From IMG/VR virus record IMGVR_UViG_3300045988_171772, positions 160,001 through 224,000 of that record: a DNA stretch of 64,000 nucleotides. One strand, given 5' to 3'. The notes beneath the pieces are model-generated. The model made no database searches. It was given only the letters and a program-made list of their open reading frames with translations, and had not been told where the DNA came from. This DNA is from a virus. The first letter of the stretch is position 1. Each line of letters starts with the position of its first letter. The translations under genes were made by a program, and so were the position numbers. Shown in pieces: positions 1 through 64,000 of the stretch.

Positions 1-556
1 TTACCCTGATATTCGATTGACTATTCTGATCATTCATCTCAAGAATCTTCTGAGGGAGATGGACATCATAGAGAATATTGAGAAGAAATTGGAATTCTTC
101 TTCGGTGACAAATTTGATGGCCCGATATCCTTCCAATTTTTGAAGTTCCGGAGTCATTGCAAATGCTCTGGATTTGCTTCCAAAAATATATGCCTTCATA
201 TGACCTTCATCAAACTCAAAGATATGCGTCAAGAGATTCATCATCTCACTCAAAGTTTCCGGACTTCTCCTATCCTGAGACTTAGCATCATGAACCTTGA
301 TAACCATCTCATCTGGACTGCATAAGGTATTATAGAAGAATCGGTACATCATCATGGTCGAGAAGATATGGTCATCCATCGTGAAATACTTCCCCAACAT
401 GTCATGAGGTCTTGGTACAAAGACTGGTTTCCAGAATACTCCATCTGGTTTCAGAGATCGATTCCCTTGCTCCCAGCATGTCATAAAGAAGTGACAAAAC
501 TTTGCTCCATTGTATGTCCCAAAGTATGGGGCATAATAATAGTGATAGGTCTTCAT
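1..556 (-). CDS. hypothetical protein, first 185 codons (gene runs off the left edge)
   Basis: Manual reverse translation from ATG 556-554 is stop-free to position 2 (MKTYHYYYAPYFGTYNGAKF...). An in-frame stop lies 2 codons upstream of the ATG and AAAGGAG lies 14 nt upstream. It is missing from the ORF track only because no stop falls inside the window. The + ORFs 17..325 and 368..589 are antisense shadows. Confidence 0.6.
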   Translation of the reverse strand, partial: MKTYHYYYAPYFGTYNGAKFCHFFMTCWEQGNRSLKPDGVFWKPVFVPRPHDMLGKYFTMDDHIFSTMMMYRFFYNTLCSPDEMVIKVHDAKSQDRRSPETLSEMMNLLTHIFEFDEGHMKAYIFGSKSRAFAMTPELQKLEGYRAIKFVTEEEFQFLLNILYDVHLPQKILEMNDQNSQSNIRV

Positions 557-598
557 CTTGTATTAGATTACTCCTTTCTTGAGAGATAAAAGATTCTA

Positions 599-1420
599 TC
601 AACCAGGACCAAACTTCTGGTTGATAGAATACTCACCAAGCCACTTGTAATAGCAATTGCCAATATCGATTCGATTGTTGGATCGATACTCATTCTTCTT
701 TCTGGTACAGAGCATCTCCTCTAGAGAATGTACCGTATAGTCGGGACTACGATTTCCCAATGCCATCTCATAACAGTCTTCTCTTGCCTTATAGACAACA
801 TCCCGATTCCATACATGCTTATTATAGAGATCCATAGAGATAATCTCAAATCTGGTATCACACTTCTGATCCCATAAGAGAGTATGAACTCCAAAGAGAT
901 TCAGATCTGTACATTTCCATCTCTTTGGAGAATTCACAAACTTTATGGTTTTTTCAAGCTTTGCTTTCAGAGCTGGTTCCACCATGAATTTGAAAGTTAT
1001 CTTCTGCTCTGGTAGTGGCAATACCGGGCCAAACAGAATACAGGTCTGCAGATAGTCAATAATACCACACAATGCATGATCAAAGACATTCTCTATATCC
1101 AGATACTCTTTTGAGTTATGATACATTATACCAGGATCAAAGTCCCATCGTATTGATACAATCGGAATCTCAGATAGACCATTCTGCCAATAAGCCTGAT
1201 AAGCACCCGAAGAACCATTCTTCACAAACTCAATCAAGATATAGAAGGTCTTCTTCGCACTGAGGCTAATTGACTTCATATAGAATTCTTGATTCCGTAT
1301 ATGAGGTTCATGCTTCTTCAGAATCTCATTCAGATCATCTAGACTCTCTGGTAAGGGAGTATCGACCCCACCAAACATCTTAACGCTTTGCATAAAAGTG
1401 TTATAACGCCTCCATTTCAC
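599..1420 (-). CDS. hypothetical protein (273 aa; start uncertain)
   Basis: Long ORF on the same strand as and just upstream of the previous gene. The GTG at 1420 has no good SD; an in-frame ATG at 1393 follows GGAGG by 15 nt. Confidence 0.6.
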   Translation of the reverse strand: MKWRRYNTFMQSVKMFGGVDTPLPESLDDLNEILKKHEPHIRNQEFYMKSISLSAKKTFYILIEFVKNGSSGAYQAYWQNGLSEIPIVSIRWDFDPGIMYHNSKEYLDIENVFDHALCGIIDYLQTCILFGPVLPLPEQKITFKFMVEPALKAKLEKTIKFVNSPKRWKCTDLNLFGVHTLLWDQKCDTRFEIISMDLYNKHVWNRDVVYKAREDCYEMALGNRSPDYTVHSLEEMLCTRKKNEYRSNNRIDIGNCYYKWLGEYSINQKFGPG

Positions 1421-1569
1421 CTTCCAAGATAGGGGCCTCTACAGCTGACTCCAATACACCTCCTTATATCACTATAATCCTATCTTGTCTATCTAAATCA
1501 TATATGGTTTTATTATTTTATCTGAAGTAAGTCTCTCTTATAGTATTACCTAGATGAATATATTTACAA

Positions 1570-2170
1570 GTGGAGCGTAAGCGAAACGGCTCAGATGAAT
1601 TCATACACTATATCCAATCTACCTGGAGGCAATACCGAGTTGTCTAGAAAACTTGTCAGACATGGACGAAAGCGGAGCGGCGATTTATGTGCCTGGAACG
1701 CAGTGCAAGGTCATAAATCGGTAGTACCATGTCTGGGGGTGTGGGGTGATGTACCCCCACGCGCCTAAGCGAACGAAACGAAGTGTAGTGAGTGTGGCAA
1801 GACTTTCCTATAAAAATTTAAATCGATATTAGGTGGAAGCTATTCCTAGCGGACACCTAATATCGCACTCATAAACTAAAGTTGTGATCTTCTTCTATAT
1901 AATTCTTATTATAGAAGAATAATTTTGGCGGAAGGTTTTGAAGATTCATTGAAACGCTGGCTTTTACGTTTCCGACACTACGTGTCTCCAACTAGCCAGC
2001 TGGGGTATTTCTTTCTAAAGAGAAAGAAATACAAGGTAAAAGATTAAAGATAGGAAAACGGAAAAAGTAAACGAAACCAGTGTATCAAGATGTTTACGAT
2101 ACCAGTTATAGTATATGCTCCTAATACTAGAGTATTGACCTTCCGCCCCTATTCAATCGTTGCGCGGTCC
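1570..2170. ncRNA. candidate large structured non-coding RNA (family unassigned, strand unresolved)
   Basis: No SD-preceded ORF exists in the 1.1-kb gap 1421-2565. The core is visibly more G+C-rich than its flanks. Nested perfect helices: 1657-1665/1727-1735, 1681-1689/1712-1720, 1823-1834/1854-1865, 1890-1899/1910-1919, long-range 1927-1936/2138-2147, 1956-1962/1994-2000, 2005-2016/2021-2032. Confidence 0.45.
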
Positions 2171-2565
2171 GTAAAAATTTATTACACCTCTTTCTCCAAT
2201 GAAATACGAGGATTTTGAGTATAATAAGATTTTGGACCCTATTTCAAAAATGATTTCCCAAAATAAAATCTGCAAGGCCTTTGCAAAAAATGTTGAGATG
2301 ATGTCCTCCAACTAAAAGATGAAATTAAAAAGATACCAAAATCTCATTATATCTCTTATGAGACATGCGAAATGAGATTTTTTGAGTGAGCAAAGATTTT
2401 TTATGTCGAGTTTTAGCATACCTTCTCTGAGAGCCTTCTATATCTGCTCTGAGAGAAGTCGATTTGCTCTAAAACCGTTTGAGACTTTTGAAGGTATTTC
2501 ATCTTCATATGACTCGGTATATAGGCTTATCCTAGAACTCACTAATAAAATTCATCCTGGAGGTA

Positions 2566-3414
2566 ATGAATACAATGGCAAGCGAATTTAATTATTACGC
2601 AGTCATGGAAGATACCTCACCAGCTGGGTATAATACACGCTCGAATATGGGCGTTCAAGAGAATGTCGTGCATGGAGAAACGAGGTCTCTTCGGTTCCGT
2701 GCATGTCTTCAGAGTTTTGGAAGACGAAATCGGAATGGAAGATTGTGGAGAGCTGATATGATGAAGAAAGCTCTGGCAGCTCCTACCATTGTCGAACTTA
2801 TCCAGAAAGGTGACTTTGCTGGAGAGAATGGTCATCCCATTGCTCAGGTTGGTGAAACTTCTATTTCCAGAATTGCTACGATTGATCCTAACAATGTGTG
2901 TCATCGTATCACTGCATTGGAATGGAGTGGAGATCTTGTCTATGGTACCGTAGAGACGATTGATGATATCAATGGTCCTGGTGCTAAGTTGATGAGATCC
3001 ATTATGCAAGGTATGGAACCTGCATTCTCTGTGAGAGCATTGGTACCTCAGAGAAAGAATGCGGATGGTACCTGGGATGTTACTGGAGTAGGTAGAGTGA
3101 TTACCTATGACAGAGTATTCCTTCCTTCTCATATGGAAGCTTATAGAGACCAGAATGTGGATATCAAGATGGTCACTCATGACAATACCTATCAGCAGGT
3201 ATTGGAAAGTTTTGTCTATCCCTATATCTCTTCTCATAGTGATAGAGTGAAGTATGCTACTGACAATACTCAGGTAGCTATGGAGAGTGCACATTATGAT
3301 CCTAAGTCTGGATTGTATAGTGTGAATACTTCTGACAGAAATAGAAGCAGAGTATTCGTTCCTATTGAGAAGAGACTTCAGAAAGAGATGAATGATCTCC
3401 TGAAGAATCTGTAA
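2566..3414 (+). CDS. prohead core protease, T4 gp21-like
   Basis: GGAGG lies 3 nt before the ATG. Segments RRNRNGRLW, GENGHP, WSGDLVYGTVETIDDINGPGAKL and AFSVRAL run colinear with T4 gp21 NRNKRLYP, GELNHP, WKGNDVYGRARVIEGDHGPGDKL and GVSSRGLG (recalled from memory). Confidence 0.8.
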   Translation: MNTMASEFNYYAVMEDTSPAGYNTRSNMGVQENVVHGETRSLRFRACLQSFGRRNRNGRLWRADMMKKALAAPTIVELIQKGDFAGENGHPIAQVGETSISRIATIDPNNVCHRITALEWSGDLVYGTVETIDDINGPGAKLMRSIMQGMEPAFSVRALVPQRKNADGTWDVTGVGRVITYDRVFLPSHMEAYRDQNVDIKMVTHDNTYQQVLESFVYPYISSHSDRVKYATDNTQVAMESAHYDPKSGLYSVNTSDRNRSRVFVPIEKRLQKEMNDLLKNL

Positions 3415-3429
3415 AAACGAAGAAAAAAT

Positions 3430-3488
3430 AAAGGCCCTTGGTAAAAGTAAGATTTTTACATCTTATACTCTACCAAGGGCCTTTTATA
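3430..3488. terminator. bidirectional intrinsic terminator
   Basis: 14-bp stem AAAGGCCCTTGGTA (3430-3443) / TACCAAGGGCCTTT (3471-3484) sits between convergent genes, with a T-run on the minus side and a weaker one on the plus side. Confidence 0.7.
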
Positions 3489-3506
3489 GCCTCCTTTTCT
3501 TTTTCT

Positions 3507-3794
3507 TTACCAGAGATGAAGACCGGCTTTCCGATCCTCTTTCATCTGGTTCTTCGCCTTAATGAAATAATCCATGATGTTAGTATCATACATGGATATT
3601 TCGTGATAGGTTGCAGTCGCGATGGCCTTTTTGATCCACCCTTCCGGATTTTCGGCATCGATAAGGAAAAAGAGATCCTTGTGCCCTTGCATTCCTATCT
3701 CCTTTTCTCTTTTCAAAATGTCGATCAACGTATCCACAATGACAAATGAATCAATGGATTTCATTTGCCCCGGAAGAAACATATTTTCTCTCAT
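3507..3794 (-). CDS. hypothetical protein (95 aa)
   Basis: AAAGGAG lies 8 nt upstream of the ATG at 3794, directly downstream of the 230-aa gene on the same strand. Confidence 0.6.
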   Translation of the reverse strand: MRENMFLPGQMKSIDSFVIVDTLIDILKREKEIGMQGHKDLFFLIDAENPEGWIKKAIATATYHEISMYDTNIMDYFIKAKNQMKEDRKAGLHLW

Positions 3795-3813
3795 ATTATT
3801 TACTCCTTTCTTA

Positions 3814-4506
3814 TTAAACCCGTCCGATTTTCCGGATGATGTTCATGCCGTCTCCAGGTTTAAGGCCCAGAAGCTTTTCAAGCTTTACGACGGCTGTATA
3901 GTTTTCATATCCGGTCGTGTACACGTTTTCGCTGTTTCCATATACAACATTGATCTTGGTATCATCCCCAAGATCAAACGTGATGGATTCGACGAAACCG
4001 AAATCTCCCTGGTCGAGGACATATTCATTGACCGGAATAATCCTGTCACCGATCTTCAGGGTATAAGCATACTCAGATTCAGACCAGTCTTCACTGAGTG
4101 CTGATTTCGAATCCATTGAGATGGAGAATGCATCCGCTTCATCGTCATCGTAACGATGAGCATATCTCATCTCCGAGCACATTTCAATGAGCTCCTCCTC
4201 AATAAACGCTTGAAGACTATAAATAGAGAAGGATCGGCATCCCAGTCTTTTTGTCAGGATGTCGACGTGCTTATCGGATTTAAGGTCGTAGGCCTTACCC
4301 CCGAAGTGAATACTGGCTTCGAAGTCAGTATTATACGTATCGTCGGCAGACCCAACTACCTCCAGCCGGCAACATTTTCCGTTCTGGAGATACACCATGT
4401 CGGTAAATTTAACCCTGATGTAAAACTCGGGATAATGTTCAGTGCCATCGAGGAACTGAACTTTCCGAGTTTCAATATAACGGATACCCACAGTTTTAGT
4501 TTTCAT
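3814..4506 (-). CDS. hypothetical protein (230 aa)
   Basis: ORF with AAGGAG 9 nt upstream of the ATG. Confidence 0.7.
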   Translation of the reverse strand: MKTKTVGIRYIETRKVQFLDGTEHYPEFYIRVKFTDMVYLQNGKCCRLEVVGSADDTYNTDFEASIHFGGKAYDLKSDKHVDILTKRLGCRSFSIYSLQAFIEEELIEMCSEMRYAHRYDDDEADAFSISMDSKSALSEDWSESEYAYTLKIGDRIIPVNEYVLDQGDFGFVESITFDLGDDTKINVVYGNSENVYTTGYENYTAVVKLEKLLGLKPGDGMNIIRKIGRV

Positions 4507-4532
4507 TTTTATCTTTCTCCTTTTTTGATTTA

Positions 4533-4889
4533 TTAACCAAGATTATCCAGATTCAAAGAATCGAAGAGAGCGATTGCTTTTTCAACCTTTTCGGAAGAGA
4601 CAGTGATATCTTCACCACTCTCTTTCTGGATGATGGCGATGATTAAGGGACGGATGGTATTGAGCATCTCTTCGACTCTATCATAGTCTCTCAGTACCGC
4701 ATTGGTATTTTCCTCGATCTTGCGAATTGCTTCATCCGCTTCTTTGAAACTCCCATACTTGATACCAAGCATCCGGCATTCATGTTTAGTCTCTTCACAG
4801 TTTTTGATTATTTCTTTCCGATTCTTTTCCAGAGTCCATTCTGCTGCCATGAACCGGACGATCAGATTGTTAATATCGTTGATATTCAT
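4533..4889 (-). CDS. hypothetical protein (118 aa, helical/coiled-coil-like)
   Basis: ORF with AAAGGAG 7 nt upstream of the ATG. Confidence 0.7.
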   Translation of the reverse strand: MNINDINNLIVRFMAAEWTLEKNRKEIIKNCEETKHECRMLGIKYGSFKEADEAIRKIEENTNAVLRDYDRVEEMLNTIRPLIIAIIQKESGEDITVSSEKVEKAIALFDSLNLDNLG

Positions 4890-4966
4890 ATGAAATCTCC
4901 TTTGTGATTTATTTTATTTCTGCTTCCATACTGAGATAAAAGGTTCCATCTTCCTCTTATCTTACT

Positions 4967-4978
4967 AAAATAATATAT
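4967..4978 (-). promoter_or_regulatory. promoter-like motif ATATATTATTTT
   Basis: One of 10 intergenic copies of RTATATTATT, each oriented toward the next gene. This copy lies 78 nt upstream of the ATG at 4889. Confidence 0.35.
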
Positions 4979-5000
4979 TGAGATTCACCATGGACTTTTC

Positions 5001-5049
5001 GAAAAAGAAATGGGTATATTTGAGGTTGTATCTATCCTCAAATATACCC
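5001..5049 (-). terminator. intrinsic terminator
   Basis: 14-bp stem 5012-5025/5036-5049, followed on the minus strand by TTTCTTTTT. Confidence 0.7.
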
Positions 5050-5058
5050 ATATAAAGA

Positions 5059-5475
5059 TTAATCTTCGGGATCAATGAAAGAATCCGGATCAAGACCAAA
5101 GTCTTTCTCACTGAATTCAATATCCTTCAGATCATCGACCGTGAGATCATCAGAATCCAGATCTTCATCATCAATATCTTCAGTAGACTCAGTGGTCAAT
5201 ACTGGGATATCTTCTGTATCTTCTGTATCATCATCTGCATGAAGATCAAAGAAGGATTCGATCCCGACTTTCCTTCTCTTATCTTCCTCTGTGATCAAAG
5301 AATCTTTAAGATCCTTGATCTCATTCTTCAATTCTTGCACCATAGTATAAATCTCCTCTTTGGTATAAAATTGTGATTCTATAGAAGTTGCGATGGTACA
5401 ATCTAGAGGACCAATCGGATTAATAACATCGGAATACACAGATTCTGTATCTGAGTTATTTCTCTCTAATTCCAT
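5059..5475 (-). CDS. hypothetical highly acidic protein (138 aa)
   Basis: ORF with GAAGGAG 12 nt upstream. The C-terminal half is rich in D/E. Confidence 0.65.
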   Translation of the reverse strand: MELERNNSDTESVYSDVINPIGPLDCTIATSIESQFYTKEEIYTMVQELKNEIKDLKDSLITEEDKRRKVGIESFFDLHADDDTEDTEDIPVLTTESTEDIDDEDLDSDDLTVDDLKDIEFSEKDFGLDPDSFIDPED

Positions 5476-5548
5476 AATCAGTATACATCTCCTTCACAGA
5501 AGTCTTTTTATTAGATTCTTGAAGGAGATGTATAATTTCATCTCTAGA

Positions 5549-6463
5549 TTAGTTTTCCTCTGTCTTAGTAGGATCTTGGACAAGAAGATCCTTCATAGAT
5601 TTAAGTACCTCATAGAATTTGGTATCATAGGCATATTCATCCCCAATTAAAGAATAGAATTCAAAGTATTGAGTCAATTCCTCATTGGCAATCATCTTCA
5701 TATCGGGATTATTCTTCAGATTGACTGTGATAACGGCTCTACGATTATGGAAAGAATATTCCATAGGAGACATTTCATCCTTGACAATTCTATCAAGTTT
5801 CCCGATAAGATCATACATCTCATTGTATACAGCAAGCTCCTCTTCTGTCATGGTATGCTTGCTGTTTTTATAGAGATTGGACAAGAAAGAATCCACGGAA
5901 GGAAAGAAAGACACACTCTTAGCCTGAGGAGTAGCCAGAATATTGAAGGTTCTCTCACCTCCAAGAATCATATTGGAGAGTCTCTCCATAAGCTTACGAT
6001 GATGATTACAAAGCTCTTCTTTGAGATAGAGAGACATCCGAGCTACATAGATATTCTTTCTTCCTTTCTCATTCAGATCATACAATTGTCTGGTAGCATC
6101 TTGATATCCAGAATGAATCATCGGAATGCTATAAGGATTCGACTCATCTGGTTTGAGATCATCATCTCCAAAATTCTTAAAGACCCAGGGATAGGTATCC
6201 GGCTTCAAAATCGTATCTTTGGAGAGATATTCATCTCCAGAGAGATTGGTATTCAGAAATTTGGAGGAATCCAATTTGACATTGGTAATGACAAAGAAAG
6301 GATCCACGAAGGGAGTCTTCTTGTCCGGATACTTCTCGTTGTATTGCTCATTGATTCTCTTATTGATTGCATCGATATAGGCGATATCGCCCAAGCAACC
6401 TCTGTAGAGAGTATACTGATCCAAAAGAATTTCACTCATAAGATCAAGATCCCTTTCTTTCAA
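5549..6463 (-). CDS. hypothetical protein (304 aa)
   Basis: Long ORF with a purine-rich SD (GAAAGGGA) upstream. Confidence 0.7.
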   Translation of the reverse strand: MKERDLDLMSEILLDQYTLYRGCLGDIAYIDAINKRINEQYNEKYPDKKTPFVDPFFVITNVKLDSSKFLNTNLSGDEYLSKDTILKPDTYPWVFKNFGDDDLKPDESNPYSIPMIHSGYQDATRQLYDLNEKGRKNIYVARMSLYLKEELCNHHRKLMERLSNMILGGERTFNILATPQAKSVSFFPSVDSFLSNLYKNSKHTMTEEELAVYNEMYDLIGKLDRIVKDEMSPMEYSFHNRRAVITVNLKNNPDMKMIANEELTQYFEFYSLIGDEYAYDTKFYEVLKSMKDLLVQDPTKTEEN

Positions 6464-6514
6464 TAAAAATAAAAAAGATGACTCTTTTTCTATATAGAGA
6501 GATTAGAGTCATCT
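6462..6514 (-). terminator. intrinsic terminator after the tRNA-Leu-like gene
   Basis: Stem AGATGACTCT (6476-6485) / AGAGTCATCT (6505-6514), followed on the minus strand by TTTTTTATTTTTATT. Confidence 0.65.
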
Positions 6515-6520
6515 ATCATA

Positions 6521-6606
6521 TGGTGCTGAAGATGGGAGTTGAACCCATATGGTATCACTACCAAGAGACTTAAGTCTCTTGCGTATGCCATTTTCGTCAC
6601 TTCAGC
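6521..6606 (-). tRNA. tRNA-Leu(UAA)-like, class II, CCA encoded, non-canonical anticodon arm
   Basis: The reverse complement reads GCTGAAG-TG-ACG-AAAATGGCATA-CGC-AAGAGACTTAAGTCTCTT-GGTAGTGATACCAT-ATGGG-TTCAACT-CCCAT-CTTCAGC-A-CCA. It has a 7-bp acceptor, a GG in the D-loop, a canonical T-arm and a long variable arm, with UAA centred in the anticodon loop. Confidence 0.75.
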
Positions 6607-6697
6607 ATAGGATAAGAATTACTCAGGGCTGTTACATTTTGATGTCATTTAACCTATTTAGGCACCCTTAAAGAATTACTTAGAAGAATAGAACCGC

Positions 6698-7036
6698 TTA
6701 CTTCAGATTGAAGCCATCGGTATTGGGAGTCGCATTGTCGATCTCATCCATGATGGAAGCCATGCTCTGGATAGACTCATCGATATTCTTCTGAGCCTCT
6801 TCGACAGAGACAGCAGCAGGTTCATCTTCGAGATCCTCAACATTGACCGAGTCCTCCATAACGGTAGGAGCTTCAGGCTCTTCATCGGGTTCCGCATCGA
6901 CTTCCTTCTCGGGGAAGATCTTGTCCTTGACAGACTTACCGGTCTTCACCAGAGCATCACGGAAGTCGTCATCAACCAGAGCAGCAACACCGATACCGGC
7001 AGCGGCAAAGGCCAGAGTAGAGAGAATCTTTTTCAT
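6698..7036 (-). CDS. small membrane-anchored or secreted acidic protein (112 aa)
   Basis: GGAGG lies 9 nt upstream. The N-terminus MKKILSTLAFAAAGIGVAALV is hydrophobic and the remainder is D/E-rich. The gene is locally G+C-elevated. Confidence 0.65.
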   Translation of the reverse strand: MKKILSTLAFAAAGIGVAALVDDDFRDALVKTGKSVKDKIFPEKEVDAEPDEEPEAPTVMEDSVNVEDLEDEPAAVSVEEAQKNIDESIQSMASIMDEIDNATPNTDGFNLK

Positions 7037-7107
7037 TTCGATTTACCTCCAATTTGATATAGATTTCTTTTCGATACAGGAGAGATATTCTCTTGTATCT
7101 TATCATG

Positions 7108-7119
7108 AAAATAATATAC
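7108..7119 (-). promoter_or_regulatory. promoter-like motif GTATATTATTTT
   Basis: Copy of RTATATTATT, 72 nt upstream of the ATG at 7036. Confidence 0.35.
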
Positions 7120-7124
7120 AGAGA

Positions 7125-8135
7125 TTACTCGTCTTTCTTATAAGGATTCCCACAGCTCATTTTCCCTTCGGTGCATCCACCACGAATACAACCAGGACCA
7201 GCATTCGCAAAGAGGGTAGGAGCTACTTCTTTACATTGCGTCAGCATCTGCCAAGCAATGTTACGAATTTCAGCCTGAGCTCTATTGCAGCATCTCAGTG
7301 TAAAGAAATGACGAAGTTCTCTTGCATTCATGGTAATCACCATATTGCAAGTGCAAGCATTCGGCAATACCGCTCTTGCATTCTCATTGGCAATCTTGGA
7401 ATACTTATTGAATGCATTCTTGAATTTATCATTCCCCATAAAGAGAATCTTGTAGATGCTGATCTGATCATTCTCTTCATAGTTCATGAAGTCAGACTCA
7501 GGATTGATGTAAGGATATCCTTCAGAATACCATTTCTTTTCCAGAGTGGCATAATAGGGCATATGCTCCTCATTCTCAGGAATCTTAATATAGTCCTGAT
7601 CACCAAAGAGCTCGTCTGTATTCTCACAGATAAAATAGCTGAGTAGCATAAAGAGAATCCGATCCCGAATGAGGATATAGTCCTTCTTGGATTCTGCAAT
7701 TGCATTGACGAAAGCATCATCGATTGCATACTGCATTTTCTCTCCAGTGTAATTCCCAGCAAGATTTGTATTGGGATGATGGAGAGGATACTCAATATAC
7801 TCAGGAACTCCAACTTGGAAATCGCTGAAGTTGATGTATCTCTGTGACTGCACAGAGAAACTGGCAATACGATGACGAGTGATCTGAGCGAGACAAGATC
7901 TTGTCATATCCGTAATAAGGAATGTGAAAGATGCGTGCTCGATCGGACTCTCATGACCATATCCTTCCAGATGAGAGAGATACCGAGATACCTCTTCATC
8001 CGTAAGAGACTCCCAGATCTTATCCGGTTCCGTATTGGAATAGCAGAGCTTAGCTGCCAAAGCAACCACTTTCTCAGGTTCCGGAGTGTGAGCAATCAGA
8101 GTAGCTTTCGGATACACGACTTTGATCGGTTCCAT
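7125..8135 (-). CDS. thyX: flavin-dependent thymidylate synthase ThyX
   Basis: ThyX signature RHRIASFSVQSQRY (RHRxxSxxxxSxR, nt 7836-7877). The N-terminal GHESPIEH and the C-terminal NARELRHFFTLRC blocks are typical of the family. Confidence 0.9.
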   Translation of the reverse strand: MEPIKVVYPKATLIAHTPEPEKVVALAAKLCYSNTEPDKIWESLTDEEVSRYLSHLEGYGHESPIEHASFTFLITDMTRSCLAQITRHRIASFSVQSQRYINFSDFQVGVPEYIEYPLHHPNTNLAGNYTGEKMQYAIDDAFVNAIAESKKDYILIRDRILFMLLSYFICENTDELFGDQDYIKIPENEEHMPYYATLEKKWYSEGYPYINPESDFMNYEENDQISIYKILFMGNDKFKNAFNKYSKIANENARAVLPNACTCNMVITMNARELRHFFTLRCCNRAQAEIRNIAWQMLTQCKEVAPTLFANAGPGCIRGGCTEGKMSCGNPYKKDE

Positions 8136-8141
8136 GGTATT

Positions 8142-9197
8142 TTATTCCTCCTCAGAAACATCAGGAGTGTTATCCACAGAAATATCCTCACCGATATCAG
8201 GGATATCCGGGATATCATTCACCAGGGTCTGATCAGGATCACCATTGAGATCGATTCCATTGATAAACTCTTCATCTTCGGTATTCTCTTCAGAAGGATT
8301 CGCTTCCTCTACTTCCTGAGGAGTATCATTCGCATCCTCAGGAGGATTCTGAATCAGATCTTCCAGGCGAACACCGGTAGGAATGATCGTATTGGCATTG
8401 GGATCCATCAAATCCTTCATAGGATCAACCAGCGCTCTACCATTGTAGTTGAATTTCCGAGAGTCATCTTTCAGAAACCCCTCAAAGAAACTCATGGTAT
8501 CACTGGAAGTCAACCCGAAAGAGTTGGAAGGAATCTGAGTTCCATCCAGACTATAGAAGTTGATCTCATTGCTGGAGCGAATCATATTGCAGAAGCGATT
8601 GTAGAGACCAAAGGCATAATAAGCAATGACCTGAATCGCATCCGACGGGAAGAGATAATCACTGTGCTCATACAGCACAATCTGAGAAACCGCTTGCTGA
8701 TAGGCATCCAACACAATCGGAGGATAGACAACCTTTTCAGGGTCATCCGAGGGATTGGCCGGAATGGAAACCGACGGAGGAAGCATACCGAAGCGAGTAT
8801 GAGCAACCTCTACCAAGGAAGCTGCTTCCTTGATAATGACATCCATATCCGGAGTTTCTTCCTTGGACTTGACATTGGTAAGCTCTTTGAGAATGAAGGT
8901 CATCACAATATCATCGATATAGTTTGTAAGCACCAATACATCGGTGGCTTTGCGGATCTCATTCAGCTTGGCATAATCCTCGTGGCAGATCCCCAGCTTA
9001 ACCAGAGCTGCTGCATAATTCAGACTTTCCTTCTCCATCTCCATGATGTGAGGATAGACCTGATACGGATTGCGAATAGTGCCGAAGTAGGACGACACAG
9101 TGGAATACTTATTGAAAGCATCCGCGATGATGTCTCTGCCAATATTGGTAGTCCCATCAAAGCAACCTGTGACCGTCATAATCGTTTTAACACCCAT
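8142..9197 (-). CDS. hypothetical protein with acidic C-terminal tail (351 aa)
   Basis: AAAGGAGG lies 7 nt upstream. Its stop is 6 nt from the thyX start, so the two are likely co-transcribed. Confidence 0.7.
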   Translation of the reverse strand: MGVKTIMTVTGCFDGTTNIGRDIIADAFNKYSTVSSYFGTIRNPYQVYPHIMEMEKESLNYAAALVKLGICHEDYAKLNEIRKATDVLVLTNYIDDIVMTFILKELTNVKSKEETPDMDVIIKEAASLVEVAHTRFGMLPPSVSIPANPSDDPEKVVYPPIVLDAYQQAVSQIVLYEHSDYLFPSDAIQVIAYYAFGLYNRFCNMIRSSNEINFYSLDGTQIPSNSFGLTSSDTMSFFEGFLKDDSRKFNYNGRALVDPMKDLMDPNANTIIPTGVRLEDLIQNPPEDANDTPQEVEEANPSEENTEDEEFINGIDLNGDPDQTLVNDIPDIPDIGEDISVDNTPDVSEEE

Positions 9198-9261
9198 TAT
9201 TATTTCCTCCTTTATAGAAATAAAATTCGGATTACTATTTTGCTTTTCATGACTTAGGAAA

Positions 9262-9317
9262 TCAAAATAAGATACTATATAGAAGAAACATGAGATCTAT
9301 TCCTACTATATAGTATC
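9262..9317 (-). terminator. intrinsic terminator
   Basis: Perfect 12-bp stem 9271-9282/9306-9317, followed on the minus strand by TTATTTTGATTT. Confidence 0.65.
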
Positions 9318-9330
9318 GAATCTTTAAAAT

Positions 9331-10620
9331 TTATGCAGAGGTAGTGGTATCCTCATATCCTCCAAGAAGTGTGACTTTCACTACAGGAACGAGAATATCT
9401 GCATTCTTAGACATAACACACTTGACTTCGGATACTCGATAAGAGCCACCCTTATCAGAAAGCTCTGCGTCGGTGAAGCTCATAGAGATTTCCATATTGG
9501 GTTTGAATGCATCCAGATCCACAGCGGTGAATTCACACTCTGCTTGTTTGGAAGCTTCCTTGATACTCATAGCAAGAGCATCCCCATTGCTGGTACCATC
9601 TGTATTGGAATATACCTTGGTATTCTCACCCATTGCAGTGGTAGTGGCACCGGTCTCATAGGTACTCTTCTCACCAGTAGCGCTATTAACCACCATCATG
9701 TTACTACCAACTGTCTGAGTAGCTACCACAGAAGGAGTCGAGAAATGCATAGCATTCTCTTCCAGATTCACATGATACTCTTCTCCATCTTTGAAGCATC
9801 CACAGCAAGATCCATAGGAGTCTGATTCGTTATTGACAGATTCCACGATGGTTCTTCTTGCATCTCCACCAACCCATGCAGTGCATTTGGCATTCTTATT
9901 CAGGATATATCCTCGATCTGTATCGAAGAATACCAAGGTACCACAATCGTTTGTATTGTAGTTATTGGTCACCCAGGAGATTGCCTTAACTGCACTATAG
10001 GGAGGAATGATGATCTGCTCATAGGTCTGCTCCACAGTAGGAGGACTACACAGAATATTAGAAAGAGAAGCTTGGTTACATATCCAGACGACAGCATCAA
10101 TCGGAGTGGTGTCTTGTAAGACTCCATTGACAGTATTCTTTGCATTGAATAAGAATTCCTCATTATACAAAGCTACTCTCGTAGTAGTCATATTCGACAA
10201 GTCTGATTGATTGTCTGCCTCTTTCTCTTCATATTCTTCAATCTCTTTTACATTGGTAGCCACCGATGCTTCATCTGAGAATACATAGAAGTTACCTTCT
10301 ATTGCAGATTCCCATCCGAGACCAGAATGATCTTCTGAAGAGTCATCTTGTCCTTCACCATTCATACTGATTTCATCATAGGCTTTTTGTAAGTCAATAT
10401 AAGCTCTGACTTCGATATTCTCTTCTTTCATATGACGGAATACAGCATTTGGAATGGTAATTGTCAGCTCAAAGTAAGGTAAAAACATTGTGTCATAGGG
10501 TTTCTCTATGACAATTTCAGAAACGTATTGAGGGTCTATTTCTTCAGAGCTTCCATTCACATCCAAAGTGAATTTATTCACTCGGTAGACACACGCTTTG
10601 AATTGGGATTCACCTGCCAT
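9331..10620 (-). CDS. hypothetical protein (429 aa), possibly virion/baseplate-associated
   Basis: Long ORF with GGAGGG 12 nt upstream. The structural role is only a guess from a beta-rich, T/S/N-rich composition. Confidence 0.6.
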   Translation of the reverse strand: MAGESQFKACVYRVNKFTLDVNGSSEEIDPQYVSEIVIEKPYDTMFLPYFELTITIPNAVFRHMKEENIEVRAYIDLQKAYDEISMNGEGQDDSSEDHSGLGWESAIEGNFYVFSDEASVATNVKEIEEYEEKEADNQSDLSNMTTTRVALYNEEFLFNAKNTVNGVLQDTTPIDAVVWICNQASLSNILCSPPTVEQTYEQIIIPPYSAVKAISWVTNNYNTNDCGTLVFFDTDRGYILNKNAKCTAWVGGDARRTIVESVNNESDSYGSCCGCFKDGEEYHVNLEENAMHFSTPSVVATQTVGSNMMVVNSATGEKSTYETGATTTAMGENTKVYSNTDGTSNGDALAMSIKEASKQAECEFTAVDLDAFKPNMEISMSFTDAELSDKGGSYRVSEVKCVMSKNADILVPVVKVTLLGGYEDTTTSA

Positions 10621-10676
10621 AATGTAAGAAATCCCTCCATTTCTATTAGGAAAATCTTAATGGAATGTCAGAATTG

Positions 10677-10731
10677 AATAAAAAAGAAAGCTCCCCATGT
10701 TCTTATATGGTAAAGAAACATAGGGAGCTTT
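10677..10731 (-). terminator. intrinsic terminator located upstream of the 429-aa gene start
   Basis: Stem 10687-10701/10717-10731 (14 of 15 bp), followed on the minus strand by CTTTTTTATT. Confidence 0.55.
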
Positions 10732-10865
10732 AAGGGGGTAGATAGCGGGCATAGGAGTCATAATACGGAAGCAGAAAGAGATATCATTATGAAAGGAAGT
10801 CATGTCATTGCCCATGATGAATATTCAACCGGAAAGGAATCGGCATATTCATTGCTATCTCTACC
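10732..10865 (-). ncRNA. candidate structured leader or small RNA
   Basis: Lies between promoter-like motif 10866-10877 and terminator 10677-10731. Long-range pairing GGTAGATAGC (10737-10746) with GCTATCTCTACC (10854-10865), plus an inner stem ATGAATAT/ATATTCAT. Confidence 0.3.
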
Positions 10866-10877
10866 AAAATAATATAT
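10866..10877 (-). promoter_or_regulatory. promoter-like motif ATATATTATTTT
   Basis: Copy of RTATATTATT in the divergent intergenic region, pointing toward 10620. Confidence 0.3.
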
Positions 10878-10958
10878 AGGAATAATTCTTTTTCTCATAC
10901 TCAATATACTAGGCCGAAAAACACTGCCTTAAATGATGAAGGTAGGTGATCATTAAAT

Positions 10959-13900
10959 ATGGCCCTAACTAGCATTTCGGCTCGAGAATTTCAGTCTGCA
11001 TTATTGGAGATATCGACGGATATCACCTGGAAGGATACCTATCGAGCACAAGAAGGCGAAGATAGCGCCTACTACTTTTTGATTGACAAATACTTGGCAG
11101 CTGCTAGATTGCTGCTTGGAAAATACTCTTCTACTACATTGAATGTCTATCTGGATTACGATAAGACGAAGTTTGATAACTTCATTACTTCATCCAGTAA
11201 CAACGGTACCATGACAAAGGAAGAAGCTGCGGCATTCCGTACGATGTATAACTACGTCGAGCATAATGACTATTACAGGATGCTGAATGGTCTTCCAGCT
11301 ATGGGAGCATTGGATGAGTATCTCGTATATCCAGATGGATTTTATGATCCTCTTACCAGTAACCACTATGAAAAGATCACACGAGTAACTGCCTTGGAAG
11401 ATATACCAACATATCCTTCGTATGTATCTCCCTATCCCACTGATACCACTTTCAAAGAAGGAGAGACATACGATATCTTGGCAGAAGCGAATAATCGTTA
11501 TCGTATCTCGATTATCAATCTCAATAGACCGATTGATGAATTCTGGATCGATAAATCAGATACCGCTCTGAGAATCTTCCAGGTAAACTCACAAAAGAGA
11601 ATCCCGGTGCATAAATGGAGTAGCGTTGATATTCTTCGATGGGAGACTACCGATGATTTTACCAATTTCATTGCGGAGCATTCCTCGGATCAATATCAAT
11701 ATCTTCAGCATATGACCACCAAAAAGATTCGTCCTTATGTAGCTCGTCTTGCTGATCGATTTGCTCTTCTCTATTGCCCGACATCGGATCCTGAAAACCT
11801 TTCGAATGACTTTAAGGATGCCTATGAGAAAGCGAGACTCATGATGATCTCTGTCTTCTATACAGAAGGTCTTCGTCAGAGGGAAGGACGTTACTATGAA
11901 TCCTTCATTGCAATGTCCATTCTCTTTATGGCCCTCAACTATATGAATTACAAATATCTCGATGTCGATATTGACAGAGACTTCTACGATTTGGATTCAT
12001 TGAAGTTGATTTATGAAGCCTATGGAGTTCCTTTCTATGAGGATATTCCTCTTACCTATCACAAGAGAATCGTTAAGAATATTAACCGACTCATCAAGTA
12101 TAAGGGATCCAATAAAGTCTTCGTAGAGCTTTGTGATCTATTCGATTATGATATCCTTGGTATCTATCAATACTATCTCCTCAAAAAGAGAAAGTTTGAT
12201 ACCAATGGAAATCCGATTACCGTCTACAAACAGAAAGAGGATGTTGCTGGTAATCTCCAATATGAGACTTACAAGCAATTCAAAGCCCTGTATGACTTGA
12301 AAACCTATCCGAATAGTCGCACAGGAGTTCCTGCTAAGTTTATCGCTCAGGCAGGAAGAACCTATGAGATTCTGGATGAGACAGATACTCGATATGCCAT
12401 TCGTGGTACTGGTAGTGCCATCTATTGGGTAGCGAAGAATGATCAGGTTATGACTGTATCGGATGCTACTCATGTAAAACTCTTTATCTCCAATGCGGTG
12501 GATACTTATAACTCCTATGAGGATATGAATACGCCTGGAGCAGAAGTATCTCACTGGAGACTTCCTGCTGGTACTACATGGGAGATCAATGAATATCCTC
12601 CCACTGGTGTAGATCGTACTGGGTATAAAGAAAGCTGGGTATGTATTACCCGTGAGTCTACCAATCCCATGTATGATGGTAAGATCTATTATGTGAAGCT
12701 CAATGCTTCTGCCTATATGGATGATTATGAGTATCTGAATGATGCAAATGGATATCGGATTCCCATCATGATAGAAGACTCAGAAGCGATGTATGATGTG
12801 TCCTTCTTGAAGTCTAACATTGAAGAGAATCCCTATAATAACATGAGTGACAAGGATAACTACCTTGGATATCATGAAGTCGTTGATATTGACGATTACT
12901 GGTTCGATGATACTGATACCAGAAATACCATGTATAATAACGACTATAACTACATCGAGACGAAGTATATCGGTGTGCAGCTGACATTTGATCTCTGTGA
13001 ATTGGTATATGAATCATGCTACTTCATGGGTATGCTCAGAGATAATAAGGAGTCTACCTATCCTCTGATGATTTCTCATGATCGTATGGGCATGGATGTC
13101 CCTCTGTGGGATTTTGTCTTGTATGTATTTGCAGCAATCTGCAAGAAGAATGGATATCCTGGTGTCATTCCTCATGAACCCTCTAAGGTAGCTCGTATCT
13201 ATGGATACAACTATAAAGGAATTTTCCAGATATTGAAAGAAACCTCGTTACAGGGTCTTCAGATTAAGAAAGACTTCTACGATGAGGAGACTGGTCAATA
13301 TATTGGTCAATTCAATAAATTCAATATCGCCATTGGTAATACCGAGTATCATGGAGATACCATTCAAGACTGGGCTTCTTTGGAGAAGCATCTGCAAGAG
13401 ACCCAGGAAGGAAAAGAGCTCTATACAGAATTCATTCAGTCTCTGGATAAACTCGTTATCTCGGATATGGCCAGTGTTGATGTAGCCTATTGTACCATGA
13501 AGGATGTCATGGAGAAGATCAATTACTTCTTAACAACTTCTGCCAATAGACTGGAATATCAGGCATGGTCTCAGCTCTTCCATATTGTCTATTCCACAGA
13601 ATTGATTGACGATGTATTTCGTAAATCAGATGGTACGATTGCGGAAAGCTTCATGGATCTTCTGGAGGATTCCAATCCTCTTATGTGGTCTAGACTGGAG
13701 AATAATGATTCTGAAACCGATTTGAATTTTGAGATTAACTATTGCCTGGTGCAATTGGAGAATCTCTGTAGCGAATTGAAGTATATGGAATTCATTGATG
13801 GTGCTGATATTGACATCATCACTGAGTATCTGTATAAGATGCTTCGCTATTTCAAATCTGCTAAGGTAGACTTGGTAGACTTTGATCTGGTATTCAGAAT

Positions 13901-14330
13901 CACCAATCGTACTGAGAATATGCTGAAGCTTCTTGCGGATCTGGATGTTATCGTTCATAAGACCTATATTGACGATCCTCATCTGACCGTAGTGGATGTG
14001 GTGTGGAAGCAGCTTCTGAAGAATCATATCTATGATAGAGACTTCGTCTTCTACTTTACAGATTACATCACACAAGAGATGCATCTTGAAAGACTTCCTG
14101 ATGATCACTTTGAGACTACTGAGAGTATCGAAGATCAGATCGAAGGTATGCTTCAAGATGAGATTAAGAAAGTAACTCATGAATCCTCTATGTATGAGCA
14201 GCTTCCCTATAAGGATGATATTGAAATTTATAAAGAAGCTACCACTGGTAAGGGAGTCATTGAGACGATGAACTTTACCGATGCTCTGATTCTTTTGGAG
14301 AGTCATACAGAAGAGGAAGAAACTCCCTAA
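10959..14330 (+). CDS. large hypothetical protein (1123 aa), probable virion component
   Basis: Uninterrupted 3.4-kb ORF with an AGGTAGGTGA SD. It contains SH3-like stretches (e.g. GRTYEILDETDTRYAIRGTGSAIYWV) like those in the neighbouring hydrolase. Confidence 0.7.
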   Translation: MALTSISAREFQSALLEISTDITWKDTYRAQEGEDSAYYFLIDKYLAAARLLLGKYSSTTLNVYLDYDKTKFDNFITSSSNNGTMTKEEAAAFRTMYNYVEHNDYYRMLNGLPAMGALDEYLVYPDGFYDPLTSNHYEKITRVTALEDIPTYPSYVSPYPTDTTFKEGETYDILAEANNRYRISIINLNRPIDEFWIDKSDTALRIFQVNSQKRIPVHKWSSVDILRWETTDDFTNFIAEHSSDQYQYLQHMTTKKIRPYVARLADRFALLYCPTSDPENLSNDFKDAYEKARLMMISVFYTEGLRQREGRYYESFIAMSILFMALNYMNYKYLDVDIDRDFYDLDSLKLIYEAYGVPFYEDIPLTYHKRIVKNINRLIKYKGSNKVFVELCDLFDYDILGIYQYYLLKKRKFDTNGNPITVYKQKEDVAGNLQYETYKQFKALYDLKTYPNSRTGVPAKFIAQAGRTYEILDETDTRYAIRGTGSAIYWVAKNDQVMTVSDATHVKLFISNAVDTYNSYEDMNTPGAEVSHWRLPAGTTWEINEYPPTGVDRTGYKESWVCITRESTNPMYDGKIYYVKLNASAYMDDYEYLNDANGYRIPIMIEDSEAMYDVSFLKSNIEENPYNNMSDKDNYLGYHEVVDIDDYWFDDTDTRNTMYNNDYNYIETKYIGVQLTFDLCELVYESCYFMGMLRDNKESTYPLMISHDRMGMDVPLWDFVLYVFAAICKKNGYPGVIPHEPSKVARIYGYNYKGIFQILKETSLQGLQIKKDFYDEETGQYIGQFNKFNIAIGNTEYHGDTIQDWASLEKHLQETQEGKELYTEFIQSLDKLVISDMASVDVAYCTMKDVMEKINYFLTTSANRLEYQAWSQLFHIVYSTELIDDVFRKSDGTIAESFMDLLEDSNPLMWSRLENNDSETDLNFEINYCLVQLENLCSELKYMEFIDGADIDIITEYLYKMLRYFKSAKVDLVDFDLVFRITNRTENMLKLLADLDVIVHKTYIDDPHLTVVDVVWKQLLKNHIYDRDFVFYFTDYITQEMHLERLPDDHFETTESIEDQIEGMLQDEIKKVTHESSMYEQLPYKDDIEIYKEATTGKGVIETMNFTDALILLESHTEEEETP

Positions 14331-14340
14331 GTATTTTTAT

Positions 14341-14397
14341 ATCAGAAAGGCTTCTATGGAATTTCTCTATAGAGGTCTTTCTGATTTTTTATTTTTA
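14341..14397 (+). terminator. intrinsic terminator
   Basis: 17-bp stem 14341-14357/14369-14385. Its two non-Watson-Crick positions are G-U pairs only on the plus strand, and it is followed by TTTTTTATTTTT. Confidence 0.75.
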
Positions 14398-14465
14398 AAG
14401 ATTGAAATGGGGATGATCCGAGTACCTTAGGTTAAATCCATAGGAAAGGAGATCACAAGATTCAT

Positions 14466-17400
14466 ATGGAAAAAGCATATTTTGGTATGAATACACTCCG
14501 TGTGACATATGGCCCTCATGGGAATAAATCCCACAAGAATTCTTGGGCTATTGACCTCGGTGGTGCAGATACCGGAATCGACCCTTTTTATGCTCCCTAT
14601 ACGGGAATCGTCCGTAGACTGAGATCCAATTCGAATGAATTGTGGTTTGAGTCTTCCGAACCTGTCCAGTGGGCTGATGGTACCCAGGACTATGTAACCA
14701 TCATGATGGTCCATGCCAACTCTGTACCGGTAGCATCTGGTCAGACTGTGAAGCAGGGTGAGCATCTCTACAATGAAGGTACCAAAGGAAATGCCACTGG
14801 TAACCATATCCACTTCGAAGTGGGTAAGGGTAAATTCGTTTCTCCCTATGGCTGGTATGACAATGGCAAGGGTGACGATGGATCCTCTGTGTGGAATATC
14901 TACAATCAGGTGGATCCTACCAGAGTATTCTTCCTGAAGAAAGATACCAAAATCATGGCCGTTGGTTCAGATAACACCACTGGTGCTTCTCTGAATTGGA
15001 AGGTGGATGATGGTACCACTCCTGGTACTCTGGAGAAAAATTCGTATTTCACCGTCGGTGTTGGAAATATGGAGTATTTCAGCACCACGGATGTCAATTC
15101 GAATCTGGGATATCTGGAGAATGGAAGAACCTACATTGCCTATGACTCTTATGTGGGATCTGATTATACCTGGTGGAGATTCCGTCATCCTGATGGGAAT
15201 CTCTATTGGACTGCCATGATCTGGAATCGCTGCAGTGCCTATGGTACCATTGCGGAAACCAAGATTGATGGTAAGGTGGCAGTGGCTTCTTCTGAGACTG
15301 CTCTGTATAATTCTCCGGATCCCTTCAATGTCGCCAATTCTGTCTTGCCTTCCAATAGTCGGACTCCGATCTATTCTCAGGCGAATCTGACTCTGTATAA
15401 TAAGACCTGGTATAGCATCCAGGTAGGTGGGAAAATCTATTGGGTTCCTTCCGATAGTATCAGTATTGAAGATACATCTTGGGAAGATCTGCTGACGACT
15501 CTTCCCTCTGGTAGCACTCTGACCACCATTGTGGATGGCGTCTACTATTATTCGGAGCCCAATCCGAGTAAGGCAATCTCTCAGCTGCAGTTGGGTACCA
15601 CACTCACTGCTACCAGACAGTCTTGGACTGGCATCATGAATTACAATTGGTATGAAGCGATGCTGGAAGATGGGACTCTGGTCTATATTGTGGTCAACGA
15701 TACCCAGGTCACTCTTACTAAGGGTGGTGGAGGAACTGTGGATCCTCCGACAGATCCTGGTGACTATACCACCGAGATTACTGGTATTGACGTATCGAAA
15801 TACCAGAGTGATATCAACTGGGATCAGGTGAGAGGAGACCCTCAGAATATTCAGTTTGCATTCATTCGTGCTGTCTCTACTCGAGATGCAACCGCTCCCT
15901 ATGTGGATGAATACCTGATTCAGAATATGCAGGGTGCTCAGGCTGCTGGTATTCCGTATGGTGTCTACATTTTCACATACGGTGACAATGAAGCTGAGAT
16001 TGATGCAGAAGTGGATCTGTGTATCAATCAGCTCTCTGGTTTCAATGTCACTTATCCGGTGGCTTGGGACTTTGAGGCAGATAACTTCAAGGATACTTCC
16101 AAGAAGGAATACAATACAGATCTGATTCTGTATGCTCTGAGAAGAATCCAGAAGCGTGGATATCTTCCCATCTTATATACCTACTACAACATGATCAAGA
16201 ATTACGTGAATTATAATCGTATTCTTGAGAATGGGTTTGATATCTGGATTGCAGACTATCGTGGATACAATGGATTTGTCAATGAAGGTGGTAAGTGTAC
16301 CATCTGGCAGTATACCTCTTCTGGCAGTGTCAATGGTATCTCTGGTAGATGTGATATGGATACTTCTTATTTCGATTATCATCGGTATATCACCGACAAT
16401 GGTTGGAATAATGGAGCTACTTCTCAGTGGCCTTCGGAAGAATTCTATGGATATCTGACCATCAATGCTTCCAATGCAGAAGCATTCCCGTATCCCTCTG
16501 TCAATGCAGAAGGCAATTACTTCCTGCTGAATGGCGCAAGCTATTCTGTCATTGGTAAGTGCACTTCTGAGATTGAAGGATACACCTGGTATCTGATCAA
16601 GGACAATAACCTGATCCGGTATGTGCCCTTCCTTGGAGATCGTATGACTCTGACAGAAGGGAACTTCATCACTTCCAGTTATCGTTTCTATAAGACAACT
16701 ACGAAAACTTGGTTGTCTAACTATGAGACGATGGAATACTTCGATGAACCCAATGTCAATACTCAGCTGGGTTATCTGACAAGGAATAGCCCCTATGAAG
16801 TATTTGGTATTCTGGTGGATGTGGTCAATGATTACAAGTTCGTCATCATCAAGATGGACTCTGGCTATCATTACTGTGTCGACTTCTCGAAGGATGATAA
16901 GTGCTTCCTCTATGAGAGTGAAGACAGATATCCTCTGGATACTGTCCAGTCTGGTACCAAGCTGACCACCAATCAGGAATGGATTGGGTATTGGGAGATC
17001 CCCTCTACCTATGACAATAGTCCTCTGGAATTCCTGGATCCTGGAAAATACTACGATGTCGTCGGTAAGCTGAAATATCAGTATGACCGAAAGACATGGT
17101 ATGCCGTCAACATTCCGGATGTGGGAATCTACTATGTCATGGATGATGGCAAGAGCACCATCGTCCAGAATCAGTATAACATTCCGTATGACTATCAGCC
17201 TGTCGAGAATACCAATATCGAGATCTGTGCTGCTACCAATGGATATACATCCTGCGATGAATCTTCCACCGGTACTCCTCTGGTCATTGATAAGGTATAC
17301 TCTGTCTTTGGTAAGATTACGGATTCCTCTGTGTCTGGTGAATGGTACATTATCATTCAGAATGATGCAGCTGTGTATGTCAAGAATACTGAGAATGCTA

Positions 17401-19307
17401 CTCTGATCTATACTGGAGAAGCCTATCAGAGAACCGAATGCACAGATTATTTCATTCCGAATGCAGAAGCTACCTACTATGACAGTCCTTCTACCAATCC
17501 GGATGCTTCCACTGTCAAGGGTACTCTTGAGAAAGGTACTGTGATCAAGCTCAGCGCTAAGATCAATCGTACCATGGTTGGTGGTGTCTTCTATGCATTC
17601 ACCATGAATGAACAGACATTCTACACCAATCCGGAAGCAGTGCAGAGCTTTGTCGGTACCTTTGATCTGGAGTATGAACCTCCTGAGATTGGATTCTATC
17701 TCCAGACTACTGTGGGTATTGACTATCGCTCAGTTCCTCATAACTATGCAGCTGCTATGGGTAGAGTGGAAGCTAATGTCCGTCTCCATGCTCCTCTGAA
17801 GATGAAGAATAGTGCTGATGGAAATACCTGGTGGGCAATTGCTTCCAGTAATCAGCAGTATGTCTTTATCATGGATGATGATACTCTGACTTCTGGGTAT
17901 CAGTATACCATTGAGGATATGGACAGTAACTTCTATTGCACAAGTGAAACCGCCAATGTGGTGATCTACTCTCATTGTGCCACTGATCCGGATAGCGTCA
18001 AGGCGATTGTCGAAGCTCCGGCAGAAGTCCTGGTCTATGGTAAGGTAACTGACTTTGAATATCCGGAATGGTATGCTACCACTCTGGAAGATGGAACGGT
18101 TGGTTACATCTGTGCCAATGAGAATTACAAATTTGATTATCAATATAACATCTATCAGCTGAGTGACTATGCTCATGCTAGAGTGTCTCAGAAGGTTACT
18201 GTCTATGAGAGACCCTCTGTGAAATCCACCGTCGTGAAAGAACTTGATGTGGGCGAATACTCGGTTGAGTTTATGGTGGGTGGAGATGGTACTGTGGATG
18301 GTACCTGGCTGATGATCGATGATGATCAGTTTGTCCAGACTGGTTCTACTGTCACTCTGGTGTATATCTATCCTTCGAATGTCGTCTCTAAGTTCCTTGT
18401 GATTAATGTCACAGGCGCAGATGGACTGAAGGCATACACCTATGCAGATCCCGCAGCTTCTACCACTATCATTCCCTATGGCATTCAGGTGAAGCCTACT
18501 TCCACCTTTGAAGCCAATGGTCATACTTGGTATACTATCAATTATGCTGGTAGTGTCTACTATGTCATGAGTGATGATCCGAATATGACTCTGATGAATG
18601 TGTATGATCAGAATCCGGTTACTGAAGGATTCTGTGCACATGTATTGGCAGATGGTGTTCTGATCTATAATGATCCCTCTACGATGGAAACTTCTATCGA
18701 ATTGGATAAGGATCAGTATTATCAGATCAGCTCTTCTCTGGTGGATGAAATCAACTCCAAATATTGGTATTCTCTCATCTTCATGGGCCAGGCCTATTAT
18801 ATGATGAAAGATCAGATCAATGTGGAATTCCTCTATAAATATCCTTCTACTCCGATGGATACTGGAATCTTCCTCCAGCCTCTGATCGATGACTACGAGA
18901 TTGTCAATAACCCCATTGACAAGGAAGTGGTTGGTACGATCGATACTTCTACTTCGATTGAGGTATTGGAGAAATTGGATACCCAGTATGATGGTTGCAC
19001 TTGGTATATGGTCCACTATAATGACCAGTATTCCTATGTCAATGTCAATGCTGATGGCACCAATGCTCGTATCTATGATGCAGAAGCAGATTCCTATCTG
19101 AGAGAGTTGAAGAAGATTCTGGCTAGTCTCCAGACTCAGAAAGAGTCTATTACTCAGCAGCAGGATTACATTGCTGAATTGAGCAATGCTCTGGATGCTA
19201 TCGAGGAATCTACCAATACTCTGGCTACCTCTGTGAGCTCTACTATTGAGAATCTCCAGAAGGTGATTACCAAGATGGAAGAAGACGCCGCTGATGGCAA
19301 TCCGTAA
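14466..19307 (+). CDS. giant multidomain peptidoglycan hydrolase: M23 peptidase + GH25 muramidase + about 14 SH3-like repeats + C-terminal coiled coil
   Basis: M23 motifs HKNSWAID and GNHIHFE fall at nt ~14487-14840. GH25 motifs GIDVSKYQSDINW and AWDFEAD fall at nt ~15777-16376. Repeated ~65-aa modules each carry an xxWY...G..YYV core (3 before GH25, about 11 after). Heptad-like tail at 19090-19300. Confidence 0.85.
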   Translation: MEKAYFGMNTLRVTYGPHGNKSHKNSWAIDLGGADTGIDPFYAPYTGIVRRLRSNSNELWFESSEPVQWADGTQDYVTIMMVHANSVPVASGQTVKQGEHLYNEGTKGNATGNHIHFEVGKGKFVSPYGWYDNGKGDDGSSVWNIYNQVDPTRVFFLKKDTKIMAVGSDNTTGASLNWKVDDGTTPGTLEKNSYFTVGVGNMEYFSTTDVNSNLGYLENGRTYIAYDSYVGSDYTWWRFRHPDGNLYWTAMIWNRCSAYGTIAETKIDGKVAVASSETALYNSPDPFNVANSVLPSNSRTPIYSQANLTLYNKTWYSIQVGGKIYWVPSDSISIEDTSWEDLLTTLPSGSTLTTIVDGVYYYSEPNPSKAISQLQLGTTLTATRQSWTGIMNYNWYEAMLEDGTLVYIVVNDTQVTLTKGGGGTVDPPTDPGDYTTEITGIDVSKYQSDINWDQVRGDPQNIQFAFIRAVSTRDATAPYVDEYLIQNMQGAQAAGIPYGVYIFTYGDNEAEIDAEVDLCINQLSGFNVTYPVAWDFEADNFKDTSKKEYNTDLILYALRRIQKRGYLPILYTYYNMIKNYVNYNRILENGFDIWIADYRGYNGFVNEGGKCTIWQYTSSGSVNGISGRCDMDTSYFDYHRYITDNGWNNGATSQWPSEEFYGYLTINASNAEAFPYPSVNAEGNYFLLNGASYSVIGKCTSEIEGYTWYLIKDNNLIRYVPFLGDRMTLTEGNFITSSYRFYKTTTKTWLSNYETMEYFDEPNVNTQLGYLTRNSPYEVFGILVDVVNDYKFVIIKMDSGYHYCVDFSKDDKCFLYESEDRYPLDTVQSGTKLTTNQEWIGYWEIPSTYDNSPLEFLDPGKYYDVVGKLKYQYDRKTWYAVNIPDVGIYYVMDDGKSTIVQNQYNIPYDYQPVENTNIEICAATNGYTSCDESSTGTPLVIDKVYSVFGKITDSSVSGEWYIIIQNDAAVYVKNTENATLIYTGEAYQRTECTDYFIPNAEATYYDSPSTNPDASTVKGTLEKGTVIKLSAKINRTMVGGVFYAFTMNEQTFYTNPEAVQSFVGTFDLEYEPPEIGFYLQTTVGIDYRSVPHNYAAAMGRVEANVRLHAPLKMKNSADGNTWWAIASSNQQYVFIMDDDTLTSGYQYTIEDMDSNFYCTSETANVVIYSHCATDPDSVKAIVEAPAEVLVYGKVTDFEYPEWYATTLEDGTVGYICANENYKFDYQYNIYQLSDYAHARVSQKVTVYERPSVKSTVVKELDVGEYSVEFMVGGDGTVDGTWLMIDDDQFVQTGSTVTLVYIYPSNVVSKFLVINVTGADGLKAYTYADPAASTTIIPYGIQVKPTSTFEANGHTWYTINYAGSVYYVMSDDPNMTLMNVYDQNPVTEGFCAHVLADGVLIYNDPSTMETSIELDKDQYYQISSSLVDEINSKYWYSLIFMGQAYYMMKDQINVEFLYKYPSTPMDTGIFLQPLIDDYEIVNNPIDKEVVGTIDTSTSIEVLEKLDTQYDGCTWYMVHYNDQYSYVNVNADGTNARIYDAEADSYLRELKKILASLQTQKESITQQQDYIAELSNALDAIEESTNTLATSVSSTIENLQKVITKMEEDAADGNP

Positions 19308-19320
19308 GTAAACCCTATTA

Positions 19321-19362
19321 AGACCCTCATGGATGATTGGATTCCATGAGGGTCTATTTTTA
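19321..19362 (+). terminator. intrinsic terminator
   Basis: 13-bp stem AGACCCTCATGGA (19321-19333) / TCCATGAGGGTCT (19343-19355), then ATTTTTA. Confidence 0.8.
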
Positions 19363-19439
19363 CTATTCTAAAACATCCGGTTAATGCTATAGCACTTACA
19401 ATGACTCTTTTATCCTATAAAAAGGAGCTGATATCAGCA

Positions 19440-20420
19440 ATGAGTTCGATTCATTACATCAAAGACAAACTCGGTCTTCAGGATCGTGGGTTTGTCGAAG
19501 TGAGCGATCAGGTCGCTGTTGAAATGAAGCGCAGACACATCCCTACTTTTAGAGGAGTCCTCTATGAGAAGGATGAGTTTGGCAATCTTCTCTTTGTGAA
19601 AGAGAATACTGTGGTTCTGGGTGGTTCGATCAATGCACTGGAGAAACTCTTCGGTGTCTTTGCCGAATATCGTCCCAGTTCTTTGACCACACTGTATCGG
19701 AGTTCTCTGACCTTCCCGTCAGATCTGGCTTCTACCTACAACGATTCTTGGGAGAGAGATCATGATCATGAGTGCCACATCGCTCTGTTTGGTGTTGGCA
19801 CTGGTGGCTGTGCTCTGGATATCTCCGCTGTCTATAAACCTGACTTCAAGCAGAATACTCTGAATACAGATGATTCTGTGGAAGAAGGTCAGACTGGTAA
19901 CTGGATTCCTCTTCGCGTATCTCCTCAGGCAAGTCTGGATAGCCCTGGAGTTCTTCCGGGTACTGACAATGCTGTGGAGAGAGCGAAGTATCATTTCCGT
20001 CTGCCACTCTCTACCGAAACTGGTACCATGTATGGTTGGTATCTGAAAGAGTTTGAGAGTGAGCCCACCATCAAATCTCTGTGGAAGAATGCTCCGGATC
20101 TGTCTAAGGATGGTACCGAGATTACTTCTGACAGTGATCTGGCCACTGGTCCTGATGGTGTCGGCATCGAAAGCTTTGGTGAGGTTGTTATTCACATTTC
20201 TGCTGACGATGTCCGCGATTACTTTGTCTCTACTGGATCTACCGAAGTTCCTCGTTTCAACTCACTGGGTCTCTTCAGTGGTGTGAAGCGTGAGGCTGTG
20301 GATGGAGAGTATGCGGAATACTACAATGTCCGCCTTGTCTCTGTCGTCAACTTCGAGAATGTTGCCAAGAGACTGAAGACCGATTCTACATACGTTTATC
20401 GTATCTACTCAGCTCTGTAA
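19440..20420 (+). CDS. hypothetical protein (326 aa), probably abundant (monocistronic, G+C-elevated)
   Basis: AAAAGGAG lies 9 nt upstream of the ATG at 19440; the track start at 19401 has no SD. The gene is bracketed by strong terminators at 19321-19362 and 20428-20480. Confidence 0.7.
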   Translation: MSSIHYIKDKLGLQDRGFVEVSDQVAVEMKRRHIPTFRGVLYEKDEFGNLLFVKENTVVLGGSINALEKLFGVFAEYRPSSLTTLYRSSLTFPSDLASTYNDSWERDHDHECHIALFGVGTGGCALDISAVYKPDFKQNTLNTDDSVEEGQTGNWIPLRVSPQASLDSPGVLPGTDNAVERAKYHFRLPLSTETGTMYGWYLKEFESEPTIKSLWKNAPDLSKDGTEITSDSDLATGPDGVGIESFGEVVIHISADDVRDYFVSTGSTEVPRFNSLGLFSGVKREAVDGEYAEYYNVRLVSVVNFENVAKRLKTDSTYVYRIYSAL

Positions 20421-20427
20421 TCTTTAT

Positions 20428-20480
20428 ACCCTGATTATCCTGGGAATTATATTCTCTAAGATAATCAGGGTTTATTTTTA
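20428..20480 (+). terminator. intrinsic terminator
   Basis: 12-bp stem ACCCTGATTATC (20428-20439) / GATAATCAGGGT (20460-20471), then TTATTTTTAT. Confidence 0.8.
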
Positions 20481-20509
20481 TAGAAAGATCATACAAAATT
20501 CTTAAGTTT

Positions 20510-20597
20510 GCTGGTGTGTCCGAGTGGTTTAAGGAAGCAGTCTTGAAAACTGTCGGCTCGAGAGGGTCCGTGGGTTCAAATCCTACCACCAGCGCCA
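20510..20597 (+). tRNA. tRNA-Ser(UGA), class II, CCA encoded
   Basis: GCTGGTG-TG-TCC-GAGTGGTTTAA-GGA-A-GCAGT-CTTGAAA-ACTGT-(16-nt variable arm)-GTGGG-TTCAAAT-CCTAC-CACCAGC-G-CCA. Canonical 7-nt anticodon loop with U33 and anticodon TGA. Confidence 0.9.
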
Positions 20598-20670
20598 TAT
20601 ACTTTCTATAGAGTCATTCAAGAAAACACCTAGGTTAAGATATACCTTAACGCAAAGCAGGTGAACTTGA

Positions 20671-21426
20671 ATGGCTCTATATACATTGTCTGAGATGGTA
20701 CAAGTCATTCTTGAGGATATCGGTATTGCCGATTTGCCTATTATCGAAACCGTTGGTATGGATAAGATCGTACAGAGATTGGAGAATTCTGCTCTGAAAG
20801 AATTCTCTGTGCGTTATCCCTATATCAAACACTTCGAAATGAATGATGAATGCCTTCTTCATAAGAATCAAGATGATGCCTTCTATAGCACCACAAAAGG
20901 AATTGATTATGTCATTCCTAGAGAAGAGTATGAAGGTCATCAACTCTTAGGTATTGCCAACATTGTCACCAATGCTGTATCTGGATATAATGATTCGTAT
21001 ATTCCCTATACGTATTCTTTCTCTCCGGATGCAATGATCAATATGTTTTCAGACATTCAAATGACTGCTGATCTTGGAAGAATGATGGCAAAATCTATGA
21101 CTTGGGAATTCACCAAGCCCAATAAGATTCGTCTGTATAATGGATGGCTCTCTGGTAAGTATGATGTGTCCATGATGCTGACACATGATACTTCTCTCTC
21201 TACCATTCCTGATACAGCGCTTACTCATTTCAGAAAGCTTGCAACCTATGATGTGGAGTGGTTCCTCTATAATCGCTTCAAGAGATTGCAGAATCTGGAT
21301 GTCGGTATCGGTAACTTCGAATTGAAGATTGATGACTGGGCGGATGCTCAGGACAAGTTCCGTCAATATCTGGATGATATTGATGAAGAAGGGAATCTCG
21401 ATATCGACTCCATCACCTATTTCTAA
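20671..21426 (+). CDS. hypothetical protein (251 aa)
   Basis: ORF with a GCAGGTGA SD 7 nt upstream. Confidence 0.7.
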   Translation: MALYTLSEMVQVILEDIGIADLPIIETVGMDKIVQRLENSALKEFSVRYPYIKHFEMNDECLLHKNQDDAFYSTTKGIDYVIPREEYEGHQLLGIANIVTNAVSGYNDSYIPYTYSFSPDAMINMFSDIQMTADLGRMMAKSMTWEFTKPNKIRLYNGWLSGKYDVSMMLTHDTSLSTIPDTALTHFRKLATYDVEWFLYNRFKRLQNLDVGIGNFELKIDDWADAQDKFRQYLDDIDEEGNLDIDSITYF

Positions 21427-21448
21427 GAATAGGGATCGATGTCATATT

Positions 21449-21515
21449 TATGGATATCTGCCTACAAAGATTATGAAAAGATCTTATGTGGGTAGATATC
21501 CATATTATGTCTTTG
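21449..21515 (+). terminator. intrinsic terminator
   Basis: 14-bp stem 21449-21462/21491-21504 with one G-U pair valid only on the plus strand, then a T-rich tail. Confidence 0.6.
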
Positions 21516-21541
21516 ACATCAAAAATAAAAGAGAAAATTCT

Positions 21542-21553
21542 GTATATTATTCT
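21542..21553 (+). promoter_or_regulatory. promoter-like motif GTATATTATTCT
   Basis: Copy of RTATATTATT, 47 nt upstream of the ATG at 21600. Confidence 0.35.
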
Positions 21554-21599
21554 CTTGAAATAGAGAAGGAAACTCTATAAAACCAGAAAGGAATTCACT

Positions 21600-22376
21600 A
21601 TGGAAGCGAAGAAAACCAAGATCTATTACCCTCTGAAGAATAAGGAAGGGAAGCCGATCACCATCTGTGGCCTTCCGGTCTTTACCTTTTCCAACAATGA
21701 GGGAAAACGGAAGAAGCCGGCCGTATATGGGTATACGGGAGAGACCTATGGAGTCGACAAAGATCCCAAAGCATTCAATATGAAGTGTGACATGCGCTTC
21801 ATTCCGATTACCCCTGCAGTCCGGAAGCTGTTTGATGACAATCCGGAACTGATTCGTGTGGCTGGTACCATCATGGGGACCAGCTATTATCTGGTCCCCT
21901 TTGTGGCTCCGGATTGGTTTATCTGCAAGACCAACTTCCGGATGGCACAGATGTGGATTGCAGAAAGCTTTCTCACCACTCCCTCGAACTCCTATGGTGG
22001 TGGCGGAAGTTATATGGCTCTTCCTCTCAACTTCCTCATTGCTCTCTGTGATGAGCTGAAGGTTGATCCGAAGACTAAATCGGCTGCTATCACTCTGGCA
22101 TCCCATGCGATCGTCAAGGTCAATGGAAGTGCTATGCATACGCAGTATGACTCCAATACTATCTCGATGTTGGAGTATTCTGCCAGCATGAATTCCATCC
22201 TTGCAGTCCTCTTCCGTACTTCTCACAAGAAGCTGAGTCTTACGGAATACAAACTCACCAAGAAGGTCGTTGCGTATGATTGCAAGATCGTCAAGAAAGT
22301 GAAGAAGGTTTCTGTTCCTGAGGAGCAGACCCAGAAAAAGAAAAAGAAGAAACCCGTCACACAAAAAGCCAAGTAA
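21600..22376 (+). CDS. hypothetical protein with poly-lysine C-terminus (258 aa)
   Basis: GAAAGGA SD. The C-terminus is ...EEQTQKKKKKKPVTQKAK. G+C-elevated. Confidence 0.7.
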   Translation: MEAKKTKIYYPLKNKEGKPITICGLPVFTFSNNEGKRKKPAVYGYTGETYGVDKDPKAFNMKCDMRFIPITPAVRKLFDDNPELIRVAGTIMGTSYYLVPFVAPDWFICKTNFRMAQMWIAESFLTTPSNSYGGGGSYMALPLNFLIALCDELKVDPKTKSAAITLASHAIVKVNGSAMHTQYDSNTISMLEYSASMNSILAVLFRTSHKKLSLTEYKLTKKVVAYDCKIVKKVKKVSVPEEQTQKKKKKKPVTQKAK

Positions 22377-22389
22377 GGAGGGCTTTTAA

Positions 22390-23085
22390 ATGGATAAAAA
22401 CGATAATTTCGATCAGAAGAATCTGAATGAAGAACCCACCAATGAGCCTGTCAAACACTCTAAGATCGTTGAGGCAATGATCAATTCCAGCGATGATCCT
22501 GAGAAGGATAGAAAAGAGTGGGATGAAATATCCAAGGGTCTTCAGGAGTCCAAAGAGGACTTCAAGAATATGAAGAAGGACTTCGACAAAATGGTGGATG
22601 AAACCAACAAGAACTTCGAGAAGGCAAAGCCGAAGACTCTCATGGAGAAGGTTATCCACTTTGGTATCCTTCTGTTTGTCATCGCCATCATCGTTGGTAT
22701 CTTCCGCAGCTGTGCTGCTAACACTCCGGAGAACCGAGCCATCAATACTGCGAAGGACATGATCTTCTCGGATTATGGTGAAAGCAACTTCGAGATCTAT
22801 GTCGACACTTCCTTGGAGAATGTCGAGTGGGAAGCTGAGAATCTGGGCAATGACAGATGGGCCGTCTACATGAACGGTTACTCTCCCAAGTATGACATCC
22901 AGTTGATGACCCAGATGGTTATTACGGATGAAGGCGATAGCTATAGTGGTGAGATCGTCTATGTCGAAGTGGATGGCGTTGGGTATTCTGATTACGACAG
23001 TATCCGGTATGCCTTGGCTGTAATCTACGATCGCGTAAACCAGGAGTTTGTCTCTGACTATATGGGATATCTCCTCGGCTTCTAA
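22390..23085 (+). CDS. hypothetical single-pass membrane protein (231 aa)
   Basis: AAGGAGGG lies 8 nt upstream. A charged N-terminal region is followed by the hydrophobic segment FGILLFVIAIIVGIF. Confidence 0.7.
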   Translation: MDKNDNFDQKNLNEEPTNEPVKHSKIVEAMINSSDDPEKDRKEWDEISKGLQESKEDFKNMKKDFDKMVDETNKNFEKAKPKTLMEKVIHFGILLFVIAIIVGIFRSCAANTPENRAINTAKDMIFSDYGESNFEIYVDTSLENVEWEAENLGNDRWAVYMNGYSPKYDIQLMTQMVITDEGDSYSGEIVYVEVDGVGYSDYDSIRYALAVIYDRVNQEFVSDYMGYLLGF

Positions 23086-23096
23086 TCCATTAGCAC

Positions 23097-23146
23097 AAAA
23101 TGCCCGGTATGAGGTTTATGATTCCTCATACCGGGCATTCTTTTTA
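23097..23146. terminator. bidirectional intrinsic terminator
   Basis: Stem TGCCCGGTATGAGG (23101-23114) / CCTCATACCGGGCA (23124-23137), flanked by an A-run and a T-run, between convergent genes. Confidence 0.8.
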
Positions 23147-24127
23147 TTCGTAATCCAGGATATAGTCTCTTCCCAGATTGTCTGTCACTGTGCCAAGATC
23201 ATCATGGACTGTAAAGCTGAGATCTTCAACATGAGACGGAAGAGGATAATCCGGGATTTCAACACCTTGATCATCCTTAGCCACCAGTCTTTTTGATCCA
23301 GTCTCATTATCAATGACACAATGAATCTGGATATTTCTTCCTTCATACTGAAGATATATATCTCCCTCTGAAGGAGTTTCTTCTCCAAAAATCTGTTGAA
23401 TCTGAGCATCATCGTCAATGGATCCAGCGCTATTGGAGTTATCCGTAGAATTAGTAATCTCATCACTATTGACAGTGACTGTATTAGGACCACCACTGAA
23501 GAGTTGCTGAATTGCCATAGAAGCACTCAGAGAAGCATCTTCCTGAGCACTATTCTTAGCTTCCATTTTCAGCTTCAGATCCGCAACCGTCTTCTTGATG
23601 TTATTTTGCTCCTTTATAGCACTCAGTTTGGTACTATAGAGAGAAGACTGAGCAGAGATTAAATCCGACATTGCCTTGAAATTACGAGATCTTGATACTC
23701 TCATATTGGCAATGTCTCGACCGACACTCTGAATATCGCTATCCAGATCGGTGATCATCTTTTTCAATGCACTTTCTTGTGGAATGAATTGTGCCTGAAT
23801 GTCAGATACTTCCTTACTTCCACCTTCATGTGCATACTTTCTTCCAAGTGAGATCAGATTATTCTGTAACTCTATATCGGAATCATCATCTGTGAATCCA
23901 TCAAAGATATCATCCATATTGAAGAATTCATCTTCAGAGAAGTCTTGATCAACTCCCTTGATGATCTCTTTGACATCCATATCATAATCGTCAAGCTGCT
24001 TCTTGGAATCCTCTTTGTGAGTATCCATAAACTTCTTGACGGTACCGACACCAGAATCGGATTCCTCCAGTGAAAGCGGCGGGATCGCTTTCATAGAATC
24101 TAAGAGTCTGCTCATAGTTTCCTTCAT
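23144..24127 (-). CDS. hypothetical protein (327 aa)
   Basis: Long ORF with AAGGAGG immediately upstream. The spacing is short, so the ATG at 24115 is an alternative start. Confidence 0.65.
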   Translation of the reverse strand: MKETMSRLLDSMKAIPPLSLEESDSGVGTVKKFMDTHKEDSKKQLDDYDMDVKEIIKGVDQDFSEDEFFNMDDIFDGFTDDDSDIELQNNLISLGRKYAHEGGSKEVSDIQAQFIPQESALKKMITDLDSDIQSVGRDIANMRVSRSRNFKAMSDLISAQSSLYSTKLSAIKEQNNIKKTVADLKLKMEAKNSAQEDASLSASMAIQQLFSGGPNTVTVNSDEITNSTDNSNSAGSIDDDAQIQQIFGEETPSEGDIYLQYEGRNIQIHCVIDNETGSKRLVAKDDQGVEIPDYPLPSHVEDLSFTVHDDLGTVTDNLGRDYILDYE

Positions 24128-24249
24128 ACCCTCCTTAGAATCTCCAGAGGATAGAAATCCTCAATCGTAAAATTACAAAAGTGTTAAAAGTCATGAACTT
24201 TCAAGATTTTGCATATATCATATCCATATGAAAGCAGGAGGTAAAGACT

Positions 24250-26238
24250 ATGAAATTTTTGGATGGGGTAGGACCAAATCAAGAGGTCCTACCTTTGAAT
24301 TATCTCTATTTCAATGAAAGGAATTTTAATGCAGATGATGTGTTGACCATCATCTATAAAGACGTAGCTTCTGGAGAGACCAAGGTTCAGAATATCATCA
24401 AACCAGAGATTGAAGTCTGGATCGTAAAATCGGAATATCGAGAAGCTGTTAGATTCAATCGTACCTGGGTAAAGAAGGAGTACCTAGAACCTCATAAAGT
24501 ACGATATAGAAATCGTTATCGGCAAATTGCAAAGATTCTTGGATTGCAGGATGAAGACATTGATCTTGCAAAGACAAGCCCATTCGTCTTATTCTCCAAT
24601 CTGGATATCCGAAACTATTATGCCCTTCAATTCATTCACGAGTATAATGTCCCGGATAGTTTTAATTTGAATATTGGCCTCTTCGATATTGAGAATGACA
24701 TCATTGACATTGATCACTTTCCTCAACCTGGTGAGTGCCCCATTAGTCTGATTGCCTTCATCGATGTATCGAATGAGACTGTCTATCAATTCATTCTCGA
24801 ACCTCAGAATCATTCCCATACCATCAATCCAGCTACTGGGGATTATTACGATTACCGGGATCAAGTCCAGCATCTGAAAGAGCATGTCAAGGAATATGTC
24901 CAAGAACTCCATGAGATGTTTGATGAATCCTATGGAGTATTGGAATATCATATTCTCTTCTTAAAGAGTGAAGAGGAGATGATCTCGAAATTCTTTAAGC
25001 TACTGGATGTCTTGAATATCGACTTTGCGGAAGCATGGAACGCCGCATACGATATGTCCAATCTGACCAGTAGACCGGATAAGATTCTGAGTGATCCCAT
25101 TCAACTGATATGCAGTGACAAATTCCTGGCAAAAGAATGTCTCTTTGTAGAGGATAAGAATCCTCTCTTCCATAAGAGAAAGCATACCTGTCAGATTGCT
25201 CATCCAACTGTCTTTATTGACCAAATGGTCATCTATGCAGGTTTGCGATCTGCTATGGGTAAGATTCCTTCTCTGAAGTTGAATGTCATTGCACAGAAGG
25301 AGATTGGAGATACAAAACTGGATTATTCCGAAGAAGGGTCTATCAAGGAACTCCCCTATGAGAACTTCTGGAAGTATTGTCTCTACTCCATCAAAGATAC
25401 TCTGCTGCAGCTTGGTATCCATAGAAAGACAGATGATATCTCCTCTGTCTATTCTCGTATGTTGGAAGATGGTCTATTGGCCAATGAGGTATTTACTTCC
25501 ACAATTCAGTTGACAAACTCTCTGTCTACCTTTCTTCTGGAGCATGATTATATCCCAGGAAATAACTTCAATAAATTCAATGATGAGCAGAAGCTCAAAC
25601 AGCAAGCATTCTTCTATGGATCTGGTAACGACATTGCTTCGGACGAGAATGATGCCATGATGAATGCCATGGTAGATCCGGATGATCTGGTGGATACTTC
25701 TGATGATGAGGAAGAAGAGGATGATTCCTCCAAGAAGAAAAAGAAATTCTCTGGTGCCATGGTCCAGGATCCGAATCGAATGCTTCCCACTGGTTTCAAA
25801 ATCAATGGGAGACTCAATTCTCGTATTCATAACAATGTCGGTGACATGGATATCACATCTGAGTATCCCACAGCGATTATTCTCTCGAATATGTCTTCGG
25901 AAACTCTCATTGCCAGAGTCGAATTTGTGGATGATCTCTATGATTGGATCTATGTCAATAAAGGACCGAAATGGATCGAGGAGCATCGCATCGTAAACAA
26001 TGCCATTCGGTTTACTGCAGAGGATATGATGGATTACCGATTCAATCGTCTTCCGATGTATAACTATGACTTCATTGATGAAGATGCTGCCAAGTATAAG
26101 TTGAATATGAGTGACACCATTACCATGCTTATGGCATTTGATGATGTGGTTCACATCGGCACTCAATTCTGCAATCTTCCTGACTATGATGAGTTGGTTC
26201 GGAATAATATGGTCATCACCAGGAAGAAGACTGCATAA
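24250..26238 (+). CDS. family-B DNA polymerase, N-terminal part only (3'-5' exonuclease domain plus polymerase motif A)
   Basis: AGGAGG SD. Exo I is FDIEND (24682-), Exo II AWNAAYDMSNL, Exo III YSIKDTLL, and motif A DMDITSEYPTA (25843-25869). The ORF stops about 130 aa later without motif B (KxxxNSxYG) or motif C (DTDS). Confidence 0.85.
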   Translation: MKFLDGVGPNQEVLPLNYLYFNERNFNADDVLTIIYKDVASGETKVQNIIKPEIEVWIVKSEYREAVRFNRTWVKKEYLEPHKVRYRNRYRQIAKILGLQDEDIDLAKTSPFVLFSNLDIRNYYALQFIHEYNVPDSFNLNIGLFDIENDIIDIDHFPQPGECPISLIAFIDVSNETVYQFILEPQNHSHTINPATGDYYDYRDQVQHLKEHVKEYVQELHEMFDESYGVLEYHILFLKSEEEMISKFFKLLDVLNIDFAEAWNAAYDMSNLTSRPDKILSDPIQLICSDKFLAKECLFVEDKNPLFHKRKHTCQIAHPTVFIDQMVIYAGLRSAMGKIPSLKLNVIAQKEIGDTKLDYSEEGSIKELPYENFWKYCLYSIKDTLLQLGIHRKTDDISSVYSRMLEDGLLANEVFTSTIQLTNSLSTFLLEHDYIPGNNFNKFNDEQKLKQQAFFYGSGNDIASDENDAMMNAMVDPDDLVDTSDDEEEEDDSSKKKKKFSGAMVQDPNRMLPTGFKINGRLNSRIHNNVGDMDITSEYPTAIILSNMSSETLIARVEFVDDLYDWIYVNKGPKWIEEHRIVNNAIRFTAEDMMDYRFNRLPMYNYDFIDEDAAKYKLNMSDTITMLMAFDDVVHIGTQFCNLPDYDELVRNNMVITRKKTA

Positions 26239-26263
26239 GATATAAAGAAAGGTGATTCTGATT

Positions 26264-26974
26264 ATGGCGAAGAAAGAAAAAGATATCGTCACTTCCAAAT
26301 GGAGAAGCTTTGTCTCTATCATCAAAGCATTGGAACCACTGGCAAAAGGAATTGTCAAGACAGATCTGAATGAGATCTTCCTCAATATGAAGGATGGTAC
26401 CTATAAGGAATCCTTTGCTGTCATCCATGACAATGAGATGACTCCCCTCTATCAATGGCTCTGTACCGATCTGGATACCATGCTGGGTCAATTGAAAGAT
26501 AAGAAGATCCAGACTAAGGGAGTTTGGATTGAGGATACGGATACTGAGATCAAGATCTATAAGGATGATGTCTTGGAAGTGACCTTGACAAAGCTTCCGA
26601 TCTTACAAGATCCCTCTTCAAGAAGACTTCAGGCTTATAAAGTCTATAAGAAACTTCCGGAGTATTATGAGCAGCTCATTCATACTCCGGATAAAGAGTG
26701 GATCCCAATCGAAGACAATGCCTTGGAGATGCTGATGGATAAGAAGCCAATCTCTTACACCGTCATCTTCAACAATGTCGAGCAAGAAGTTGGATCTGTG
26801 GATATGATGCTCAGTCCTTCTTCCTTCCCCATGATCAGTAAAGTGATCCATATGGATGTCTGTCTTCTCAATGCAGATCGTGTCAATGAGAAGTATTACA
26901 TTGGCATCCGAGAAGAGTATTCGAACTTCACTCTCTATTCCATCATCGCCATCATGATGGTGGATGACGACTAA
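26264..26974 (+). CDS. hypothetical protein (236 aa); a sliding-clamp-like role is only a size/position guess
   Basis: AAAGGTGA lies 8 nt upstream of the ATG at 26264 (the track start at 26252 is GTG inside the SD). It sits immediately downstream of the polymerase gene. Its length is similar to T4 gp45, but no motif-level support was found. Confidence 0.6.
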   Translation: MAKKEKDIVTSKWRSFVSIIKALEPLAKGIVKTDLNEIFLNMKDGTYKESFAVIHDNEMTPLYQWLCTDLDTMLGQLKDKKIQTKGVWIEDTDTEIKIYKDDVLEVTLTKLPILQDPSSRRLQAYKVYKKLPEYYEQLIHTPDKEWIPIEDNALEMLMDKKPISYTVIFNNVEQEVGSVDMMLSPSSFPMISKVIHMDVCLLNADRVNEKYYIGIREEYSNFTLYSIIAIMMVDDD

Positions 26975-26984
26975 AAGATTTATA

Positions 26985-27026
26985 AAGGGTACCCAGAGAC
27001 AGGATTCTGGGTACCCTTTATTTTTT
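26985..27026 (+). terminator. intrinsic terminator
   Basis: 13-bp stem AAGGGTACCCAGA (26985-26997) / TCTGGGTACCCTT (27006-27018), then TATTTTTT. Confidence 0.8.
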
Positions 27027-27047
27027 ACACGAAAACACAGCCTTAAA

Positions 27048-29498
27048 ATGAGCCTTATGGAAAGGAGTGTTTTCCTCTTGGCAAGAAATACAAGACAGAC
27101 GGATGAGAAGAGGGCAGCTGATGCAAATAAGAAAGCTTCGAATTTAGACAAAGCCATTACCAAATTTATGGGTTTTGCCGATCCTTCTTATGAGCCTATC
27201 CAAGATATTGTCGATCGAAATGATCGTTTTCAAAAGGTATTAAATCAGCAGAACGATATCATTCATGGTATCTCTGGTGGTTCTGTCGTGGACTTTATGC
27301 AGATGCTGCAGAATGATCCCATGACAAGAAGTTCTCAGTATGGAAACCGTCGGGTGATGACAGATGTCAATCAGATGGATATCACTAGACAGTTGAAGCA
27401 AAGTTCCGGAGATCTCTATGGATATTTTCAAGATATCTATTCCAATAAGTTTGTGGAAATGGCGGATCTTGAATTTATCCGTAAATTTATTCCTGCTTTG
27501 GGTGAAGCGGTTTCTACCACTCAGGATGCAATCGTAGCCTCTGATTCTCTCAATGGTACCATTAGTCGTACCATTGATTTCGATTCGTCTGTATCCGAGT
27601 CTATTCGAAATCAGACGATGAAGGAAATTGAGAAAATTGAAAAGGATCTGAAACTTCAGAAGAAGATCAAGAATGTAATCGTAAAGAATACTTTGGTATC
27701 TGGTACGTATTACATCTATGCGATTCCTTACAATGATCTCTTTGAGAATTATTCCAGAGAAAGAGCGGAAGCAGTTGCCACTGGTACAGGTCAGCAGTTT
27801 GGTAAGATTACGGAATCTTCCACATTTGAGGCCTTTGTCAGTGGAGAAGACTTTCAGGTGAAATTGGATGCTGACTCTGTGGTGGAATCTCTCATGAGTG
27901 GAGAAGATCCTTCAGATAAAATGGAGAATAAAAAGAAATACAAAGAATTCGTATCCTCCATTCAAGAGCATCTTTCCACTGTGAAAATCATTGGCTCTCC
28001 TGTATTGGAAGATCTTCTTCTGGATACAAGAAGTCTAGATAAAGGAGCCATGGAAGCATCTGGCAAACAGGTGACTGTGAATGACCCTTCCTATGTGGGA
28101 GTCTATACCAAGTATTTTGGAAAGACACCTATCACAGGAGTGAATGATGCCGGTGTAGTCAATACTAACAAAGGTGTCGAAATCAATGCCGAGCATGGAT
28201 TCGGACAGACTGGTACCTATGTGAAGTATATCAACCCTCGGAATATGATTCCGATTAAGTTGATGGATGAGACCGTAGGATATTATTATGTCGCAGTGAG
28301 AAAGAGCAATGGTGGTACCCAGAATCAGACGATGAGTCGGAATGGTACTCCCATGATCAATACTCAGTCTGTACTTGGATCTGGTTCTAACAATACCATC
28401 TTTAGCACTGTGAATCTCACAGATGCGAAGAGAACCGCTGTTGTGGATACCATCATCCAGGCTATGACACAGCAGATCATCCGTAGATTCAATAAGAAAT
28501 TCGTCATTGCCAATTCCAACTTTAAGAAGGTCATTGCAGACTGTATCAATTACAATGGGTATATGGATAACGAATATCACATTCAGTTTATTCCTGCTCA
28601 GTATGTAATTGAATTCAAGGTAAATGAAGATGAGAATGAGAATGGAGTCTCTATGCTTCAGAATTCTCTCTTCCCTGCAAAACTTCTTTTGAGCCTTATG
28701 GTATCTCGTCTATTGAATTATCTCAATAAGAGTGCCGATAAGACCTTGGTATATCTGGCAAAAGGACCCATTGATGTTCATACAGGAAATCAGGTCCAGA
28801 GAGTTATTCGGAATATCCAGGAGACCCAGATTACCTTCAGTGATCTTCTTTCTACCAATATGGTCTTCAGTAAGTTTGGAAGAAATCAGAATATGATCAT
28901 TCCGAACTCTAGATCTGGTAAGAGATTGGCAGAATTCGAGACTCAGGAAGGTATGCAAGTGGATATGTCTCCTGAGTATGAGAATAAGCTTGAGCAGATG
29001 GCAATTCTTGGTACTGGTGTGCCGAGTGTCATCATGGAATATATTGGTCAATCTGATTTTGCTAAGGGATTTGAGACAGGCAATATTAAATTTGCCTCTC
29101 ATATTGCTTCGTATCAGATGGACTTTGAGACACCTCTGACAGAATTCTATCAGAAGCTGGTAGAGAATTCTGAATTGTCGGATAGTGTCAAGGATGCTGT
29201 GAGAAATAAGTTTGAATTCCATTTCCCGAGACCCAAAGTGTTGGCTGTCTCGAATAACTCTGAGAATCTGGGTAATCTTCAGACTCTCATGCAGGTCTTG
29301 ATCTCGATCTACTATGGGGAAGATACGCAGTCTATTCCCAAGTATGAGCAGAAGAAGACCAAGTTTATGCAGTTGGCTGCGAGAAAGTATGCTCCGTATA
29401 TCAACTGGGATGAATTTGATGATTTCTTCAAGAAAGCCAATCTGGAAGTGGATGAGAATAAAGTCAACCAAGAGACCAATCGGAGCTCTGGTGTCTAA
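27048..29498 (+). CDS. portal protein, T4 gp20-like (start uncertain: ATG 27048/27057 or TTG 27078)
   Basis: The track start at 26964 lies upstream of terminator 26985-27026 and is rejected. IPALGEAVSTTQDAIVASD...GTYYIYAI runs colinear with T4 gp20 VDNAVSEIVSDAIVYED...RIFFHKI, and later SRLLNY..ADKTLVYLAKG resembles gp20 YRITRAPDRRVWYVDTG (from memory). Confidence 0.65.
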   Translation: MSLMERSVFLLARNTRQTDEKRAADANKKASNLDKAITKFMGFADPSYEPIQDIVDRNDRFQKVLNQQNDIIHGISGGSVVDFMQMLQNDPMTRSSQYGNRRVMTDVNQMDITRQLKQSSGDLYGYFQDIYSNKFVEMADLEFIRKFIPALGEAVSTTQDAIVASDSLNGTISRTIDFDSSVSESIRNQTMKEIEKIEKDLKLQKKIKNVIVKNTLVSGTYYIYAIPYNDLFENYSRERAEAVATGTGQQFGKITESSTFEAFVSGEDFQVKLDADSVVESLMSGEDPSDKMENKKKYKEFVSSIQEHLSTVKIIGSPVLEDLLLDTRSLDKGAMEASGKQVTVNDPSYVGVYTKYFGKTPITGVNDAGVVNTNKGVEINAEHGFGQTGTYVKYINPRNMIPIKLMDETVGYYYVAVRKSNGGTQNQTMSRNGTPMINTQSVLGSGSNNTIFSTVNLTDAKRTAVVDTIIQAMTQQIIRRFNKKFVIANSNFKKVIADCINYNGYMDNEYHIQFIPAQYVIEFKVNEDENENGVSMLQNSLFPAKLLLSLMVSRLLNYLNKSADKTLVYLAKGPIDVHTGNQVQRVIRNIQETQITFSDLLSTNMVFSKFGRNQNMIIPNSRSGKRLAEFETQEGMQVDMSPEYENKLEQMAILGTGVPSVIMEYIGQSDFAKGFETGNIKFASHIASYQMDFETPLTEFYQKLVENSELSDSVKDAVRNKFEFHFPRPKVLAVSNNSENLGNLQTLMQVLISIYYGEDTQSIPKYEQKKTKFMQLAARKYAPYINWDEFDDFFKKANLEVDENKVNQETNRSSGV

Positions 29499-29502
29499 CT
29501 AA

Positions 29503-29566
29503 CACAAAAATACCTAGTATGATTCTAGTTTCTATATACTAAGAATCATACTAGGTATTTATTTTG
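29503..29566. terminator. bidirectional intrinsic terminator
   Basis: 19-bp perfect stem 29508-29526/29542-29560, flanked by an A-run and a T-run, between convergent genes. Confidence 0.8.
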
Positions 29567-29569
29567 TCT

Positions 29570-31279
29570 TTAGCGAATCATGACTTCTTTGCCAGATCCA
29601 TCCATCTTCTTATAGAAGACACTGGGCATATCCTTTTCATCAAGCTTGGTTCCATGGGCAATGCCAATCATCTCACTGGCGCCACCATTGAATCCTTCCA
29701 TGGTGATATGAGTTGTGATCAGAGGATCGTACCCAGCACCATAGATCTTGACATCCATGACAGGGCTGCCCGCATAATGCTCCAAGACAACTTTGTGAGC
29801 TCTTCCATGATAGAAGTCAACCAGACTGGCAATCTTATTCATCTGAGCTTTGTAGCCTTCCATGACTCTCTGCTCCAGAATGGTTTCCTTACGGACATTC
29901 ACAGGAGCATTGAGCTCTTTCAGAGTAGACTGCATAGACTCGATAGCAGAAGACAGAGCCTGATGAGACTTATCGAAGTAGGGATCATCTGTAGGAATAG
30001 ACTGATTCAGCTTGGTCAGATTTTCAATCCCAGATTCCAGAGCATCAATCTTCTCATACTTGGTCATATTGAACCGAGGACGAGAATTCCGAATGGTCTG
30101 AGCCACAGAGGAAGCAACAATCGTCTTCATATCGTTATACTTTCTCTGGATGGGATTGTAAGCCTCTGTAACGGCTTTCAGATCCATGACAGAGGGTTTC
30201 ACCAGGTTCATGGTATGCAGAGTCTCGATCATGGTGTAGGCGATAGTCGCATCAACCAGAGCAGACTCAACCACAGTCTTTCTCTCATCCTTATTCAGCT
30301 TCTGAGAGTTAGTATAACTCATCACGAAGTCGAGGGCTCGATCCGGACTGGTTTTGGTAATAAAGGTATCGGGGAGTGTGGATTCCAGAGTGAGATCCAG
30401 AATACGATCCTTAGAGATCTCATCGGTATCCATCAAAGCCACATTCTCTGTAGCCACAATCTGCTCCATAGCCTTATTCAGGATGGAGTTGAAGAAGGAT
30501 TTGTGCTGGTCAGGTCTCCGAAGAGCACCGCCGGAAATACGAGTAAGAAAAGATTCGGTAGCATCCAAATCGTCTCCATCTTCGTCAGAGGAGTCATCCT
30601 TCTTCTCACCTTTATCTTTCTTTTCGTCTTCCTCGTCCTCTTCATCTTCTGAATCAGAATCTTCCTCTGAATCCTCCTCATCCTCGTCTTCCTTGGATGT
30701 ATCCTCTTCATCGGTATCTTCCTCATCTTCCATACCATCATCAGAATGATCAAATTCTTCATCCTGAGATGCGATGGCTTCTTTCAGAGCCTGATTGACC
30801 TCGTCATTCCGAGCACGTGCTTCACGCTCTTCATCCAGAGTCTTCAGCACTTTCTCTTTGACGATTTCAGCAACACGATCGAGATCCAGCTTGTCAGCCT
30901 TCTCGACGTATTCCGCATACTCCTTCTTATCCAGAGTAGGCGCTACCATATCTTCTCTAGCAATTTCTTTCTTGCCAGAGGAAACACGGGAGATTGCACG
31001 ATTTGCCGTTTCCAGACAAACGTCCCGCATATCAGAGAGGAACTGTTTCTTTGCAGGATCCTTCTCATTATTCATTGCGTATGTCAGAGTATCAAAGCCT
31101 CCGAAGCTCTCAACCACTTTCAGAGTGTACTCCGCAAGAGTCCGCTCATTTTCTTCACTCATGTCGAGACGATTGAACGGAAGAGCATCCATGAAGGCCT
31201 CATTGACAATCGCAGCGAAGGTCGTGTTGAGAAGCTTATAAGAAGCGGAGCTTTGATAGACAGCATTATTGATCTTCAT
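29570..31279 (-). CDS. hypothetical helical protein with ~60-aa poly-acidic tract (569 aa); scaffold or internal head protein is a guess
   Basis: AAAGGAG lies 10 nt upstream. The internal run DEEFDHSDDGMEDEEDTDEEDTSKEDEDEEDSEEDSDSEDEEDEEDEKKDKGEKKDDSSDEDGDD falls at nt ~30570-30760. Confidence 0.65.
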   Translation of the reverse strand: MKINNAVYQSSASYKLLNTTFAAIVNEAFMDALPFNRLDMSEENERTLAEYTLKVVESFGGFDTLTYAMNNEKDPAKKQFLSDMRDVCLETANRAISRVSSGKKEIAREDMVAPTLDKKEYAEYVEKADKLDLDRVAEIVKEKVLKTLDEEREARARNDEVNQALKEAIASQDEEFDHSDDGMEDEEDTDEEDTSKEDEDEEDSEEDSDSEDEEDEEDEKKDKGEKKDDSSDEDGDDLDATESFLTRISGGALRRPDQHKSFFNSILNKAMEQIVATENVALMDTDEISKDRILDLTLESTLPDTFITKTSPDRALDFVMSYTNSQKLNKDERKTVVESALVDATIAYTMIETLHTMNLVKPSVMDLKAVTEAYNPIQRKYNDMKTIVASSVAQTIRNSRPRFNMTKYEKIDALESGIENLTKLNQSIPTDDPYFDKSHQALSSAIESMQSTLKELNAPVNVRKETILEQRVMEGYKAQMNKIASLVDFYHGRAHKVVLEHYAGSPVMDVKIYGAGYDPLITTHITMEGFNGGASEMIGIAHGTKLDEKDMPSVFYKKMDGSGKEVMIR

Positions 31280-31351
31280 TGCTATCCGTCTCCTTTATTT
31301 GGAATGTGTGGAAATAAAATCGTTATTTACGTGTTTTAAACCTGCTCCACA

Positions 31352-31600
31352 TTAGAGGTACTGAGCTACTTCAGAAGAAGGATCAATCTCGACTCCATAC
31401 TTATTGGCAGCTTTCTTAATGCGAGAAGCAAGAGCGCGTTTCTTACCAGGAGGTGCTTTATGGAAATATGAGATAGCAGATCTCACATGGGCAGCATCCG
31501 TAAGAGGATACTTTCTCAATTCAGGAATCCCAAACTGAGAATCCTTCAATTGATTTCTCTCTTTGGTAGAGAGCTCTGCTTCCATGATATCGTAATTCAT
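31352..31600 (-). CDS. small basic hypothetical protein (82 aa)
   Basis: GAGGTGA lies 9 nt upstream. Contains the segment RKYPLTDAAHVRSAISYF. Confidence 0.6.
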   Translation of the reverse strand: MNYDIMEAELSTKERNQLKDSQFGIPELRKYPLTDAAHVRSAISYFHKAPPGKKRALASRIKKAANKYGVEIDPSSEVAQYL

Positions 31601-31614
31601 AAAGAAGCTTCACC

Positions 31615-34600
31615 TCACTCTTCCAACATGGTGATCTCAATAGAGGTCACCAATTCGTAATTCTCATTCGAAGTATCGATGTTGATAAACTCAGGCACAT
31701 ACTCGTTATAACCCAGATCACGAATCTTAGTCGTGAAGTTCGATACGATCTTCTGTGCAGAGCTATCATAGTCATTGAATCCATAATACTCCATATAGAG
31801 AATTTCATCAAAGTTGGCTTTGCAATCTGCAATGAGGTTCATCATGTAGATCGAGCGACCCTCATTCTCAATCTCATTGACAGACTCAATGTAATTCTTG
31901 ACCCAAGCAGAGAATCGCTTTCTAAAGTCAGCCTCAGAAGACAGAGTATCTAGCTTGATACCAAACTTGAGAGTGCAGTTGACATGATCGAGATCTTTCC
32001 TCTGCTCAAGATCATTGCCAGATCCAACCTGATAGAATCTAGACCTACCATAGGTATTGAAGAATTTCATATCGATAGAGAAATTCTCTTCCAGATAGGT
32101 ATAGACATCACGGATCTCTTTGTAATTGGAGAGGATGCAACTTACAAGGAATTGTGAGTTTTCGATATTCTTAACCCACTGAGCCTTGATCAGAGGAACT
32201 CCATTCAGAGTATAGGTAGTCTTACCATAACTCTTCTGAGTTTCATTGATCGGGTCATCACTGAAAGGATCATATTCTGCAATAGCAGTAGACCGGATGA
32301 ATTCAATGGGTTCAATGAAGGAGAAGGATTCGGTTTCAGCCATGGTATATTGGTTGGTAAACGTATAGTTTCCAAGAATATACCGGTTGCTTCCATACTC
32401 TCCAGGGTTGTTATTGTCTGCATACTTGATAAAGGTTACGATATCAAATGTGCAGTTATTCATTGTGATATTGGCAGATTTGGTATCGACCTCATTGCCA
32501 TTTGCATCATAGACACCATGAGACAGAATGGTAGTATTCTCCGTAGAGATCATATCAGAAGCCTGCACATAACCACGGAATGTATAATAGTTATTTTCCT
32601 GATCGTACTCTTCCAATACCATCGGGATGAATCTACCGTTATTCTCAGTAAATTCTTCTCCATTGACGATCAGCATCATACGCATGAGCTGCTTATCCTT
32701 CAACTTACGAATGGCAAGAATGTCATTCTTATTGAAGGTATCGGCAACTTCATACTGCATGGTATATCCGGCATCAAACTGATAGTTGGAAGTGCCAAGA
32801 GACCAGTTCTGAGAAGATACACGAATCTTTTCAGAAGTACCATCATCATAGACGACCGTAGCATAGACACCGGATCGATAATCCACACGATTATCACCGG
32901 TACCAATGGTAAAGGGTTCCTCGTACCGAATGATGGAGACATAGCCACTATTCTTAGCACGAATCAGGATGGTACCATCTGCATCATTCTCTTTTGTGAT
33001 ATCCAAATCATTGTAATCACAAGCAAGATCCAGGAAATCCGTCTCTTCTGTAGAGGGAGTGATCACAGCCTCGAATGCATAGAAGTTCTCACCTACAATA
33101 GCATTCCGAGTTACCTTCATACTATTGAGGAGGAACTGGATGTAGCTGACTGCGCCATCGGCAATCGTCTTGTAGTCGAAGGTCAGTCTGGTATTGACAG
33201 AGTTGAGATAATACATCACCGCATTGGGTTTACGCATGATGGAGATAATAAACGGATTGGTATAGAGGAAATAGGAGATATCTGCATAGATAATTCCATC
33301 TTCCTCCTCAATCTGAGTATAGTCTTCCATATGCTTAATTGTGATCTTATTATTCAACTGCACATACTCGATGATGTCCGCAATGAATTTGTCCAAAGCG
33401 ACGCCAGTGACTTCGAAATGGTCACCATCAATCTCGGATACGATGATGTCTTCGGAATACATATAGAGTCTTCTGATGGCAGTACGAATCGCATCCGAGA
33501 TTTTCTCGTAGTTATTCATATCCGTCGCCAGAGAGAAGTTATGATCTCTAAGACCCATATACTTGTATCCTTCTTCACCATATCGGAAGATTGCACCAGG
33601 CTTCAGAATCAGACGATCTGAAGTCTCATAGTAATCATCGAAGTCAGAGTATCCCGTATGCTTCACAGTCATGGATACGGATCCTTGGCCAGATCCAGCA
33701 ATCGAGATGATATCAACATAATCCTCATAGCAATCTCTGATACGATAGTATCTCGTAATACTATTGAGGAAGATTTCGATGAAGTCTGTAGTAGATACTC
33801 CACTAAAGAGGAAAGTATCTTTATTTTGAGTCACACTGGTGATTCGATTATCAAAGTTAGGAAGATCAAGAGCACATTTCTCAATCTGAGTAATGACATC
33901 TTCATACGTTGAAGTACGAGTGTCTACCAGATTGGGATTGACAATGGTGCTATTGGTCTGATCCACACCTTGATTCAATTCGATATTCAGAGTATTGGAA
34001 GGAATCACCATACCAGCAGTATCCTTCATAAGCATGAAGGCACCATACAGACGCTGGAATACGTCATCTCTCTTCTTAAAGAATACGATCTTATTCGTAT
34101 CATTCAGCATCTTCTTGTCGAAATATCTCTGAAGGTCAGCATCCGTACAGATGGTTTCGTTGGTAGCATAGGCATACTCAACCTCAGTACGGAATTGCTC
34201 AATCTCTTCGATATCGACACCGCCAGTAGAAGCACCAATGGTCTGACCATCAATAATGACAGTAGACTGTCTGGGTGTGTTGGTACTGGGGAAGGTACAG
34301 GTAAGATTCCCTTTATATTCATCAAAGTTGCCATCTGCACCCAAGGTAGTGTAGAGTCTCACTCTGATGGTAGAGTTCCACTTCGGGTTGAAGTAGATAT
34401 TGGCAGGGAAGTGAATCCGAAGAGTGTTGTTATCCCTAAGCATATACTGCACAAAGGGAGTCCTCGGTGTATCCGAACCCAAGAGAATCTTTTCCAACTG
34501 AACTTCTGCACTATTGGCATTCTCCTGATAGAAGACTTCGAAGGATGCTAATTTACCAGAAATAGCAATATCATTGGTAACGACATCGACCAAAGAGTTC

Positions 34601-35259
34601 TTGGTAATCGCAATACTCTTCTCTGTCATAGTAACCTGACGGAGGAAGCATGTGATCAGAATCAGTCTTTCTCCATTCAGAGTCACAATCTTATTCTGGA
34701 GATAGACAGTATTGTCTGTATCCAGAGAATTCTTGGTAGAGATATCATAGCGAATCGTATAGACGTAATTGTCTCTACGAGCAATGGCATTGGTACCGGT
34801 ATTAACAGTATCCTGAATCAATCCGTTATATTTCGATCCAGTAACCACAATAGGATGATCCAGCATAAAGGGAATCTTATTTGCCATAAACTTGATATCA
34901 TCCCGGATGGTGTAGGATTGAGAATTCTTAATCAGATTGATGATGTCATTCTCTTTAATAACAAGAACGGATCTGACACGAGCTGGTACACTCATAGGAG
35001 CATCCAGTCTCTGCAGAGCTGCCATACGATAAATCGATTCATCATACAGAGCATGAGTCGGATAGAACTCTCTACGAGCTACAGAAACCGCATTGAAGAC
35101 ATCTTCCGTTACGGTACCCATAACTTCGTTGATATATCCGAAGATACCTGTACGATAATTCGCTACTTGATCAAAGTTAAAGTATTTAGGAGCAATGTCA
35201 TCTATCCAGTCTTTGACCGCAGTCGTAAGATCTGTATAGTCTCTCAAAGATCCAGCCAT
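31615..35259 (-). CDS. very large hypothetical protein (1214 aa), probable virion (baseplate/tail) component
   Basis: Uninterrupted 3.6-kb ORF with AAAGGAG 12 nt upstream. The structural role is inferred only from size, beta-rich composition and neighbourhood. Confidence 0.65.
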   Translation of the reverse strand: MAGSLRDYTDLTTAVKDWIDDIAPKYFNFDQVANYRTGIFGYINEVMGTVTEDVFNAVSVARREFYPTHALYDESIYRMAALQRLDAPMSVPARVRSVLVIKENDIINLIKNSQSYTIRDDIKFMANKIPFMLDHPIVVTGSKYNGLIQDTVNTGTNAIARRDNYVYTIRYDISTKNSLDTDNTVYLQNKIVTLNGERLILITCFLRQVTMTEKSIAITKNSLVDVVTNDIAISGKLASFEVFYQENANSAEVQLEKILLGSDTPRTPFVQYMLRDNNTLRIHFPANIYFNPKWNSTIRVRLYTTLGADGNFDEYKGNLTCTFPSTNTPRQSTVIIDGQTIGASTGGVDIEEIEQFRTEVEYAYATNETICTDADLQRYFDKKMLNDTNKIVFFKKRDDVFQRLYGAFMLMKDTAGMVIPSNTLNIELNQGVDQTNSTIVNPNLVDTRTSTYEDVITQIEKCALDLPNFDNRITSVTQNKDTFLFSGVSTTDFIEIFLNSITRYYRIRDCYEDYVDIISIAGSGQGSVSMTVKHTGYSDFDDYYETSDRLILKPGAIFRYGEEGYKYMGLRDHNFSLATDMNNYEKISDAIRTAIRRLYMYSEDIIVSEIDGDHFEVTGVALDKFIADIIEYVQLNNKITIKHMEDYTQIEEEDGIIYADISYFLYTNPFIISIMRKPNAVMYYLNSVNTRLTFDYKTIADGAVSYIQFLLNSMKVTRNAIVGENFYAFEAVITPSTEETDFLDLACDYNDLDITKENDADGTILIRAKNSGYVSIIRYEEPFTIGTGDNRVDYRSGVYATVVYDDGTSEKIRVSSQNWSLGTSNYQFDAGYTMQYEVADTFNKNDILAIRKLKDKQLMRMMLIVNGEEFTENNGRFIPMVLEEYDQENNYYTFRGYVQASDMISTENTTILSHGVYDANGNEVDTKSANITMNNCTFDIVTFIKYADNNNPGEYGSNRYILGNYTFTNQYTMAETESFSFIEPIEFIRSTAIAEYDPFSDDPINETQKSYGKTTYTLNGVPLIKAQWVKNIENSQFLVSCILSNYKEIRDVYTYLEENFSIDMKFFNTYGRSRFYQVGSGNDLEQRKDLDHVNCTLKFGIKLDTLSSEADFRKRFSAWVKNYIESVNEIENEGRSIYMMNLIADCKANFDEILYMEYYGFNDYDSSAQKIVSNFTTKIRDLGYNEYVPEFINIDTSNENYELVTSIEITMLEE

Positions 35260-35284
35260 ATCTCAGGTAAGCTCCTTTCTTTCC

Positions 35285-36409
35285 TTATTGCTCATGATCA
35301 TACTTGATCCATTGCAGATAGTAGCGACCCTCACTATTGGCGACTATCATAGGAGATCCTGTGATAATTCTGCCACTATTGAGTTTATTATCGTGATGAG
35401 GTTCGAAATATTCTCTCATCTGGGCTGGAGTCGAAGGTTTACCAACCGAGGCACCAAAATAGATATTCTGATTATTGGAACCAAGATCAGCAGCCGCACC
35501 GGTACCAGCTCGTGTCTGAATATTCTTCATCACATGGGCATTGTAATTGAATTCTCTCACAATGATAGGATTCCAATGCTCAATACTAGCTGCAACGAAC
35601 GAGATGGAACGATCCGTATCCGGAGCTCCACCTCGGTTAAAAGAAAAATCACTGAGAGGTACCCCAGTGGGAACCGCTGCGGTGATTTTTGAGAAGTATT
35701 TGATTTCCTGACCATCAGCAGCACACATGATGACATAGATGCTGGTGAAATAATCAGCAATTTTATTTCTTCTATAGACATCATTCGCATAGATCTGTCC
35801 ATCCATCACCTGATGAATATAGTATTCCCAGAGATAGAAGAACTTCGCTACACTGAGATCTTTGTCATCTCTGAAGTCCATAGAAAAACTAATTCCCGAA
35901 GTAGATTCATCTGCTTTTCCGAGAATGTAGTATTTGTAGTTACTGAAGAGCTGTCCCACAGCATCGTTTCTGATTTCGAAATCCTGAATGGGCATAGACT
36001 TGGTTCTACCTACCAGGAAAGGAACGAAATCGTGATACGAGGAATAATCAGCTGACAGCATCTCTAATAATTCTCTATTTTCAGCAGTTTGGAAGAAATA
36101 ATTGAAAACGGGATCCGCCTGAGCAGATTCCGATAACATAGCAGTTCGGGTAGAAGATGCGCCACCATTGAAATGCACGATATTGAGATCTGGCCTGACC
36201 ATAAATACATAGGTGATAAAATTATCAATCTCATCATCTGGATAGATTAGACCATATCGGTTAAAGCCGTCAAATCGAGCATTCTGATTTTTCTCGTAAA
36301 TGCCGTGAAGATCGTGAAAATCGTCGCTCGACATGGTACTGTAAGTGTTAGAGATAGCACCCAATGCAGAATCCTGCAGGATCTCAATATCAACAGGACT
36401 AACAGCCAT
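35285..36409 (-). CDS. hypothetical protein (374 aa)
   Basis: AGGTGA lies 8 nt upstream of the ATG at 36409; the track start is GTG at 36421. Confidence 0.65.
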   Translation of the reverse strand: MAVSPVDIEILQDSALGAISNTYSTMSSDDFHDLHGIYEKNQNARFDGFNRYGLIYPDDEIDNFITYVFMVRPDLNIVHFNGGASSTRTAMLSESAQADPVFNYFFQTAENRELLEMLSADYSSYHDFVPFLVGRTKSMPIQDFEIRNDAVGQLFSNYKYYILGKADESTSGISFSMDFRDDKDLSVAKFFYLWEYYIHQVMDGQIYANDVYRRNKIADYFTSIYVIMCAADGQEIKYFSKITAAVPTGVPLSDFSFNRGGAPDTDRSISFVAASIEHWNPIIVREFNYNAHVMKNIQTRAGTGAAADLGSNNQNIYFGASVGKPSTPAQMREYFEPHHDNKLNSGRIITGSPMIVANSEGRYYLQWIKYDHEQ

Positions 36410-36499
36410 TACAAGTGTCACCTGCCTTCACATAGCTTAGATTTTAAAGGGGTGTTTTGTCACTGGATTTCATGCACTTTGAAAGAATCAAAAATTTCT

Positions 36500-36511
36500 G
36501 TATATTATTTA
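36500..36511 (+). promoter_or_regulatory. promoter-like motif GTATATTATTTA
   Basis: Copy of RTATATTATT, 93 nt upstream of the ATG at 36604. Confidence 0.3.
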
Positions 36512-36603
36512 CTTGCAGTAGAAGGATGTAGGGACTCAACATCACCGATGTGATATCTCTTTTAAAGTATTTGAAAGTGCTTTGAGAAAGGAGGTAGATC
36601 ATC

Positions 36604-37188
36604 ATGTCCGCAACAATTGGCTCTATTATCGGTGCCGGTCTCAAGGGGATCATTACGACTATTGGTTCGCTGACCGTTCCCCAGGCATTTGCTGTTGGTG
36701 CTCTGATTGGTGGCATTGCATATACTTTCTGGGTAAAGTATAAGGCTGCTAAGAAGATGACTAAGAAGGCGAAGAAAGCTGAGACTGTGACCCAGAAGAT
36801 CAATATGGATAAACTCGATCGGGATATGGAAGAAATCCGTACTCGTGATGAGCGGGAAACCGATCGGATCTATAAAGATATTCTGGACGAGATCGATGAG
36901 GGTTCGAATATCCGCAATCGTGGTAAGAATCATCAGTATACCAAGAAGAATGCGAAGAGAGACTTTGCGGCCGTTGACCGTATGAAGAAACGGAAGAAGA
37001 ATGGCAGCAACTTTGCTCGGACCATCGACGAGGAAATCGAGAAATTCTATCGGGATTGTGAAGATATCTATCGGGCTGAGGAAGAGAAGAAGTTCGGACG
37101 GTTTGTCGGGGAAGACGATGACTTCCATCGGCAGGCTGTAGAGACCTATAAAAGGGATCAACAGAAATTCAATCCTTCCTTCGTCTGA
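36604..37188 (+). CDS. membrane protein with glycine-zipper N-terminus and highly charged K/R/E/D tail (194 aa)
   Basis: AAAGGAGG lies 8 nt upstream. The N-terminus is MSATIGSIIGAGLKGIITTIGSL...AVGALIGGIAYTFWV. G+C-elevated. Confidence 0.7.
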   Translation: MSATIGSIIGAGLKGIITTIGSLTVPQAFAVGALIGGIAYTFWVKYKAAKKMTKKAKKAETVTQKINMDKLDRDMEEIRTRDERETDRIYKDILDEIDEGSNIRNRGKNHQYTKKNAKRDFAAVDRMKKRKKNGSNFARTIDEEIEKFYRDCEDIYRAEEEKKFGRFVGEDDDFHRQAVETYKRDQQKFNPSFV

Positions 37189-37225
37189 TATGACGAATCT
37201 CGTATATAATTTCTAAAGCGTACGT

Positions 37226-37288
37226 AATGGGTTAATGTAAGGAGAACGATCCAAGGTCTCCTCAACATTAACCCATTATTTTTATTTG
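37226..37288 (+). terminator. intrinsic terminator
   Basis: Stem AATGGGTTAATGT (37226-37238) / ACATTAACCCATT (37265-37277), then ATTTTTATTT. Confidence 0.75.
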
Positions 37289-37314
37289 AATCAAAAAGTT
37301 AGATGAAAAAGTAT

Positions 37315-37326
37315 GTATATTATCTA
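37315..37326 (+). promoter_or_regulatory. promoter-like motif GTATATTATCTA
   Basis: Near-copy of RTATATTATT, 26 nt upstream of the ATG at 37352. Confidence 0.3.
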
Positions 37327-37351
37327 ACTAGAAAGGAGGTGAAAATACCTT

Positions 37352-37759
37352 ATGGATAGACTGATGTATGCGGATCACATTCTTGTCAGTATGGATGGTT
37401 ATGTCCGTGCTTATCAACATGATGAATTCGTATGTGGCGGGGAGATTATGAGAGTGGAGAATATCTTCCCCTATTACGAAAATTCTCAGGATCTCATTCT
37501 TCGAATCACCACAGGAAGAGAGTATTCTCGTCCTATGGTGATCAAGCTTATTGTGGAAGCTGATGAGGATGGGATGCTTCATGCGGATTATACGAAGGCA
37601 AGACCTTCTGTGATCACTGATGAGAATTCGATAATCCAAAACAGAAATGCATCGAGTTACATCTCTCTGGCATCTATTTGGAGAATGGATCTCGGGCAGT
37701 CCGTGAATGGCCAGCTGATGCAGATGTATCAGCGATTAAAGTCCGTTGATCACTATTAA
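37352..37759 (+). CDS. hypothetical protein (135 aa)
   Basis: AAAGGAGGTGA SD 9 nt upstream. Confidence 0.7.
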   Translation: MDRLMYADHILVSMDGYVRAYQHDEFVCGGEIMRVENIFPYYENSQDLILRITTGREYSRPMVIKLIVEADEDGMLHADYTKARPSVITDENSIIQNRNASSYISLASIWRMDLGQSVNGQLMQMYQRLKSVDHY

Positions 37760-37808
37760 TTTTCTGCAGGTGGTCAACGCAACCAAGAAAAACAAAGGAA
37801 GATTAGCT

Positions 37809-38762
37809 ATGAAATACTTAAACTATGAAACCAAAAGAGGACGCCAGAATAAAGAGGATTCTGAACTTCTCTCTGACCTCAAGATCCGGGCTCTGTCCGA
37901 TTATCAGATCTTTGAGTACATGACCAACATGATCAAAGAAAATCCTGAGATTACAGAGCCCGATTTCTCTCTTAAATTCGAGTCTCATCCTTATTCCATT
38001 CGCGGTATTCTTAGCGGATACACGGATGGTCATTGGTATCATGCCGGTAATAAATTATACGAGAAATTCTGTAAAGTCATCGGACAAGAACCGTATCTCT
38101 ATATGAAGAAGATACGGTATTCTAATAATCCAGAGATACTTCAATCCTATTCCAGTGTCTTCGATAATTTCGTGGATGACTGCTGCGAGAAGAAAGATCC
38201 TCATGATCCATACTGCGATATGAGTATGCTCGATCTGTATCGGGCATATCTTATCTACGCCGGCACTCATGGATCGGATACGGTCTATGGGTCTCTCGAC
38301 AGCTTTAAACATGCTTTTAGAGAGTCTTTCCCGAATATAACGACTGAAGGCAATGCCGGTTACATGATCATCATCCGGAATTTTGGTCTGAAGGGAGAAG
38401 CCAAGAAGAAGTTCGGATTGTGCTCTGAGGATGGATCGGTCATCCCGAATGGATTGGCTCCGTGGGTTCTGGTTCTCGACTTCATCGATAAATATTGCGA
38501 TATTGATCCATCTACTAACGTTCTTGCGGAGGATCTCTATGAAGCATATCGGAAGTATGCTATCGATAGAATCAAGAGTGGAACGATCTCTACGGCATAT
38601 ACCAGAACTGGATTCAACATGTATCTCACCAATGCGTTTAGCTTCCCCTTCCTGTTCTTGAAGAATAAAGGAATGCACTCTCAGAAGAAGATCATCTGCG
38701 GTATAGGGTTCAAAACTGGACCCTTCATTGGACCTGTTGTGGTTCCCTTTAACCGCATCTAA
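37809..38762 (+). CDS. hypothetical protein with two tandem ~70-aa modules resembling primase-C-terminal/D5-type DNA-binding domains (317 aa)
   Basis: AAAGGAAG lies 7 nt upstream of the ATG at 37809; the track start at 37746 lacks an SD. Internal duplication: PYCDMSMLDLYRAYLIYAG...SLDSFKHAF...FGLK and KYCDIDPSTNVLAEDLYEAYRKYA...TRTGFNMYL...IGFK. Confidence 0.6.
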   Translation: MKYLNYETKRGRQNKEDSELLSDLKIRALSDYQIFEYMTNMIKENPEITEPDFSLKFESHPYSIRGILSGYTDGHWYHAGNKLYEKFCKVIGQEPYLYMKKIRYSNNPEILQSYSSVFDNFVDDCCEKKDPHDPYCDMSMLDLYRAYLIYAGTHGSDTVYGSLDSFKHAFRESFPNITTEGNAGYMIIIRNFGLKGEAKKKFGLCSEDGSVIPNGLAPWVLVLDFIDKYCDIDPSTNVLAEDLYEAYRKYAIDRIKSGTISTAYTRTGFNMYLTNAFSFPFLFLKNKGMHSQKKIICGIGFKTGPFIGPVVVPFNRI

Positions 38763-38767
38763 GACAT

Positions 38768-38830
38768 AAAAAGAATGGGTACCATCCTTGGAGTGTATTG
38801 TAACTCCTTGTGATGGTACCCATTCTTTTT
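38768..38830. terminator. bidirectional intrinsic terminator
   Basis: 16-bp stem AAGAATGGGTACCATC (38771-38786) / GATGGTACCCATTCTT (38812-38827), with an A-run before and a T-run after. Confidence 0.8.
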
Positions 38831-39249
38831 TATTTATTTTGTGACCTACGAGATCTCTTGGCAGCTTTCAGTGAAATTGCTTCAGCTTCCAATCTTTCTT
38901 TTTCATTCTCTCTGTCTTCGATCTCTTGAATGGTTGGAAAACTTCCTCTCCTATAGACGATCTTTCCTTCACCCTTATTCACGATTTTGGAAGGATCATC
39001 AAAGTGAATCGTTTTGGTATCTCCTGTATCAAGAGAAACAGAGAATTCTGCACCTGTATCGTCAATCGAGCAAGACAACCCCTCGATGTGATGTTCCAAA
39101 TCAGGACTATCTACACACTGATCTTGAATAAAATTACAGAAATCAGTGAATTGTCCATAGTAATCTCCTAAGATGGTAGAATACTTATCCCCATCAACAC
39201 TCCGGAGATCATTGACAGATAGATCCTTAAAGATATCGATTTTATTCAA
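38830..39249 (-). CDS. hypothetical protein (139 aa, TTG start)
   Basis: GAGGTGA lies 10 nt upstream of the TTG at 39249. Confidence 0.6.
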   Translation of the reverse strand: MNKIDIFKDLSVNDLRSVDGDKYSTILGDYYGQFTDFCNFIQDQCVDSPDLEHHIEGLSCSIDDTGAEFSVSLDTGDTKTIHFDDPSKIVNKGEGKIVYRRGSFPTIQEIEDRENEKERLEAEAISLKAAKRSRRSQNK

Positions 39250-39489
39250 TGGTCTTTTATCACCTCGAGTCTGCTGTCAGACGGAAGATTGTATTTTATT
39301 ATCGCTTCATTGCCCTCATCTGTTTATTGAGAGCTCTGGATTCTTTCGAGTTATTTTGTCTCTGGATACGAGCTTCTCTTCTTCTCTTAAGAACTTCCAA
39401 TTCTCCAAAGGAGAGATTCTTGATATCCTCGACACTCAGTTGCCCGGCAAATAGGTCCAGGAGTTCCTCAACATACGAGAAGTACCCGT

Positions 39490-41055
39490 TTATTGGATCC
39501 TGAATTCCTCCCGGGCATATAGAAAAAGCAACTGATCCGCAGTGGGAGTGAACTCAATCTCATGCTTGCAGTTCGGGCAGGTAATCTGCCCAGAAGAGAA
39601 AGCAGGACTGTAGTAATAGTTGAGTGAGAACTGATTGATCATACGGAAATCTTCATTGGGGAGAGAAGGAAGGAATCTCAGGACATCTTCAATCTCATCC
39701 GGTCCAAAGTAGATATATCCTTTATCTTTGTCACTGTAGATGTAGAGGCTATTGAGCATCATAGCACATGCAATGACAGTGGTATTCAGATCAGCTTCAT
39801 CCGATCCTTCATCCACATCATACAAATGCAGATTATCAGCAGCCTGCATCACCTGTTTGGCTCTGGAGATAGAAGGAGTCTGTACAACAAAGCGGTTCTT
39901 AGAGATAGGAGACTCCATAATGGTAGCCTGCATCTTCTCATTAGAATGCTTGGTCAGCCATTCGACATCATTGAAATGAGCATGAATGGCATCAAACTCC
40001 TTACGAGAATTCTCATCAAAGTCCTTGATGCTCAGCATCTTATCTGGGTGCATATCCCATTTGAAGGGCTTACGGCAACGATTGCAAGACAGATCAATGG
40101 TGAGATATTCCGGAGAAGAAGCAGAGTAGATTGCATACTCAGCCATGGGAATCTCGAAGAAGGGGAATTTGTCACAGAAATCCTGATAGCTCAGTGTGAC
40201 AGCATTCTTGTCATCATACTTCGAGAAGGTATGGCATTGCATGAAATGGTCATATAAGAACGTAGAAAGTTTGTCGATACTCTCAAGAGGAGATTTGGTC
40301 TCCAGAGAGATACCGGAACGAATGATCTCAGCAGAGGTAGCACTTCTAAAGGTAACAGTGTCACCCAGAGCAGGCATGGCAACCGTACGAGCAGCCATAG
40401 AGTTCAGAGTCCGGATATAATCCAGCTTGGAGCCTGACTCAGGTACCGAAGCCAGCTTGGTATGCTTGAGATCTTCAGATGTAACCAGATGCAGTTCAAT
40501 GACATTGGTAGAGACCAGTTTCTGATGCTCTTCCTCTGTCAGCTGCAGCTGATCTTCTTTTCCTTTTTCGATGGTAATGACACCCGTATGAGGATGATCA
40601 TCCAGCCACTTATCATTGAGAGCCTTGGTTTCTCTCTTGGTACGAGACTGGACAGCTTTGGTAGCTTCCTCAGGAGTCATACCTTCTTCGGTAATGAGGC
40701 GATTCCGATATTCCTGCATTCTCTTCAGGATAGCATCTGCTTGACGGGTTCTCACAGAAGCTTCCATATCAGGCATCAAAGAAGCAATATCATCTTTGGT
40801 GATCATACGGATAGATTCATCCTTCTTAGCAACATCAGGATTTGCCTGACTCTGCTCAGCTTGCTGGATGATGGTCTGTGCTTCTTCGACATCCAAATCG
40901 TCATCAGTAATAACAGTCCCTGCTTCCTTCGAAGTTTCTTCTGAAGAAGCAGGTTCATTGGTAGGAGTATTGTCATTGGTTTTCGCTTGATTGAGCTCAT
41001 TCATATGCTTGGCATGAGCCTCTCTTGCGATTTCTTCCAAAGATTTATTCGCCAT
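39490..41055 (-). CDS. hypothetical protein with two CxxC pairs (521 aa)
   Basis: AAAGGAG lies 11 nt upstream. The N-terminal ~170 aa is charged and low-complexity. CNRCRKPF and CPNCKHEI suggest a zinc ribbon. The gene is immediately downstream of the gp25-like gene. Confidence 0.7.
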   Translation of the reverse strand: MANKSLEEIAREAHAKHMNELNQAKTNDNTPTNEPASSEETSKEAGTVITDDDLDVEEAQTIIQQAEQSQANPDVAKKDESIRMITKDDIASLMPDMEASVRTRQADAILKRMQEYRNRLITEEGMTPEEATKAVQSRTKRETKALNDKWLDDHPHTGVITIEKGKEDQLQLTEEEHQKLVSTNVIELHLVTSEDLKHTKLASVPESGSKLDYIRTLNSMAARTVAMPALGDTVTFRSATSAEIIRSGISLETKSPLESIDKLSTFLYDHFMQCHTFSKYDDKNAVTLSYQDFCDKFPFFEIPMAEYAIYSASSPEYLTIDLSCNRCRKPFKWDMHPDKMLSIKDFDENSRKEFDAIHAHFNDVEWLTKHSNEKMQATIMESPISKNRFVVQTPSISRAKQVMQAADNLHLYDVDEGSDEADLNTTVIACAMMLNSLYIYSDKDKGYIYFGPDEIEDVLRFLPSLPNEDFRMINQFSLNYYYSPAFSSGQITCPNCKHEIEFTPTADQLLFLYAREEFRIQ

Positions 41056-41076
41056 TTAGAGTTTCTCTCCTTTTCT

Positions 41077-41484
41077 TTACAGAATAGAATAGTCAATATA
41101 GTCAGCGACTTCCTTAGCGACAACCGTCACACATTCAATGGTATCGGCATCGGTACGGAAGTTAATATGGTAAATAGCGACATCGGGATATTCGGAGGGC
41201 AATTCTACATCCACACTATCAAATGGGATATCTTCGCAGTATTTCTGCACAGCATCGTTGATATTAGGCACCACCGTATGCTGGATATACTCTTCATTCT
41301 GAAAAGTCTGGGCAGTCAAGTGACAACCGATTCCTTCATCCGAGGGGAATGTACCGGGTTCATAAAACATGAGTTCGAGGATATATCGAGCCCATGCATC
41401 TTTCCCAGAATATTCCAATGGTCTTCCAAAGGAATCTAGATTGAAGCTCAAACCAGCCTTCTGATAGTTTTGATAGTTCGGCAT
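41077..41484 (-). CDS. baseplate wedge protein, T4 gp25 / GPW-like
   Basis: GAGGTGA SD. ILELMFYEPGTFPSDEGIGCHLTAQTFQN...NINDAVQKY runs colinear with T4 gp25 LLGIITTRKGSRPFDPEFGCDLSDQLFEN...NIESAVRNY (from memory). Its 135 aa is close to the 132 aa of gp25. Confidence 0.6.
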   Translation of the reverse strand: MPNYQNYQKAGLSFNLDSFGRPLEYSGKDAWARYILELMFYEPGTFPSDEGIGCHLTAQTFQNEEYIQHTVVPNINDAVQKYCEDIPFDSVDVELPSEYPDVAIYHINFRTDADTIECVTVVAKEVADYIDYSIL

Positions 41485-41655
41485 TCAATCACCTCTCATA
41501 CAAAGATGATATTAACCCTGTGTAATCATGCTTAAAAATAAGGCTATTTTATAGTCAAACGAATTAGTAAGGCTTTTCTTCGGTCATCACGCTCTTTATA
41601 CTTATCAAAACCAAAGTGATCAAAAAATCTTATTTGAGAGGTATTCATAAGAGAT

Positions 41656-41892
41656 ATGGATAGACTAGAAAGCGGAATCTGTGTATCAGTAGTCCATAAG
41701 ACAGGATCTTCGATTATGATGGAGATCTACGGAGTTGCAAAAGATTCCGACATTGACGCAATCAAAGAGAATGTCTATAAGATTGCGAAGGACCTGACAG
41801 GGAGCAAGACTCCTAATGTCGCCATCACCACAAGACAGCATGGCAAAGATAGTATTCCCTTGAGAGAATTGACCATGAATGATCTTCTGTGA
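41656..41892 (+). CDS. hypothetical protein (78 aa)
   Basis: Isolated plus-strand ORF with a GAGAGG SD, followed by terminator 41902-41955. Confidence 0.5.
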   Translation: MDRLESGICVSVVHKTGSSIMMEIYGVAKDSDIDAIKENVYKIAKDLTGSKTPNVAITTRQHGKDSIPLRELTMNDLL

Positions 41893-41901
41893 TGAACCCA
41901 T

Positions 41902-41955
41902 AAACGAGTATCCATCCTTCTTTGTATAAAAAAGAAATGGATACTCGTTTCTTTA
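41902..41955 (+). terminator. intrinsic terminator
   Basis: 14-bp stem AAACGAGTATCCAT (41902-41915) / ATGGATACTCGTTT (41937-41950), then CTTT. Confidence 0.65.
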
Positions 41956-41960
41956 AATAA

Positions 41961-42022
41961 AAAATATGCCCGGGTATCCATAGATGTAGGAAGGACGGAA
42001 TCAACCTACATGGATACCCGGG
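41961..42022 (-). terminator. intrinsic terminator
   Basis: Stem CCCGGGTATCCAT..ATGTAGG (41969-41990) / CCTACATGGATACCCGGG (42005-42022), followed on the minus strand by CATATTTTTTATTT. Confidence 0.7.
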
Positions 42023-42139
42023 ATTTGTACCTCTCACCAGCAAAGCCGACCGAGTTTTACTGGATAGGATGGTAGGATTATGGCAGACGCGTGTGAGTCA
42101 TAATCCTTACCTAATTATTCCCTGATTTAGAAAATTTAA

Positions 42140-43618
42140 TTAGGCATCGTCCTTTTCTTCTGAATCAGAGAGGTCGATGAAGTTGTAGAGGGAGGTGTTA
42201 TAGGGCTCTTTGTACATCCGGAAGAGAATGGTCGGCTCTCCTTTATCATCCTCTCGGATATTTCTGGTCTGGATATTTGCGTTGATGCAGATACCCAGCT
42301 TGGTTCGAATGTCATATCCAGTGAAATACCCGGTGCATCCCAATCTCGGGAATTGAACCCGGTAGTAGTCATGGAGGTCTCCTCTATAGATCCCCATATA
42401 CTCGGAAGTTCGAGGAGCATCTACCAAGGTGGCATTCAGATTCAAACCAGGGAATACCTGGAATCTATCCAGAGGAAAATACATCACAGAGCCATGATCC
42501 GGAACTCGATAGTATGCATATTGGGCTCTTTCCATGATATACTGGAAGATGGTGTCCTCTTCAGGAATATTCACGAAGATTCCAAAAGAGGGATTGAGAG
42601 TGAGATACCCACGACTCTCTCCTCTATCCACATACCCAACTTTGAGATTCGAGAAGTCTACCTTTTTCAAGATATCCTCGAACTCATCCTCATAGGTAGC
42701 CGGGAATTTGTAATAGAGGATGAAGTGATTCGCAGGATCATCCTCGGTGTAATAGACACGGATCCCTTCCTCAAAGTAAGGACGATACTTATCAAGAGCT
42801 TCCTTACTATCGATATTGACCTTGACGGTATAGTCATCTACCGATATCATCTCAACAAAGGGATGCACATCGAGATTGACGAATGGATACATAGGAACCA
42901 GTCTGTCATACCGAGGATCAAATTCATCCTCAAAAGCTCCGGTTGTTAGATTATTTCCTCCATGGGCACTGTAATGAGAAATGAGTTTTTCCATAATCTC
43001 CAGAAGAGTGACTTCTTTCGTAGTCAACTTCATATAGAGAATATTGAAGAAAGACCGAGTTGCTTTCTTGGGATGATCATCCCGAGGAACCCATTCGTAG
43101 GATTCTTCCAATGCTCTCATCCAACGATGCATCGTCCGATACACCATAGAGCAGTTGGAATCCACCATCCCTCGATTGTAGAGATAGGATTTAAAAAAAG
43201 TAAACTCGGACATGAAGGATCTCATGAGATAGACAGAGAAATAGGATCTCGAAGTCTCGAAGGAGAGATCAATGGCACTGTCTTCTTTTTTCTCAAACTT
43301 TGTCGGATCTAGATAGACCTTCTTGAGAATGTCATGGATATACTCCTGATCCAGACTCCTATCTTCCGAGAGACAGACAATAGGTCTTACCAAGCTCATC
43401 GTCTTGGTGGGCCTCTTTGGAATGTTGAAGGTAGTCACATGCTCAAAGAGGTAGAGACCATCATTCATGGTATAGAGATCGGTATCGTTACTGATCAATA
43501 CCATATCACCCATGACCCCAACATAAGAGTCAATTCTCCTATTCTCTTTGCCATCCTCCAATGTCTCTTTCTTGTAATAGCCGATGATGACAGAATTGTA
43601 ACCCTTATTCATACACAA
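42140..43618 (-). CDS. hypothetical protein (about 490 aa; TTG 43618 or ATG 43612)
   Basis: Long ORF with a weak purine-rich SD. Confidence 0.7.
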   Translation of the reverse strand: MCMNKGYNSVIIGYYKKETLEDGKENRRIDSYVGVMGDMVLISNDTDLYTMNDGLYLFEHVTTFNIPKRPTKTMSLVRPIVCLSEDRSLDQEYIHDILKKVYLDPTKFEKKEDSAIDLSFETSRSYFSVYLMRSFMSEFTFFKSYLYNRGMVDSNCSMVYRTMHRWMRALEESYEWVPRDDHPKKATRSFFNILYMKLTTKEVTLLEIMEKLISHYSAHGGNNLTTGAFEDEFDPRYDRLVPMYPFVNLDVHPFVEMISVDDYTVKVNIDSKEALDKYRPYFEEGIRVYYTEDDPANHFILYYKFPATYEDEFEDILKKVDFSNLKVGYVDRGESRGYLTLNPSFGIFVNIPEEDTIFQYIMERAQYAYYRVPDHGSVMYFPLDRFQVFPGLNLNATLVDAPRTSEYMGIYRGDLHDYYRVQFPRLGCTGYFTGYDIRTKLGICINANIQTRNIREDDKGEPTILFRMYKEPYNTSLYNFIDLSDSEEKDDA

Positions 43619-43651
43619 TCACATACCTTTCTTTTTATTTTTGTGGATTTA

Positions 43652-43696
43652 ATTCTCTTGATAGAGATCGGGTTCATGTATCTCTATCAAGAGAAT
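43652..43696. promoter_or_regulatory. 16-bp perfect inverted repeat (13-nt spacer) overlapping a promoter-like motif: operator-like
   Basis: ATTCTCTTGATAGAGA (43652-43667) / TCTCTATCAAGAGAAT (43681-43696). The last 5 nt overlap motif 43692-43703. Confidence 0.4.
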
Positions 43697-43703
43697 AATA
43701 TAT
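43692..43703 (-). promoter_or_regulatory. promoter-like motif ATATATTATTCT
   Basis: Copy of RTATATTATT, about 75 nt upstream of the 42140..43618 gene start. Confidence 0.35.
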
Positions 43704-43792
43704 GGAAATCTTATGAGTCTTTTTCGATACCCGTAAGATTTCCATATATTTGATTTTATTTTCCACACTTTATGAGTGAAGATAGTATAGTA

Positions 43793-44377
43793 TTATGATG
43801 AGATCAGAAGACGAAGATTCCTTCTCATGATCTTCAGATTGGCAATGTTCGTCTGGCACAGAGTAAGAGGATCTTCTTTCTTGATCTTCTTATAGGCTTT
43901 ATAGATGTCCATATCCTTTGCATCCATCATCTGATTCTTGGAGATAAAGAATGCATTGTATACAGATCCACCGGCAGCAATGAAGGGAATCTCCAATTGC
44001 AAGAGAGAAGAGACAGCGACAATGATCAAGGTGCCAATCAACTGCATGATCTGCATCCCCTTGACATTCTTCTTGTAACCTGCCAAATCTCCTCTATGCT
44101 TAAACTCCTCTTCCAAGATTTCCAGATTGGAGATGATAGTATCACATTTCTTGATCAGATCCTTACAGAGAGGAACAACTCTCTCCGGTTGGGTATCATA
44201 GATCTCAGGAAGTTTCTGTACCATCTTCTGAAGATATTGAATGTCGCCATTCTCATAAATCATCAGAGCCAATCTGGTAATCTTATCCAATTGAGCATAA
44301 TCTGCCTTGGTGATCTTGACATCTGTAAAGGTAGCCTCAAAGACAACTCTGTCAAAGAGTTCTGCATTACAAGACAT
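43793..44377 (-). CDS. hypothetical membrane protein (194 aa)
   Basis: GGTGGTGA SD. Contains the hydrophobic segment MQLIGTLIIVAVSSLLQLEIPFIAAGG. Confidence 0.65.
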   Translation of the reverse strand: MSCNAELFDRVVFEATFTDVKITKADYAQLDKITRLALMIYENGDIQYLQKMVQKLPEIYDTQPERVVPLCKDLIKKCDTIISNLEILEEEFKHRGDLAGYKKNVKGMQIMQLIGTLIIVAVSSLLQLEIPFIAAGGSVYNAFFISKNQMMDAKDMDIYKAYKKIKKEDPLTLCQTNIANLKIMRRNLRLLISS

Positions 44378-44486
44378 TTGGATGAATCACCACCATATCT
44401 ATACTTAGCATTTTAATGATTTTGTTTTTCTGGTATTCTGATACAGAGTTTATAAGTCTTTTCGATAAGGAGATACCAGAATCCTT

Positions 44487-44912
44487 ATGAGGTTACTCAA
44501 AGATCTTCATCTATATTCTACGATTGGATTCAATGAAATCAAATTTTATGATTCATTTGATTATGTCAGATCATTGATTGTGGATCCTTATTGTATCATG
44601 AGATCACAGGAAGATTCTTCTTTCTATAAGAGAGTCTTCAATGATGGAAATCTCATCCTCTCCTTCCATAGAGAAATGCATCATCTTACCAGGATTCAAT
44701 ACAATCTCAATCATAACTCTATGACTAGATTGTATCTGGATGCCGATGCAGTTTCTCCCTATATCTACAATGTCTTGGAATGGGTCATCCTTCATGATCA
44801 AGATACTGTCAAGTTAGGAGAGGAATCTTATCATTCGGATAAACTCCATATGGATCTCTTTCATGTATCCAATCACATCAGACATTTATCTCTCATTGAA
44901 TTATTTCCCTGA
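44487..44912 (+). CDS. hypothetical protein (141 aa)
   Basis: AAGGAG lies 12 nt upstream. Confidence 0.6.
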   Translation: MRLLKDLHLYSTIGFNEIKFYDSFDYVRSLIVDPYCIMRSQEDSSFYKRVFNDGNLILSFHREMHHLTRIQYNLNHNSMTRLYLDADAVSPYIYNVLEWVILHDQDTVKLGEESYHSDKLHMDLFHVSNHIRHLSLIELFP

Positions 44913-45038
44913 GAGAGTATACTACAGGCCCATATCGGGTAACCTCAAAACTCCAACTTAAGTAGATATAAATGTGACCCGTCTATGTTTTAGTAAGACG
45001 ATAGGGGATCGTCATACGAAAAGGATCGTTTAGCAATT

Positions 45039-45416
45039 ATGGCTACTTATCTTCGTAAGCTGAAAGACGCCAGTGGTTCCTTCGTCGTTCCTGCAACCGT
45101 CGCTGATGGTGTGTATATTGGAGATTCCAAGATTACCGATACCTTCACCGTCGCTTTCACCTATTCTGGGTGGACAGCTCAGAGCAATGGTTCTAAGAAA
45201 AAGACCTTCACATGTGCCAACATGAAGTCTACTTATAAAATCTGGGACTGGAAAGCGGTTGCTACTGGAACTCCCAAAACGGATGACATCATTCGTGAGA
45301 ACCTGGGGTATATCTCCACTATCACTCCGGGTAATGGGCAGGTTACCATTGTCTGCAATTCGGATACTCCCACCATCGACTTCACACTGCGTATCAGGAT
45401 CTACGGCAAAGATTGA
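45039..45416 (+). CDS. small beta-rich protein with a fibre-like N-terminal motif (125 aa)
   Basis: AAAGGA SD. The N-terminal KDASGSFVVPATVADGVYIGD resembles the short N-terminal motif common in Firmicutes phage fibre/baseplate proteins (from memory, weak). G+C-elevated and followed by a strong terminator. Confidence 0.55.
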   Translation: MATYLRKLKDASGSFVVPATVADGVYIGDSKITDTFTVAFTYSGWTAQSNGSKKKTFTCANMKSTYKIWDWKAVATGTPKTDDIIRENLGYISTITPGNGQVTIVCNSDTPTIDFTLRIRIYGKD

Positions 45417-45471
45417 TTCACATCTCTGCGCAATTATCTTCACATAAAATCTACACAATCAAATATTTGAT

Positions 45472-45525
45472 AAAAAGGAAGGCATACATCCCATTGTGGG
45501 TTGATGTATGCCTTCCTTTTTTATT
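45472..45525. terminator. bidirectional intrinsic terminator
   Basis: 16-bp stem AAGGAAGGCATACATC (45475-45490) / GATGTATGCCTTCCTT (45503-45518), flanked by A- and T-runs. Confidence 0.8.
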
Positions 45526-45534
45526 GCTTAATCC

Positions 45535-46050
45535 TTAGATGACCTGGAAGATGGTTTTATTCCCATCGGTGTCATCCACAATCCGGAGGAAGGATGTGAT
45601 ATCCTCCTCCATCATTTCGAGATCCATCTTGGTCTTGTATCCGTATTCGTAGTCGAGGTAGTATCCATTCTGCTCAGGAGCTTCCTCAGATTCGACATAG
45701 GTACCAGTGACATGGGGAGATTCGACATACTCATGGAGAGAATAATCCACTCCATTGGTAGCAAGATACTCCTCATAGGTGACTTCCTCACCACGGGCGA
45801 TCCGATAATGAGGAACGATGTAGTGATTCCGAATCTTATGGAAGGTGGCATAGACTCCAAACTTCAGATACTTACCAGATTCATTGGATTCGGTAGAGGT
45901 GAAGAGATACCCATAGGGTAATTCGGGAAGTTTTCCACCATTGAGAGACTCTGTACCAAAGACAGAGTTCATCCATTCGGTGATCTTATCCTCTGTCATA
46001 GAGGCAAAAGAAAAGACATCCAGACGAATTTTGTGATCCTGATATTCCAT
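45535..46050 (-). CDS. hypothetical protein (171 aa)
   Basis: AAGGAGG lies 9 nt upstream. Confidence 0.7.
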   Translation of the reverse strand: MEYQDHKIRLDVFSFASMTEDKITEWMNSVFGTESLNGGKLPELPYGYLFTSTESNESGKYLKFGVYATFHKIRNHYIVPHYRIARGEEVTYEEYLATNGVDYSLHEYVESPHVTGTYVESEEAPEQNGYYLDYEYGYKTKMDLEMMEEDITSFLRIVDDTDGNKTIFQVI

Positions 46051-46065
46051 GGTATGATTTCCTCC

Positions 46066-46551
46066 TTACTCTTTATGAGCGATAAGTTTTCCTTCGATTT
46101 CTCGGATTTCCTCGTCATCGCAGACATGATCATGATAATGATTACAGAGGAGCATCCAGATGAGTTCCTTTGTATGTTTATGGATCTCCTCCGGATCATA
46201 TGTATCCAGAAATTTGCTGCAGAGATCCTCGTAGAACTCGATGAAATCATCCTTCTCCTCTTGGCCGTATCCTATAGGAATACAGATGGGACGAACCCTC
46301 TCTTTGGACATAGAATCCATATAGGACATACGAATGACATGATCGATCCTGGGTGTATGATCTTTCTCAATCATAACAACCTCAGAGATAGGATACAGAT
46401 AGCACCGATCTCCATCTACGATCTGTTGAAGTCCAAAAGACCAATTCGAATACCAATAGACAATTTCTTTGATGTCATTCACGATAGAAGTCTTCTCGAA
46501 TACATCAAAGCCTATGATATCCGGATAATGATACTCTCTTTCCATACTCAT
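46066..46551 (-). CDS. hypothetical protein (161 aa)
   Basis: AAAGGGGAAG sits just upstream of the ATG at 46551. The longer track ORF (start 46650) would overlap the small membrane ORF and has no SD. Confidence 0.6.
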   Translation of the reverse strand: MSMEREYHYPDIIGFDVFEKTSIVNDIKEIVYWYSNWSFGLQQIVDGDRCYLYPISEVVMIEKDHTPRIDHVIRMSYMDSMSKERVRPICIPIGYGQEEKDDFIEFYEDLCSKFLDTYDPEEIHKHTKELIWMLLCNHYHDHVCDDEEIREIEGKLIAHKE

Positions 46552-46570
46552 ATCTTCCCCTTTGAATATC

Positions 46571-46702
46571 TTAGAGTAATAATCCTGCGAGATGTGTAAA
46601 CATGATGGCTGATCCTTCCAAGAACTCATATCCAAGATACAGAAATCCAAGAACCATCAAACCAATTACAATTCCAAGAAGTAAATATGCTAAGCGCCTC
46701 AT
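46571..46702 (-). CDS. possible small membrane protein (43 aa)
   Basis: AAAGGAG lies 12 nt upstream of the ATG at 46702. The sequence MRRLAYLLLGIVIGLMVLGFLYLGY is a single hydrophobic helix. Confidence 0.4.
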   Translation of the reverse strand: MRRLAYLLLGIVIGLMVLGFLYLGYEFLEGSAIMFTHLAGLLL

Positions 46703-46727
46703 TCTTATAAAACTCTCCTTTCCATAA

Positions 46728-46782
46728 TAAAAGAAAAATAGGATGGAAGTATCCACTTAGAATAAAGTGGATACTTCCATCC
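46728..46782 (-). terminator. intrinsic terminator
   Basis: 18-bp perfect stem 46741-46758/46765-46782, followed on the minus strand by TATTTTTCTTTT. Confidence 0.8.
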
Positions 46783-46791
46783 ATACTCTTC

Positions 46792-47232
46792 TTAGAAGGA
46801 AGAGTTTGGTGTCGAAATCTTGATGATCTCCCAAAGTTTCTGGGAATTCAACAAGAATTTCTTTTGATAACTGTCTCGCATAGACAGACAGGTGAAGGTC
46901 AGTCCAACCAGATCAGCGTCATTGAGATAGATTGGTGCTTCCGACATCATTCCGATCTTATAGAAAGCCTCTGAATGAGACCTGTATCGATAGGGTTGTA
47001 CAGTCCATCTTCCCATAGAATCCGGGTCATTGTAGATGATAATCGGATCTTGTGAATTACAGACAAAATGGAATCTCTCTACCAAGAATGCAATTGGGAA
47101 ATCCTGAAGACAGATCAGATATCCATATCCCTCTCCAGGGACAGACTGGGAATAGTCAATGAGATCGTATCCATATTGTTTGATATGATTCTTATAGTCT
47201 TCTTGAAGATCCTTTATGACATGGGTATTCAT
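46792..47232 (-). CDS. hypothetical protein (146 aa)
   Basis: The start lies 10 nt after the RNAP-beta gene stop, so the two are likely co-transcribed. Confidence 0.65.
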   Translation of the reverse strand: MNTHVIKDLQEDYKNHIKQYGYDLIDYSQSVPGEGYGYLICLQDFPIAFLVERFHFVCNSQDPIIIYNDPDSMGRWTVQPYRYRSHSEAFYKIGMMSEAPIYLNDADLVGLTFTCLSMRDSYQKKFLLNSQKLWEIIKISTPNSSF

Positions 47233-47241
47233 ATGATGGTC

Positions 47242-49764
47242 TCACTCTTCTTCCGTTACAGATTTCGAGACAGTATCCTCATCTGCCGTTTCATCTCTGG
47301 CCTCCTCCGAAGATTCTTTCAGAGTGTCATCATGCATTTTGGAGGTGATCATAAACATCATCTCCTCGGTGATACTGCCAAGATCAAGTTTCTTTACTTC
47401 CTCTTGTTCGAAGACCCATTTCCAAGCTGCCTTCATCGGAGCTTCCTTGTCCGAGGAGACCACTTCATAGGTATCCATAAACTCATTATAGAGATCAAAG
47501 AGCTTGTCATAAATCGGTTTCCGAGAGAGACGATCCACCACAGTGAATCCATGGGTACGATACTGACGGATCGTATCCCGATAGACATACTCGTATTCTC
47601 CCTCTACATCAAAGTCAAGCTCAATGCCCATACCTTTGAGATAGGCAGCGAGAATGTCCACATTGATATTCGTGAAGTTTTCTTCTACCTTGAGCTTTTG
47701 GATGTCGAAGGGATCTCCCGATGCTTTGAGAATCCGATCCAGGGACTTTCTTGCAATGGGAGAAGAACGAGTGAAGAGGTTGTGCTCTGCAATGGTCAGA
47801 CCCGACACAGCTGCAAAGAGGTTGTGCGTCTCACCAATCTTGATTGGAGACCGAGAATAGGGAGACAGATTGGATTTCTTGTCATTGCTCTTTGCAGGGA
47901 CCTGTTTCTTATCAGTACGACCAGTGGACCGAGCACTGAAATTCTTATTGGAAGTCTGCTTCAGAAGATACATATATTTGCTGCCGATGACAACCGGCCT
48001 CATGATCTTTTTACCTTTGATCCCAAAGAGATCAATGTAAGCATCATAGGGTTTGATATCCGGCCATTCATCATAGATCTTCCGAAGACAGTCATACCGC
48101 ATTTTGGAATCCGGACGTTTGACGATATAGAACCCATTCTCCTCGACATCCTGGATGAATTTCTTCTTTGCTTCTTCATCCACGATCTCAACCTGGATTC
48201 CATCCACATCAAATTTCTGATCCCAACTATTCCACATCTGGAGGAAGAAGTCATGCTGCTCCAGATTGAGGAGTTCGAGGAATCTCAAAATAACCTGCAT
48301 CTTATCCTCGATGTCGGTCATCTTCTTGATCTTCCTCTGAAGTTGTTCTGCGATGAAGTTGATTTCTACTTCATAGAGCTGGTCTGTATTCAGACGACGA
48401 ATCGAACCAGAGGAATTCAGAAGAATGTCGGCGACAACCTTCTCTCCATCCTCGGTTACATAATAGGGCATATCACAGTCATCGACAATCGAGACCTCTT
48501 TGGCATTCTCAGTCATGGTTTCCGGATTGGAATCCTCACTGAGCTGATCCACGATATTGTCAACGATGTGATTGAAAGACTCCGCAGGCTTCATGCCAAA
48601 CTTCTCACCTGCATTGGTGATCTTGGAGATAATACCTTTATCACCATAACGACCTGTGAGTTTGAATCCTTCTTCCAGATCCACCACAGCAATCGTCTTG
48701 AAGATGACAACCAGATTGGCGAAAGCTCTGTCTTTGTCTTTCCATTTGTATTCTTTATCGTTGAAGCGCTGATACTTTGCATTCAGATAGGATACCTGAG
48801 GAGTATAATGAGATCCAGAGGATTCAATCATCCTGCACATCTCAGACACTTGGGCAGCATACTGGCATTCCTGATCATAATACTTCTTGAGCTGCCGATA
48901 GAAGACATTTTCCGGGAAGGGATCGTCTCCATTGTAGCAGACATCAATGTCATAGATCAGAGAATTCTTCGGAGCAAAATATTCGGTATCGGTATCCGAG
49001 ATGGTACGAAGTCTTTTATCCTGGAAGTCAAAGATGGCATGATTCAGATTCACACGGGCTACTGCACATACGGTGGAATTCTTGACATACTCACCCACTT
49101 CCGGGAAGCATTTGTACTCACCAGGAGCACCATATACATTCTTGAGGATGTCGTTCGAGTTGACAGAGACCCGAACCTCATCCACTTCCACAGATTGGAC
49201 ATCCTTGGCCCATCCTCTGCGAAGTTTGATGGCATCTTCGATCGTGGCATTGTCCGTCACATACATGACACGGGCATTTTTGCCAATCCGATACTGCATA
49301 TGCTCATCATAGGAAGTTGATTTATAGAGTACCTCATTCTGGACGGTATCTCCCTCTCGGAGAGAATCCATCTTGGAGGTATTGTAAGCGAATCCAAACT
49401 TTTCGGTCAGATTCTCAGCGATTGCCTTCTCGATCACATCCCAAGTATCGGTCTCTGCATTGTAGAGAAACATGGAATAGACATGTTTGCCTTCATACTT
49501 GGGGATGATCTTCTTAACTTCCCACGTCCCTTCCATCTTCTTATAGGCATGAGAATACTTACCAAAGATATTCTCATAACCAGTCAGAATATGGGGGACA
49601 TCGGGATTCATCATGGTAAGGAACTGCTTCTCATTCGAAGAAAACATGTAGAGACGGGATGAGTCAACGCCTTCGGGAAATCCTAACAAAGTAGGACCGA
49701 AAACTTTCTCCATTTTGTCTCCCCATTCTTCGTCCATTTTACGAAATTCGTCTGTGCCTGCCAT
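47242..49764 (-). CDS. multisubunit RNA polymerase beta subunit, C-terminal half, encoded as a separate gene
   Basis: AAAGGAGG SD. Colinear with bacterial RpoB from the DANRALMG.NMQRQAVP block onward: DSSRLYMFSSNEKQFLTMMNPDVPHILTGYE; GRYGDKGIISKI (cf. GRHGNKGVISKI); LLNSSGSIRRLNTDQ (cf. LNPLGVPSRMNIGQ); YMYLLKQTSNKNFSARSTG (cf. [19 protein letters not shown]); IGETHNLFAAVSGLTIAEHNLF (cf. [22 protein letters not shown]). Confidence 0.85.
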   Translation of the reverse strand: MAGTDEFRKMDEEWGDKMEKVFGPTLLGFPEGVDSSRLYMFSSNEKQFLTMMNPDVPHILTGYENIFGKYSHAYKKMEGTWEVKKIIPKYEGKHVYSMFLYNAETDTWDVIEKAIAENLTEKFGFAYNTSKMDSLREGDTVQNEVLYKSTSYDEHMQYRIGKNARVMYVTDNATIEDAIKLRRGWAKDVQSVEVDEVRVSVNSNDILKNVYGAPGEYKCFPEVGEYVKNSTVCAVARVNLNHAIFDFQDKRLRTISDTDTEYFAPKNSLIYDIDVCYNGDDPFPENVFYRQLKKYYDQECQYAAQVSEMCRMIESSGSHYTPQVSYLNAKYQRFNDKEYKWKDKDRAFANLVVIFKTIAVVDLEEGFKLTGRYGDKGIISKITNAGEKFGMKPAESFNHIVDNIVDQLSEDSNPETMTENAKEVSIVDDCDMPYYVTEDGEKVVADILLNSSGSIRRLNTDQLYEVEINFIAEQLQRKIKKMTDIEDKMQVILRFLELLNLEQHDFFLQMWNSWDQKFDVDGIQVEIVDEEAKKKFIQDVEENGFYIVKRPDSKMRYDCLRKIYDEWPDIKPYDAYIDLFGIKGKKIMRPVVIGSKYMYLLKQTSNKNFSARSTGRTDKKQVPAKSNDKKSNLSPYSRSPIKIGETHNLFAAVSGLTIAEHNLFTRSSPIARKSLDRILKASGDPFDIQKLKVEENFTNINVDILAAYLKGMGIELDFDVEGEYEYVYRDTIRQYRTHGFTVVDRLSRKPIYDKLFDLYNEFMDTYEVVSSDKEAPMKAAWKWVFEQEEVKKLDLGSITEEMMFMITSKMHDDTLKESSEEARDETADEDTVSKSVTEEE

Positions 49765-49807
49765 ATTGGTTTCCTCCTTTGGTTTTCTATGGAAAAGAGA
49801 TTGGTAT

Positions 49808-50377
49808 TTAGATGGTTATCAGTTTCCAGAGACCATACACCAATCCATATTGGCATTTTCTGAAAAAGCTAGATTTCGGCTCCTCTCTTTTTAAGTCGGT
49901 ATATTCTAATTTATCGATAGGATCGAGTCGATCCGATTTCACTCCTAATAATTTCGGGTTGATTTCTTGTAAGTAACGGATATGCGAGAGAAGATTCTGT
50001 CTCATGAGATAATAGGTGGAATACTGTAGAATGAGATTGTCATTCCAACGACACTCAGAGGCTTCCTTTCTACAGACCTTGAGTTTTTCGTTCATTCTCT
50101 CCACCTGTACGTTGAAGAGATTGACATAATATCCCTGTAATAATATACAGAAAGTTTCTGCGGCTCTATCATCTATGTCATACCGAATCTTCCCGTCTCC
50201 TACATGAAAGAAAAGTTCTATCTCATTCCAGAGAAGAAGAGTCCTCTTTAAGAAAGACTTCTCTTCTTCCAAGGAATACGTATCCGAACTGGGTAAATTC
50301 GGGATTTGTAAGGTTTCTACTTCATTCGCTAAAAATTGATCATAGAGTATGGATACAATGATCGAGCCCATAGACAT
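49808..50377 (-). CDS. hypothetical protein (189 aa)
   Basis: ORF upstream of the RNAP-beta gene on the same strand, with a moderate SD. Confidence 0.6.
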   Translation of the reverse strand: MSMGSIIVSILYDQFLANEVETLQIPNLPSSDTYSLEEEKSFLKRTLLLWNEIELFFHVGDGKIRYDIDDRAAETFCILLQGYYVNLFNVQVERMNEKLKVCRKEASECRWNDNLILQYSTYYLMRQNLLSHIRYLQEINPKLLGVKSDRLDPIDKLEYTDLKREEPKSSFFRKCQYGLVYGLWKLITI

Positions 50378-50494
50378 TGTATCACCAACTTCCTTTCCGC
50401 CAGAACGAAATTTATACTTCAGAGTTACTCATCAGCATATAATTGAAAGTTGATGGGAATATCATAATCTACCGGTTCGACCGAGTATACGGGT

Positions 50495-50541
50495 ATAAAA
50501 AGAAAGTCCCCTTACTAGATCTTGATATTTCTAGTAAGGGG
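50495..50541 (-). terminator. intrinsic terminator
   Basis: 12-bp stem CCCCTTACTAGA (50508-50519) / TCTAGTAAGGGG (50530-50541), followed on the minus strand by CTTTCTTTTT. Confidence 0.75.
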
Positions 50542-50546
50542 AAATC

Positions 50547-50708
50547 TTATTTTTCATTTTTCAGATTGCAGGATGACTTGTAGCAAGATCCGTTGTTGGT
50601 ATTGGGACATTTGTTACAGAGAGACACACCTGGTTGGTAATTCCCAGGGATTCTCTCATTCCGGTCACAATACATGCAGGCACAACCATTGCATTTACTT
50701 GCTTCCAT
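50547..50708 (-). CDS. small cysteine-rich protein (53 aa, 9 Cys)
   Basis: The ATG at 50708 lies 4 nt after the TGA of the upstream gene, which suggests translational coupling. Sequence: MEASKCNGCACMYCDRNERIPGNYQPGVSLCNKCPNTNNGSCYKSSC... Confidence 0.5.
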   Translation of the reverse strand: MEASKCNGCACMYCDRNERIPGNYQPGVSLCNKCPNTNNGSCYKSSCNLKNEK

Positions 50709-50712
50709 GATC

Positions 50713-50997
50713 TCAGTATGGACCTCCTTCAACAGTAAAGTCTGCAAGGAGTCCGTTTGGATATTCCTCCGGATGATTGGATCTCCGAATCACTTCACGA
50801 ATGGCTTTCTTCGCTTCTTTCTCAGTTTTGAAGGCACCAATCGTAGAAGAGATATAGGAATGATTTCCAGTATAGGATCCGGGGTAATAGGCAACGACAT
50901 ACCAAACTTTGTATTCCTCGTTATAGGAAAGATTAAAGGTCAGGACGTTGTCAAGATTGACAAACTCCTTGTATTGAGTCTGAATAAACTGCGCCAT
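50713..50997 (-). CDS. hypothetical protein (94 aa)
   Basis: GGAGG lies 10 nt upstream. Confidence 0.6.
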   Translation of the reverse strand: MAQFIQTQYKEFVNLDNVLTFNLSYNEEYKVWYVVAYYPGSYTGNHSYISSTIGAFKTEKEAKKAIREVIRRSNHPEEYPNGLLADFTVEGGPY

Positions 50998-51023
50998 CAG
51001 ATATATGCCTCCAATCTAATCTC

Positions 51024-51272
51024 TTAGTTTTCGACATATTCTTTCCGGAGGTCGAGCAATACCCACTCTTCGTTGACATTGGTGATCCGATCCATGATCT
51101 TCTCCGAAGTATCGTGAGAGACATCATGTTTCAGAATGACTGCGGTCTGAGAAGCTGTGATTCCAGCCATCAGAGTAAACTTGGTGGCTTCATTTTCTAC
51201 ATTCTCAGCGTAGATCATCGAGATCTCACTCAGCTTCAAACGGACTCCATTTTCTGTGATAATCCATCTCAT
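51024..51272 (-). CDS. hypothetical protein (82 aa)
   Basis: AAAGGAG lies 9 nt upstream of the ATG at 51272; the track start at 51296 has no SD. Confidence 0.6.
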   Translation of the reverse strand: MRWIITENGVRLKLSEISMIYAENVENEATKFTLMAGITASQTAVILKHDVSHDTSEKIMDRITNVNEEWVLLDLRKEYVEN

Positions 51273-51635
51273 AGTTGTAATCTCCTTTGAAATCATCTGG
51301 AATCTAAATAAAGTCTAGACTTTATTTATACTCAAGTATTCCAAGAGATTACAACCTATATGCTGCATTGTTAGGGGATCAATCGCAGCATATAGGCCAA
51401 GCAATCTTACGTCATCACATGCATTACCATAAAGGGATTCTGTCATCTAAGAGACTCATAAAGTCACAGGGACTCGTAGGTCCGTCAGGTAGTCGTGCTT
51501 ATATAATTTGGGATCTCCCTATGTCTAAAGGGTGTCACATCGTTCTCCATATTTGGTAAAGGAGAAGATGATCGTATTCACACTTCTAGCCAACTTTTCT
51601 GTCGCCTGAGCTACTTACCTCTCAAGCAAATAACT

Positions 51636-52829
51636 TTATGAATTCATCAGAGATGATAATGAGACATACTCATCAGGATCACGGGAATTCATTTCTTTCG
51701 ATCCCAGAATCATCTTCAGGTATGGAGTCAAACATTTCATCACACCTTCCCGGAAATCCGGTTCGTTGATGAATTTCGCACGGAAATCCTTGCGATTGAA
51801 TTTGAACTCTTCTAGACCCTTGATGACGAGATAAGGGTTACGGCCACCGACCAGATTGCATTGCTCTGCAAACTCGTATAATGTGTAAATCGGATCAAAG
51901 CCGATGTCTTTGTTGAAGCAAGCATTGATCGTGGAACCGATAAAAGAAGTTTTAGTCTTACTTACCTGGATTTGACAGCGGAAGCCCTCAAATCCATTAT
52001 CTTCCATTGTATACATGTTTCCTTTCGTAGCAGTGCAGCGGAAGATATTTTGGGCCAGATAGACAGGGGCGTTTCCCCGAGGAAGGCTCTCCCCAGGCTT
52101 CAACATCATCAACTGAGACGGAGATGCCTGATAGGGATTGATGTCCACCTTTGCTTTGATGTGATTCACCGCAATGATGGAAATATTATAGTGACTCATC
52201 TTATTGAGACACTTGGAATAGAACTGAGAGATCTGACCAGCTTCTCTTCCACCCAACATCTGTCCTTCGAGCACGTCTTCCTTACGCTCTTTGCTGTTGA
52301 AGGTGGCAAGAGAATCCAAGATGAATACCGTAGGGACATACATCTTGGTCGGCTTATCAGGATCCACCCAGTATTCTTGAGGGATCTCATACATGGCAGA
52401 ATCTCCAGCTGCCTCTTTTGCATCACAGATGGTATCGAGAATATCGAGGACATCCTCAATACTCACACGATCCTTCTGGAGAATGATGCGAGGATCATCT
52501 GGTTTTGCACCAGTGATCTGGAGAATTCTTGCTTTCATGGCAGTCTTCTCAATATCGAAATGGATCATAATCCCATCCTCAAAGGGTGAGATAATACTCC
52601 AGGCGATTTGATCTGCCAAGGTAGTTTTACCAGATCCAGACAATCCAATGATGGTGGTAAAAGTACCTCCCAGAATTCCAGTGACAGGAACCATCCGGCC
52701 ATCTCCCATAGGGGCCATGTAGCCGTTGGCAAAGTCCAAGGGAATCAGTGAGGTACTGTAAGGTACAAAGGAGTCATTGGATGTGAAGTATTTGTTTTTG
52801 TCTTTCTTACGGAGTTCTTCAATAAGCAT
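51636..52829 (-). CDS. RecA-family recombinase, UvsX-like
   Basis: AGGAGG SD. Walker A is GLSGSGKTT (nt 52620-52646). FILDSLATFNSKERKEDVLEGQMLGGREAGQISQFYSKCLNKMSHYNISIIAVNH runs colinear with T4 UvsX FIDSLGNLASKKETEDALNEKVVSDMTRAKTMKSLFRIVTPYFSTKNIPCIAINH, and the C-terminal FNKDIGFDPIYTLYEFAEQCNLV with FDGGIDPYSGLLDMALELGFV (from memory). Confidence 0.85.
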   Translation of the reverse strand: MLIEELRKKDKNKYFTSNDSFVPYSTSLIPLDFANGYMAPMGDGRMVPVTGILGGTFTTIIGLSGSGKTTLADQIAWSIISPFEDGIMIHFDIEKTAMKARILQITGAKPDDPRIILQKDRVSIEDVLDILDTICDAKEAAGDSAMYEIPQEYWVDPDKPTKMYVPTVFILDSLATFNSKERKEDVLEGQMLGGREAGQISQFYSKCLNKMSHYNISIIAVNHIKAKVDINPYQASPSQLMMLKPGESLPRGNAPVYLAQNIFRCTATKGNMYTMEDNGFEGFRCQIQVSKTKTSFIGSTINACFNKDIGFDPIYTLYEFAEQCNLVGGRNPYLVIKGLEEFKFNRKDFRAKFINEPDFREGVMKCLTPYLKMILGSKEMNSRDPDEYVSLSSLMNS

Positions 52830-52882
52830 ATTCTATTACCTCCTATCAAGGCTATGATATATAGGTTTAAAATGCTTACTGA

Positions 52883-53248
52883 TTATTTCATATAAGAGGC
52901 ATTGACAAAAATCTCCACATTGGGATCGTGGTAGCGGACTGTCTGAGCAGTCGTGACGTTATTTTTAAGTCCTACCAGTCCGAAAAGATTAACAACGAGC
53001 TTCGATGCAATCTCAGGGAAGCTATGAGGACCATCATGATCGACCATGTAATAGATCCGATCATTAAACATCAATAGGACAGGACCAGACTTACCAACCT
53101 CCCTGGATGCAGGAGACTGGGCAAAGTCAATCATCGATCCAGAGGAAGAGAAGTAATAGACTTCCAACTGGATGGTATTCTTATTGGTATTGACGGAATT
53201 GACCGGAGTCTCAGAGTTCTTCTGCTCCAAATTGACGATTTCACTCAT
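52883..53248 (-). CDS. hypothetical protein (121 aa)
   Basis: GTGAGG lies 9 nt upstream of the ATG at 53248. Confidence 0.6.
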   Translation of the reverse strand: MSEIVNLEQKNSETPVNSVNTNKNTIQLEVYYFSSSGSMIDFAQSPASREVGKSGPVLLMFNDRIYYMVDHDGPHSFPEIASKLVVNLFGLVGLKNNVTTAQTVRYHDPNVEIFVNASYMK

Positions 53249-53305
53249 AATATAAAACCTCACTTTCATAATGAGAGAAAAGATTACTCATAGGTTTTTC
53301 GATGA

Positions 53306-53364
53306 CTAAAAAGATGGATGAACCAGTCTCTATCGATCTATACAGAGATTGATTCATCCATCTT
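53306..53364 (-). terminator. intrinsic terminator
   Basis: Roughly 20-bp imperfect stem 53311-53331/53344-53364, followed on the minus strand by TTTTT. Confidence 0.7.
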
Positions 53365-53384
53365 ATCAGATAAAAAGAATGGGC

Positions 53385-54224
53385 TTACTTCCGCTTGGTA
53401 TTGTTGAAGCGGCCTGTTCCACGACGATTGTTGTTGCCCTGACGATCGGTACGAGGAGCACCTTCATACTTGCGATCCTCATATCGACGATAGGGACGGT
53501 CAGAATCCTTGTTGAATTCCTTCTTGGGCTTGTCGAAACGCAGGCAATCCTTATCGGGGAACTGATACAGATTGAAGGGATGCTTGATACGCTCAGGCTC
53601 ACCTTCGATCACACGGGGTTCCTCCGGCTTCATGGTGAATTCACCATTCTCATACACAACGGTACGATCGACATAGACGGTCTTACCGGTGGGGAAGCGC
53701 TCCGGATTCGAAGTACCCTTCTTGCGAGTACGCTCCGGATAGAAGTAGTGAATGGTGAAGGAAGCATCTCCATCGGCAGGGAGTTTGTCCTTGTCGACCA
53801 TGACGGCCAGCCACAGCATCTTGCTGTAATTGGCATCGCCAACCTTGATGGTATACTTGGTGGAGATCACGATGCGATTCTTCAGAATCCGGATCCACTC
53901 AGGCATGTCATTCTGATCCAGATAACCACGGAAGGGAATCGCAAGCATGAACAGATCTTCGTCATCTCCAATGTTCCGATCGCCGGACGAAACACGGAAT
54001 GTCTTGGCACCAGTTTTGGTCAGAATGCCACGAATGTTGAGCTTACGGTCACTTTCGTTTTCGCAGGAGAATTCACGCACCTTCAAGAAAGGCTTTTCAG
54101 GACGGGGATGTTCCTCGTCATACTCGATAAAGTCGGGAGGAGTGAAGCACCGATCGGTATAGTTGGTAGCAGGATCAGAGATCAGTTCTTCTTTGAAAAG
54201 TTCTTGATTAAGATATTTCAGCAT
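53385..54224 (-). CDS. hypothetical protein with Arg/Asn/Gly-rich basic C-terminal tail (279 aa); candidate abundant nucleic-acid-binding protein
   Basis: GGAAGGG lies 7 nt upstream of the ATG at 54224. The gene is monocistronic between terminators 54323-54372 and 53306-53364 and is markedly G+C-elevated (4 overlapping artefact ORFs in the track). The tail is ...RPYRRYEDRKYEGAPRTDRQGNNNRRGTGRFNNTKRK. Confidence 0.65.
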   Translation of the reverse strand: MLKYLNQELFKEELISDPATNYTDRCFTPPDFIEYDEEHPRPEKPFLKVREFSCENESDRKLNIRGILTKTGAKTFRVSSGDRNIGDDEDLFMLAIPFRGYLDQNDMPEWIRILKNRIVISTKYTIKVGDANYSKMLWLAVMVDKDKLPADGDASFTIHYFYPERTRKKGTSNPERFPTGKTVYVDRTVVYENGEFTMKPEEPRVIEGEPERIKHPFNLYQFPDKDCLRFDKPKKEFNKDSDRPYRRYEDRKYEGAPRTDRQGNNNRRGTGRFNNTKRK

Positions 54225-54322
54225 AATGATACCCTTCCGTAAAATAGAATTTTGAATGTGTGAAAATAGACGGCGGCGATTGCCTCTCAGAGGCATTAAC
54301 ATAACGTATAGAATTTATTAAA

Positions 54323-54372
54323 TTAAAAAGAAAGGATACCTCAGGATTTACCGAGAATTATCCTTTCTTTTT
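54323..54372 (-). terminator. intrinsic terminator
   Basis: 12-bp stem AAAGAAAGGATA (54327-54338) / TATCCTTTCTTT (54359-54370), with a T-run on the minus strand. Confidence 0.65.
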
Positions 54373-54377
54373 GAGAA

Positions 54378-55187
54378 TTACTTTTTATTCATCGTCTCAT
54401 CGGTCATGACCTTGGCTGTATAGGGGAAGATAGACTTCCTCTTGATGATCTCATGATGAAGGGCGTAATTCTCTCTGAATTCTTCCACTGTGCAGATGGG
54501 GAATTCCCATACGATCATATCATATGATGATTTGAATCGGACTGGATAATAGTAGCAGCATTGAGAGACCATAGGTTCGTCATTGAGACTGTGCTCCACA
54601 TCGTAATCAACACGAATGGTGTGAATATCCGGAGGGCTGATGAAGGACTTGACGATCATGAAGACGATGGCTCGAGGAAATTCATCCTTTTGCTCCTCTT
54701 CATCCAAGATCACCATAGATCCTTTCTGAATCTCATACATCCAGGATTTCTGAATGGGTTGCACATACCCAATCGTCTCTCTGGCATAGATGTAATTCTT
54801 TCTTGTGATTCCTTTCAGACTGGAGAGTCCCTCTTTGTCTTCCGGACTAACAGGCAATTCCATATATGCCACATTGGTATTGTATTTCTTCGCCTCTTCA
54901 TAGGGAAGTTCCATCCCATAGAAATCAGATTTTGGTCTGTTATTGGGATCGGCACTGAGAATCTCAATGACAGAGACGAAGGAATCCATGATATTGGGGA
55001 AATCCTCTCTAGATCCTATAATGACAAAGAAGGGATTATTGGCCACTACCTTTGCCTTATTGGATCTGGCATAGGCTTCGATGATATAATACTTACTATC
55101 ATTTTCATCAAGCCGGATATTCCACTGAAAGAGATCTGGATTGATGACATGGTAGCATTCAATGAAGGTACTACTCGGCGCTTTCAT
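54378..55187 (-). CDS. hypothetical protein (269 aa)
   Basis: GGAGGTGA SD 9 nt upstream. Confidence 0.7.
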   Translation of the reverse strand: MKAPSSTFIECYHVINPDLFQWNIRLDENDSKYYIIEAYARSNKAKVVANNPFFVIIGSREDFPNIMDSFVSVIEILSADPNNRPKSDFYGMELPYEEAKKYNTNVAYMELPVSPEDKEGLSSLKGITRKNYIYARETIGYVQPIQKSWMYEIQKGSMVILDEEEQKDEFPRAIVFMIVKSFISPPDIHTIRVDYDVEHSLNDEPMVSQCCYYYPVRFKSSYDMIVWEFPICTVEEFRENYALHHEIIKRKSIFPYTAKVMTDETMNKK

Positions 55188-55206
55188 TGGTATGACTCAC
55201 CTCCAT

Positions 55207-55259
55207 ATAAAAAGAAAGGCAGTTTACAGATCCATCTCCCCAGAGATCCATAAACTACC
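55207..55259 (-). terminator. intrinsic terminator
   Basis: 15-bp stem 55218-55232/55245-55259. Its three non-Watson-Crick positions are G-U pairs only on the minus strand, and it is followed by TTTCTTTTTA. Confidence 0.7.
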
Positions 55260-55268
55260 TTGTTTGGA

Positions 55269-56306
55269 TTAGACTTTATCCTTGGCTTTGTCGGCGGCTT
55301 CCTTGATGATCTCATTGATCTTATCAACATAACCAGACACGACATGAGCCAGATTCGGATATTCCGCCTCATCCAGATTCCGAAGATCGGCACGGAGTTC
55401 ATAGACATTGTCATTGAACATCCGGCTGATCCTCTTGGTATACAAATCCAGCATCTGGGTCTGAATCTGCTCGGGCGCATCCTCAAGAACATCCAGAGCG
55501 AAGGTAGTCAGAGAATTCCAAACCTTCTTCACTTCGGATCCCTTGAAGTCATTGATGCGATTCATACCCTCGAGAAGGATATAGGTCGCAACCTCAACCA
55601 CATTGGATTCACCCATAATCTGAGAGAAGAACCGACCCCACTTGACACGATCCATGTTCACTTCATAGGAATCGACGATCTCATAGATGTCGGTCAGTAC
55701 CCGATTGGCATAGAAACCAACCTGATACTTATTGATATACTTGGGATCCGGAACTCCCAGGAAAGCACTCCGGCAGATCTCCACCGGCATATTGGAGTCA
55801 TACGAGACTCTCTTGGCTCTCCTCTTGATAATCTTCATGGCGGTCTTGATCAGATCCTTGAGATTATCATTATACTTATTGATGTGGATCATCTCTTCTC
55901 TGGCTTCAGACCGAGAGATGTTTCCTTTCTCCAGATCACTCCGAGTCCGATCTTCAAACTCTTGAGAGACCTGGATACCAGCCAGAGCAACAGTATGCAG
56001 GAAGGTTGCCACAGACCGATCGAATTCATCATAGCCATTATAGGCTTCTTCTTCGATCGCATTAACAGTGGTCTTGATGACCTTCCGATGGGCCATCATG
56101 ACATACATGTCCTTGGTATCCTTCTGCAACTTAGCACGATCGATCTCTTCCGGAGGATTGAAGAGCATCCTCATAAACTCTTCACTCTCCAGATAATAGA
56201 CAATCGCTCTTTCTGCGGTAGACGCAGATACTCGTTTCTGAATGATGTCATCCAATAGGTCATTGAATGAATCAATCGTAAACGAATTTCGTTTGCGCAA
56301 TCCCAT
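55269..56306 (-). CDS. hypothetical helical protein (345 aa), co-operonic with the tubulin homologue
   Basis: AAAGGAGG SD. The start lies 49 nt downstream of the tubulin gene stop, with no terminator between them. Confidence 0.7.
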   Translation of the reverse strand: MGLRKRNSFTIDSFNDLLDDIIQKRVSASTAERAIVYYLESEEFMRMLFNPPEEIDRAKLQKDTKDMYVMMAHRKVIKTTVNAIEEEAYNGYDEFDRSVATFLHTVALAGIQVSQEFEDRTRSDLEKGNISRSEAREEMIHINKYNDNLKDLIKTAMKIIKRRAKRVSYDSNMPVEICRSAFLGVPDPKYINKYQVGFYANRVLTDIYEIVDSYEVNMDRVKWGRFFSQIMGESNVVEVATYILLEGMNRINDFKGSEVKKVWNSLTTFALDVLEDAPEQIQTQMLDLYTKRISRMFNDNVYELRADLRNLDEAEYPNLAHVVSGYVDKINEIIKEAADKAKDKV

Positions 56307-56355
56307 AGGTTATTCCTCCTTTTGTATTTGGATTACTCTATAATGATATACGCAA

Positions 56356-57516
56356 TTAGAAAATATCAGGAATGTCAGTCAGCTTTGCCTTGTCATTCCG
56401 AACGGAAGAGACACCGAGAATTCGATTCCGGTTGGCATCATTCCGAGTGGACTTGATGGCAGAGAGATCTGCCAGCTCATCCGACACAGAAGCCGTATCA
56501 GTATTGTTGAGGGCTTCACATTCCTTGGCAATCTCAGTGCATTCCGAGATACGGTTGATAGGCTTGGACATACCAGACATGATGACAGAGAAGTCAGCAC
56601 GCTGGGCATTCTCCACCGTATAGTTGAGGAAGGTAGCCAGAGGACGACCGGTATATCCTTCCAACTCAGAGAAGTTCCCAGACTTGCAGGGGTCATTCGT
56701 CTGATCCGGAGTATTCATGATGATACCGAGATTCCGAACGACACGATCCTTCTGAGGATCTACAGCCGCAGTATGCTCCAACATATCAATCATGATCGCC
56801 TGGGAAGATTTCTCAGACAGATCATTCTTGGTGATGTTGGCACGATGGTTGATCATCATGTATCCTTCAGTGGAGAGCATGGTCAGCATGTCAGACTCAT
56901 CGATCATCCCATAAGGAGTTTCCTTGAGATAATCACCACGAATGACACTGACACAATCTGCGATATACTCCGCAGTCTTCCGATAGGCTTCCTCCATCGG
57001 ATCATCCTCAAAGGAATGCAGATCAGAGAGCATGTAGGTCATATGCAGCTTGGGATTGGTGACCTCATTCATGCACTCAACGGTGTTGAACTGAGCCTGA
57101 GCAGACTCAGAATGCTTCGGAAGAATCCCGAAGAAGATGATGACCTTATTGGGATAGAAGGTCATCAGACGATTGACGAGAAGCGGACCAGCACCAGAGC
57201 CAGTGCCACCAGAAGTAGATGCTGCCACAATGACAACATCGGCATCCTCGATCACATCGGTAAAAGCAGGAGTCTGATTGAAGAGGCGTTCGAGTTCGAT
57301 GGTCAGAAACCCTTTGGCATTCTGACGGTTCTTACCCGCACCACGCTTATTGCCGATGAGGAAGGACGGAATGGTCTTATCCAAGATCTTATCGTCCAGA
57401 TCCTTCTGGCTCGAGTTGATGCAGAAGACGGTGTGACCCTTCTTGCGGGCCACTTCGACTGCCTGGCAACCAGCGTTGCCAATACCGATGAGTGAGACTT
57501 TCAAATTCGTATCCAT
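56356..57516 (-). CDS. tubulin/FtsZ-superfamily GTPase (phage PhuZ/TubZ-like)
   Basis: N-terminal GIGNAGCQ (cf. FtsZ GVGGGGGNA), GAGKNRQNAKG, and the tubulin signature SGGTGSGAGP (GGGTG[ST]G; nt 57193-57210). The protein is 386 aa. AAAGGAG SD. Confidence 0.8.
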   Translation of the reverse strand: MDTNLKVSLIGIGNAGCQAVEVARKKGHTVFCINSSQKDLDDKILDKTIPSFLIGNKRGAGKNRQNAKGFLTIELERLFNQTPAFTDVIEDADVVIVAASTSGGTGSGAGPLLVNRLMTFYPNKVIIFFGILPKHSESAQAQFNTVECMNEVTNPKLHMTYMLSDLHSFEDDPMEEAYRKTAEYIADCVSVIRGDYLKETPYGMIDESDMLTMLSTEGYMMINHRANITKNDLSEKSSQAIMIDMLEHTAAVDPQKDRVVRNLGIIMNTPDQTNDPCKSGNFSELEGYTGRPLATFLNYTVENAQRADFSVIMSGMSKPINRISECTEIAKECEALNNTDTASVSDELADLSAIKSTRNDANRNRILGVSSVRNDKAKLTDIPDIF

Positions 57517-57548
57517 AATATAGATACACTCCTTTCTATTTTAGTATA

Positions 57549-57560
57549 AAAATAATATAT
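57549..57560 (-). promoter_or_regulatory. promoter-like motif ATATATTATTTT
   Basis: Copy of RTATATTATT, 33 nt upstream of the tubulin ATG at 57516. Confidence 0.35.
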
Positions 57561-57796
57561 GTAAAAATTCCGTTTCCTGAATCGTATAGGAGCCCTGAGA
57601 TTAACAAGCTCTAAAGATATGGTTTTCTTAGAAATACAAAAATGTAAGTACCGAAGAATACGATCTTCTCTGGTGCTTTCGGGCTATTCGGATTGTGTTA
57701 AGATCCGGACTAAGATGGGCTGTCTTAGTTATTGGCTAATTCCTCCTTAGATGTTTTCTGACATTTCGATTTCCTCCTTTTAGATTTCCATTCGGC

Positions 57797-57857
57797 AAAA
57801 CCTCCCATAGGATTCCAAGCGGGTATACGGAATCCTATGGGAGGTTTTATTTGTTTC
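57797..57857. terminator. intrinsic terminator (20-bp stem)
   Basis: AAAACCTCCCATAGGATTCC (57797-57816) / GGAATCCTATGGGAGGTTTT (57829-57848), immediately after the stop at 57859. Confidence 0.75.
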
Positions 57858-57858
57858 G

Positions 57859-58623
57859 TTAGATATAAGGACTATCCTTGTCAGTGAGAGCCTGACTTCT
57901 TTCTTCATTCTTGGGTTTTGGAAGAAGATTTCCACTGCCAATCAGATTGGTCTTAAACCCTTGCATGAGGAAGTAGATATTCAGTGTATTCAGAGAAGTC
58001 TTATTGGCCTTGTCATTGGTAAGATCCTTCATGGATACATACCCATTCTTCGCAATGGCAGTGGCCATCTCGTTTCTGGCAACTTCATCATCCGCTCTGG
58101 GACCTAAGAATTCCTTCAGAGCATATTCAGCACCAGTGGCAAGAAGAGAGTAAGTCTCCACGTCAGAGTTACGACCATTCTTGTCATCACCAGTAACCTG
58201 ACCAGTCAGAGGATTTCTCTGAGTATTGGATGTAGATCCGGAGTTCTTCTTCTCCAATGTCTGCATCATTCTCTTTTCATGGATGTAACCAACAGGAACC
58301 TTCTCAGGTGTCACGGTTACATTCTCAAGATCATGGTTGATATGAGGGAGATAGACAGTCTCATACAGAGGGACTCCCAGATATTTGGCAGCCTTCTCAA
58401 TATTCTCATATTTGATATCTCTCATATACTCAACGATCTCAAGATAGAATTGCTGAGAATCATCTGCAAAGAATTTACGGATGTATTTGTCAAATTGATC
58501 ATCGCTCATGGAAGAGAAAAACTTCTCGTACTTCTTCGCATTATCTCCCGAAGGATCCAAGAGATTAAAAGTATCCAGAAGCATCTTCATGAACTTCTTT
58601 CTCTTTTCCGCAATGGTAGCCAT
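57859..58623 (-). CDS. hypothetical protein whose C-terminal ~140 aa resembles the extreme C-terminus of RNA polymerase beta (254 aa)
   Basis: AAGGAGG SD. VPVGYIHEKRMMQTLEKKNSGSTSNTQRNPLTGQVTGDDKNGRNSDVETYSLLATGAEYALKEFLGPRADDEVARNEM lines up with E. coli RpoB [78 protein letters not shown] (from memory). Confidence 0.4.
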   Translation of the reverse strand: MATIAEKRKKFMKMLLDTFNLLDPSGDNAKKYEKFFSSMSDDQFDKYIRKFFADDSQQFYLEIVEYMRDIKYENIEKAAKYLGVPLYETVYLPHINHDLENVTVTPEKVPVGYIHEKRMMQTLEKKNSGSTSNTQRNPLTGQVTGDDKNGRNSDVETYSLLATGAEYALKEFLGPRADDEVARNEMATAIAKNGYVSMKDLTNDKANKTSLNTLNIYFLMQGFKTNLIGSGNLLPKPKNEERSQALTDKDSPYI

Positions 58624-58640
58624 AATGATTTCTTTCCTCC

Positions 58641-60020
58641 TTAGCTCTTCATCGCACTAAACACGAAGTAGAGGAAAATCGCTCTGCGGAATCCGTTTAT
58701 GGTTCCACTAGAGGTAGTATTGCGATAGGTTTTGCTTCCTCTCTTCAGCCACTGATGAGAGAGTTCCTTGATCCGAATGACATTGGGTTCTTTGGAGTTA
58801 CCACTCTTGTAAGCTTGCTCTGCTATAAGAGCAAATGCCTTCGAGTGAATATCCTCATCCTTAGCATTCGGATTCCGGCTGAAGAAGAGAGTGAAGAGAG
58901 CAGAATAGAAATCTGTAAGCTCATCGATATGTCTCTCTTGTCTCATATTCTCCAGACAGAGAATCAATTCATCTGGAGACACTTTCATTGCTTTACAGAT
59001 CTTGACAATCTGACCTCTATTCAGAGAAGTGGAATAGAATTTCGACACATTCAGAGAGACGAGCTTGCTGATTCTACCAGAAAGAAAATCGGTCTCGATG
59101 ACATTTCCTTCATCATCTCGATTGTCTCCCTGAGAAAGAGAGACATTTCCTTCTTTGTAATTCTCCATATACTTCTTTCGAATGGAGGAGAATTGTCCAT
59201 TCAATCTTGTCTTCAACTGGTTGATCATATATTCCATTCCCCAGTCTGATCCATCTTTCCAAAGTTTGTCATAGTCATACTTGGAATTGGAAGACTTAGA
59301 AGATTCTGAATTCATCTTAGGATCAAAGACTCGATTGGCCAATTTCTGCATCATGACTTCGATAGAACCAGCCTTCTTCAGAATCATACCATTCTGGAGA
59401 TTGTCAATGGTGTAAACCATGGTGGCAGGTCTAGCGACTCCATATCTGAAATTGGAAGAGAAGAGAGAATAGTAGAGATTGTATTCATAATAGAGCTTAC
59501 ACATCTCATACTGAGTCTTCTTTTTCTCATTGAATTTGTAATAGCGAATCACAAACATGAGAAGCACCCTGAAGGGAGTGATATTCTTCTGCTCCTGGAC
59601 AAAAGGAGGTTTCTCAAGATCCTTGATCAACTTATCCAATTCATCCTCGTCCACTCCACAACAGGTAAAGAGGATATTCTTATCATTATCCGTAAAGATC
59701 ATATTCTTCAAAATATAAATATCAGAAAGAATATCCACATTCTTATTTCGATAGGATTCAATGTATTTTGTGAGTGTCGCTTCATACTTAGGGAGATTCT
59801 CTTTGATCTTGGGATCCAGAAAGTCTCTCAGTCTGAAGGACTTCATATTTCGATCTGCAAAAAGAGAGCGGATCATTCTCCGCTCTTCTTGTGATTCAGG
59901 TGCATCCCAGTCATCTGGCTTTTCAAATGACTTAGCCTCGGTGACAGGAAGATCCATACTCGAATCATCTAAGAGATCGCCAAAGGTCAACGGAGATACT
60001 TGGGTCTCGTTGAATACCAT
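58641..60020 (-). CDS. hypothetical protein (459 aa)
   Basis: AGGAGG lies 9 nt upstream. Its stop is 17 nt before the next start, so it is co-transcribed with the 254-aa gene. Confidence 0.7.
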   Translation of the reverse strand: MVFNETQVSPLTFGDLLDDSSMDLPVTEAKSFEKPDDWDAPESQEERRMIRSLFADRNMKSFRLRDFLDPKIKENLPKYEATLTKYIESYRNKNVDILSDIYILKNMIFTDNDKNILFTCCGVDEDELDKLIKDLEKPPFVQEQKNITPFRVLLMFVIRYYKFNEKKKTQYEMCKLYYEYNLYYSLFSSNFRYGVARPATMVYTIDNLQNGMILKKAGSIEVMMQKLANRVFDPKMNSESSKSSNSKYDYDKLWKDGSDWGMEYMINQLKTRLNGQFSSIRKKYMENYKEGNVSLSQGDNRDDEGNVIETDFLSGRISKLVSLNVSKFYSTSLNRGQIVKICKAMKVSPDELILCLENMRQERHIDELTDFYSALFTLFFSRNPNAKDEDIHSKAFALIAEQAYKSGNSKEPNVIRIKELSHQWLKRGSKTYRNTTSSGTINGFRRAIFLYFVFSAMKS

Positions 60021-60222
60021 GTCTCTATACCTCCTAGATAGTTGGATTTGATAAGCTTATCGTGGTGTTTTGAGGCTAAGGGATCCAGGGGAAAGAAAAG
60101 ATTTAACAAATGAGTAAAGTCGTATTTGTATTCTCCTTCATACGACTGACATTTCTGAAATCATTTGCCCATGTTCAGTTTTTACCTTTCTTTTCCTATC
60201 ATAGTTGAATCTCCTTTGTCTG

Positions 60223-60264
60223 AATCCCCAGATACCTAGCGCCAACTATAGGTATCTGGGGATT
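60223..60264 (-). terminator. second hairpin of a tandem terminator
   Basis: 15-bp perfect stem AATCCCCAGATACCT (60223-60237) / AGGTATCTGGGGATT (60250-60264). Confidence 0.5.
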
Positions 60265-60274
60265 TGTTTTCTTG

Positions 60275-60320
60275 AATAAAAAAGAAAAAAGATGGGGACC
60301 CGTAAAAAGGTCCCCATCTT
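60275..60320 (-). terminator. intrinsic terminator
   Basis: 12-bp stem AAGATGGGGACC (60289-60300) / GGTCCCCATCTT (60309-60320), followed on the minus strand by TTTTTTCTTTTTTATT. Confidence 0.8.
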
Positions 60321-60346
60321 TGTGCTGGCATGGAAGCCATTGAGAT

Positions 60347-60583
60347 TTACTCAACAGCTTCCGTGGCAGCGGTGTCGGGCAGGTCGTCTTCCAGGTCACC
60401 CAGATCGACATCCTCGGCAGCCTCGGTGGTAGCCTCTGCAGCCGCAGTAGCCGCCAGCTTGCTCTTGTCGATGGCATTCTTGATGTCACCGACACCATTG
60501 GCGATCATGATACCGCCGCAACCGACAGCGCCAGCGCCGATAGTGATTTTGCCGATGCCCTTCAAAATTTCAGTGTTGATCAT
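60347..60583 (-). CDS. small glycine-zipper membrane protein with acidic tail (78 aa)
   Basis: GAAAGGA lies 8 nt upstream. Contains GIGKITIGAGAVGCGGIMIANGVG followed by an A/T/E/D-rich tail. Strongly G+C-elevated. Confidence 0.65.
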   Translation of the reverse strand: MINTEILKGIGKITIGAGAVGCGGIMIANGVGDIKNAIDKSKLAATAAAEATTEAAEDVDLGDLEDDLPDTAATEAVE

Positions 60584-60666
60584 AATGATATTCCTTTCTG
60601 GTTTTAACGACTTTTCCTTGTCGTAATTTTGGTAGTAATAAAGAGACTTATTCCCTCTATTCTACT

Positions 60667-60678
60667 TTAATAATATAC
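60667..60678 (-). promoter_or_regulatory. promoter-like motif GTATATTATTAA
   Basis: Copy of RTATATTATT, 84 nt upstream of the ATG at 60583. Confidence 0.3.
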
Positions 60679-60717
60679 ATGATTTTGTACCCGACTTTTC
60701 GATTCGGTGATAGGCTT

Positions 60718-60807
60718 CTAACTACTGTCATCATCGTCGAATACCTCTTCCGGGGCTTCAAAATCTTCTTCAATTACGGCCCCATAATACCCGTTCAACT
60801 CATTCAA
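60718..60807 (-). CDS. possible acidic micro-protein (29 aa, TTG start)
   Basis: AAAGGAGG lies 7 nt upstream of the TTG at 60807. Reads (M)NELNGYYGAVIEEDFEAPEEVFDDDDSS. Below the ORF-track length cutoff. Confidence 0.25.
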   Translation of the reverse strand: MNELNGYYGAVIEEDFEAPEEVFDDDDSS

Positions 60808-60828
60808 TAAATTACCTCCTTTCTACCT

Positions 60829-60841
60829 ATATAATATATAG
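60829..60841 (-). promoter_or_regulatory. promoter-like motif ATATATTATA
   Basis: Near-copy of RTATATTATT, 22 nt upstream of the micro-ORF start. Confidence 0.25.
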
Positions 60842-60873
60842 ACTTTAACCCCTCACTTTTCAATTCGAGCAGT

Positions 60874-60936
60874 TTATAAAAAATATCCCGAATAAGATCA
60901 CACAAAATTTCGATCTTATTCGGGATTTTCTTTTTA
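60874..60936. terminator. intrinsic terminator after the topoisomerase genes
   Basis: 15-bp stem ATCCCGAATAAGATC (60885-60899) / GATCTTATTCGGGAT (60912-60926), flanked by A- and T-runs. Confidence 0.75.
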
Positions 60937-60946
60937 TAGTGAGATT

Positions 60947-63493
60947 TTACGGTTCGGTGACTCCGACATAGATGATGTTATCTCCACCCAGAGACAGAAG
61001 CTTTCTTCCCTTGGCTTTACGAGACATAGTAGGAATTTCATCAAAGCTGAGATCCTGAGATCCATTCTTGGTGGCTACCGTAATCACAGACTTGGGATTG
61101 ATCGGAATGACGGTATAGAGAGAAGTCTTATCATCCATCGTGGTAATGTAGGAGGAGACTCTCTTCTTGGTCAGATCTCCGAATTCTTCTACGGCAATCT
61201 TCTTGACATAGCCGTTGTCCATGATACAAGCGACATATTCACATGCCTGAGGAAGAATGCAGAATCCCACACAGGAGTCATCTTCTTCCAGATTGAAGCA
61301 GCGATTTCCTTGAGAATCTCGAGAGATGACAGGGATATCCTGATTCTTAACGATTGTAAAATGACCCTTCTTGGTATAGACCAGAAGATCAGGAGGTGCC
61401 AGACGTACTTTCGGTTTCTTCTTGGTAGATTCCTCCTCAGGATAGCACATCAATCTGGAGGCAGCTACCAGAGAATCATTCTCCTTCAGAAGCTTGACAC
61501 ATCGCACAGATTTTGGCTGCTTGATATTCCGATACTCTTCCAGAGAGGTTCTCTTAAGATAGCCAGACTTTGTCAGAGTGACAATGTAACTCACCAGACC
61601 AAAGTCGGAGTAAATGAGCTTGGAATCTGCCTCTGTCTCCTCATGGTCAACCGTGATGATTTCACCCTGAAGTTTGGTTACATCATAGACACGATTCCCT
61701 GTATTGGAAGGAATGGTATTGTCAAACTCATGGACAGGGACAATGCTGAATCGACCTGTGGAATCAAAGAGGATGATATTCTCAAGATTCTTACACCTGG
61801 TCGCAAGAATGGGATAATCTCCATGTGCCATAGCTCCATATCCTTTGACTCTGGAGTTCATGACAGTGGGAAGTTTCTTATAGAATCCCTTCTTGGTAAA
61901 GACCATGATGTGCTCGGTATCCGAGATAGCCTCTTCTTTTCCTTCCCGGATGATGGTGCAGTATCTCTTAGGAGGAGCATACTTCTTCAGATCATCCAGA
62001 TCCGAGATGATCAATTCATCGATTTTCTTCTCTGAATAGATCATTCCCATGATCTTCTTGAGCTCTTTGGCAAGTTCATCTCTCTCCTCAATATACTTCT
62101 GATGCATATCACCAGTGAATGCTCTCAGAGGCATATCGACCACTTTATGGGCAATGAAGGAATTCATCCCATAAAGTTTCATCAATTGATCCTCAGCAGA
62201 TTCCTGGGAAGATCCCTTGATGATCTTGATGACCTTCTCGAGATTGGTCTTCTCGGTGAGTTTGATCAAGGTCTCTAGAATGGTGATTCTTGCATTGATC
62301 TTGGAGACCTTCTTATTGAGAAGACGACGGATGTATTCTCTCCGGTTATCAATCCATGCCAGAAGAAGAGTCCGGATGTTATAGTGGTTGACATTGACAC
62401 CATCGGTGACTGCCCAGAATTGGACCGAGATCGTCTTCTGGAGATCGGTAAGCTTATAGAGTTTCGCTTTCTCCTTCAGAGGATCATATGCCTTATGGAG
62501 ATAGAGGCAGTAGTCAATGTCATGCTTCTGGAATTCATCCTTGGATTTCTTAGCAAGAGCTCTGGTCCGATCTGACTTATCATGGAAAGACAGATTCCCA
62601 GCTTTGCATTGCTGGACGATCTGCTCACCGATATTCTGCATATCCGCCAACCAGGGAATACTCCGAATGTGGAAGACATACTTATTGGTATCTTCCTCAA
62701 TCTCAATATGGGCTCTCATGGTTAGAGATCCAGATCCAGTCTCAGCAATCGATTTCAATCCCTCGTTGAAGACAATTTCACATCCGTCAACGGGCGGGTC
62801 TGGGAGAATGTCGATTTCTGGATCCTCTGGGTCAAGGATGAGCTTTTTCGTAACCTCAAGGACATCATTGATGTTGTAAGGCGGTATGGATGAGTTGAAT
62901 CCATATCCAAGCCCAGACACTCCTTCGATGAGAATGTTGGGGAATTTGGATGGTAGATAGACTGGCTCATCGGCAGATCTGGTTGCGTTTGGTTGCATCT
63001 CAATGCAATCAGGATCAAATTCGGAGAAAAAGCACTCGTATCCATAGTCAGAAATCGAAGCCTCCGTGTAACGATCAGCGCCCACCGTATTCGGATCACA
63101 GATGGAACCGAAGTTGCCATAGCCTCTCATGATAGGAGCACCCTTCTTGAAAGGCTGAGCCATATTGACCATGGACATGTAGATGGATGCATTGCCATGC
63201 GGATGATAATTCAAAGTCTGGCCAATGAGAGAGGCAGACTTGACTTTGTTATTCTTATAGGCCTTCATGAGATAAGCGACCCACAAGATTCTTCTCTGCA
63301 CAGGAATGAGGGAATCCTCGAGTGCAGGCAACTGTCTTGCACAGTTTACATTGAAGGCAAAGAGACCCATGGTGCCGGTGTTGTAATCACCTACATCCAC
63401 ATCATCGATATTGCCTTCCTGCTGAAAATCGGAATCTGTGATTTTATCCCAGAGACCGGTTGCTGGTTTTTCTTTCTTTTCTTTCTTTGCCAT
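60947..63493 (-). CDS. type IIA DNA topoisomerase, subunit A (GyrA/ParC-like, full length with C-terminal domain)
   Basis: IPVQRRILW (cf. KPVHRRVLY), YHPHGNASIY (cf. YHPHGDSAVY), GNFGS, and GADRYTEA carrying the catalytic Tyr. The protein is 848 aa. Confidence 0.9.
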   Translation of the reverse strand: MAKKEKKEKPATGLWDKITDSDFQQEGNIDDVDVGDYNTGTMGLFAFNVNCARQLPALEDSLIPVQRRILWVAYLMKAYKNNKVKSASLIGQTLNYHPHGNASIYMSMVNMAQPFKKGAPIMRGYGNFGSICDPNTVGADRYTEASISDYGYECFFSEFDPDCIEMQPNATRSADEPVYLPSKFPNILIEGVSGLGYGFNSSIPPYNINDVLEVTKKLILDPEDPEIDILPDPPVDGCEIVFNEGLKSIAETGSGSLTMRAHIEIEEDTNKYVFHIRSIPWLADMQNIGEQIVQQCKAGNLSFHDKSDRTRALAKKSKDEFQKHDIDYCLYLHKAYDPLKEKAKLYKLTDLQKTISVQFWAVTDGVNVNHYNIRTLLLAWIDNRREYIRRLLNKKVSKINARITILETLIKLTEKTNLEKVIKIIKGSSQESAEDQLMKLYGMNSFIAHKVVDMPLRAFTGDMHQKYIEERDELAKELKKIMGMIYSEKKIDELIISDLDDLKKYAPPKRYCTIIREGKEEAISDTEHIMVFTKKGFYKKLPTVMNSRVKGYGAMAHGDYPILATRCKNLENIILFDSTGRFSIVPVHEFDNTIPSNTGNRVYDVTKLQGEIITVDHEETEADSKLIYSDFGLVSYIVTLTKSGYLKRTSLEEYRNIKQPKSVRCVKLLKENDSLVAASRLMCYPEEESTKKKPKVRLAPPDLLVYTKKGHFTIVKNQDIPVISRDSQGNRCFNLEEDDSCVGFCILPQACEYVACIMDNGYVKKIAVEEFGDLTKKRVSSYITTMDDKTSLYTVIPINPKSVITVATKNGSQDLSFDEIPTMSRKAKGRKLLSLGGDNIIYVGVTEP

Positions 63494-63514
63494 AGCAGGA
63501 ATACTCTCCTTGTA

Positions 63515-64000
63515 TCAGTTGTCAATATCTTCAATGGTGTATCTGCCTTGATAGACAAGATTCTTCCGGAAGTCTGCATTCTCTTTTCCATGGAGATTGG
63601 AGATCTGCTCAATGGCACGATCTGCAGAATGCATGGTGATCTTATACAGCTTCCGAATCGCAGGATTCAGAGTGGAGACAAACAGAAGTTCGCCATCCAT
63701 CTCGCCCAACCCTTTAAAGCGCTGGTCAATGTCCGGACTATACTTGGAAGAGACAATCGAGAGGAATTGACCGACGGTCACCTTCATAGGATCCGATTCT
63801 TTATTGGATCGATTCTTGAATGACACAATCAACGAGGGATTCTCTCTCATAATCTCAAGAAGTCTCTCGGCATTCTTCAAGAAGATATTGTCCACAATGA
63901 GGGTGATGTCTTCTTTGTTATAGGCACCACGAAGACTGTGCTCAGCAATATCAAACTTGCATTCGGGGAATACCTTCTCGATGAGCTTCTTGAATTTCTT
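63515..64000 (-). CDS. type IIA DNA topoisomerase, subunit B (GyrB/ParE-like), C-terminal part; gene continues beyond the right edge
   Basis: RFKGLGEMD (cf. RYKGLGEMN). The frame stays open upstream of the GTG at 63895 to position 64000 (…KKFKKLIEKVFPECKFDIAEHSLRGAYNKEDITLIV…). The stop lies 21 nt before the subunit A start. Confidence 0.8.
   Translation of the reverse strand, partial: KKFKKLIEKVFPECKFDIAEHSLRGAYNKEDITLIVDNIFLKNAERLLEIMRENPSLIVSFKNRSNKESDPMKVTVGQFLSIVSSKYSPDIDQRFKGLGEMDGELLFVSTLNPAIRKLYKITMHSADRAIEQISNLHGKENADFRKNLVYQGRYTIEDIDN

Follow-up and report, generated by a model that had tools for sequence, protein, structure and literature searches.

The 64-kb window, the whole stretch of DNA that was analysed, contains a 1.2-kb gap that is non-coding, unusual in the composition of its core, and weakly asymmetric between strands in favour of the plus strand. 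The phage is a phiKZ/AR9-like jumbo phage of the human gut, and the gap, which lies between two promoters that diverge, appears to be a lineage-specific non-coding insert. Our preferred reading, which we hold tentatively and at a little short of an even chance, is that a 570-nt core (1527-2097) is a lineage-specific plus-strand non-coding transcript of local stem-loops. An earlier note on this DNA had proposed a candidate large structured RNA at 1557-2386. A discrete, conserved, G-rich core does exist there; the single large ornate RNA that the note envisaged does not emerge from the analysis.

The gap spans 1394-2574 (1181 nt) if its neighbours begin at their presumed start codons, the ATG at 1393 of a 264-aa gene on the minus strand (599-1393) and the ATG at 2575 of the prohead protease gene on the plus strand (2575-3414), from which the 264-aa gene diverges. 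As the earlier note had observed, nowhere else does the window run so long without an ORF; the runner-up measures 448 nt. All six frames of the gap carry 17-29 stops each, and every frame holds all three types of stop codon. Therefore, no stop-codon reassignment, an idea prompted by an odd tRNA, can rescue an ORF in the gap. Peptides from gap ORFs matched no Pfam or PHROG family at E values up to 1, and gene callers likewise left the gap empty in the related loci L001-L004. The 57-aa gap ORF loses its ATG in L021 and L022, is frameshifted by a 1-nt insertion in L022, and changes at about four non-synonymous positions to one synonymous; the 38-aa and 62-aa ORFs are both frameshifted in L004. 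Small-ORF coding was rejected: the peptides lack a family match, and the substitutions are not of a coding type. A short ORF with a coding substitution pattern, which the earlier note had named as a finding that could explain the region, was looked for and not found: under the standard or a recoded code, the gap has no open frame, no family match, and no coding-type substitutions, and it stays non-coding.

Only five near-identical haplotypes, from gut metagenomes, are known. The core is 92-97% identical to the window in L021 and L022, whereas 1400-1526 to its left is only 65% identical, the left gene is about 72% identical, and 2098-2240 to its right is 54-59% identical; about 2240-2500 is deleted in L021. 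The right part of the gap (2098-2520) is variable, being deleted or replaced beyond 2240 in L021 and L005. In L001 and L004, identity declines from 95.8% over 2098-2240 to 90-92% over 2301-2500, and L004 has an 11-nt insertion near position 2492. The core is thus a discrete module kept between otherwise diverged flanks. Its conservation can be explained without selection, by one recombination breakpoint near 1527 and an indel, because the adjacent protease gene is 98% identical. The core has no paralogues and no antisense targets in the window or in related loci. Phage morons are autonomous inserts composed of a promoter, a gene, and a terminator. The core resembles them in being a discrete module between two conserved genes, with sharp conservation boundaries and lineage-variable presence, but it differs in lacking a protein gene and in having a promoter and a terminator that are only putative.

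The composition of the core is unusual. GC content is 50.5% in 1601-1800 and peaks at 54% in 1661-1810, then falls to 34-36% in 1801-2200, level with the baseline of other intergenic DNA (35.4%; the coding average is 42.8%), and to 30% in 2201-2400. The claim that about 1570-2170 is rich in G+C therefore holds for about 1600-1900 but not for 1801-2200. A G-rich block at 1620-1800 has 52.5% GC, and on the plus strand its purine fraction is 0.60 and its GC skew +0.24; of all non-coding 150-nt segments in the 64 kb, the one with the highest G+C falls in this block. The sense strands of the phage's genes also lean towards purines (0.50-0.54), and the plus strand of the entire core has a purine fraction of 0.555 and a GC skew of +0.13. 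Within the block, the nested plus-strand helices 1657-1665/1727-1735 and 1681-1689/1712-1720 and the hairpin at 1736-1765 (core 1741-1746/1755-1760) are perfect inverted repeats. Identity to the window across the five haplotypes is 96-97% over 1620-1880, and the sole changes in the block's helices retain pairing as plus-strand G-U (1656/1657 versus G1736/G1735). Folded alone, the block does no better than chance against shuffles (z -1.7 on either strand).

Is the gap unusually packed with helices, as had been claimed? Every helix listed in the earlier note is a perfect inverted repeat, with a single offset (1824-1835/1854-1865 instead of 1823-1834). They are, however, no more crowded than hairpins in the rest of the phage's intergenic DNA usually are. 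Perfect hairpins of at least 9 bp occur at 5.9 per kb in the gap and 4.5 per kb in other intergenic DNA, compared with 0.76 per kb in coding DNA, and the gap stems (9-12 bp) are shorter than those of other intergenic DNA (median about 13). At five related loci, the density is 3.5-10.7 per kb in the gaps and 5.4-12 per kb in other intergenic DNA. The fold of the whole region reaches z scores of -6.6 to -7.2 on the plus strand and -5.7 on the minus strand against shuffles; 25 other 830-nt segments of the genome average -3.5 (sd 1.7, minimum -6.2). The gap fold thus beats shuffles but barely exceeds the genome's own background.

The individual helices differ in how they fare among haplotypes. The 12-bp perfect hairpin at 1824-1865 (plus strand), which continues through a 3x3 purine internal loop (GAA/GGA) into a tip of 4 bp with a UUCC loop, is unchanged in four of the five; in L022, G1833>A makes an A-C mismatch on the plus strand and a G-U pair on the minus strand. 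Two stem pairs of the 10-bp AU-rich hairpin at 1890-1919 (plus strand), which overlaps an early-promoter-like site (TATATAATT, 1896-1904), are lost in L021 and L022 without compensation. The loop of the 12-bp hairpin at 2005-2032 reads GTTTTA in L001 and L005 and TAAAAC in L004 and L021, so that the loop has been inverted within the DNA between the arms of the repeat, and the top pairs of its stem are not retained among haplotypes. The earlier note had placed a plus-strand multibranch domain at 1927-2147, closed by a 10-bp complement (1927-1936/2138-2147). The inner helices (1956-1962/1994-2000, a hairpin at 1974-1986, 2005-2032, and 2067-2072/2092-2097) hardly vary. The closing helix is perfect only in the window and L001, has four mismatches in L004 and six in L021 and L022, and is thus broken in three of the five haplotypes; it is paired in 68% of cells, and the conserved core does not include its 3' arm. 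The motif TAAGCGAA(C)GAAACG does occur at both 1578-1589 and 1766-1780, as a two-copy match that carries no statistical weight.

Covariation among relatives, a check that the earlier note had suggested, was absent: compensatory changes were found in none of the 92 pairs of the listed helices, a comparison of low power with five haplotypes at least 92% identical. Because the power is low, this lack of covariation does not refute the local hairpins. Several peripheral stems are disrupted without compensation, and the RNAalifold covariation term for the 545-nt core is a net penalty (+1.44). One domain-closing helix (1565-1573/1876-1886) with a single compensatory G-C to A-U change was predicted from a 331-nt alignment. 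RNAalifold, whose long-range pairs shift with alignment length, dropped it on the full core, and it was set aside also since its support amounts to a single evolutionary event. The plus strand is favoured, as had been supposed, though by weak strand-specific signals. The RNAalifold consensus for the core is -143.6 kcal/mol on the plus strand versus -126.9 on the minus strand. Variable columns are scarcer at paired positions on the plus strand (27 of 305 versus 40 of 237, p = 0.006) and not significantly so on the minus strand (p = 0.36). In the window's own fold, pairs changed in L001 still pair through G-U in 7 of 15 cases on the plus strand versus 3 of 19 on the minus strand, and in the 331-nt sub-alignment 4 pair columns are broken on the plus strand versus 10 on the minus strand.

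In AR9, early promoters, which serve the virion RNA polymerase, follow an extended AT-rich consensus, AAATATATATTAT-N6-G, whose TATATTAT core precedes the start site by about 6 nt; this polymerase reportedly does not tolerate deviations from the consensus. Late AR9 promoters read AACA-N6-TA/G, and operons terminate at predicted hairpin terminators (PMC5312081). We built an early-promoter PWM from 11 sites of the window and scored about 128,000 positions. The 12 clear early-type sites in the window score at least 16.5 bits, and 11-12 strong TCTGTATATTATT sites lie upstream of genes. An early-type promoter-like site with the core TATATGATT (1482-1518, minus strand; PWM rank 16, 9.5 bits) would serve the leftward 264-aa gene, and this core is retained in L021 and L022 despite the 65% identity of its surroundings. 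Ahead of the protease lies a late-promoter-like element, AGAAC-N7-TAAAAT, with a GGAGG ribosome-binding site (2532-2574, plus strand); nothing else in the gap is common to the L007 and L011 lineages. Its AGAAC-N7-TA portion is conserved in four lineages, and the element fits the AR9 late promoter save one base (PMC5312081). If these are the sole promoters, the core is not part of a neighbouring mRNA, since the left gene has a conserved early-type promoter-like site of its own (about 1500) and the protease a conserved late-type one (about 2535). The best PWM match in the gap is 1882-1918 (plus strand, TATATAATT; rank 15), with 9.6 bits against at least 16 for the clear sites, and TATAGTATT at 1539 (PWM 1525-1561, plus strand) scores 2.9 bits. 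These degenerate copies, TATATAATT at 1896 and TATAGTATT at 1539, are the only ones inside the gap, so that any promoter of the candidate RNA is putative at best. The sequence AATATATTTAC (1557-1567), taken earlier for a promoter-like copy, is no motif, with 26 matches at up to two mismatches versus 25.5 expected.

At the other end, an A-run, an 11-bp stem, and T6 at 2338-2386 (plus strand) could form a bidirectional intrinsic terminator. The hairpin with T6 that the earlier note had put forward (2338-2383) is real but weak: its AU-rich stem has only two G-C pairs, a consensus terminator scan of 1300-2700 called nothing, and the hairpin is weakened in L001 and missing from L021 and L005, where the segment is deleted. 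Perfect A-run/stem/T-run palindromes lie between genes all along the window, and this hairpin is of the same type as those intergenic hairpins of AR9/phiKZ-like phages. The other six gap hairpins lack a T-run. The seven are clustered in one gene-free 1.2-kb stretch and do not stand singly at gene ends, and the G-rich nested helices at 1657-1765 are unmatched elsewhere in the window.

The reading of the earlier note, one large ornate RNA of the GOLLD or ROOL kind of about 830 nt with its multibranch domain, is largely refuted, and we now consider it very improbable. GOLLD and ROOL are phage or prophage RNAs, often found near tRNA islands, with many stems and pseudoknots that covariation supports (PMC12286853). 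The gap shares with GOLLD (RF01998) and ROOL (RF03087) a length of several hundred nucleotides, the lack of an ORF, and phage or prophage encoding (PMC12286853), and a z score of about -7 against shuffles agrees with such an RNA. However, Rfam cmscan (4227 families) found two tRNAs and nothing else in the whole window at gathering thresholds, and over 1300-2700 at E up to 10 it returned six chance-level matches, none of them to GOLLD, ROOL, HEARO, OLE, raiA, or introns. ROOL in particular had no model match at either the gathering score or E up to 10. RNase P, tmRNA, 6S, and group I and group II introns gave no covariance-model match and ARAGORN found no tmRNA, in keeping with the earlier statement that the region holds no tRNA, tmRNA, or RNase P. 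Nine related loci yielded only tRNAs at gathering thresholds. GOLLD's phage context is shared, but no tRNA genes adjoin the gap; the nearest are at 6521-6606 (4 kb away) and 20510-20597 (18 kb away). Moreover, in contrast to GOLLD, ROOL, and OLE, the stems show no covariation (among five haplotypes, at low power) and the sole long-range helix fails in relatives. The known range of the core is five near-identical gut-metagenome haplotypes, another difference from GOLLD and ROOL.

Could the gap simply be a regulatory spacer, untranscribed or passively transcribed, that is ordinary intergenic DNA unusual in length alone and yields no dedicated stable RNA? We regard this as possible but doubtful, and hold the corresponding view of its hairpins, as terminators, insulators, or protein-binding palindromes like those of other intergenic regions, to be equally doubtful. 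The ordinary hairpin density and shorter stems here and at five related loci fit a spacer, as do stems that are perfect Watson-Crick palindromes, two strands that fold about equally, a loop flip at the DNA level, a position between two divergent promoters, and the unrelated sequence or ordinary genes found here in other lineages. What a spacer leaves unexplained is the retention of 1.2 kb by a phage whose genome has a coding fraction of 88%, a G-rich, purine-skewed block atypical of intergenic DNA, and the plus-strand asymmetry; T-runs also follow 1 of 7 gap hairpins versus 13 of 29 elsewhere, a difference that is not significant. The slot itself differs among lineages. Several keep a long gap at this position, whereas L014 and L018 have none and carry genes instead (a GH25 lysin of 374 aa and a 98-aa ORF). 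These genes would suit a variable slot ahead of the protease that keeps the decaying remnant of one or more lost genes, or hides a gene for a small protein, and so would the GC of the G-rich block, nearer to the coding than to the intergenic average, and an RBS-like CCTGGAGGCAAT at 1622-1633, a copy of the protease RBS 10 nt ahead of an in-frame TTG. We judge a remnant or hidden gene quite improbable given stops that interrupt every frame, no ORF fragment with a family match at E up to 1, the excess of non-synonymous changes and the lost ATG of the 57-aa ORF, and the frameshifts of all three small ORFs.

A cis element at the DNA level, for example a replication origin or packaging site in which inverted repeats would combine with an AT-rich stretch for unwinding, also seems improbable. 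The site between divergent promoters, the 30% GC of 2201-2400, and the long gap retained in several lineages agree with such an element, and the syntenic gaps of L007 and L011 contain long perfect inverted repeats and iteron-like direct repeats. The window's gap, however, has no direct-repeat array, tandem repeats, or iterons, its AT-rich part is the very segment deleted in L021 and L005, and L014 and L018 do without any gap. An origin signal in GC skew was rejected, as the skew follows gene orientation and its cumulative minimum in the window lies at 10-12 kb, not at the gap.

Searches outside the haplotypes gave little. A search of 50,697 phage records by blastn and tblastn returned no DNA match, and the tblastn relatives were only proteases of about 30% identity in S6/PALS_2, Goe21, and phiR1-37-type jumbo phages. 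A protein-based scan and core k-mer scans of a viral contig collection gave no match. Two core k-mers were likewise unmatched among the 185,579 species of a genome collection, so that nothing points to an element that is widespread or derived from a host. When the syntenic gaps of L007, L011, L013, L016, and L020 were compared, they had in common only the protease promoter and RBS and AT-rich low-complexity words.

We therefore return to a plus-strand transcript as our preferred reading of the core, which would be transcribed as a unit of its own. Local stem-loops, most of them independent of one another, would make up the RNA, with no ornate multi-domain fold. Its 5' domain (about 1620-1800) would be G-rich, and AU-rich perfect hairpins would come after it, at 1824-1865, 1890-1919, 1956-2000, and 2005-2032. 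For the haplotype of the window, transcription could extend to the hairpin and T6 at 2338-2386. We infer from sequence both that the core is transcribed and where the RNA ends lie. As to its role, our guess is a stable regulatory or decoy RNA. Lineage-varying cassettes upstream of the protease would suit arms-race RNAs, such as decoys or anti-defence RNAs. It is unlikely, in our estimate, that the core is an undescribed structured ncRNA of a human-gut AR9/phiKZ-like clade, lying in a hot-spot of fast-evolving, hairpin-rich cassettes upstream of the protease.

Should the core prove to be a real RNA, it would add a lineage-specific ncRNA for uncultured gut jumbo phages and mark the position ahead of the protease gene as one where they carry non-coding cargo that changes rapidly. 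Otherwise, the calibration is still useful: because perfect hairpins fill all intergenic DNA here, helix counts and shuffle z scores alone over-call structured RNAs. Across this phage group, perfect hairpins occur at 4-10 per kb in all intergenic DNA.

Between a leftward 264-aa gene of unassigned function (599-1393) and a rightward prohead protease gene lies an ORF-free gap (1394-2574) that codes for no protein. At 1181 nt it exceeds every other non-coding stretch of the window, as the earlier note had proposed; the runner-up has 448 nt. Stop codons of all three kinds occur in each of its six frames (17-29 per frame), so reassignment of a single stop could open no frame. Searches of Pfam and PHROG with peptides from the nine longest ORFs in the gap gave no match at E up to 1. 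The 57-aa ORF at 1595-1768 has lost its ATG in two related contigs, L021 and L022, and is frameshifted in L022; its substitutions run at ~4 non-synonymous per synonymous change. ORFs of 38 and 62 aa are frameshifted in another relative, L004.

The window is DNA of a phiKZ/AR9-like jumbo phage, with genes for a split RNA polymerase beta subunit, DNA polymerase, topoisomerase II, and large virion proteins. The protease is of the T4 type (Pfam S80/S77; PHROG "head maturation protease"), with its start at ATG 2575 as judged from homologues. It is only ~30% identical to its nearest cultured relatives, which belong to Staphylococcus S6/PALS_2-type, Bacillus Goe21, and Yersinia phiR1-37 jumbo phages, and closer relatives come from metagenome assemblies only. 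The genes just right of the protease (3803-4900) are 20-56% diverged from related contigs L001/L002 between flanks that are 0-10% diverged, a second mosaic replacement near the gap. A type-II tRNA at 6521-6606 on the minus strand has an anticodon loop one base short (CTTAAG; ARAGORN 'tRNA-???'; Rfam 38.6 bits). Its counterparts in L001 (8002-8085) and L021 (7167-7250) have the loop CTTAAGC and are normal tRNA-Leu(UAA), at 55.6 and 45.8 bits. Either the tRNA in the window is defective, or its sequence was misassembled.

Region 1557-2386 had been likened to the giant GOLLD and ROOL RNAs. Scanning the whole window with cmscan and Rfam 15 returned two tRNAs and nothing else, 1300-2700 gave nothing meaningful at E up to 10, and nine related loci yielded tRNAs only. 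Within the reach of covariance models, these results exclude GOLLD, ROOL, HEARO, OLE, raiA, introns, RNase P, and tmRNA. The giant RNA is unsupported, though the sequence features are real: every helix listed for it was found as a perfect inverted repeat.

Compared with dinucleotide shuffles, the plus strand of the 830-nt region folds with z of -6.6 to -7.2; for the minus strand, z is -5.7. A better control than shuffles is the phage genome itself. Twenty-five other 830-nt segments had a mean z of -3.5 (sd 1.7, minimum -6.2), and z was -3 or lower in 49 of 320 windows of 200 nt. Perfect hairpins of at least 9 bp number 5.9/kb in the gap, 4.5/kb in other intergenic DNA (6.4 kb), and 0.76/kb in coding DNA; stems outside the gap are longer than those inside, and five related loci (L007, L011, L013, L016, L020) give the same picture. 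Being packed with perfect helices is therefore a trait of intergenic DNA throughout this phage group and does not single out the gap. Across the window and these five loci, perfect inverted repeats of 9-21 bp occur at 4-12/kb in intergenic and 0.5-1.7/kb in coding DNA. About one quarter of those in the window have an A-run and a T-run on opposite sides, as in bidirectional terminators. Elsewhere, 60201-60400 has the lowest folding energy of the 200-nt windows (-93 kcal/mol, z -8.2), G+C in the window peaks (62%) at 60391-60540, at or adjoining a Gly/Ala-rich small ORF, and two perfect 17-bp hairpins lie side by side in 43652-43750 (z -10).

The strong fold signal is due to a pair of perfect, AU-rich hairpins within 1801-2000 (z -6.5). 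A G-rich block at 1620-1800 (52.5% G+C), folded alone, scores no better than shuffled versions of itself (z -1.7 for either strand). The G+C enrichment proposed for the region holds for ~1600-1900 only, where it peaks at 54%, and 1801-2200 (34-36%) is at the intergenic baseline of 35.4%. AATATATTTAC, the supposed promoter-like motif, occurs about as often as expected (26 matches vs 25.5), and the repeated TAAGCGAA...GAAACG is present in two copies but carries no statistical weight.

Gap haplotypes were gathered from contigs encoding the same protease and by a metagenome scan with a 20-mer from the core of the gap. The contigs gave two close haplotypes (L001/L003/L006 at 95% identity, L002/L004 at 94%), and the scan added L021 and L022, both from human gut. 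In these two, identity is ~72% for the left gene and 65% for 1400-1526, where there are also insertions; it jumps to 92-97% over 1527-2097 and drops to 54-59% over 2098-2240. About 2240-2500 is deleted in L021, and the L022 alignment ends near 2215. L021 matches the window at 98% across the protease promoter and gene, and its right-hand layout is shared by L005, a partial contig. The jump between diverged flanks indicates that the gap holds a discrete 570-nt core common to two otherwise different contexts. Its conservation is compatible with selection, but a single recombination breakpoint near 1527 together with an indel fits equally well, since similarity is as high in the adjacent protease.

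In more distant lineages (L007, L020, L011, L013, L016), this position is taken by ORF-free gaps of 0.6-1.1 kb whose sequence is unrelated; only the last ~50 nt (protease promoter and RBS) are shared with the window. Protease identity to the window is 90% in L007 and L020 and 76% in L011; left-gene identity, compared for L007 and L011, is 27% and 24%. Two further loci, L014 and L018, carry ordinary genes there. Thus, the slot upstream of the protease is a variable region. The gaps of L007 (3156-4000) and L011 (3182-4000) have 25-27% GC, z about -13, and perfect stems of 18-21 bp, and near 3850-3930 L007 also carries direct repeats resembling iterons (AAAAAATGGTGTAAA and ATGAAATTGAAAAA, two copies each).

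What can the core be? We tentatively read the conserved, compositionally odd core as a lineage-specific plus-strand non-coding transcript, which would be built from local stem-loops. The hairpin counts elsewhere suit another explanation, somewhat less likely in our estimate, in which the gap is simply a long stretch of regulatory spacer, rich in hairpins as such DNA typically is in this phage group; it leaves the G-rich block to be accounted for. A DNA-level element such as an origin is improbable and finds no positive support. Remnants of lost genes seem just as improbable, and neither the gap frames nor the family searches with ORF peptides offer any support.

Across five near-identical haplotypes, the ten helices of the earlier note (92 pairs) are paired in 93% of cells with no both-sided change, and most pairs are invariant and so carry no information. 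Close relatives contradict the multibranch domain: its closing helix (1927-1936/2138-2147) is paired in 68% of cells, with 4 mismatches in L004 and 6 in L021/L022, and its 3' arm lies beyond the conserved core. Uncompensated losses affect stems 1890-1919, 2005-2032, and 2067-2097. The loop of hairpin 2005-2032 (2017-2022) is inverted among L001, L004, L005, and L021 (GTTTTA vs TAAAAC), a DNA-level flip-flop typical of inverted repeats. RNAalifold on the 545-nt core gave a covariation penalty on both strands (+1.44 plus, +2.24 minus). A closing helix at 1565-1573/1876-1886, with one compensatory change in a 331-nt alignment, was lost in a longer one and is a lead only.

Several signals weakly favour the plus strand. 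There the core is purine-rich and G-rich, its consensus energy is -143.6 kcal/mol (-126.9 on the minus strand), and 7 of 15 changed pairs are kept through G-U (minus, 3 of 19). Variable columns are depleted at paired positions on the plus strand (27/305 vs 40/237, p = 0.006; minus p = 0.36), a test whose outcome with single-sequence folds ranges from p = 0.69 to p = 0.0006. A proposed terminator hairpin (2338-2386) is the sole terminator-like one in the gap, but it is weak; L001 has a degraded version, and L021/L005 lack it.

Upstream of window genes, 11-12 clear TCTGTATATTATT-form sites separate cleanly from background by PWM (16.5 bits or more) and have the TATATTAT core in common with the early (virion RNA polymerase) promoters of jumbo phage AR9 (PMC5312081). 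The (A/T)TCTGTATATTATT motif is strongly conserved, intergenic, and oriented with downstream genes, its core starting, on either strand, at 4969, 7110, 10868, 21543, 36501, 37316, 43694, 50139, 57551, 60669, and 60830. Inside the gap all plus-strand copies are degenerate: one at 1896, which falls in the 1890-1919 hairpin, scores 9.6 bits, and one at 1539 scores 2.9 bits. The left gene has a conserved promoter-like variant at ~1500 on the minus strand. Upstream of the protease lies a late-promoter-like AGAAC-N7-TAAAAT (2532-2551; L007 3955-3975; L011 3953-3972), which resembles the AR9 late consensus AACA-N6-TA/G (PMC5312081); unlike the rest of the gap, this element is conserved between lineages. 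The core therefore sits between two divergent promoters and, if these are the only ones, would belong to neither neighbouring mRNA.

Follow-up and report, generated by a model that had tools for sequence, protein, structure and literature searches.

A putative two-gene cytoskeletal operon in an uncultivated jumbo phage: a TubZ-lineage tubulin encoded with a conserved helical protein

Described relatives of the locus

Two settings have been described for phage tubulins, the PhuZ spindles around the chimallin nucleus and the TubZRC systems that partition plasmid-prophages. The locus described here fits neither of them. It lies in a 64,000-nucleotide stretch of DNA (the window) from an uncultivated jumbo phage that is related to Bacillus phages AR9 and PBS1 and has a genome of about 265 kb. 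A profile of its tubulin family scores 168 bits against gp138 of Bacillus phage G, 121 bits against TubZ of Clostridium phage c-st and 27 bits against PhuZ of phiKZ. The closest solved structure is TubZ of the Clostridium botulinum phage c-st (4xcq/3v3t), which also represents the best PHROG family. The two proteins have equivalent T4 and T7 residues and a long flexible C-terminal tail with a tip of the same type, D-x-x-D-(I/F)-F-x-K-Y, and their identity of about 20-32% falls mainly within the GTPase domain. Unlike c-st, which is a 186-kb plasmid-prophage, the source of the window is a jumbo phage that encodes RNAPs of its own. The window also lacks the TubR upstream, the MerR-type TubY downstream and the centromere repeats of the c-st TubZRC system, and the downstream partner of its tubulin is a different and unrelated protein.

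Among isolated phages, the nearest homologue is gp138, an uncharacterised FtsZ-like protein with 25.6% identity over 328 aa. It has a similar tail tip, and the host of phage G is Gram-positive. However, gp138 is flanked by a 98-aa protein and a kinase-like protein, and phage G has neither a homologue of the partner nor the AR9-type genome backbone. Like PhuZ of the phiKZ-like Chimalliviridae, the tubulin of the window is encoded by a jumbo phage that has multisubunit RNAPs, but the sequences are distant and no chimallin was found in the sequence searched. Since a phosphatase-family protein is encoded downstream of phiKZ PhuZ, that tubulin does not have the conserved helical partner. Cytoskeletal NTPases encoded together with a non-enzymatic accessory protein are found in Prosthecobacter, where BtubA and BtubB share an operon with BtubC (Bklc), an all-helical repeat protein. 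A filament NTPase is also encoded with an adaptor in the Corynebacterium prophage CGP3, where the actin-like AlpC and its adaptor AlpA serve phage DNA replication (PMC4446434). Neither BtubC nor AlpA is related in sequence or fold to the partner described here, and the analogy is one of organisation only.

Layout of the locus and identity of the tubulin

The three ORFs of 386, 345 and 269 aa listed in the preliminary description are all present (Table 1) and lie on the minus strand, which that description did not specify. Genes for gyrase, RNAP subunits and UvsX surround the tubulin-partner pair. On its 5' side the tubulin transcription unit is bounded by the hairpin of the upstream RNAP-subunit gene, which folds with -36.8 kcal/mol (z = -8.2) and is followed by UUUU. 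The promoter-like motif reported upstream of the tubulin start was found as a TATATTAT box at 57559-57552, the end of which lies 36 nt upstream of the ATG. This box belongs to an extended motif, cgAAAAg-N~14-ctgTATATTAT, that occurs at least 10 times in the 64-kb window; all of these copies lie 5' of genes in the correct orientation. It is overlapped by a sigma-70-type match (TTTACA-16-TAAAAT, 57565-57538). The spacer between the tubulin and partner genes has no significant structure, in agreement with the proposed co-transcription, and carries the ribosome-binding site of the partner (AGGAGG, 56320-56315) 8 nt ahead of its ATG. A terminator had been placed between the 345-aa and 269-aa genes, and RNA folding revealed a hairpin at this position (-23.5 kcal/mol, z = -4.0, then CUUUCUUUUU) that a simple terminator scan did not call; this terminator-like hairpin is taken to close the two-gene operon at its 3' side. 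The assignment of the tubulin and 345-aa genes to one operon is thus based on the upstream terminator, the promoter motif, the unstructured spacer with its AGGAGG and the downstream hairpin with its U-run.

Table 1. Features of the tubulin locus within the window
Feature	Coordinates	Strand	Basis or remark
Terminator hairpin closing the RNAP-subunit gene upstream	57797-57848	minus	perfect 20-nt inverted repeat
Promoter-like element 5' of the tubulin gene	57552-57590	minus	TATATTAT box and weak upstream cgAAAAg-like element
Tubulin/FtsZ-family GTPase, 386 aa	56356-57516	minus	
T4 tubulin signature GGTGSG, residues 103-108	57193-57210	minus	sequence
T7 loop GMIDESD, residues 203-209, catalytic acidic residues	56890-56910	minus	alignment
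Tail tip, residues about 372-386, ...KLTDIPDIF	56359-56403	minus	conserved, shared with c-st TubZ
Tubulin-partner spacer, 49 nt, unstructured	56307-56355	minus	fold -3.9 kcal/mol, z = -0.1
All-alpha partner protein, 345 aa, new unannotated family	55269-56306	minus	
Terminator-like hairpin and U-run after the partner gene	55205-55261 (hairpin 55216-55261)	minus	RNA folding
269-aa ORF adjoining the pair	54378-55187	minus	

The 269-aa ORF is on the same strand after the terminator, as previously described, and has its own hairpin downstream (-21.7 kcal/mol, z = -5.2). Its product does not match any Pfam or PHROG family. Because no homologue was found in 85 related loci, it lies outside the conserved module, and its membership of the operon is rejected.

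The 386-aa protein scores 54.1 bits with Pfam Tubulin (PF00091), for which the cut-off is 33 bits, and its translation contains the motifs GIGNAGCQ (residues 11-18), GAGKNRQNAKG (59-69) and SGGTGSGAGP (102-111). Within the T1 nucleotide-binding loop (GIGNAG, residues 11-16), an alignment of 32 family members shows G13, N14 and G16 to be invariant and G11 and A15 nearly so. The T4 signature is similarly conserved, with G103, G104 and S107 invariant and T105, G106 and G108 nearly so, and T105 aligns to T100 of c-st TubZ. In the tubulin/FtsZ superfamily, an acidic residue of the T7 loop contributes to the next subunit by completing its active site. In this loop D206 is invariant and D209 nearly invariant among the 32 members, and D209 aligns to E200 of c-st TubZ, the residue mutated as E200A (PMC5322520). 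The AF2 model (pLDDT 85.3, pTM 0.86) has the two-domain tubulin fold, with a GTPase and a C-terminal domain. The top match provided by Foldseek is c-st TubZ 4xcq (E = 4.7e-24, TM 0.84), and FtsZ and CetZ structures give TM values of 0.76-0.78 over ~330-358 aligned columns. The earlier identification as a tubulin-superfamily GTPase is therefore well founded, and with the nucleotide-binding site and the T7 catalytic loop both complete in the sequence, the protein most likely polymerises into GTP-dependent dynamic filaments.

The family-profile scores given above, the PHROG assignment and the structural ranking place this tubulin in the TubZ lineage and not with PhuZ. PHROG 17961, to which c-st TubZ belongs, ranks first and the PhuZ PHROG second. 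PhuZ structures are absent from the Foldseek top 50, and the sequence match between PhuZ and the window tubulin has E = 2e-5 over 77 aa. The closeness is specifically to TubZ of the c-st type, with Bacillus plasmid TubZ structures ranking lower in Foldseek. Searches of 50,697 phage records with the locus (megablast) and the tubulin (tblastn) gave no match at E <= 1e-5, and at E <= 5 the only matches in the same records were to phage G and c-st/D-1873.

The tail of the tubulin begins with a disordered linker (residues 338-371, pLDDT < 50 in the AF2 model), after which the confidence rises to about 65. The motif (D/E)-L-x-D-I-F-x-K-F/Y is kept across the tubulin family and is common to the c-st TubZ tail (EIDINDFFSKYM), the tip of which interacts with TubRC and TubY (PMC5322520). 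Since c-st TubZ has the motif without having the 345-aa partner, the motif does not specifically imply the partner. By analogy with other TubZ and PhuZ proteins, the tail may also touch neighbouring filament subunits.

The 345-aa protein and its pairing with the tubulin

The AF2 model of the partner is all-alpha with 16 helices (pLDDT 87.8, pTM 0.83). No real match was found in Pfam, PHROGs, PDB sequences or PDB folds. A match to MCM_N in 13 of 60 family members and one to histone H2B (E about 0.02) were rejected as weak helical noise, and alpha-solenoid fold matches with TM < 0.3 were not accepted as a functional lead. The only fold matches in BFVD are two uncharacterised metagenomic proteins labelled 'Myoviridae sp.' (TM about 0.5). 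No homologue was found in isolated phages, and a search of 1.84 billion proteins returned at least 150 clusters at 50% identity. The partner thus belongs to a previously undescribed family that has no annotation, solved structure or cultured representative. It is not TubY, as comparison with c-st TubY gave an hhalign probability of 0.5% and no phmmer match, and a relationship to phage G gp139 was ruled out by hhalign. The protein is acidic (pI 5.3), which argues against direct DNA binding and points to no cargo, and no HTH was detected in it.

A homologue of the partner is encoded immediately 3' of the tubulin gene on the same strand in about 98% of the loci with room for it (80/82), and this pairing extends to tubulins with 29% identity. 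The partner profile was initially built from library representatives alone and was independent of the loci counted. All 16 tubulin-containing loci fetched through a different anchor gene also contain the partner, and none of the loci examined carries it separately from the tubulin. The pair stays linked while the surrounding gene order varies; for example, the RNAP-254 gene that adjoins the tubulin in the window is 30-55 kb away on some contigs carrying both. With the two genes adjacent in about 98% of related contigs, the pair has the appearance of a phage cytoskeleton distinct from the PhuZ spindle. Of the points made in the preliminary description, the suggestion that the 345-aa protein may be a new partner of the filament has the best support.

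Phage background and interpretation of the pair

The genes for the virion, RNAPs and replication in the window are those of an AR9-like jumbo phage. RNAP beta fragments are encoded at 47242-49764 and 57859-58623, and their best tblastn matches are Goe21, PBS1 and AR9, with 29% identity to PBS1/AR9 and 20-24% to chimalliviruses. The best matches of three markers, RNAP beta, DNA polymerase and a 1214-aa protein, are to AR9/PBS1, S6/PALS_2 and phiR1-37; LPJP1 is also among the closest phages for the marker genes, and homologues of the 1214-aa protein are confined to the AR9/PBS1, S6/PALS_2 and phiR1-37 lineage. The marker genes do not show the genome backbone of the Chimalliviridae. PBS1, PALS_2 and phiR1-37 are examples of phages with multisubunit RNAPs and without chimallin (Prichard et al. 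2023, PMC10299810), so a split RNAP in a phage of this lineage does not imply a phage nucleus. A Gram-positive host is plausible for the window phage, which encodes a lysin with M23 and GH25 domains and has nearest isolates that mostly infect Firmicutes.

The split RNAP had been taken to point to the PhuZ and phage-nucleus setting, and this assignment is not supported by the TubZ lineage of the tubulin or by the marker genes, which are closest to those of chimallin-less phages. For such a setting to hold, chimallin would have to be encoded outside the 64 kb analysed, and the tubulin would centre or rotate a protein-shelled nucleus as in phiKZ-like phages. The window does cover 64 kb of about 265 kb, tubulin and multisubunit RNAP genes co-occur in jumbo phages (PMC7824862), and phages with chimallin and PhuZ occur in human oral metagenomes (PMC12625630), while some distant members of the present tubulin family derive from human-microbiome samples. 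However, a profile of seven chimallins gave no hit in the window (best E = 0.8), in line with the earlier statement that none could be recognised there, and none in about 3 Mb of relatives' sequence around two anchor genes; nor does any large window ORF match the chimallin PHROG 4795. According to the annotation or its note, chimallin lies directly upstream of an RNAP subunit gene in six of the seven chimalliviruses compared, whereas the beta'-N gene found in one subclade of the relatives has no chimallin-like neighbour upstream. Taken with the TubZ-type profile, PHROG and structure rankings, these results make a phiKZ-like spindle improbable.

The TubZ affinity itself raises the prospect of a type III (TubZRC-like) partition system, in which the tubulin would segregate an extrachromosomal phage genome in a carrier or pseudolysogenic state and the helical protein would take the place of TubR in contacting a centromere. 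PBS1-type phages are known for pseudolysogeny. The C-terminal tail tip is the same as that of c-st TubZ, and c-st TubZ, the closest characterised relative, serves as the motor in the partition of a plasmid-prophage (PMC5322520). The other components of such a system were not found, however. No ORF that could encode TubR fits the 340-nt region upstream of the tubulin, and phmmer searches with c-st TubR and phage G gp137 as queries found no TubR in the window or the 85 related loci, which agrees with the reported lack of a small TubR-like gene next to the tubulin. TubY homologues are likewise absent from both sets, and the region 57400-57900 contains only the terminator inverted repeat and chance two-copy matches in place of centromere iterons. 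The partner is acidic and no HTH was detected in it, the operon lies amid replication and transcription genes with which it has the promoter motif in common, and no lysogeny genes (integrase, repressor) were seen among the window ORFs scanned. A partition role is accordingly considered unlikely. It is also conceivable that the two genes share an inherited gene order only, the 345-aa protein being functionally unrelated to the tubulin and not interacting with it; the fold of the partner is uninformative, and UvsX, gyrase and other genes of the block are often close by as well. Such a coincidence has little probability given that same-strand adjacency persists in the counted loci while flanking genes move by tens of kb, that the tubulin-partner spacers are short and that the partner does not occur on its own in those loci.

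The locus is best read as a two-gene phage cytoskeletal operon, in which a TubZ-lineage tubulin GTPase and an undescribed, obligate helical partner would couple a filament to cargo (a probability of roughly 60%). By analogy, the tubulin probably works as PhuZ does, through dynamic filaments that position phage material. The helical partner would bind the tubulin filament, probably through the conserved tail tip, because the c-st tip docks accessory proteins and the partner is the only conserved neighbour here. As an adaptor or regulator, it would then link the dynamics of the filament to a cargo, for example replicating phage DNA or assembly intermediates. A more specific version is offered tentatively and at clearly less than even odds: that the partner is the first of a new class of adaptors or regulators that bind tubulin at the conserved TubZ tail tip, and that with the tubulin it constitutes a second, independent phage cytoskeleton. 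In jumbo phages that lack chimallin and infect gut and oral bacteria, probably Gram-positive ones, this cytoskeleton would organise either replication or assembly.

The locus places a TubZ-type motor in a widespread lineage of uncultivated jumbo phages that have multisubunit RNAPs and no chimallin in the sequence examined. If the second cytoskeleton is real, tubulin-based intracellular organisation in jumbo phages would not depend on a phage nucleus. Should the pair function as filament and adaptor, it would provide a concrete candidate for how infection is organised in jumbo phages without a nucleus, and a new accessory protein with which to study the regulation of bacterial tubulin filaments and their coupling to cargo.

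Organization of the tubulin operon

The 386-aa tubulin of the window and the 345-aa protein encoded next downstream, called the partner here, are followed by a 269-aa ORF (table below). All three ORFs named in the preliminary description are present on the minus strand, and the motifs that it quoted lie within the 386-aa ORF. A TATATTAT box is located 36-43 nt 5' of the tubulin ATG and occurs 13 times in the window, against roughly 6 expected by our own estimate from base composition. The longer motif cgAAAAg-N~14-ctgTATATTAT(t) has at least 10 copies across the window, each 5' of a gene and in the correct orientation, and may represent a promoter class that is phage-specific or of the extended -10 type. 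The spacer between the tubulin and partner genes is 49 nt long and unstructured (z = -0.1), with an AGGAGG 8 nt 5' of the partner ATG. Folding identified a hairpin (-23.5 kcal/mol, z = -4.0) 3' of the partner gene, with a U-run after it, that a simple terminator scan had overlooked; the 269-aa gene ends in a terminator hairpin of its own. These signals delimit the tubulin and partner genes as a two-gene operon. With ORFs, motifs and transcription signals all bearing it out, the preliminary description of the locus, with no terminator after the tubulin gene and one before the 269-aa gene, is accurate.

The 269-aa gene, which it listed with the other two, is no part of the unit, as homologues of its product are absent from all 85 related loci around tubulin relatives; the protein also has no family match. 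Flanked by two terminator-like hairpins, the ORF has the appearance of a lineage-specific insertion that separates the partner gene from a conserved 305-aa gene. In nine close relatives, the latter is the first conserved gene to follow the tubulin-partner pair; it encodes a basic protein (pI 9.4) with an R/N/G-rich C-terminus.

Coordinates of features in the window and in related loci (L001, L004, L016 and L021 are individual loci)
Feature	Sequence	Position	Strand	Remarks
tRNA gene	window	6524-6606	minus	Rfam-confirmed
ThyX (Thy1)	window	7125-8135	minus	205 bits
1613-aa protein	window	14466-19307	plus	N-terminal M23 peptidase domain; GH25 muramidase domain
tRNA-Ser(UGA) gene	window	20510-20597	plus	Rfam-confirmed
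1214-aa protein	window	31615-35259	minus	PHROG 18960
305-aa protein	window	53385-54302	minus
269-aa ORF	window	54378-55187	minus
Partner ORF, 345 aa	window	55269-56306	minus
Tubulin ORF, 386 aa	window	56356-57516	minus
Terminator hairpin	window	57797-57848		end of upstream RNAP-subunit gene; perfect 20-bp, -36.8 kcal/mol, z = -8.2
RNAP-254	window	57859-58623		RNAP-subunit gene adjoining tubulin gene upstream
Promoter-like motif starts	window	4977, 7118, 10876, 21543, 36501, 37316, 43702, 57559, 60677, 60838
Cpn60/GroEL-family chaperonin, 647 aa	L001	3195-5138
Partner homologue	L001	11273-12322
70-aa ORF between tubulin and partner	L004	11345-11557
Insertion between tubulin and partner	L016, L021	about 11150-12450		about 1.3 kb

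Relationships of the tubulin and its partner

The 386-aa ORF matched the Pfam Tubulin domain PF00091 (54.1 bits, cut-off 33), PHROG 17961, the family of c-st TubZ (58 bits), and PHROG 4733, 'tubulin PhuZ' (44 bits). A sequence search of solved structures returned c-st TubZ as the best match (E = 1.8e-14), followed by CetZ, 201phi2-1 PhuZ (E = 3e-7), and FtsZ and eukaryotic tubulins. A family profile built from 32 metagenomic relatives scored 168 bits for Bacillus phage G gp138 and 121 bits for c-st TubZ versus 27 bits for phiKZ PhuZ, so that the protein is TubZ-type and not the PhuZ towards which the preliminary description had leaned. The AlphaFold model (pLDDT 85.3, pTM 0.86) is structured in its core (residues 1-337), which a disordered linker (338-371) joins to a short tail; its top Foldseek hit was c-st TubZ (E = 4.7e-24, TM 0.84), then CetZ, FtsZ and Bacillus TubZ structures, with no PhuZ structure among the top 50. 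T105 of the T4 loop and D209 of T7 align with T100 and E200 of c-st TubZ, and D206 is invariant in the 32 relatives. Judged from the alignment, the residues required for tubulin activity are conserved, and the protein is a TubZ-lineage tubulin predicted to be catalytically complete. The tail ends in a tip, (D/E)-L-x-D-I-F-x-K-F/Y, that is conserved across the whole family; c-st TubZ has this tip in common with it (EIDINDFFSKYM), while that of phage G gp138 resembles it more loosely. The c-st TubZ tail tip contacts the TubR-tubC complex and TubY (PMC5322520).

The partner does not match any Pfam or PHROG family; its confidently predicted fold is all-alpha, with 16 helices (pLDDT 87.8, pTM 0.83). 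Foldseek analysis against the PDB gave nothing significant (best E = 0.016, TM < 0.3), the sole BFVD matches were two uncharacterised metagenomic phage proteins, and a 60-sequence profile found nothing credible among PDB sequences or Pfam. TubY and phage G gp139 were each compared with the partner and are unrelated to it. By tblastn it is absent from all of 50,697 phage records, and no paper on the gene pair was found in the literature. An exhaustive profile search recovered homologues that form at least 150 clusters (50% identity), about 60 of them full-length at 320-450 aa; a remoter group of about 280-310 aa has the C-terminal two thirds alone in common. The longer homologues carry disordered R/N/D-rich extensions with a poly-Asp end. 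Many among P0096-P0115 and the L001 homologue likewise end in a low-complexity R/N/D extension and poly-Asp/Glu tail; the long disordered extension is absent from the window partner.

Three relatives were obtained by exact protein look-up, and in all of them a homologue about 350 aa long follows the tubulin, immediately in two and with a 70-aa ORF intervening in L004. The first locus set comprised 80 IMG/VR loci with tubulin relatives (29-43% identity), mostly on contigs of 190-280 kb, and was scanned with a partner profile made from library representatives only. Of the 82 loci with room for a homologue, 80 have one immediately after the tubulin gene, in the same orientation. In both exceptions the tubulin is divergent. 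An AAA+-like gene comes after it in one case; in the other, it is succeeded by a zinc-ribbon-repeat gene, whose translation, read by eye, may be that of a homing endonuclease, and then by a recombinase-like gene. RNAP-254 served as the anchor for a second set, again of 80 loci; a tubulin is encoded in 16 of these, and the partner adjoins it in every one (16/16). In all, the analysis gave roughly 60 distinct tubulin-partner pairs.

Lineage of the source phage

Also encoded in the window are split RNAP beta subunits and a family-B DNA polymerase, proteins resembling GyrA and the UvsX recombinase, and ThyX, along with virion proteins and a prohead protease. Many samples have contigs, the longest about 276 kb, that carry the exact tubulin, and one relative derives from a Hadza gut metagenome. 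The best tblastn isolates for the RNAP beta subunit (840 aa) were Goe21/PBS1/AR9 (29% identity), followed by Staphylococcus S6/PALS_2, Listeria LPJP1 and Yersinia phiR1-37, with chimallin-encoding phages (chimalliviruses) at 20-24% at most. The DNA polymerase pointed to that lineage too, and Fusobacterium JD-Fnp phages ranked just below it. The 1214-aa protein, a possible lineage marker, matched 24 isolate records, with homologues only in AR9/PBS1, S6/PALS_2, LPJP1, phiR1-37 and the Fusobacterium JD-Fnp lineage. The source is an AR9/PBS1-related jumbo phage. No tubulin was detectable by tblastn in the isolates of this lineage (PBS1, PALS_2, phiR1-37).

The ThyX gene, encoding a flavin-dependent thymidylate synthase, suggests that the phage synthesizes dTMP; PBS1/AR9, the nearest cultured relatives, have uracil-containing DNA. 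The tRNA at 6524-6606 was left unnamed by ARAGORN, but is probably tRNA-Leu(UAA) because by eye it has anticodon TAA (loop CTTAAGT) and a long variable arm. The 1613-aa protein is probably a virion-associated cell-wall hydrolase, and its domains are consistent with, without proving, a Gram-positive host. In a close relative (L001), the chaperonin gene precedes the tubulin block by a few kilobases; among jumbo phages, HSP60 has been noted to occur together with tubulin and multisubunit RNAPs (PMC7824862).

Role of the tubulin-partner pair

The preliminary description took the split RNAP as a sign of the phage-nucleus setting. A nucleus spindle, with chimallin encoded outside the window, is improbable, as the three markers match the AR9/PBS1 lineage and no chimallin was found in the window or loci searched. 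Chimallin-encoding phages form a single clade, and PBS1, PALS_2 and phiR1-37 exemplify multisubunit RNAPs without chimallin (Prichard et al. 2023, PMC10299810). A profile of seven diverse chimallins found nothing among window ORFs of at least 80 aa (best E = 0.8), in the 85 tubulin loci or in a further 1.43 Mb around RNAP-254, and large window ORFs did not match chimallin PHROG 4795. Chimallin lies directly upstream of an RNAP subunit gene in six of seven chimalliviruses (by annotation or its note), the examined stretch of the remaining one, PhiPA3, covering the chimallin gene alone; the beta'-N gene (NADFDGD motif) near the tubulin in one subclade of the present lineage has no chimallin neighbour. 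Absence of chimallin from the genome is likely, short of proof because about 200 kb outside the 64-kb window is unread.

A carrier-state partition system, with the partner substituting for TubR, would suit a TubZ-type tubulin and is the least unlikely alternative, at perhaps one chance in five. Unlike the classical TubZRC of c-st, which has TubR and TubY, the locus has neither: homologues of these proteins and of phage G gp137 were not found in the window or loci, no TubR gene would fit upstream of the tubulin, and no iterons are near the operon. The pairing could also be merely conserved gene order with no functional link, but this is doubtful. RNAP-254 and the tubulin gene, neighbours in the window, may lie 30-55 kb apart on large contigs common to both locus sets, and the pair thus stays together while the surrounding order shifts.

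The preferred reading is a putative TubZ-type cytoskeleton of the phage, with a new family as its obligate accessory: a TubZ-lineage tubulin, catalytically complete by its residues, and a novel, conserved helical protein are transcribed together. The new-partner idea of the preliminary description is thereby upheld by the 80/82 and 16/16 loci, while its PhuZ/nucleus leaning is set aside and the 269-aa gene falls outside the unit. The tubulin would form dynamic filaments, and the partner may bind them, most plausibly via the conserved tail tip, because accessory proteins dock there in c-st TubZ. The pair would then position phage DNA or assembly intermediates during infection. Phage TubZ-type cytoskeletons are of a known kind; what is new here is a phage TubZ-type tubulin with a novel, putatively obligate accessory family.
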